33,986 nucleotides of DNA from Mesotaenium endlicherianum (Eukaryota), in the NCBI GenBank assembly GCA_009602735.1, contig WELA01002099.1, positions 337,351 to 371,336 of the forward strand. The letters are read 5' to 3'. The translations under genes and the position numbers were made by a program. The notes under the pieces were generated by a model. It saw only the letters and a list, made by a program, of their open reading frames with translations, was not told where the DNA came from and ran no database searches. This document shows positions 1-33,986 of this stretch, piece after piece (position 1 is the stretch's first letter; each line of letters starts with the position of its first letter).

Positions 1-205
1 CCCTCCCTCCCTCCCTCCCTCACCCTCCCTCACCCTCCCTGCCTCTTGCTCACTCCCTCCTTGTTCTCCCCTTCCCTCCTAGGTCTCTATGTCTTCCCTT
101 TTGTTTCTCCCTCTCCATTCCTCCTCCCTTCCTCTTGTCTTCCCTCTCTTGCTGCCCCCGTGGCTCCCTCCCTTTCTCGCTCTCTAACTCTCCCTCGCTC
201 TCCCT
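1..205. repeat. CT-rich low-complexity tract, (CCCT)n microsatellite decaying into polypyrimidine
   Basis: ccctccctccctcc... at 1-60, then pyrimidine-rich to ~205. The ORFs here are low-complexity artefacts. Confidence 0.9.
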
Positions 206-2493
206 ACCACCTGGCAGGCGGTGTGGCATCGCTTGTTGAGAGAAGTCAGCTTCTTCTCCATCTCTCAAAGGGTCACACCTGCATGCTTACAGGGGAACAG
301 AAATAAATTTTCCACGGAGGAAATTCCATGAATGTATAATTACTCATATATTGATATATAATAATGAAAATCGCTACTTTGATTCTCATTCGGACATAAT
401 CAAATGTCGCATAAAAATATCAATGGTGCTATCATTAGTACTTTGGCTTGATAGCCTGCCAGTAATCTGTTGCAAGAACCCTGAAGCCATTGAAATTTGA
501 GGCGAGCGTATATGGAGTAGGTTGAGGAGTGAGTGAGCCATCACGCTGTGAAGATATTTGTGACTGTGAAGCATTCATGGATCAGAATGGATGTGTCATT
601 TCTTGTTATCAATGAGAGGACTGTGTGAGTGCTTAACCTAAGGAACTTTTTGCACTCAATCCTACAAAGAATCAGTAAACATAACGGAAATTCGTCGCTC
701 ACAGAGCCCAAAATGTGAGAGCGAGTTTGATGACGTTTTTTGACGAGTTGTCAAAGCGGGCTTTGGGATCAATCGATGTGTTTCGTATATCGTTAAGATT
801 CTCTTCTCAAAAACTTCACAAAAACGTCCTTTATGACCAAAACAGTTGGCTTATTCAACTTGCCGGCATACTTTGAATAAGAAATGGCGTGGTAGTGTGC
901 ATAAGTCCACAAGTAGTAATGGAGGTATAAGAGACTTTACAACACAATGAATAAATAGTTGGCAAATTCAATCGTCTCCTCATCTCCCGTACATGCGCCT
1001 CCCGTCTGCAACCCGACACTTGAATGTTGAGCTAAGTTGAGCGGGATGTGCTTATGTCTAATGGTTACTGTTGTGGGTAGAGTTGAGCAGGGTAATTGGC
1101 GGCGGGGATTTTGAGTTGAAGTCGTGGACGGGATGCGTCAAGGGTATCCATTTCTGATTGAAGGCGGTCGGGTTGGGTTTGAGTATTGTGAGAAGTAGAT
1201 TTGCCCACGTACAAACGAACATTTGATCCAAATCGATGCTTCTCGTCTACGCCACTCAATATGACCAAAAAGTTGACCGCGCCCATCTGCAACGTCACAA
1301 CCTATTCAATCGTCAAAAATATTATTGACAGATACAGGGATAGACCGTGAAATAACCCACAAAAGTTTCTTCCTTGATATAATTAAATCTCCAGATGTCA
1401 GAATAACATTCTCTGATTACGTACAGATTAAATTCTTTGGTGTGTCAGAAATCGAAAGATCTAGTTGGACACGGAATGACTTCCATCGCTGGCTCCGTGG
1501 ACGATAACCACAAAGATGGTACTGAGTGAACTTCCATTACTGCTATGAAAACGGAAAACCAACCAAAGATGTCAAATAGTGACGAGATGGAAATTAATAG
1601 AATAGTAAAATCTGGATTTTCATTTTCTCAAATTTGCCCGTCGACGCCCCACGGCCGATCCGACTCGTATATATTTCCATTTGAGATTGTCTATGAAATT
1701 TGCCCCATGTCACCGTCAGGGTGAGCTTGGCACATTTCCTACACCTCATACAAAGATATAAAAGTAGTCACCATAGTCACAAGGTGTTCAGAAGGCCAGT
1801 GTCAATGTTGAAATGTTAATAGCTCCAAATGGGTACTTTGGAGCAAAACGACGAACCCACACCCAGCTAGCGCTTTTGCGGCTGCTAAGGGTTGAGGGGT
1901 GTAGTAATAATGATTATGGGGGCTAGGGGCTTCGTACACTTTCTAATCCTCATTTAAAGCCATGCAAATAGTCACCATAGCCACAAGGTGTTGACAAGGG
2001 AAGTGTTAACGCTGGAAAGTTAGTGCCCAATGGGTACTCTGGGATAAAGCAACAAAGTCAGGCCCATCGCAAATGTCACTTTTTGCAGCTGTTGTTTATG
2101 AATGTGGGAGTACAGAGATTGGCACACTACCTGATTCTCATTGAAAGACATGAAAATAGTCACCATAGTGACAAGGTGTTGACAAGGGTAGTGTAAATGC
2201 TGAAAAATTAGTAGTCGAATGAATACTTTGGAGCAAAACAACAAATTCGGGCCCTGCGCAGTTGGCGCTTTTGCAGCTCTTGAGGGTAGTAGTGTTATTG
2301 AATGTGGGGGTAAGGGACTTCTCACATTCCCAAATTCTCATTGAAAGACATGCAAATAGTCACCATAGTGACAAGGTATTGCCATGGACACTGTAAATGC
2401 TGGAAAGTTAGTAATCGTATGGGTACTTTGAGGCCAAACGGCAAGGTCGGGCCTACGCAGCTTGCGCTTTTGCAATTGTCAAGGATTGTAATG

Positions 2494-2533
2494 TTTAAGG
2501 GTTTAGGGCTTAGGGTTCCGAGTTTAGGGTTTA
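2494..2533 (+). repeat. Short interstitial plant-type telomeric repeat (TTTAGGG-like, about 5 units)
   Basis: tttaaggg tttaggg cttaggg ttccgag tttaggg ttta. It accounts for this satellite unit being ~35 bp longer than its neighbours. Confidence 0.7.
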
Positions 2534-3276
2534 AATGGATGGAGGAAGTAGAGGCTTGGCACACTCTTTAATTACCTATTACACATGAAAGTAGTCACCA
2601 TAATCAAAAAGTGTTCAGGAGGCCAGTGTAAATGATAAAAACTTAGTAGCCACATAGGTACTTTGTGGCAAGGGGACAAAGTCGGGCTTAACTGGCGCTT
2701 TTGCAGCTTTGAGGGTTGTAGGGGTAATAGATGTAGAAGAGAGGGGCCTGGCACACTCCCTAACCCTCCTTGAAATACATGCAAATAGTCACCATAGTGA
2801 CAAGGTATTGACAAGGTCACGTAGATGCTGGAAAGTTAGTAGCCGTATAGGTACTTTGGGGCAAAACAACAAAGTCGGGCCTTGTGCAACCGGCGCTTTT
2901 GCAGCTGTTGAGGGTTGTAGTGTTCATGGATGTGGGGGTAAGGGGGTTTTCACATTTTCTAATCCTCTTTGAAAGACATGCAAATAGTCACTATAGTGAT
3001 AAGATGTTGACAAGGGCAGTGTAAATACTAGAAAGTTAATAGTTAAATGGGTATTTCGGGGGCAAAATGACAAAGTCGGGCCCATTGCAGCTGGCGCTTC
3101 GGTGATTGATGAGGATTGTAATATCAAATAATCAATGGGTGGGAAATTAAGAACTTAGCAAAATCCCTAGTCCTTACAAAAAGACAAGGAAAACAGTCAC
3201 CATAGCATGACAAGTGACAATTAAGGTGTTGGCAAGGGCAGTGGAAATATTGGAAAACTAGTGCCAAATGGGTACT

Positions 3277-3997
3277 TGAAATGAATCGACTTACCAAATA
3301 AGCGATTAACAATTAATAAAGATCTTTATATCAGCAAGTAATCTTTATGGTATTTTCTGTTAGCTGTTTTAACGGCAAAGGACAACACACTAGCAGTGAA
3401 TAATACTCGTCAGTCAAATGAAAGTAAACTAGCATCAATAATGCAGATCAGTAAATTCATACATAAGCAAGGTTAGAAGACAGTGCGTATCAATGGCTTC
3501 CCGCCTTGGATTCAGATCTCTCTCAGTAAGCTGTACAGGAGAGTTGGCCTCGTTTCCGAATGCCGAACTCGAGAGCAATGCCTAGCATATGTACATGGAA
3601 TGAGTTTACTGTTCAACGGTCAGTGCGATGGCACCGCCTACCCGGGAGTTAACCACGTTGGTAGGACCTCGGTTAACCAAATCCACCGCCATCTCCCATC
3701 ATCCCGAATAGCCATCCATCATAGGGATGTCATCTGGCCATTCATCTAGCATATCGTGCTTAGGTGTATGTCAAGGCAGTTTCGCTGCTACCGAGTACGG
3801 AAGTCAGCTGGCTGTCAAAGAATGGGTCAGCAAGCTGACTTATATGGACTTCAGCCTGCTGCTTCCGGCTGAGTCATTAAATTGATAATTATGTAAAGTC
3901 CAGCAGACTGACTATTAACTAAAGTTTAGCGGGCTGAACTTAATTAACTATTATATCTAAATGAATATCATATCCACTAATATACTGATTCATTACA
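3277..3997 (-). mobile_element. Solo LTR of Ty3/Gypsy family A (721 bp)
   Basis: TG...CA termini with inverted ends (TGAAATGAATC / GATTCATTACA). Perfect 5-bp TSD GTACT at 3272-3276 and 3998-4002. Homologous to the LTRs at 6415-7133, 27141-27855 and 30945-31664; orientation taken from their PBS and PPT. Confidence 0.95.
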
Positions 3998-4278
3998 GTA
4001 CTCTAGTGCACAGTGACGAAGTCGGGCTTTAAACAGCTATGCTTTTGTAGCTGCTTAGATTGTAATGTTAATAGATGGGATAGTTAGGGACTTGGCACGC
4101 TCCGTATGCCTCATAAAGGCCAGGAAGATAGTCACTATAATCACAAAGTATTCAGGAGGCCAGTATAAATGTTACGAAGTTAGTAGCAAAATGGATAATT
4201 TGGGGTGAAACAATGAAATAGGGCCAACTGGCGCTTTTGCAACTGCTGAGGGTTGTAGAGGTAATGGATGTTGGAGAA

Positions 4279-4653
4279 TGTAGGAAATTATCACCTGCCA
4301 TTGCACTCTCTTGACATTTGGCAAGACAATCACTTCACAAAGCTGTTACTCTCAACTCAGTCACATCATAGCATCACATACATTACACTGAGAGGAGCAC
4401 TTTCTTACTCACGACTCAACTCTTTTCTCTTCCTCGCAAGTGCAGGTTACACAGCAACTCAACTTCTCTATATTCACTATGACGGTTGCCTACCTACCTC
4501 AAACTCATTGACACACCTAGTCCCTCAAACCCTTCACATCGACACACATTGATCATTGACTGAACTCGATCGACCACACATACACACATTTGAACATCAC
4601 ACGAGTGGACACAGGTGCCACTCAGATAGAGCTAGGACTGCCTATTTTCTACA
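4279..4653 (-). repeat. Copia 3' LTR (375 bp)
   Basis: Terminal inverted repeat TGTAGGAAAT / TGTAGAAAAT (9 of 10). Directly follows the minus-strand PPT GATTGAGAGGGAG at 4654-4666. The satellite resumes left of 4279. Confidence 0.8.
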
Positions 4654-4671
4654 CTCCCTCTCAATCGTACT

Positions 4672-6320
4672 TTATTTACTCTCTACGTCTTTCAATCCAA
4701 ACATTTCAGCACACCATTGGTGCTATACTCTAGGTACTGCCTTTGTTTAGGCATCTGCTACTATTTTATCAGTTCTGACATACTTGAGTCTTAAACTCCA
4801 CACTTCCATCTAGCATACAGTCTCTACATTTATGGTACTAAATATCTATTTGCTTACTTCTAGCATGCTCTATGGGATTCCTTCCTAATGCAATGGAACT
4901 CTGACTATCACTCAAAATCAGGTGGGCTTCTTCTGCTTATAGCCTAAGTCCTTTGAAAGTCTCCTCGGCCACGATGCCTTCCTCACTCCCTGAGAGGGGG
5001 CCATGTACTTTGCTTCCGTGGAAGACATGGCCACCACCTTTTGCCTTTTGCTCTTTCAGGTTACGACACCCTTAGCCAAAGAGAATGCATATCCTGTTTT
5101 GGATCTTCTGATGTCTACATCACCACCTCAGTCAGAGTCACTCCAACCCTCTAGCTTTACGCAATCACTCCCTCCAAGATGTAACCACAGGTCTTGTGTC
5201 CTCTTGAGATATCTTAGTATCCTCTACATTGCTTCCTAGTGTACAGGCCTAGGATTCTCCATTCACTGACTCACTATTCCCACAACATTTGCAATATCAG
5301 AATGCGTGCAAACTATCAAGTACATATTAGAGCCTTGGCACTTGAGATATCATCTCTCACGCGAACTCATCCTTAGCACACATACTTGAGCTCAAGTTTT
5401 GCATAGGATCAAGGGGCACGTTGACAGGCTTACAACCCATCATATCAAACCTCTCTAATATTGTCTGTAGATAAGCTGGTTGACCTAGCATCAGAGTCCT
5501 CTTCACCCTTGTCTCTCTTCACCTGTATGCCAAGCAGAAACTCCACCTCTCCCATGTCCTTCATGTCAAAGACATGACTCAGGGCATTGTTCACCTTCAT
5601 TACCTCTGCCATCTTCTTGCCAACCAGCAACAGGTCATCAACATAGAGCACCAGCATCACTCAGCCATCACCTTCTCCTTTTATTTACAGACTGCTATCA
5701 GCATTGGACTTTACATAGCCCTCACCAGGAGTCTATCCTCTAGTTCCACATTCTTGGAGACCGCTTCAGTCCATAGAATGACTTCTTCAACTTGCACACC
5801 TTCTTTGGGAACTTCTCATTGCCTAATCCTTTGGCTGCTCCTTGTAGACCTCCTCCTCCGATTCTCCATATTAGAAACGCAGTCTTTACGCCCATCTGGT
5901 CCATCTCCATGTCCTCTACTGCAGCAATCAGGACCACCACTCTCACTGTGGCAATCTTGGCCACTCATGCAAAGGTCTCATGATAGTCCTCCCCTTCAGT
6001 CTAGGAGTAGCCCTTTGCCACATATTGCGCCTTGTATTTGTCACTGAGCCATCTGCCTTTCTCTTATTCCTGTAGATCCACCTGCCTCTCACAACCTTCG
6101 TGCCAGGTGGCAACTCTGCCAGGTGCCACGTCTCGTTTATGACCAGTGACTCCATCTCCCCTATTGAGGCCTCTGCCTCCTCTCTCCTCATCGCAGCCCT
6201 ATATGTCTTGGGCTCAAAATCATCCACCATATAGGCCACCTCACTTTCCACTGCATCCTCCTCAGCCATGGACTCAGCCACCATCACATACTCGTCAAAG
6301 CCAATTTTGGCACGTGGCAC
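4672..6320 (-). pseudogene. pol: Copia pol remnant: reverse transcriptase and RNase H, with frameshifts and stops
   Basis: EPKTYRAA, NETWHL, QMGVKTAFL (consensus QMDVKTAFL), LKKSFYGLK, LYVDDLL, VAMSSTEAKY, HARSKQIDI, VADA*TK. Confidence 0.92.
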
Positions 6321-6414
6321 ACTTACCCTTCTAAATTGCCTAAGAGAGTCATGACTCTCTCCACAAGTATTTTTCCTCTTGCAGGCGATCTGGAGCTCCT
6401 CTTAGCTCCCTCTA

Positions 6415-7133
6415 TGTATTGAACAGTATATTGCTAGATATAATATTCATTTAAGTATAATATTTAATTTAAATTTAGTCTGCTGAACTTTAGTTAATAT
6501 TAAGTCTGCTGGACTTTTAGTAATATTCAGTTTAATGCAACTCAGTCGTGGGCAGCAGGCTGAAGTCAACCTTGGTCAACCCGCCGACACATTCTCTAAC
6601 AGCCAACTGAGTGCCATATTTGGTAGCAGTAAACTACCTAGATATGCATCTCAGTGTGTTATGATAGATGTATGGCCACAGGACACCCTTGGGTAGATGG
6701 CGATTTGGGATGATGGGAGATAGCTGTGGATTTGGCCAGCCGAGGTCCTACCGACGTGGTCAACTCCCGGGTTGGAGGTGCCATCGCCCTTGCCGTTGAA
6801 CAGTAAACTCATTCCATGTACATAGATCAGGTCATGCTCTCGAGTTCGGCATTCAGAAACGATGCCAACTCTCTTGTACCGCTTACTGAGAGAAATCTGA
6901 ATTCAAGGCGAGAAGCCATTGATACGCACTGTCTTCTAGCCTTGCTTCTGTATGAGTTTATTGATTGCATGATTGATGCTCGCTTGCTTGCATTTGACGC
7001 GTGAGAATAGTAATACTACTTGTGGAGTCTTTTGCTGGTCACTAAGTAACCAAAAAGTACCATAAAGATTACTTGTTGATATAGAGTTTTTTTATTAATT
7101 CTTAATTGTCTATTGGTAAGTCAATTCATTTCA
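6415..7133 (+). repeat. 5' LTR of A1 (family A)
   Basis: TGTATTGAAC...TTCATTTCA; reverse-complement homologue of 3277-3997. Confidence 0.92.
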
Positions 7134-7146
7134 GTGTATCGAAGCT
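7134..7146 (+). promoter_or_regulatory. Degenerate primer-binding site of A1 (tRNA-iMet type)
   Basis: GTGTATCGAAGCT immediately after the LTR; shares the GTATCGAAGCT core with the B PBS TGGTATCGAAGCT. Confidence 0.7.
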
Positions 7147-7779
7147 CTTATCACAGTTTTTGCTATATAGTAAGAACGCGTTTTCAAACTATTAACTCTC
7201 AAGATATGGAGAATCTGGATAATGAAATTAGAGAGATTCAGGGTGAAAACGATGATGTAGATATGCTGAGGTACTTGCAGCTAGAGAGACCAGAGGCTGA
7301 GGAAACGGCGGCGGCCCTCGTTGCAATAGGAACCCAGCAAATTGAAGAAGATCACATCAGAAGAGAGGCGGAACGGTTAGCTAAGGCAGAGCAGGAGGCA
7401 GACGCTGAAAAGCGGCGTCTATCTGACAACAGAATGGAGGAAAATATGATGGCAGAGAGGGCCAGTCTTTGAAACCAACCTCCTGCTGGAGCTACAACTG
7501 TACCTCGCACTCAGATAAATAGACAGTTAGGCGAGGCAGGAATGGCAAATGCAGCAGCAATAGGAAATGTTGAAATTGTTGCTGAGCCATTTAATACTGC
7601 TGTTGCCGCTATGGCCGGATTGCAACCTCAGAATGTTGATTTTGCATTCTTCGTTCGAATGCAATCTCAAATGACAATGATGTATCAGTCCCAACAGGAG
7701 GACAAGAGGATTATGACGGCATTGTTGCATGAGAAGGACCAACTGGGGTCTCACACTACTGGTGGTGGCAGGGGGCCTA

Positions 7780-8524
7780 TGAAAGGGGCAGAGTGCCCTA
7801 GTGGAAGCGTAGTAATTCACGAGGAAAGAAACTAGTTGCAATCATACTAAAGAGTGCAGCGGCATATTGCTAAGAGAGCTTAGGAAAAAATACTCAACAT
7901 TTTTTGTAGCAAGAAACTGCTCACAAATGATGTAGGATGGAAGGCCTTGTCTTTACAAACCCATAGACATTTACAAAAGTGAACACTGATAAGAAACAAG
8001 GAAGTTATGCCTATTCATAATTTTCTGCCTAAGTGCTCCTCTCTAAGAGGAAGCTAAGGATTTTCCTAAGTGTTCGTCAAATTGTCCCTTCCAGAATATT
8101 CGTGAGTAAGCCAGATCAGTCTAATCTGACGTGTCGGGCCGAATTGACGTCCACATACATGCATCGACATTACTAGAATATTCTATCTTAGACGCGCTAG
8201 GCTAAACCGAAACTTCTAGGTCAATCGACCTAGTCGGCACTCCGCGTCAGCCGAAATTACGTGAAGGTTCGAGTTCATTCTAACGTGCCAGATCGCTCGA
8301 CGCTATCGGTCAATCCGACGATCGTGCTCACCGCCAATTAAGGACAGTCGTCAGTTGACCTCAAAACTAATTAAACTTCGGAAACCCATAACTCTCTCAA
8401 TACTTGACCAAATTCGATGAACTTTATATCAAAATGACCACAAACATGCACTCTATACTACTATAATATCAAAACATACTTTCATGAAACTCAAGAATGC
8501 ACTTTATAAACCTATGACCTTACA
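7780..8524 (-). repeat. 3' LTR of B (745 bp)
   Basis: Minus strand TGTAAGG...CCTTTCA; preceded by the PPT. Confidence 0.96.
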
Positions 8525-11500
8525 TCATCCCCCTCCTCAAGATGCGACGTCCTCAACGCATTCTGCAAATAACGTCTCAACTTACTCTTACAATAAGTCA
8601 AGTTGGCCTCTGGCTCCCAAGTGTTGTCGTCCGCATGGTAGCCCTTCCACTTGACCAGATACTCTTGGACAAATTGTTGACCTCGCTTGACCCGTCGATC
8701 ACCGAAAATCGCCTCCACTTCATACTCCAATACATCATCGATCTCAATTGGTGGTGGCGGTGTAGGTAGTTGTCCAGGATGTCCTTCATTCGGGTCAACG
8801 TATGGCCGCAAACAACTGACATGGAACACATCATGTATACGCCAGCCTGAAGGAAGTTCCAACTTGTAGGTCACTGGATTCACCTGCTTGAGCACCACAA
8901 AGGGACCTGTAAACCGTGCCCGCAGTTTCCTCTTGCCAGTGAAAGGTAGATTCTCTGTTGACAAGAGTACTTTGTCACCCACATCATATGTCACTTCCCT
9001 CCTGTGCTTGTTGGCATACTTGACCTGTTCCTCCTGTGCCTTCCGAATACACGTCTTCGCCATATCCCAAGTTTTAGCCATTTGCTCCATAAAAGCTTGT
9101 GTAGTAGGAACCCGAGTCTTCCTGGCCTTCTCCAACAAGATGTTCCCTGGATGATATACTTCTCTCCCATAAACCATAGCGAATGGTGGCTGCTTGGTCA
9201 ATCTCGGCATGCTGTTGTTATAGGCAAGCTCGAATCCTAGCAACTTCTTGTCCCACTCTGAAGGGTCCTCCATAGTGAAACTCCTGAGCACCTCTTGCAG
9301 AGTTCTGTTGAGCCTCTCACTCTGCCCGTCTGTCTGAGGATGATAGGAAGTGCTCAACTTGGTCCCCATCAAAGTAAACAATGACCGCCACAAATTGCTA
9401 GTAAACCGCGGATCCCGGTCTGAAACAATCACCTTTGGCAACCCATGTGACTTGAAGATATGATCAAAGAATAGCTGTGCCACATCTGCTGCCGTAGAAG
9501 TCTTCTTCATGGGAATGAAGTGAGCCATCTTGCTTAGTCTGTCAGACACAACGCATACTGCATCCTGCCCTTGACCACTGACTGGTAACGATGTGATGAA
9601 GTCCATAGCAATCTGTTCCCAAGGATACTCTGGAATAGGCAGGGGCGGCAATGTACCTCCCTTCTTTTGATTTGGTGTCTTGTTTCTCTGGCACGCATCG
9701 CAACTCCTGATCCACTCCTCGATGTCCTTGTCCATATTTCTCCAATAGTATTCCCGCTTCAGCACGCTTGCCGTCTTCTTGCTTCCAAAGTGTCCAGCAT
9801 ATAAGCAATCATGATGCTCCGCAAGTAGTAAGTCTCGTAGCTCCTTGATGTCAGGTACCACCACTCTGTTGGAATCAACATAATACCATATGCCGTCCTT
9901 CTTCTGCATACTCGCGTTGAACTCAGCTGCTCCACCATCAGCAAACTCTAGGTCCTTCTCATAACCCCTTTGAAGCTTCTCCTTGAAGTCCATATTCTCC
10001 TTGATGACTGAGACAGCTGCAAGGTCACACCTCCTGGATAAAGCGTCTGCAGGGTTGATCTTCCCAGGTAAGTACTCAATCTTGTGGTCGAACTGTTGCA
10101 GAAACTCCATCCATCTTGCCTGTCTTGGTGTCAACGTTGGCTGCGTCATAAACTTTTCCAAGCTCTTGTGGTCGGTCTTGACAAACACCTTCCGTCCGTC
10201 CACATAACATCACCAAATCCTCAAAGCTTGGATAATAGCCAACATCTCCCGCTCGTGTGCTGCATAATTCTGCTCAGCAGGACTCAACTTCCTGCTCTCG
10301 TATGCCATAGGCTGCAATCCCTTGCCCTGGTCCTGGAGAAGAATGGCTCCCACTGCAAAGTTTGATGCGTCCGTGATGATGGTGAAAGGAAGCTCTGGAC
10401 TTGCAATTGCCAACACAGGTGCCTGTGTCAACAGCTCCTTAATCTTCTCAAAAGCTTGCTGCTCCTTGTCACCCCATAGCCACTTCTCCTGCTTCTTCAA
10501 CATGTCCGTCAGCGGTGCACACACCTTGGCAAATCCTTCAATGACACGTCGATAATAATTTGCCATACCGAGGAAACTCCTGAGTTGATGAATATCAGCA
10601 GGTACCGGCCAATCTCTGACTGCTTGCACCATCTTCTGCTCCACCTTGACTCCTTCAGCTCCCAATATGTGTCCAAGAAACTCGACTTCCTTGAGACAAA
10701 AGTCGCACTTGCTCATCTTCCCATATAGCTTTTGATCTCTCAAGACCTCCAACACCTTCCTCGGATGCTCCACATGCTCTTCCAAGGTCTTCGAATAGAT
10801 CAGGATGTCGTCCAAAAAGGCCACCACAAACTGGTCCAAATAGGGTCTGAAGATACTATTCATGAGTCCCATGAATGTAGCAGGTGCATTAGTCAATCCA
10901 AAAGGCATGACTGTGAACTCGAATAAACCATAACGAGTCCTGAAAGCAGTCTTCTGAACGTCTCCTTCCGCAATCCGTACCTAGCCACTCCTCAAATCGA
11001 TCTTCGAGAAATACTTCGCCCCGACAAGCCTGTCAATCAACTCGTCCACTCGTGGAAGTGAGTACCTGTTCTTGATGGTGACCTTGTTGAGAGCCCGGTA
11101 GTTGACACACATCCTCATAGTCCCATCCTTCTTCTTCACAAATAAGACTGGCGCTGCAAATGAAGACTTGCTGGGTCGGATGAACCCCTTCTCCAACAAC
11201 TCTGTCAGCTGCTTCTTCAACTCGTCCAACTCCGCAAATGATTGACGATAGGCGGGTCTCACTGGTGGCTTGCTCCCTGGTTCCAATTCGATCTTGTGCT
11301 CCATAGCTCCCTGTGGAGGTAATCCTGCAAGTAGCTCCTCAAGAAATACGCACTTGAATCCCTCCAACAGCGCCTTGATTTGGGCAGGCATCTCAGCAGG
11401 CTTCTTCTCTTGAGCAGTTGGGCTCTGCTCCTTTTGAGCAAGGGGATCAGACACCACTACTTGCTCCTCCGGCGATGTACATTCGCCCAGGCTGTTAGGA

Positions 11501-12120
11501 TTCACGCTTGCTCCATCTGATGACCTCGCCAGGGCCACCGAAACAAGGTACATCTCCTTCACCTGATTCGCCCTGCATAGCTTCTTAACTTACAGGCTCG
11601 ACAGAAGACAGTTACTTGTGGTCGTATCTACCTCCACCTGTATCGCTGTCTCCATTCGACCATCACGCCCTTGGACTTTCACTTGTCCTGTGCTCCAGTG
11701 CACTTGAGGGTTGGCTTTTCTCAGCCATGGTCGGTCCAATATCACCTCATGGTGACCTACCTCTGCCTGCTCCATAACTTCCTTACTCCGATGCCCCGCT
11801 ACTTCCACATGAATAGCTTCCGTAGGTGCACCACACTTGAGTCTCTGCCCATTTGCCAAAATTGCCTCCTTAGGCTCATAATGCTTCTGCACAGGGACTC
11901 GCCACTCTTTCACCAGCTTCTTGTGCACAAAGTTTGCACTTGCGCCACTGTCGACCATACACTTCGCATTGTTGCCGTCGACCACTCCTTCCACGATGAT
12001 AGGCTTGTCAACGTCTCGTCCTTTGCTTCTCGGCAGGCTCCTGGGGATAACCTCCTTGTGAGTTCTTGTCTTCACGCCAGTAGACACCCCAGGACGACTT
12101 ACTGGCGTCCTCCTTTTTCC
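8512..12120 (-). pseudogene. pol: B pol polyprotein (PR, RT, RNase H, integrase, type I chromodomain); single frame with three in-frame stops
   Basis: [55 protein letters not shown] zinc finger; IAMDFI, SDRDPRF, HPQTDGQSER; GPF motif; EYEVEAI...YLVKWKGY..DNTWEP. Stops at 11590 (TAA), 10981 (TAG, apparently from a 6-bp deletion in GYHQ) and 10210 (TGA). Confidence 0.96.
8525..8540 (-). promoter_or_regulatory. Polypurine tract of B
   Basis: TTGAGGAGGGGGATGA abutting the 3' LTR; the pol frame runs through it (HLEEGDDVRS*). Confidence 0.9.
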
Positions 12121-13130
12121 TGTTGTTGAGGTTGCTTCGCCTTCACATGACAATCTCGAGCCATATATCCAAGCTTGCCACAATTATAGCAGGGTCCTCT
12201 CGGCTTGTAATTCTGTTGCCTGCGCTGGTTCTGAACAAGTCCCAACTCCATGGGTACTGGACCTTGAACACTTGTGCTTGGCGCTTGAGATCCAAAGTGT
12301 CGATATCCTCCAAAGTTGTGGCTGCCCCACTGCCTCTGACTATACTCCACAACGTCGATTTTTGTTGCCAATGCCATCATTTCTCCAAGACTGGTAGGGT
12401 CCTTGAGCGCCACTTCCTTGGCCACAGTTGGCTTGAGTCCCCTCTTGAACTTGTCCATCATCTCCGACTCGTGCATGGATGGACATTGAAGCACCAGCTC
12501 GTTGAAGCGCAATACATACTCTTGAACGCTTGCTCGTTGGCGAAGGCGCACCAATAGATCTCGAGCGGTAGCCTCGGACGCAATAGGTTGAAATTGCCTC
12601 TTCAAGCCTTCAAATAGCTGATCAACAGTAGCAGGAACTCCAGACAGCTGCTCCTGTCGCTCATACCAAGCTCCAGCACTCTTCTGCAGTAAAGTCATGA
12701 CAAAGGCGACTTGCCTGTTGGGCGTGAGCGCAGAATACTCCATAAACTTCTTCACTCCAAAAATCCATTGATGAACAGGCGGCGATCCACGCTCTCCAGT
12801 ATAAACTTCAGGCTTAGGCGCACGCACTCCTGATGCGGGTGGAATAACTGGTTGCACCACTGGGTTAACATGAATCGGTGGCACAACAGGTGCAGGTGCC
12901 AAACTCGTCGAAGCGGCGTTCCCCATAACAACTCGCACCATTCTCTCCACCTCCGCGTGCATATTTTGTTGAAACTGGGTGTAGACTTCTCCTCCAATTG
13001 CATTTGCCATTTGCCTTAGCATCGCCTGCATCTCTTGTTGCTCTTTGGTCATTGTTGGTGGTGCCTGCTGCCTCGCGCGCTCAACATGCTCGACATGTTC
13101 GCCTCCTCCAGCTGCCGGCTGCGACTCCAT
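12099..13130 (-). CDS. gag: B gag (343 aa, open frame)
   Basis: PKPEVYTG, LRQRASVQEYVLRF, KFKRGLK, PVPMELG, knuckle CYNCGKLGYMARDC (His replaced by Tyr). ATG ~20 nt after the PBS. Confidence 0.93.
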   Translation of the reverse strand: MESQPAAGGGEHVEHVERARQQAPPTMTKEQQEMQAMLRQMANAIGGEVYTQFQQNMHAEVERMVRVVMGNAASTSLAPAPVVPPIHVNPVVQPVIPPASGVRAPKPEVYTGERGSPPVHQWIFGVKKFMEYSALTPNRQVAFVMTLLQKSAGAWYERQEQLSGVPATVDQLFEGLKRQFQPIASEATARDLLVRLRQRASVQEYVLRFNELVLQCPSMHESEMMDKFKRGLKPTVAKEVALKDPTSLGEMMALATKIDVVEYSQRQWGSHNFGGYRHFGSQAPSTSVQGPVPMELGLVQNQRRQQNYKPRGPCYNCGKLGYMARDCHVKAKQPQQQEKGGRQ

Positions 13131-13150
13131 AATATAATATGCAAACTAGC

Positions 13151-13165
13151 CCAGCTTCGATACCA
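13151..13165 (-). promoter_or_regulatory. Primer-binding site of B (tRNA-iMet type, variant)
   Basis: TGGTATCGAAGCTGG, 2 nt after the 5' LTR end. Confidence 0.9.
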
Positions 13166-13167
13166 GA

Positions 13168-13911
13168 TGAAAGGGGCAGAGTGCCAGAGTGGAAGCGTAG
13201 TAACTCACGAGGAAAGGAACTAGTTGCAATCATACTAAAGAGTGCAGCGGCATATTGCTAAGAGAGCTTAGGAAAAATACTCAACATTTTGAGTAGCAAG
13301 AAACTGCTCACAATTGATGTAGAATGGAAGGCCTTGTCATTACAAACCCGTAGAAATTTACAGAAGTGAACACTGATAAGATACAAAGAAGTTATGCCTA
13401 TTTATAATTTTCTGCCTAAGTGCTCCGCTCTAGGAGGAAGCTACAGATTTTCTTAAGTGTTCGTCAAATTGTCCCTTCTTGAATATTCGTGAGTAAGCTA
13501 GATCAGTCTAATCTGACGTGTCGGGCCGAATTGACGTCCACATACATGCATCGACATTACTAGAATATTCTATCTTAGACGCGCTAGGCTAAACCAAAAC
13601 TTCTAGGTAAATCGACCTAGTCGGCACCCCGCGTCAGCCGAACTTACGTGAAGGTTCGAGTTCATTCTAACGGGCCAGATGGCTCGACGCTGTCGGTCAA
13701 TCCGACGGTCGCGCTCACCGCGAATTAAGGACAGTCGTCAACCGACCTCAAAACTAATCAAACTTCGGAAACCCATAACTCTCTCAATACTTGACCAAAT
13801 TTGATGAACTTTATATCAAAATGACCACAAAAATGCACTCTATACTACTATAATATCAAAACATACTTTCATGAAACTCAAAAATGCACTTTATAAACCT
13901 ATGACCTTACA
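13168..13911 (-). repeat. 5' LTR of B (744 bp)
   Basis: Direct repeat of 7780-8524; followed by the PBS. Confidence 0.96.
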
Positions 13912-14312
13912 GCCTAGCAGGCCCAAGCCAAAGCCACCTCAGGAATATGACCCTGAGGGAAACAAAAAGTATCACCTGATAAAGATTCTTGGTGATGTTG
14001 AGCAATGGCTAGAGTGTAATCTAGACATGCAAGATTTTGGAAAGATCAGATACTCCGGTGCTCTGCTGAAAGGCAACGCAGCAGACTGGTGGCTCTACTA
14101 TAAAGGAGAGCGTAACGTTAAACAACTCGGTGACCCTACATGGGAAGAGTTCGTTGAACAGTTGCATGAGAAGTTTGATGTCATTAATCAGATGGGGAAA
14201 GCTATCTATGCAATGATCTCCTTATCACTGAAGCAGACCACTTCAGTTGCTGGGTATGTGCAAAAGTTCCAAGAAAACATGATGATGCAGCCTGCGTTGC
14301 CGGAGCTGTGTA

Positions 14313-15057
14313 TGTAAGGTCATAGATTTATAAAGTGCATTTTTGAGTTTCATGAAAGTATGTTTTGATTGTATAGTAGTGTAGAGTGCATTTTTGTGGT
14401 CATTTTGATATAAAGTTCATCGAATTTGGTCAAGTATCGAGAGAGTTATGGATTTCCGAAGTTTGATTAGTTTTGAGGTCGGCTGACGACTGTCCTTAAT
14501 TCGCGGTAAACGCGACCGTCGGATTGACCGACAGCGTCGAGCGATCTGGCCCGTTAGAATGAACTCGAACCTTCACGTAAGTTCGGCTGACGCGGAGTGC
14601 CGACTAGGTCGATTTACCTAGAAGTTTCGGTTTAGCCTAGCGCGTCTAAGATAGAATATTCTAGTAATGTCGATGCATGTATGTGGACGTCAATTCGGCC
14701 CGACACGTCAGATTAGACTGATCTAGCTTACTCACGAATATTCTGGAAGGGACGATTTGACGAACACTTAGGAAAATCTGTAGCTTCCTCCTAGAGAGGA
14801 GCACTTAGGCAGAAAATTATAAATAGGCATAACTTCTTTGTTTCTTATCAATTTTTCACTTCTGTAAATTTCTACGGGTTTGTGATGACAAGGCCTTTCA
14901 TCCTACATCATTTGTGAGCAGTTTCTTGCTACTCAAAATGTTGAGTATTTTTCCTAAGCTTTGTTAGTGATATGCCGCTGCACTCTCTAGTATGATGGCA
15001 ACTAGTTCCTTTCCTCGTGAGTCACTACGCTTCCACTAGGGCACTTTGCCCCTTTTA
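14313..15057 (+). mobile_element. Solo LTR of family B (745 bp), opposite orientation to the full-length B
   Basis: TGTAAGG...CCTTTTA (terminal CA mutated to TA). TSD GTGTA at 14308-14312 and 15058-15062. TATAAATA at ~14818. Confidence 0.95.
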
Positions 15058-15769
15058 GTGTAGAATTGCATACTTCGGATTTGGTTTGAAGTTTGAGGTC
15101 TCTAGTCATTTTGCTGAGAAGGAGTATGACAAGCTCGCTGACTTGATCCGAGATACTGATGCTTGGGATCAACAGCAGTTCAACCATAAGCGCCAAAGTA
15201 TCGGTTTGGGGGCTAAGATTGTCAAACACCCACATGGTTCCTACAATGCAATCGAAGGAGACCAAGGTGAGGATAATCAGATTCATGAGCAAGAGTACTT
15301 TGGATATGAGTACAATGCAATGCAGTCGAGAGGGAGAGGTGGGTACTCTCGAGGAGGCTTTGGAAGAGGTGGTGGTACCGAGACCAACCTCAACAAACTT
15401 GATTTGCTACCATTGTCAAGAGAGAGGCTACTACAGGGAGCAGTGTCCTACAAATTACCTACCAAATTTGGAGAGAAAGGACCAACCTTTAAAAGATAGC
15501 AACAATCAGTAATCCAGTCTACTGACTGTGAGGAGGCTAGCGATAGTGATTCATTGCTAGTTGCCCTCGTAGCAGGTGTTATGGGCCCTGCTGAACTGCA
15601 TTCACTATGCATGCATGACAATCCGATAAAGGAGACCATCAGCAATATAGATTTTCAGAGAGTGCACACTCCGGATGACCTGTTCCACTTGATATCCAAC
15701 ATTTCTTTGCTCAGTCAGGAGAAGAATGCGAAAGTCAAGAAGAGTCAGCTATCCTACGGCATTGCATGA

Positions 15770-17770
15770 TTACAAGTAGGAAGCCTGAAGGTAAGGGCAT
15801 TTGTTGACAGAGAAGCGTCACATGATTTTATCTATAAGGACTCAGTGAAGCGGCTAAGGTTGCCTACTGTCACCCAAGGAAATAGAAAAATATTTATTGG
15901 AGATGCCTCAAGTATCTCGAGAGGAATTATAACCAAGCCTATTGAGGTCCAGTGAGGTTCTGGCATTGCAATTCGAACTGAAACCCTTACATTTGAGGTA
16001 ATCAACACTGGCTTTCATGATTTCGTGCTGGGGAGGTCTTGGTTAAATAGACATAAAGCTGAAGTGGGTTGGAGCAGAGGTACATTTCAAGTGAGAATGA
16101 CCAACGATGGGCAAACTAACTTGGCACCCTCCGGTGTCTCTCCTCTTGTCTTGTATGGATGGCAAATGAAAGGAAGAAAAGGTTTCCAGGAGGATGCAAG
16201 TTGCTGAATGCAACGGAGCTCGTCCAAAGCTGGAACCAGAAGGAGGACAAAATGTTTTGCCTATTGCTCAAAGAGGTACCTCCTCAACCCGAAGAAGTGG
16301 TTGAGAAAAAGGTAAGCCCTCCGGAGCACCCCACTGCTGCAATAATTGTTGCTACATATGATGATGTTTTTAACATACCCCTAAGACTGCCACTTAAGAG
16401 GGAGGTACATGATAGGATTGAGACAATGCCAGGACATTGACCTTCTTGGAAACGCACTTATGACTTGTCTTATGTAGAGAGTGAAAAGTTAAAAGCACCA
16501 ATTAAAGAACTGGAGGAGAATCGTTACATATCTCTTAGCAAATCACCTTACGCCGCACCTATCGTATTGGTTAAAAAGATATATTGCAGCATGCAAATTG
16601 CGAATCATCATCAGTAGCGAATGTGTGTGGATTCCAGAGCCCTAAACAGAATCACAGTCTAGAACAAGTATGCTTTACCAAGAATCAAGGATTTGCTTGA
16701 TACACTGTCTGAAGCTAAAGTGTTCAGTATGACTGACCTTTAGAGTGAATATCAGCAAATATCAGCAAATCAGGATTGCTAAGAGAGATGAACATAAGAC
16801 TGCTTTCCGCACCAGGTTTGGACATTATGAGTTTAATGTGATGCCTTTTGGTCTGACTAATGCTCCTGCTACCTTCATGGATGCTATGAATTACATTTTC
16901 GGACCTTATCTGGATAAGTTTGTGCAAGTCTCTTTAGATGACATTCTATTTTTCTCTAAAAATGAGTCTGAGCATGCTGAGCACCTTCGGAGTGATAGAT
17001 ACTTTTAGAAAGAATCAAATTTATAATAATATGAGCAAATGTGATTTCTTTAAGGAGAGTATTGAATTCTTGGATTATGTTGTCAGTACAAAAGGCATCA
17101 GCGTTGACCCAAAGAAATTCCAGACCATAAAGGACTGGCCAGTACCTCAGTCTGTCTCAGAAGTAAGATCCTTCCTTAGGTTGGCCAATTATTACAAGAG
17201 ATTTGTTGGGAATTATTATACTAAGGCCAATAAACTGACTGACCTCACTAACAAGGAGATGGGCTATGTGTGTGGGGAAGAGCAGCAAGCTGCCTTCCAC
17301 ACCCTGAAGTATGCCTTGTGCTCTGCCCCTGTTCTCACTGTACATGACCCTGCAAACCTGTCCAGGTGGTTACTGATGCTTGCGGCTTTGCCATGGGTAC
17401 TATTTAGTTGCAGCTTGCTAATAAAACCACAAAGGATGGTAAGGTACAGAAAGACTAGCACCCTGTACTATCTGAGTCCATGAAGTTCAATCCAGCTGAG
17501 ATCAATTATTCTCTGCATGACAAGGAGCTACTAGTTATCTTTCATGTTCTCAAGCAGTAGAGAGCATATTTATATGGAAAAGCTTTTAAGGTGATTACGA
17601 ATCATCTAGCTCGAACTCATTTCTAGAAGAAGTCCAAGTTGTCAGGGAGGGAGAACCGCTGGAGCCAGATGTTGGAGCAATTTCAAGTCCAAATTGACTA
17701 CAAACCAAGGAAGTTGAATCCTGCTGATGCTCTCTCTAGAAGACCTGATTTGCAGGAAAAGAACTTTAAT
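15770..17770 (+). pseudogene. pol: A1 pol remnant: aspartic protease, RT, RNase H
   Basis: AFVDREASHDF (decayed DSGA motif), [78 protein letters not shown]. Many stops and frameshifts. Confidence 0.93.
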
Positions 17771-17804
17771 TAGATGATGTTGATAGGGTCCTTTGTGCAC
17801 TGAC

Positions 17805-18818
17805 GATAACAATCTGAGCTATTTTAGGCGTATTTGGGACGTTTTCTCAATCACCTCAAATATCTTACGTTGTTATCAATATATTATTTGGTATATGTTT
17901 GCATCTTGATGAAGTATTTGCCACACGGGTGTGCCAACTAATCCCTGGTCGATTAGCGAAACGACCAATATGCTATTGCAAAAAGCATCGTAAAGAGATT
18001 CGACCACTTTGCAATTATACGACATAATCATTCATGAAGCTACTTTGAGTGATTATGTGATGATAAGCTAATTAATTAAAAATTGATTAGTCTATGATTG
18101 ATTGTCATTATTTCGGATAATGCACAGTCACCGATTTTGGGTCAACGACTCGTCGTTGACCCGAACGAAGTCGTAAAACTCAAACGAAACGATTATGCAA
18201 ATTTACTTTGCATCCATGCGGATTTGAACCCGCAACCCTTCGTTTGAGACGATGACACCTAACTGATTGGCGAAGTAATTATTACAACTACTCGATCATG
18301 ACGAAAGCATGTGCGCACAACGAACGGTCACGTCTATTGAAAAACATCTAAGACATGGCCGCGATTAGTCACGTCTACTTAAAAAGAAGCTTAGATGTGA
18401 CTACCAACAATCACGTCTATTCAAAGGACGCGACTACGCCGATTCGGTGCAAAACGATTCGTTACGATTCGTCGCGATTCGTTGAAAGTCTCGAAACTGC
18501 CACACGGCATGATTTCGGGCATTTGGTCAATTGTGTCACTACCATTTGACCATTTTTGTTGACATGACCGGTGCCCTAGGTGGTGACTCGAAGCACTCAA
18601 GTGCCTCACGTTGAACAGGTGTAAATACCTGCGAGAGTCATTGTGAGTGCAACTCTCACAAGCACTAATTCTATACTTACGCTTTCTTTCTTTTCTCGCT
18701 CTCAGGCACTTAGCCAGGATTACGGGTTTGAGATATTTTCTTTTTGCTATTATCATATATTCCTTCAATACCGAGGAAACAAATCTCAAAAATTGGAACG
18801 TTATGAAGAAACGTTACA
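17805..18818 (+). mobile_element. LTR-like repeat C, copy 1 (~1.0 kb)
   Basis: Homologous to 26446-27140. Ends GTTACA, the inverse of the TGTAAC start of copy 2. Left end degenerate, no TSD. Orientation is tentative (TATA-like TGTAAATA at ~18620). Confidence 0.72.
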
Positions 18819-19359
18819 CTTCTAAGCAATTAACAATTAGTTTAAAGATCTTTATATCTGCAACTAATCTTTATGGTATTTACTGGTTAACTTACTAATC
18901 AGCAAAAACCACACAACTAGCGCAAGCAACGATCACCAAATGCAAAAAACGAGCATCAATCATGCAATAAGTGTACTCACACATAACAAGGTCAGTAAGC
19001 AATTCGTAAAATACTTGTAGCATTGGATTCAGATGTTCTCTCAGTATTTTGTACGGAGATTTGGCCTCGTTTTCAAGTATCGAACTCGATGGCATTACCC
19101 AGCTTATGTACATGGAATGAGTTTACTGTTCAACGGCAAGTGCCATGGCAGCACCTACCTGGGAGTTAAACACGTTGGTAGGACCTCGGCTAACCAAATC
19201 CATAGCCCATCTCCATCATCGCGCCATCCGCGTAAGGCGTGTCATGGCTGACGACCGCGGCTTAGGTTACACGTGAGTGTCAACACACACGTGAGCGCGT
19301 GGACGCTATTGAGTGTCCACATGTGTGAGTAGACTCTATTTATTTTATTTATATTTTCA
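18819..19359 (-). repeat. Divergent, shorter family-A-related LTR, missing ~20 bp at its left end
   Basis: Aligns to 3298-3700 (AAAGATCTTTATATC, GTACATGGAATGAGTTTACTGTTCAACGG), then diverges. Probable terminus TTTCA at 19359. Confidence 0.75.
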
Positions 19360-19389
19360 ACTATGGCAGGAATTATAAATTGTGTGCTT

Positions 19390-21636
19390 TGTGAAGATGT
19401 CGATTAGAAGCCAGCCGACAAGCGTGTGGAAAGATCGACGGGTTGTTGACTACTCGACAAAAGCTGTAGGACCTTTGTGGTCCACAAGAAAGTCAAGGAG
19501 TAGCCGGGCTAGTCCAGGCGGGTCGTGGGGATAGCAGGGGCTGCACATGGGCGCCACGCGTCAATGCGAGACGCATGGAAACCAAAGAAGGGGGAGATCA
19601 GTGTTACAGGGCGGAATTCCAACACATGCCGAGGACGACGCGGCGCAAAGTGGCGTGGCGGGGCCACAGCCACTTTGACTTTTGCTGGCGAATACCAATA
19701 TTTGACAAGGAAGGCCAGCACAATTCAAGAATGCGCCAGCAGCTTGTCAGGCGCAACTAACAAGCCTATTTGTCGAGTAAGCTTGCCGTGCGCCAAGGAG
19801 CGACGAGGTCGCTTGGCGCGAAGAAACGACGCGAGAGGGCTCGGTCAGTCGTGTGGCGCCATGCGAGCAAGGCAGCCATACGGCGAAGTACGAAGGGGTG
19901 GCAGGGTGGTGGCGAGGGGTGGCAGGGTGGTGGCTAGGGGTGGCATAGGGGCAAGCAGGCCCCTTGCGACCATTTTGACCAGTCGCTAGCAAGGGGTGGC
20001 AGGGTGGTGGCGAGGGGTGGCATGGGGGCAAGCGGGCTCCTTGCAACCATTTTGACTAGTCAAGCTAGTATACAAGGAAAAGGAGCCTTGGTGTCGCGAC
20101 TACTATCCGTTTGACGGTGCCGCACGCGCAGCGCAAGCTACGGCCACCCAGGTACGAAAAGTCAACGTGACTCACCGACCACTTGACTGATTTCTTCGCA
20201 GTCGGCGGTTATGTCAACATCAAGACCACTGGCATGGGGTCAATGTCAATGTGCCCCACACCCAGGAATGGGGGAGGTTTTGACAGGATAAACAGCCGCG
20301 AGACTAGAAGTTGGGGATCAGTGATGGGCCGCCCAGCAGGTACCAAGTCCGGTACTGTGTGACCGGCAGATTAAGCCAGGTCATGGCCGCAATGCCAAGA
20401 TAGATTACGGCCGCCCGAGTGGGAATCTTGAGAAAGTGGCATTTGCTTGTACACAACGTGCAGGAGTTGTTAGCCATGAGCCAATTAGGCGTGACTGCCA
20501 GCTGAGAAGCTAAGCAGCCACGCGCGACAGTCACGAGGTGTGCATGCATGCTGAGTGACTACGAGTTTGAGTTGAGCATGCCTAGGCAGAAGCGACATGC
20601 AGCTAAGCTTTGTGACTAAGCACGGCATTCTCGAAAGATGACGCTGTGTGGTGCATGCGAAAGGCACAAATCTTGCCTGAGACACTCACGCACTTTTGCC
20701 AAGAAGCAGAAGAAGCAGAAGGAAGAAGAAGAAGGGCGCAAAGAAGAAGAAGGAGTTCCCAAGGCCATTGGAGGGCCGAGGCCCCACGCTTCTGCCGACG
20801 TTGAAGATTCTTCTCAGTGTATCATACTTAAGTTAGGATTGTAGGAGTTCCCAAGAGGGAATCTCACTGTTGAAAGCAAGAGGACTGCAGAATAGAATTT
20901 GCTAGGAGATTAGCACAGATTTGGCCGAACGCCACAAGTGTGTGTGAAGCAGCCTTAAAATGGTAAGTTGTGTGTTAGTTTCCAGGTTCTCAAAAGTCGC
21001 ATTCGTATCTCGAAGAGAGAGAGTAGTGTTGATAGATAAAGCTCTCAGTGAAGAACTGAGTGAGCCTAGCCTGGTAGTGAAGAGCTGCTAAGGCGCGGTG
21101 TTAAGTGAAGAGCTTGAACCAGGCCAGCATAGACGTGTAGTTTCATAGTTTTGTAAGCTGTGACTTGCGAAAGTTAAGCGAAAGCCTGAAGGGCGATTTT
21201 CTCTGAACCTGACGTTGTATGTCAAGCTGCTTAGAGTGTGACTTCTGCAAACCACAATTTGCTCACCTGTGAACTCAAGAACCTTAAGGCATAAAGCCTA
21301 TGTGGAAGTAAGAGACTTCCGTCCTTGTAAGAGGAATTAAGGCAAGGCAGGTATTTTTAAGAATTTTTGCTAAAGTCTTAGGATAAGCAGACGGCGAGAG
21401 TTGGGTGAAGAAGAACGTTGCCCTAAGTACTGGCTATGGTTGCATGGTGCAAGTTCAGGAGCCCAGGGATGGGTTAGCCGAGGTAAGGCTTGTCACCGAC
21501 ACACGTGTGAAGATCAATCAACCAGTTCGAAGGCACACGTGCTGAAAGGCTACGCACGTGCGAGGGACCGACACTGTTAGGCACAACATTGGTTGTCTTG
21601 TTCTTGTTCTTGTTCTTGTTCTCGATCGTGGTGGAA
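19390..21636. other. Unassigned non-coding DNA, probably a large LTR or leader of a retroelement
   Basis: No credible ORF. G-rich tandem repeats, a GAA-rich tract at ~20700-20755 and (TTGTTC)n at ~21593-21622. No second copy, TSD or PBS found. Confidence 0.3.
19893..20068 (+). repeat. G-rich nested tandem repeat (21-bp unit inside a ~77-98-bp duplication)
   Basis: AGGGGTGGCAGGGTGGTGGCG-like unit occurs three times. The block ending CCTTGC.ACCATTTTGAC.AGTC occurs twice (starts 19893 and 19991). Confidence 0.85.
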
Positions 21637-23235
21637 CGTTTGTGAGGGGGCCGACAAGTTCCCCTCACGAACGCCCCCAAATGATAACGCCAAACTCCAA
21701 AAAGCGAGCGTCACCGTGACCACACGGACGCGAACGACAAACTTTCAGCAGCAGAAATGACGACCGCAAGGCGGCGACGACGACAGACCGCAACGTCCAC
21801 GACAGCGAACGACACGCCGGAACGGTCGACGGCGCCCGTCGGCGTTGAAACGAATCAACCTCCACAAAAACAAAGAGGCGCGGCCAAGCAAGAAGGGGCC
21901 CGCGCCATGGCCGACAACAAAAAAAAAGACGAGGAAGCTCGACACAACTCACCTCGGTCCTCGACCGTCCGCCCCCCGCTCCCCCCTTCCGCCAGCGGCC
22001 ATGGCCCGACAGTCGCCGCTGCACAAACACAAAAGCGAAAGAGTGTCAGTCAAATGACGACTTCGACAACACCAGATACACATGTATAGTGCGCCGGCGG
22101 TTGCGAAAGGGCGGGCCGCACTGGGGCCGCACCGGAAAAGCGTTCACGACGAATGCTTTCGCGTCGTAAAGCTCCGATGTCAAACGCATACAGGCCCTCG
22201 CGCACACGAGCGAGGGTCCCTTACTGATTCCCCCCTCACAAAATTTACGTGAGGGGCGCCTTACTCACCAACACAAGACAGGCCCCGTTCTGGATCCTAT
22301 TCCACGGATTCCGGCCACAAGCTACTCTCGAATATTTTCTATAGATGTGCAAGCTAGGCTTGTCTTGACCTAGTTGGATCAGTTTGTAACTTATTATATG
22401 TCTTTTGCTGCAACTTATTTTAGGTCATGTTTTGCTGCATACTACTACATAAGGGTATGTGTTAAATACTCTGATCATTTGTATATGATGTTAGAGGACA
22501 CGGGAAAGGGACAAAGAGGGCTGGAGTTCACAAAATCAGCACCTAAAATGTGAAATCGCTTTGCTTGGTGTGTGTTAAGCTAGGACGGTGAATAAGACAC
22601 TATAAGCTTGACTATGTGAGTACGCATGCTCATAATTACAAAATTGTGATGCTTCAATGCTAGAATATTGCATTAATACTTGCATTGTTAGCTTAAGGGA
22701 CAAGCGAGACATAGCAGATTTGAGCATTGTGTATGTGTGGTAAAATTTCGGAATTTAGCACGAGCAATTACCTATACAAAGGAGTGCTGAAGCTGTAGAA
22801 ATTTATCTTTTCAAGTCATTTCGATAACCTTCAAGTCATTACGTTGACCTTGTACGAGCCAATTTATCTAGAAAGCAAAAAGCCTATTTCTTTGTGGCAC
22901 ATTTCATAGTTTGTAAACAGGTTCCTCTCAGCCTTTGTGTGAAGCACGAGTGCTACTGTGCTCGCTGATCAGGTGAGTTGGATGGCCGTACATGAGATGA
23001 CTCACCCAAGGATCAAAGACTTGTGAGACGGTGACTTTTTGTGCCAAATGATATCAGTTGACTCTTACCAGTTTCAGTTTTATCACGCACATTCTGTAGC
23101 TCACACGCCTACTTTTAAAAATCTGATTTCAGCAGACATACGTATTGTGCTTATTAGGCTAGTCCTAACAAGATATACGTGTCTTGGTGATCAGGTTCCA
23201 GAGGCGAAGGTGATATACTTCAGGTTCAAAAGTAT

Positions 23236-26200
23236 ATGGTGGAGCTAAGAAGTGGCTTCAAGTACGCGGAAGATAGCTCTTTGGAAGACAAAGACGAGTG
23301 TAAAGTCCAAAGAGAATCCAACCAGGGATTTACGAGTCCGTTGGTGATTGCTCTAGAGGCAGGGGGACGGTATCGTCAGTACGCTGACGTTGATCTTGAG
23401 GGCAGCCCAAGAATGGTGCTGACCCATGAAGAGAAGGAGGAAAATGCCTCCTCCTATTGCTTTAGTGGAAGGCCTGGTACGGCGGAGTTGGAAGATATCA
23501 TTTCCGAGTGGGAGGCAGGTTATGCCAAGGAAAGCTTGAGGACGTTGGCGCTTGCAAAGCGAGTTGCATTCGAGTTTCTCAGGCGCCACTTGGCTCATGA
23601 GGCAAGGACTATGTACCGGGACCACAAGGCAGAGCTGCTCACGCGCACAGAGCTTGTGCCAGGTGATGCAGATGCACCAACAAAGTTGGTGGAATATTCA
23701 ATTACGCTCTTCTGGGGTACACTCAAGGAGAACTTCTCCGCGAGAGATGAGAAGGTGGTGGAGCTCACCAACTTCTAGTGCAAGGCTGGAGAGACCTTGC
23801 TGATGATGTATGAGAGAATTCAACGGCTGCTACCAGACACGGATGTCATGAGTGATCGCCAAGCAGCGCTGGTCTTCTTGTAGGCTCTTAGCCCGGAGCA
23901 TCAAAAGGCAATGAAGATTTCGCTCTTCCATGCTCATGGACAGCGGTTCTCCTTAAGGCAAGCATTTGAGGCAGCGAAGATGATGGACTCCGACGAGACG
24001 TAATTCAAGGTGACGAAGGAGGTGGGTTGCATGGACAACGATTCTCCTTAAAGCAAGCATTTGAGGTAGCGGAGACGATGGACTCCGGCGAGACATACTT
24101 CAAGGCAACGAAGGAGGTGCCAGTCCACCCTCCAAGGGCTGCGCCTACAGCTACGCCGATGGCAATGCGTATGCTAGGGCGTACCAGGAAGTTCTTCCCC
24201 AACCAGCGTCCTCGTGGAGGAGCGATGGCGGCTTCAGCCGTACTTGATGGTGCGTGTTGGAAGTTTGGGAGAAATTGTCATATGAAGAAGGAATGCCCTC
24301 AAGCAATGGGCAGCCATAGCAACATCCAATGCTAGAACTGCCATAAGATGGATCATGGGGCACTCAGAGGATGAGTGTTGGCCACAGCATTCTCGAGAGA
24401 ATCCTCACTTAAAGACCAATTGGGGCGCTGCTGGAGGACGTGAAGAGAAGGAGTATGAGAGGAAGGACAAAGGCAAGGGGCTTGGGTTGAGTAAAGGGCA
24501 AACCTCACTGGGTGACGCAATGGAGATGGCCCAGTTGCAATCTGCCCTAGCATCAAGCCGCGCACAAGCGGCGAAGCTGACTCGTAACACGGCAAGTTGC
24601 AGCTATGCGGAGGAAGATGCATGCGGAGCAATCTACGCATCTCCGGTTTCCATGGCGGGGCCAGCGTTGTTGTCGGGGCCAGATCATGGTCGACAACACA
24701 AGGAGATGACAAAGCTTCCGCGCTCATTTCAGATTATGGAAGAGGCGAAGGAGGACGAGCCTAAAGAGGTGGGGCTTGCTTTGCACGGGCTGAGCATGCA
24801 CGCGAGCACCGAGCTCTTGTCGGTGGCTCTCTATTGCAACCCTATCCTTACGCTCTTGGACATGGGCGTGAAGACGGAGCAAGTGTGCACGACGGTGACT
24901 ACCATGCTACTGAAGGAGAGTGGACACCCGGGGTCGGTAGCCCAAGTTGGAGGCGCGGCACGACCTATATCCAAGAGCGAAAGGAGGCCGGCCCCAATGC
25001 AGCGTTCCTGGACAATGCGCAAGGAATGGTGGTCATTCACAACTATGTGCCAAGCAAGTTCATGTTTGACACAGGTGCGCAGCCCTTACTCATAAGTGAG
25101 ACGGCATTAAAGAGATGGGCTTGAAGAGGGCAGATCTGGAACCCGCGCCTATGCGGATCAATACAACGGCGGGTACGATAGAATCTGTCTTGGGGCGCAC
25201 AAGGGCGCGGTGGTGACATTCGTCTTCAAGCCGGGGATTGCCGACACGACAACGATACAAAAGAAGTATCTTGTGACAAAGGCCGCGACGTTTCACGTAC
25301 TGCTTGGACAAGATGTGCTCAGTTCTATTGGGGCTGGAGTTGACAACTGGCTCAAGAAGGCGCACTATCGACCAGGTTGGTCTACGAGCGATAGACGCAA
25401 GAAGTACCTGCCCATAATGCTCATCAATGATGTGTATAAAGCATTGCAGTGCTGTGGGGTTGTGGTCTACTTGCATGGAGAGTCTTTGCGGCAAAATGCT
25501 CCTGTGGATGAGCAAGAAGGCAAAGGAGACTTGAAAGAAAGCGGCAAGGACTTGAGCCTGCCCATATCGGAGGGACGCTGAGAAGTGTTCATCAACTTCA
25601 CGGATTTCTTGACAAGTGAGATGGCGGGGCTGCGAGAGCGCGCCTAGGAAGCGGCACGGCTGGGACACGTTCCGGTCAACGAGGTGCTAGAGACTAGTGG
25701 CATTGTGGAGCTGCACATGCCAGAAGCAGAGCAAGTTCAGGCAGAAGAGCAGCTACAAGTCGAGGAGGGCAAAGCGCCGGAGCAAGCTGGTGTCGCACCT
25801 GTGGACGGGGGAAATGAGGAGTCAAAGGAGGCTCTTGACGTGCATGCTGCTGCTGTATACTATAAAGAAGAAGAACCTTCATTGGAGGTTGCTGATATGC
25901 TCGCTACAACTGAGCATTATAAAGAGCTAGAGGAGCCGGTGTTGGCTCCTGGTGCCACATTTAGGGAACCACTTTACGAGGGTGAAGAAGCGCCAGTATA
26001 TGGCGTGGACAAGCACGTTGAATGCGTGCCGATGGAAGAAGGAGAAGGAGACTTGCGCCTCAACGCGGAGCAGGTGGTGCAAATCAACACCACGCTTGCC
26101 GCCAAAAGGGAGACTATGGAGGAAGAGGATCGTGTGAAGGCAGCCCAAGGTGCGGCTGAAGAACATCGCCTGGAGCTTGAGAGGAGTGTGGTGGAATCTA

Positions 26201-26445
26201 AGGCGCAAGAAGATGGGCTACTAGCGCAAGCTAGAGCCATGGAGGAGACTCACTATGCGCTGGAGCAGCAAGTTGCTGAGCAAGAGTGCAAGAGTTGGAG
26301 CTTCTTGAGCAAGCAATTGCCCAATTGCCATAGAAAGAACTCGTGGTTTAAGAAGGGCGCAACTTGTGGATATTGCAGCGGTGCTTCAAACGGAGTACTT
26401 CCTTAGAGAGGAGTCGAAGTCGGAGGAGAAAGCCGACGCTGTGGA
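23236..26445 (+). pseudogene. Element D: decayed gag (two zinc knuckles), aspartic protease and long Glu-rich extension of a retroelement
   Basis: MVELRSG start; CWKFGRNCHMKKEC and C*NCHKM..HSEDEC knuckles; FMFDTGAQPLLIS at ~25060 and VLLGQDVL. Stops and frameshifts present. Cut by repeat C at 26446; no RT in the window. Confidence 0.75.
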
Positions 26446-27140
26446 TGTAACGATCCGAGCTTTTTACGCGTATTTACAATGTTTCTCTAATTACCTAAAG
26501 CATTTCACTTTCTATTTATAGTAGATTGCATGTTTGTCGAATTATTCTGGAACACACGTGTGCCGACTAATTCCCGGTCGATTGGCGAAACGACCAGAAT
26601 ACCATTGCAAAAACGTAAAGTAATTTGATTAGTTCCCAAAAGTATAACGTAATTGACAATAAAGTTACTTCGATTAACTATGGCGGAATAACTTAATTAA
26701 TCACGGGATGATTGAGTTATTTTAACTGTCACTATTTTGGATATTAACAGTCATTGTTTTCGGTTTACGACGCGTCGTGAACCCGACATCAAACACAAAG
26801 TTGTGGCCCAAGGGAGCCACCGGTCGAAATCGAACCTGCGACCTCCCGGTCGACGAGGCGCGCTTCCGCGACAGTCGTAAAATTTAAACGATACAATATG
26901 CAAACTTACTTCGCAATTTGGCAGGTTCGAACCCGCGACCTCTTGTTTAAATCGTTCACACCTCACCGACTTGGCCAAGTAGTTCTTATAACTACTGGTT
27001 TGTGGCCGATGAATTGTACGCAATCTTGCAAACAGTCGCGACTTTCAGAAAGTTGCGTGAACGCAAAAACAGCCGTTTTGGCGTAAAACGGTTTCTCGGA
27101 AACCGTCGAAAAGTCTCGAAGCGGCGAAACGGCGCGTTAC
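26446..27140 (+). mobile_element. LTR-like repeat C, copy 2 (5' part, interrupted by A2)
   Basis: Starts TGTAACGATCCGAGC; aligns to 17805-18510; contains tRNA-like A and B boxes on the minus strand. Confidence 0.75.
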
Positions 27141-27855
27141 TGAAATGAATCGACTTACTAAAAAGGCGATTAAGAATTAAGATCTTTATATCAGCAAGTA
27201 ATTCTTATGGTATTTTATGTTGATTGATATAACACTAAAAGACAACACACTAGCAGTGGACAATACTCTTAAATCAAATAGAAGTAAACTAGCATCAATA
27301 ATGCAATCAGTAATCTCACACATAAGCAAGGCTAGGAGACAGTGCATATCAATCGCTTCTCGCCTTAATTTTAGATCTCTCTCAGTAAGCTGTACAAGAG
27401 AGTTGGCCTCCTTTCCAAATGCCGAACTCGGGAGCAATACCTAGCATATGTACATGGAATGAGTTTACTGTTCAACTTCCAGTACGATGGCACCGCCTAC
27501 CCGGGAGTTAACCACGTTGGTAGGACCTCGGTTAACCAAATCCACCGCCATCTCCCATCATCCCGAATCGCCATCCATCCTAAGGATGTCATCTGGCCAT
27601 TTATCTAGCCTATCACACTTAGATGCATATCGGGGCAGTTCGCTGCTACCGAGTACGGAAGTCAGCTGGCTGTCAAAGAATGTGTCAGCAAGCTGTCCTA
27701 AGTTGACTTCAGCCGGCTGCCCCCGGCTGAGTCGTTTAATTGAGGATTTTATAAAATCCAGCAGACTCCATATTAACTAAAGTTCAGCAGGCTGAACTTA
27801 TATAACGATTATATTATAATGAATATTAAATCAATCAATATACTAATTCATTACA
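27141..27855 (-). repeat. 3' LTR of A2
   Basis: TG...CA termini, family A homology, adjacent PPT. Confidence 0.94.
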
Positions 27856-27940
27856 ATCCCTCCAACTTAACATGTTGTCGCCTGGAGAACACTAATACTA
27901 GTAACAGCGTGCTGTCCCTTCCATCCCCAGCCTACGGCCA

Positions 27941-29597
27941 TTAGGAGGGAGATGTCCTTGGGGCCCTATACTCAGGGGAGCCAGACCTCCTCCTTTCTTG
28001 ATGTCACCTGAAGCCTGGGGGATCCACGTAGGGGCCCCGCGGAGAACGCAGTAACTAGGCTGTTTCCTCTTGCACAGTTTGAAACTGAAGGGAGGCAGCC
28101 TTGTCCTGGGCAGCCTTCAAACGGACAGGTACATATACCGGCATCCCAGAAGGATGTTGCATGACATGAGCCAAGGGCACATGCCCTCTCTGCGAGGGAG
28201 ATGCTGGCAGGCCTCTGGCTATCTTCCTAGCAGCCCTCCTGTCTGCCCTGTCTGACTGGGACTCCGTGCCTGCAGATGGGCTTTGTCCTCTGGCAGTTCC
28301 CAGCCAAGTGATGTCCTCCTCTTTAGCGAGCTGTTGCAAAGCCATCCCAATCTTCCCCCTTATAGGGGATGTGGCGGGTGTCAGGATCACAGCGAGGCTA
28401 GTGTCCTCCTCCTCGCCTTCCTCTTCTCCTTCCTCTGACCCCTCCTCCTCTCCTTCCCCTGGTTCCTCTGAGACCGCTGGGGTCTCCTCTGTCAGCTGCT
28501 CTAGCTCTTCCCGAGAAAAAGAATACCCCACTGACCTTCCCTTTTTGGGTGCTGGTGGAGGCTGTTGAGTCCGGACCGCATATAGGTCCTTTTCTCCCTG
28601 CTTGCTTGCCCATTTGGCATAAGCATGCTTCTCTTTAGAGAATGACTCCCGGGCCCTGCTCCTGTCCTCCTGTAGTTCTTGGCTCATGCAGTCTCTTACT
28701 CCATCTAGTCTTGGTCCCAAGCTGCAATGTGAGGAGGCAACAGTATGGTCCCCTGTAGGTCTGTTAAGAAATTCTCATCCTTCGCCTTGTCATTCTGCTG
28801 GTCCCTCATGTTGATGGTCATCCACTGCCAATCGGTGGGCTTCTGGATAAAGGCAGGATTTGTCCTTTTCAGAGTGCACGGGTACCAGTGACCTGCGAAG
28901 TCCAGCTGACTGGTTTCCTGGCCAAGAACTCCCAGCTTCTCCTCTCCACCTCATTATACATGGCCTTGAATTATCTATGGGGTGTAGAGTCCTTAAAGCT
29001 GTCCGCGTCCATGGGGATCATCCTAATGACCCTATCCTTTCCCCAGATACCTGGGATTGATACAGCTCCTGTCTCATTCACTTGGGCCATTGCCTTGGCC
29101 TCTCTGACTGTATACCCTACCATCCTGGCATAATCGTGGTAGGGGAATAGCCTTGTGCTGACCTCGATATACTTGTCAAAGTGTTTGGATGTCTCCCCTT
29201 CCCTTTGCCGGATGTCCTGCTGTGCCTCACTGCGACTTCTCTGGGCATACTTGAAGGCCTCCTCCAGTAGATCAAAGCCCTTGCCCAGTATTGTGTAGCG
29301 ATAGCTACTGATTCTCCTCTGTTCTTCTTCTTCAGCCTGCTGCTTCCGCCTCTCCTCGGCTTGCCTCTCCTCTTCCGCCTTCTTGGCCTCCTCTGCAGCT
29401 TTTCTGTCCAGTTCTTCCTGCCTCAGCCTGGCTTGCTCCTCCTCCTCCTTCTTCTTTTGTGCCTCTTGCTGTTGTTGGATTCGTTGTGATTCCCGAGCGA
29501 AGATGGAGGATGATTCGATGTCGCCACGGAATTGCAAGTATTCTGCATGTGCCTCTTCCGCTCTTCTCTTCCTCTTAAGTTCCGACTTCTGGGTCAT
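27941..29597 (-). pseudogene. Extra 3' ORF (ORF-X) of A2, disrupted by stops and frameshifts; function unknown
   Basis: Colinear with 31784-33343. ORF-track pieces 28971-29606 and 28055-28720. Shares the terminal SPS*(TAA). Confidence 0.88.
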
Positions 29598-29820
29598 CCT
29601 GCTCAATCATAAACACAATGCAGTCAGTGAAGTCATGATACTCTGCCGCTACTGAGTGCCCGTGGTTAAGAAGAAAGTGATAGGGAGAGTTCCTAGTATG
29701 TAGTACCTTGTGTGAGTGTGTGAGTGAGTATAAGAGAGAGTTGAGTTAAAGTGAAAAAGTGAGTATGGGCGCAAGTTGAGTGTGTAGAAAACTTATAAAA
29801 TTTGACACACTCCCTCCAAC

Positions 29821-29906
29821 TTAATTTTAAAGGTGGGCTGCCTGTCACAATTGTCACTATCTGTTAATTTTAAAGGTGGGCTGCCTGTCACAATTGTCAC
29901 TATCTG
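29821..29906. repeat. Exact 43-bp tandem duplication
   Basis: ttaattttaaaggtgggctgcctgtcacaattgtcactatctg twice; single in A3. Confidence 0.93.
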
Positions 29907-30023
29907 TCACTAACTGTCACATTCCCCTCCGACTTATACGGAGACAGGACAACCTGTCACCTGTCCATGGCCACTGAAATGATAGTTAGGGAGGGGTGCC
30001 AGCCGCCCGAAGGTGGAACCGTT

Positions 30024-30944
30024 TCAACGCCCTTTGGCATTGGTCAGCTGGTCTTTAAATTCCCAAGTGTCCCCAGAGGAGTCGTAACCCTTCCATCTGA
30101 CCAGGTACTTCATGACATATTTAGATGATCGACGGACGGAGCGAGCTTCTAAAATCTCCTCCACCTCATACTCCTCAGGGTCACCAATCCGGACAGCGGG
30201 GACCGGTCCCGATTGGACAAGTAATCGACCGGTGAACTGTGTGTCACCTTTGATGTATGGTTCCAGGAAGGAGACATTAAAGACAGGCTGACCCTTATAT
30301 TCTGCTGACATATTCAGTTTGTAAGTATTATGACCGACCCGGCGCACCACCAAATATGGACCGACCCAAACAGGACCAAGCTTTTTCTTGACCACACCAG
30401 GCAGGTACAGGTGCTGAGAATGCAGTTTGACCAAATCGCCCTTAGAAAATATCAGTTCTCGACGATGCTGATTAGCGTATTTTTGTTGGTTTGCCTGGAC
30501 TTTGTGCTGGTTCTGTTGGACTTCTGACAAGGTATCAGCAAACTCTTGTGTTAATTGGAGGGAGACCGGAATGTCAATCCCGTCAGGGTGAGTTAAAGAC
30601 TTCCCCAGTACATCTAAAGGAGACTTAGGGACTCAACCCAAGCTCAGTTCAAAAGAAGTCTTGCCCGTTGACGCGTGCACCGCACTGTTGATCGCAAACT
30701 GGATTTGAGGTTTCAGGTCATCCCAATTATCTTGTTTTTGGTTAATATAGGCTCTTAGTACCTCTTGCAGAACTCGGTTTGTTCTTTCAGTCTGCCCATC
30801 AGTTTGAGGGTGGTTTGCTGTGCTGAGCAGCGGCTTGACTCCCATAAATTCCATTAAAGCTCTCCAGAACTTAGAGGTAAATTTTGAGTCTTCGTCTGAG
30901 ATGATATTAGAGGGTAGCCCATGTTGGCATACTACATGGTTGTA
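30024..30944 (-). pseudogene. pol: A2 integrase core, GPY motif and type I chromodomain
   Basis: HGLPSNIISDEDSKF, HPQTDGQTER, WVGPY, EEYEVEEIL...YLVRWKGYDSSGDTWE. In-frame TGA at 30633; 1-bp deletion near 30030 relative to A3. Confidence 0.94.
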
Positions 30945-31664
30945 TGAAATGAATCGACTTACCAAATAGGCGATTAATAATTAATGAAGATCTTTACATC
31001 AGCAAGTAATCTTTATGGATTTTCCGTTAACTGATTAAACGGCAAAAGGACAACACGCTAGCAGTGAACAACACTCGTAAGTCAAATGCGAGTAAACTAG
31101 CATCAATAATGCAATCAGTAAACTCATACATAAGCAAGGTTAGAAGACAGTGCGTATCAATGGCTTCTTGCCTTAATTTTAGATCTCTCTCAGTAAGCTC
31201 TACAAGAGAGTTGGCCTTGTTTCTAAATGCCGAACTCGAGAGCAATGCCTAGCATATGTACATGGAATGAGTTTACTGTTCAACGGCCAGTGCGATGGCA
31301 CCGCCTACCCGGGAGTTAACCACGTCGGTAGGACCTCGGTTAACCAAATCCACCGCCATCTCCCATCATCCCGAATCGCCATCCATCATAGGGATGTCAT
31401 CTGGCCATTCATCTAGCATACCACACTTGTATGCATATCGAGGCAGTTCGCTGCTACCGAGTACGGAAGTCAGCTGGCTGTCAAAGAATGTGTCAGCAAG
31501 CTGACTTAAGCTGACTTCAGCCTGCTGCTTCCGGCTGAGTCATTAAACTGATATTAAACATGAAGTCCAGCAGACTGATTATTAACTAGAGTTCAGCAGG
31601 CTGAACTTATTTAATTGTTATATTTAAATGAATATTATATCAACCAATATGCTCATTCATTACA
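30945..31664 (-). repeat. 3' LTR of A3 (720 bp)
   Basis: TG...CA termini, family A homology, adjacent PPT. Confidence 0.94.
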
Positions 31665-31783
31665 ATCCCTCCAACTTAACATGTTGTCGCCTCGACAACA
31701 CTGACACAGGGGACATGGATTTCCCCAACTGAAATTACCAACCCCTCTCCCATACAACGTGCTGTGCCCTAAGCCCTCTGCCC

Positions 31784-33343
31784 TTAAGAGGGAGATGCCC
31801 CTGGGGCCCTAAGGTCAGGAGAGTCAGACCTCCTCCTGTCTTGAGGTCTTCTGAAGCCTGTCAGAGAGGGAGGCTCTGCGTAGGGACCCTGCGGAGCATG
31901 CAGTAACTGTGCGATTTCCTCCTGCATGATTTGAAACTAAATGGAGGCAGCCTTCTCCTAATCAGCCCTCAAACTGACTGGTACATATACCGGCATCCCA
32001 AAAGGATGTTGCATGACATGAGCTAAGGGTACATGCCCTCTCTGCGAAGGAGATGCCGGCAGGCCTCTGGCTATTTCTCTAGCAGCCCTCCTGTCTGCCT
32101 TGTCTGACTGGGTCTCCGTGCCTGGAGATGGGCTCTGTCCTATGGCAGTTCCCAGCCAAGTGATATCCTCCTCTTCTTCCTCTGACCCCTCCTCCTCTCC
32201 GTCCCCGGGTTCCTCTGAGACTACTGGGGTCTCTTCTGTCAGCTGCTCCAGCTCCTCCCGAGAATAAGAATATCCCACTGACCTTCCCCTTTTGGGTGCT
32301 GGTGGGGGCTGCTGAGTGCGGACCGCATACAGGTCCTTTTCCCCCTGCTTGCTTGCCCATTTGGCATAAGCGTGCTTCCCTTTAGAGAATGACTCTCGGG
32401 CCCTGCTCCTGTCCCCCTGCATTTCTTGGCTCATGCAGTCTCTTACTCCATCCAATTTTGGGTCCCAAGCCGCAATGTGAGGGGGCAATACTATATTCCC
32501 CTTTAGGTCTGTTAGGAAATCCTCATCCGTCGCCTTGTCGTTCTGCTGGTCCCTCATGTTGATGGTCATCCACCGCCAATCGGTGGGCTTCTGGAAGAAG
32601 GCAGGGTCTGTCCTTTTCAGAGTACAAGGGTACCAGTGCCCTGCAAAGTCTAGCTGACTGGTTTTCCTGGCCAAGAATTCCCAGCTCCTTCTCTCCACCT
32701 CATTATACATGGCCTTGAACCTGTTATGGGGTGTAGAGTCTTTAAAGCTATCCGCGTCCATGGGGATCATCCTGATGACCCTATCTTTCCCCCAGATACC
32801 CGGAATCGATACAGCCCCTGCTTCATTCACCTGAGCCATTGCCTTGGCCTCTCTGACCGTATATCCTACCATCCTGGCGCAATCGTGGTAGAGGAGGAGC
32901 CTTGTGCTGACCTCTATATACTCGTCAAAGTTTTCGGATGTCTCCCCTTCATTCTGTAGGATGTCCTTCTGTGACTCGCTGCGACTTCTCTGAGCATACT
33001 TGAAGGCCTCCTCCAGTAGATCGAAGCCCTTGCCCAGCACTGTGTAGCGATAGCTGCTGATTCTCCTCTGCTCTTCTTCAGCCTTCTGCTTCCGCCTCTC
33101 CTCAGCTTGCCTCTCCTCCACTGCTTTCTTGGCCTCCTCTGCAGCTATTCTGTCTAGTTCTTCCTGCCTCAGTCTGGCCTGTACCTCCTCCTCCTTCTTC
33201 TTCTGTGCCTCCCGCTGTTGTTGGAGTCGTTGTGATTCCCAAGCGGAGATGGAGGATGATTTGATGTCGCCACGGAATTGCAAGTACTCTGCATGTGCCT
33301 CTTCCGCTCTTCTCTTCCTCTTAATTTCTGACTTTTGAGTCAT
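31784..33343 (-). CDS. Extra 3' ORF (ORF-X) of A3: 519 codons, open for 461, with two late TAG stops; coiled-coil/acidic protein of unknown function
   Basis: ATG at 33343 (the ORF-track start at 33352 is GTG). The frame continues past TAGs at 31958 and 31937, both CAG in A2, to the SPS*TAA shared with A2. Confidence 0.88.
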
Positions 33344-33722
33344 CCTGCTCACTCATCAACACAATGCAGTTAGTGAAGTCATGATATTTTGCCGCTCCTG
33401 AGTGCTCTTGATGTAGAGGACACGATAGGACGAGTTCCTAATTTGGAATACTTGGTGTGAGTGAATATCAGGGTAAATTGAGTTTAGACAGAAAGTGAGT
33501 GTAAGCGCGGCTAATCCCAAGACAAAACACCACTCCCTCCAACTTAATTCTAAAGGTGGGCTGCCTGTCACAACTGTCACTAACTGTCACATTCCCCTCC
33601 AACGTATATGGAGACAGGACCTCCTGTCACCTGTCCCTGGCTACGAAAATGACAGTGAGGGAGGTGCCCCAGCCGCCCGAAGGTGGAAACGTTTCAACGC
33701 CCCTTTGGCATTGGTCAGCTGA

Positions 33723-33986
33723 TGTAGTGATTTGACTTATTATATATTTTAATGTTTTCAAATATATTTGGAGTAGTATTGTGTGGAGTCAAGTGTGAAT
33801 AGGTACTCTAGTAACTTGGTTGATGTCCTTTGAACCTTCCAAGGCATTTTCAAAGTTAGAGGAAAGACCTAGAAGAACTCCATGTGGCAAAAGTCAGATG
33901 TGCCATTTTTAGGTCAAAAGGACATGTGTACATTATTCTAGAAAGAGGTGGCAAGTTTTGGGATGTGTTGGGTGCCAACACATCAA
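33723..33986. mobile_element. Start of an unrelated insertion (probably an LTR) truncating A3
   Basis: A2/A3 homology ends abruptly at 33722. The new AT-rich sequence begins TGTAGTG and runs off the window. Confidence 0.5.

What the first reader, a model, noticed from the sequence alone, without database searches (positions are those of the whole stretch)
29597..29630. ORF-X looks expressed from a spliced, env-style subgenomic mRNA
Seen: both copies have a branch-point consensus (CTGAC 29623-29627; CTAAC 33369-33373) ~25 nt upstream of GCAG|G-ATG, so the acceptor lies 1 nt before the start codon. This spacing is conserved while the DNA ~100 bp upstream is poorly conserved. Family A LTRs carry a consensus donor GTAAGT within 18 nt of their 3' end (7116-7121 in A1; also in the solo, A2 and A3 LTRs). 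Inference: an LTR-initiated transcript could splice out PBS-gag-pol to give an ORF-X mRNA that cannot be reverse-transcribed. A local promoter with a short intron is the alternative.
Basis: partly seen in the sequence, partly recalled or inferred. Interest (0 to 1): 0.7.

Follow-up and report, generated by a model that had tools for sequence, protein, structure and literature searches.

The report
Orphan accessory gene in a chromovirus
A family of jumping genes here carries an extra, conserved gene with no relative found and no membrane-spanning stretch, preceded by a splice-acceptor-like signal that likely lets it be made from its own shorter RNA, although no spliced RNA was seen.

Summary
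In both copies a CTRAC branch motif lies 25 nt before CAG|G-ATG, and GTAAGT lies 18 nt from the end of 4 of 4 full LTRs. ORF-X (461 aa) is a real gene (dN/dS 0.14) between the chromodomain-integrase and the 3' LTR of a Ty3/gypsy element. It is not env-like: no signal or transmembrane stretch, a KRKRR motif and a long predicted helix. The acceptor is modestly above chance: 22 of 1233 ATGs pass a loose test, and the 60 nt upstream are 90% identical against 73% at synonymous sites. The LTR donor is not above chance (about one such site per LTR is expected). Five raw RNA runs gave no junction: 33 reads lie 8 nt inside the putative intron against 32 on the exon side. These reads come from other copies, are probably antisense, and ORF-X is nearly silent, so the test is weak. 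New here: an internal copy of the polypurine tract, a GTGACA repeat array and a local GT donor (107-108-nt intron). The layout parallels Athila/Calypso and Sireviruses. Long splice about 0.4 (U5 donor about 0.25); internal promoter about 0.35.

The parts
31958..33343 (-). ORF-X, copy A3, intact, 461 aa: KRKRR at 8-12, long charged helix to about residue 97, central domain without a known fold, acidic tract 361-400
   Evidence: no Pfam family (11); dN/dS 0.14 against A2 (26)
28112..29597 (-). ORF-X, copy A2, broken (two 1-nt indels, one stop, one 105-nt in-frame insertion relative to A3)
29599..29627 (-). putative branch point CTGAC (29627-29623) and acceptor CAG (29601-29599), copy A2
33345..33373 (-). 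putative branch point CTAAC (33373-33369) and acceptor CAG (33347-33345), copy A3
29610..29636 (-). two upstream ATGs (29636 in frame, stops after 9 codons; 29610 other frame, 11 codons); same places in A3 (33382, 33356); removed by any splice to the acceptor
29705..29706 (-). candidate local donor AAG|GTACTA (intron would be 108 nt)
33450..33451 (-). candidate local donor CAA|GTATTC at the aligned place (intron would be 107 nt)
29707..29808 (-). G-poor C/T-rich tract (G 6%), poorly conserved; A3 equivalent 33452-33530 (G 14%); leader/promoter-like by composition only
29811..29824 (-). internal copy of the polypurine tract, 14 nt identical to the 3' PPT; A3 equivalent 33534-33547
   Evidence: only four occurrences in the window, two per copy
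29843..29960 (-). array of GTGACA repeats (7 in 141 nt); A3 equivalent 33566-33630 (4 in 91 nt); background 0.26 per kb per strand; absent from the family A LTRs
30024..30944 (-). end of pol of copy A2: integrase core part, SH3-like region, chromodomain
   Evidence: SH3_Tf2-1 E 8e-14, Chromo E 6e-9
33641..33718 (-). end of pol (chromodomain tail) of copy A3; the element is cut off upstream at about 33720
   Evidence: reads continue into chromodomain sequence there
31666..31679 (-). 3' polypurine tract of A3 (A2: 27857-27870)
30945..31664 (-). 3' LTR of A3; GTAAGT at 30962-30957; likely RNA 3' end near 31230
27141..27855 (-). 3' LTR of A2; GTAAGT at 27158-27153
6415..7133 (+). 5' LTR of sister copy A1 (about 80% identical), GTAAGT 7116-7121, followed by a degenerate tRNA-Met-type PBS and gag
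3277..3997 (-). solo family A LTR with 5-bp target duplication GTACT; GTAAGT at 3294-3289

Best explanation
ORF-X is a conserved, non-envelope extra gene between the chromodomain-integrase and the 3' LTR of a Ty3/gypsy retrotransposon, and it is likely translated from a subgenomic mRNA made by splicing from a donor upstream of gag-pol onto the CAG one base before its ATG. Shown: position, coding constraint, no signal or transmembrane stretch, the branch/acceptor motif and its conservation, and two upstream ATGs that such a splice would remove. Inferred: that the acceptor is used. Also inferred: that the donor is far upstream, because an intron whose loss is harmless would be expected to vanish when the spliced genome is copied, whereas both copies keep this one. 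The U5 GTAAGT is the best-scoring donor in the LTR and would also remove the PBS, but it is only one candidate (about 0.25 overall). The product is predicted to be a soluble, probably nuclear regulator (KRKRR, long helix, acidic tract), in the manner of the spliced CERV of Cer1; its function is untested.
For: dN/dS 0.143 over 458 codons (sd 80/S 292, nd 51/N 1082; Fisher P 8e-26; differences by codon position 25/24/82). Highest 19-residue hydropathy 0.82, no N-x-S/T site, no hydrophobic N-terminus. Branch + CAG|G-ATG is found at 2 of 1233 ATGs, loose rule 22 of 1233. The 60 nt upstream are 54/60 identical, and in the 29-nt block round the branch the only difference is the R of CTRAC. Two upstream ATGs at the same places in both copies. 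GTAAGT invariant in 4 of 4 full LTRs and the only site scoring 7/9 in the A1 and A3 LTRs. Precedent: spliced env-position mRNAs of Bagy2 and Athila (PMC7264820, PMC7197481); an extra PPT in the pol-env linker of Athila4/Calypso (PMC2829016), as here.
Against: No joint onto the acceptor (X1, X2 contigs; X4, X10 reads; the stretch held an LTR upstream of ORF-X) or (X10, X12, X7, X5). At 33352, 8 nt inside the putative intron, 33 reads are laid against 32 at 33323 on the exon side, and a contig runs unspliced over the acceptor (X1 record 6). The U5 donor is at chance frequency, and 8/9 donors exist in A1 gag/pol (15791, 16312). The LTR holds 21 ATGs on the sense strand, and RNA seems to end at 31230, upstream of the donor. 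The acceptor has a weak pyrimidine tract and GAG dinucleotides between branch and CAG. Only two copies could be compared at DNA level. Limits of the negative result: 6-24% of each run was read; 5 of 9 raw runs were laid; reads are mostly 80-95% identical (other copies, organism label not shown to be the window's); 13 of 17 reads at 33352 in the three stranded runs have the first mate on minus, probably antisense RNA; loose-end tables were cut (19 and 15 rows hidden); a joint needs 3 reads.
Confidence: 0.4

Rival explanations
1. Internal promoter: the GTGACA array and C/T-rich tract drive a short ORF-X transcript, either unspliced or with a 107-108-nt leader intron from the local GT donor, as foamy viruses do for tas/bet and as proposed for Sirevirus ENV.
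For: A GTGACA array at 9-10-nt spacing (7 and 4 copies against 0.26 per kb), then a G-poor C/T tract, then a GT at the aligned position in both copies. Reads of a third copy keep that GT with CAG before it (table 3). In X12 the few first-mate-plus (likely sense) reads cover 33115-33390 but not 33391-33528. Repeated motifs upstream of ENV in Sireviruses (PMC2829016); foamy virus internal promoter (PMC12789967).
Against: The local donors score only 5-6 of 9. 33 reads at 33452 run through the local donor with no joint. A short intron whose removal is harmless should be lost on retrotransposition (inference). No start site was mapped; the X12 signal is about 4 reads. Likeness of the tract to another C/T-rich region of the window was not significant (59 and 82 of 300 shuffles).
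Confidence: 0.35
2. No splicing at this site: the conserved 60 nt are a translation or RNA-structure element (reinitiation after the short uORF, or internal entry on genomic RNA), and the branch/acceptor look is chance.
For: All RNA seen over the site is unspliced. 2-3% of ATGs pass the loose motif test by chance. An 8-9-codon uORF ends 9 nt before the ATG in both copies.
Against: Does not explain the exact branch consensus with variation only at R. ORF-X lies about 300 nt after the pol stop, behind several ATGs; stop read-through as in SIRE1 is excluded by in-frame stops just upstream.
Confidence: 0.17
3. The acceptor serves a Gag-only RNA: a donor at the gag/protease border joins it out of frame (a 7-codon tail, then stop), raising the Gag:Pol ratio, with ORF-X downstream.
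For: Two 8/9 donors in A1 (15791, 16312), read by eye as phase 0 in the protease region and just after it; the frame beginning at the exon G stops after 7 codons in both copies. Spliced GAG RNAs are known in Ty1/copia elements (PMC7197481 passages).
Against: A1 is a degenerate sister copy (LTR about 80% identical) without its 3' end; 13 of 3779 GT sites score 8/9 by chance; does not explain why the AG sits one base before a conserved start codon; no reads.
Confidence: 0.08

Closest known systems
Athila/Calypso and Bagy2 (plant Ty3/gypsy, OTA clade) with env-position ORF
   Same: [quoted passage not shown]
   Different: Those are non-chromoviruses and some of their ORFs have transmembrane stretches; this element has a chromodomain, ORF-X has none and no sequence likeness was found; splicing here is not shown.
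Cer1 CERV (C. elegans Ty3/gypsy)
   Same: ORF in the env position that does not resemble Env, lineage-restricted, KRKK-type NLS, helical/coiled-coil parts, made from a spliced mRNA (PMC10309623 passages).
   Different: CERV is a 5-exon product sharing exons with gag and has a shown role in gRNA export; ORF-X appears to start at its own ATG; no homology and no function shown.
Sirevirus (Ty1/copia) ENV-like ORF with multiple PPTs and repeated motifs
   Same: Repeated short motifs upstream of the extra ORF, extra PPT copies, internal-promoter hypothesis (PMC2829016).
   Different: Different superfamily; Sirevirus extra PPTs lie mostly after the ORF and the motifs are shared with the LTR, whereas here the extra PPT is before ORF-X and GTGACA is absent from the LTRs.
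Chromoviruses (REXdb: Tekay, Reina, Galadriel, CRM, Chlamyvir, Tcn1)
   Same: Ty3/gypsy integrase with C-terminal chromodomain, tRNA-Met-type PBS, 5-bp TSD.
   Different: In REXdb Additional file 5 only Tekay lists 3' sense extra ORFs (18%); the clades with an aromatic-cage chromodomain (Chlamyvir, Tcn1, Galadriel) list none. Clade not placed here by a tree.

Membership tests
Chromovirus (Ty3/gypsy) | integrase followed by a chromodomain | tested here: met
   Pfam SH3_Tf2-1 and Chromo in 30027-30632, weak rve in 30636-30980; aromatic residues at the cage positions judged by eye (positions recalled)
Chromovirus (Ty3/gypsy) | LTRs with TG...CA ends, PBS, PPT, short TSD | tested here: met
   a tRNA-Met-type PBS follows the LTR in contigs of X1 and X2
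Chromovirus (Ty3/gypsy) | placement in a named clade by RT/INT phylogeny | not tested
   no intact family A RT in the window; the best hit of the A2 integrase end is 39% identical
Env / env-like ORF | [quoted passage not shown] | tested here: met
Env / env-like ORF | signal peptide and transmembrane segment(s), glycosylation sites | tested here: not met
   max 19-residue hydropathy 0.82, max 7-residue hydropathy in the first 40 residues 0.31, no N-x-S/T
Env / env-like ORF | expression from a spliced subgenomic mRNA | tested here: inconclusive
   no junction, but ORF-X is nearly silent and the reads are likely antisense, from other copies
Env / env-like ORF | homology or fold likeness to a fusogen | tested here: inconclusive
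   no hit in Pfam, homologue searches, atlas (14, 45) or PDB sequences; models too poor for a fold search (pLDDT 45.9 and 32.7)
Rev-like / CERV-like export factor | basic nuclear-localisation or RNA-binding motif and oligomerising helix | tested here: inconclusive
   KRKRR 8-12 and PKRGR near 350; helix with pLDDT 70-96 over most of residues 1-90; such motifs are common
Rev-like / CERV-like export factor | needed for export of unspliced genomic RNA | not testable with these tools
   needs localisation and RNA-binding experiments

The most novel reading that the evidence does not exclude
A chromodomain-bearing retrotransposon has independently evolved complex-retrovirus gene control. A donor inside U5 splices out PBS-gag-pol to make a non-replicating mRNA for an orphan nuclear protein, which acts like Rev/CERV or Tas on the element's own RNA or on the GTGACA array, while a second polypurine tract bounds the cassette.
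Probability: 0.12. Interest if true: 0.72.

Novelty: new variant of a known kind. Interest (0 to 1): 0.4.

Why it matters
Extra ORFs in the env position of plant-type LTR elements are common, but how they are expressed and what they do is mostly unknown (PMC7264820). This one sits in a chromodomain-bearing lineage where the REXdb table lists none outside Tekay, is under clear purifying selection, has no detectable relative, and cannot be a membrane fusogen. The spacer offers exact, PCR-testable predictions for three expression routes. If the splice is real, it shows that the Athila/retrovirus layout (extra PPT, acceptor, third ORF) arose again with an unrelated, soluble protein.

Tried and rejected
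No whole genome is held for this window, so conservation could not be counted over more copies. Homologue searches for ORF-X found nothing real: 0 of 7993 candidates, lengths 253-807 only; 2 hits, both repetitive proteins with 29-34-bit local matches, rejected; atlas; metagenome contigs (41, 0 of 422 confirmed); PDB sequences (74, best E 0.24); phage records. These blanks do not prove novelty. Two AlphaFold2 jobs (44, 79) were too poor for a fold search, which was not run. The run search listed no indexed holder on record as RNA (no RNA holder listed; no evidence either way); 7 of its 13 runs were laid. An apparent likeness between the acceptor region and a U5 motif was not significant (70 and 99 of 300 shuffles) and was dropped. 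The 14 differences shown within ORF-X were 6 synonymous and 8 non-synonymous, a selected subset that is weaker than the A2/A3 result and not used as support. The bacterial promoter scan (65) does not apply. The host was not identified (family B integrase hits at most 47% identical); a non-seed plant or alga is my guess only. The Bagy2 paper was not held. Literature searches (listings, plus the passages named in the full report) showed no description of a spliced 3' ORF in an aromatic-cage chromovirus; the library lacks most subscription papers, and REXdb Additional files 1 and 3 were too large to read.

Full report
Setting. The window is a nest of eukaryotic LTR retrotransposons. Family A has LTRs of about 720 bp: a solo copy (3277-3997, 5-bp target duplication), the 5' LTR of A1 (6415-7133, +), and the 3' LTRs of A2 (27141-27855) and A3 (30945-31664), both minus. 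On the minus strand A2 and A3 each read: chromodomain end of pol, a spacer of about 300-400 nt, ORF-X, PPT, LTR. A3's LTR abuts the integrase of A2, and A3 is cut off at about 33720; RNA reads there continue into chromodomain sequence like A2's, so the layout is that of the family. No genome is held and the host was not identified.

Observation. Every coordinate holds. The branch A lies 25 nt before the end of CAG, followed by G and ATG, in both copies. Of 1233 ATGs in the window, 2 meet the strict pattern (these two) and 22 a loose one. The 60 nt upstream are 54/60 identical against 72.6% at synonymous sites (P about 9e-4, post hoc), and the next 130 columns 77/120. In the 29-nt block round the branch, the only difference is the degenerate R. 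The LTR donor is invariant in 4 of 4 LTRs but unremarkable: 1.35 sites per kb per strand score as well, family B's LTR has three, and 137 of 726 six-column windows are invariant. It also lies next to the 10-bp terminal inverted repeat, where conservation is expected for other reasons (the last point is inference).

ORF-X is a real gene but not an envelope. Between A3 (intact, 461 aa) and A2 (broken), dS is 0.34 and dN 0.049 over 458 codons, with a ratio of 0.11-0.13 over the first 380 codons and 0.29 in the tail. It has no hydrophobic segment, no N-glycosylation motif and three cysteines. It has KRKRR at 8-12, a long helix predicted with good confidence over most of the first 90 residues, and an acidic tract. 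No relative was found.

(a) A 14-nt exact copy of the 3' PPT core lies about 190-215 nt upstream of the ATG in both copies; it occurs only four times in the window. (b) A GTGACA array precedes it (7 and 4 copies) and is absent from the LTRs. (c) A G-poor C/T tract follows, ending in a GT at the aligned place, which would give an intron of 108 nt (A2) or 107 nt (A3). (d) Two upstream ATGs sit at the same places in both copies and would be removed by any splice to the acceptor. (e) Donors scoring 8/9 exist in A1's gag/pol.

RNA test. One search listed 13 runs; 7 were laid. One search (27860-31700, where an LTR lies upstream of ORF-X as in a full element; X1, X2, X4, X10) listed two joints, both from one contig, in the variable spacer, and none at the acceptor; one contig crosses the acceptor unspliced, but may be DNA. 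One search (31666-33720; X10, X12, X7, X5) listed no joints. Reads laid at 33352 (intron side) number 7, 9, 16 and 1, and at 33323 (exon side) 8, 3, 18 and 3. The local donor is crossed likewise. Among the 40 differences shown of 180, none falls in the branch motif or CAG|G-ATG, which suggests a third copy keeps them. The test is weak. Only 6-24% of each run was read, and most reads are 80-95% identical, so they come from other copies under an organism label not tied to the window. In the three stranded runs, 13 of 17 reads at 33352 have the first mate on minus, which for the usual protocol means antisense RNA. A loose end at 33281 in X7 points to a rearranged copy as a source. First-mate-plus depth over most of ORF-X is 0-3, apart from a cluster of identical molecules in X5. 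Loose-end tables hid 19 and 15 rows. On the same strand reading, LTR RNA ends at 31230, upstream of the U5 donor, so a U5-spliced RNA would have to read through that site, as genomic RNA must.

Mechanism. I put the chance that the acceptor is used at about 0.6. A donor far upstream is favoured over the local one by an inference: a short intron that can be removed without harm should be lost when spliced genomes are copied, while a splice that removes PBS or gag-pol yields an RNA that cannot be copied, so the signals persist. That gives about 0.4 for a long splice (about 0.25 for U5 specifically), 0.35 for an internal promoter with or without the short intron, 0.17 for no splicing and 0.08 for a Gag-only RNA. 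A donor inside the LTR would differ from the usual retroviral env splice, whose donor lies after the PBS (recalled). It could instead serve U1-mediated suppression of the 5' poly(A) site, described for HIV-1 and foamy viruses (PMC12789967 passages), although here it is present in both LTRs.

Comparison and sources seen. PMC7264820: abstract and main text. PMC6317226: passages, section 9 and Additional file 5 (39, 43, 57; files 1 and 3 unreadable and may list relevant elements); 3' sense extra ORFs are listed only for Tekay among chromoviruses. PMC2829016: passages and sections 17 and 20 (67-69), for the extra PPT in Athila4/Calypso and the repeated motifs and internal-promoter idea in Sireviruses. 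Passages only: PMC7197481, PMC10309623, PMC12789967, PMC11728184, PMC12786077. The element works like Athila/Bagy2 in layout and perhaps like Cer1 in product, but fails the transmembrane test for an env-like ORF.

Verdict. Observation confirmed; interpretation partly supported and unproven. It is a new variant of a known kind: an orphan, selected, soluble accessory gene in a chromovirus, with a plausible acceptor and an unsettled donor. Interest 0.4.

Noticed in passing
window 29811-29824 and 33534-33547 (-): Internal 14-nt copy of the 3' PPT core upstream of ORF-X in both copies, with a second, looser purine tract about 50-100 nt further up; could be a second plus-strand priming site or the trace of the cassette's insertion.
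   Followed up: partly
window 1723-3120 and 4087-4186: Array of about 200-bp repeats containing an inverted GTCAC/GTGAC motif, with TTTAGGG-like repeats near 2499-2530; the solo family A LTR is inserted into it.
   Followed up: no
window 7779-13911 (-) and 14313-15055 (+): A full family B chromovirus (a few stops, no 3' ORF) and a solo B LTR are both inserted in the gag of A1.
   Followed up: partly
window 27130-27141 and 18800-18823: The 3' ends of the A2 LTR and of a partial A-like LTR (18823-19223) both abut the CGTTAC end of another repeat (17807-18164 resembles 26448-26786, 69%); possible target preference or shared history.
   Followed up: no
window 29924-30955 and 31214-31664: Stranded RNA runs show opposite strands over the integrase and over the U3/R part of the LTR, with 5 molecules ending or starting at 31230; many U5 reads (43 in X4, 25 in X10) continue into non-element sequence with one dominant flank.
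   Followed up: partly
window 19500-26400 (+): A degenerate GC-richer element with gag- and protease-like stretches by eye; four of its ORFs gave no Pfam match.
   Followed up: partly
window 5484-6400 (-): Remnant that looks like a Ty1/copia reverse transcriptase by eye, interrupted by A1; not tested with a profile search.
   Followed up: no
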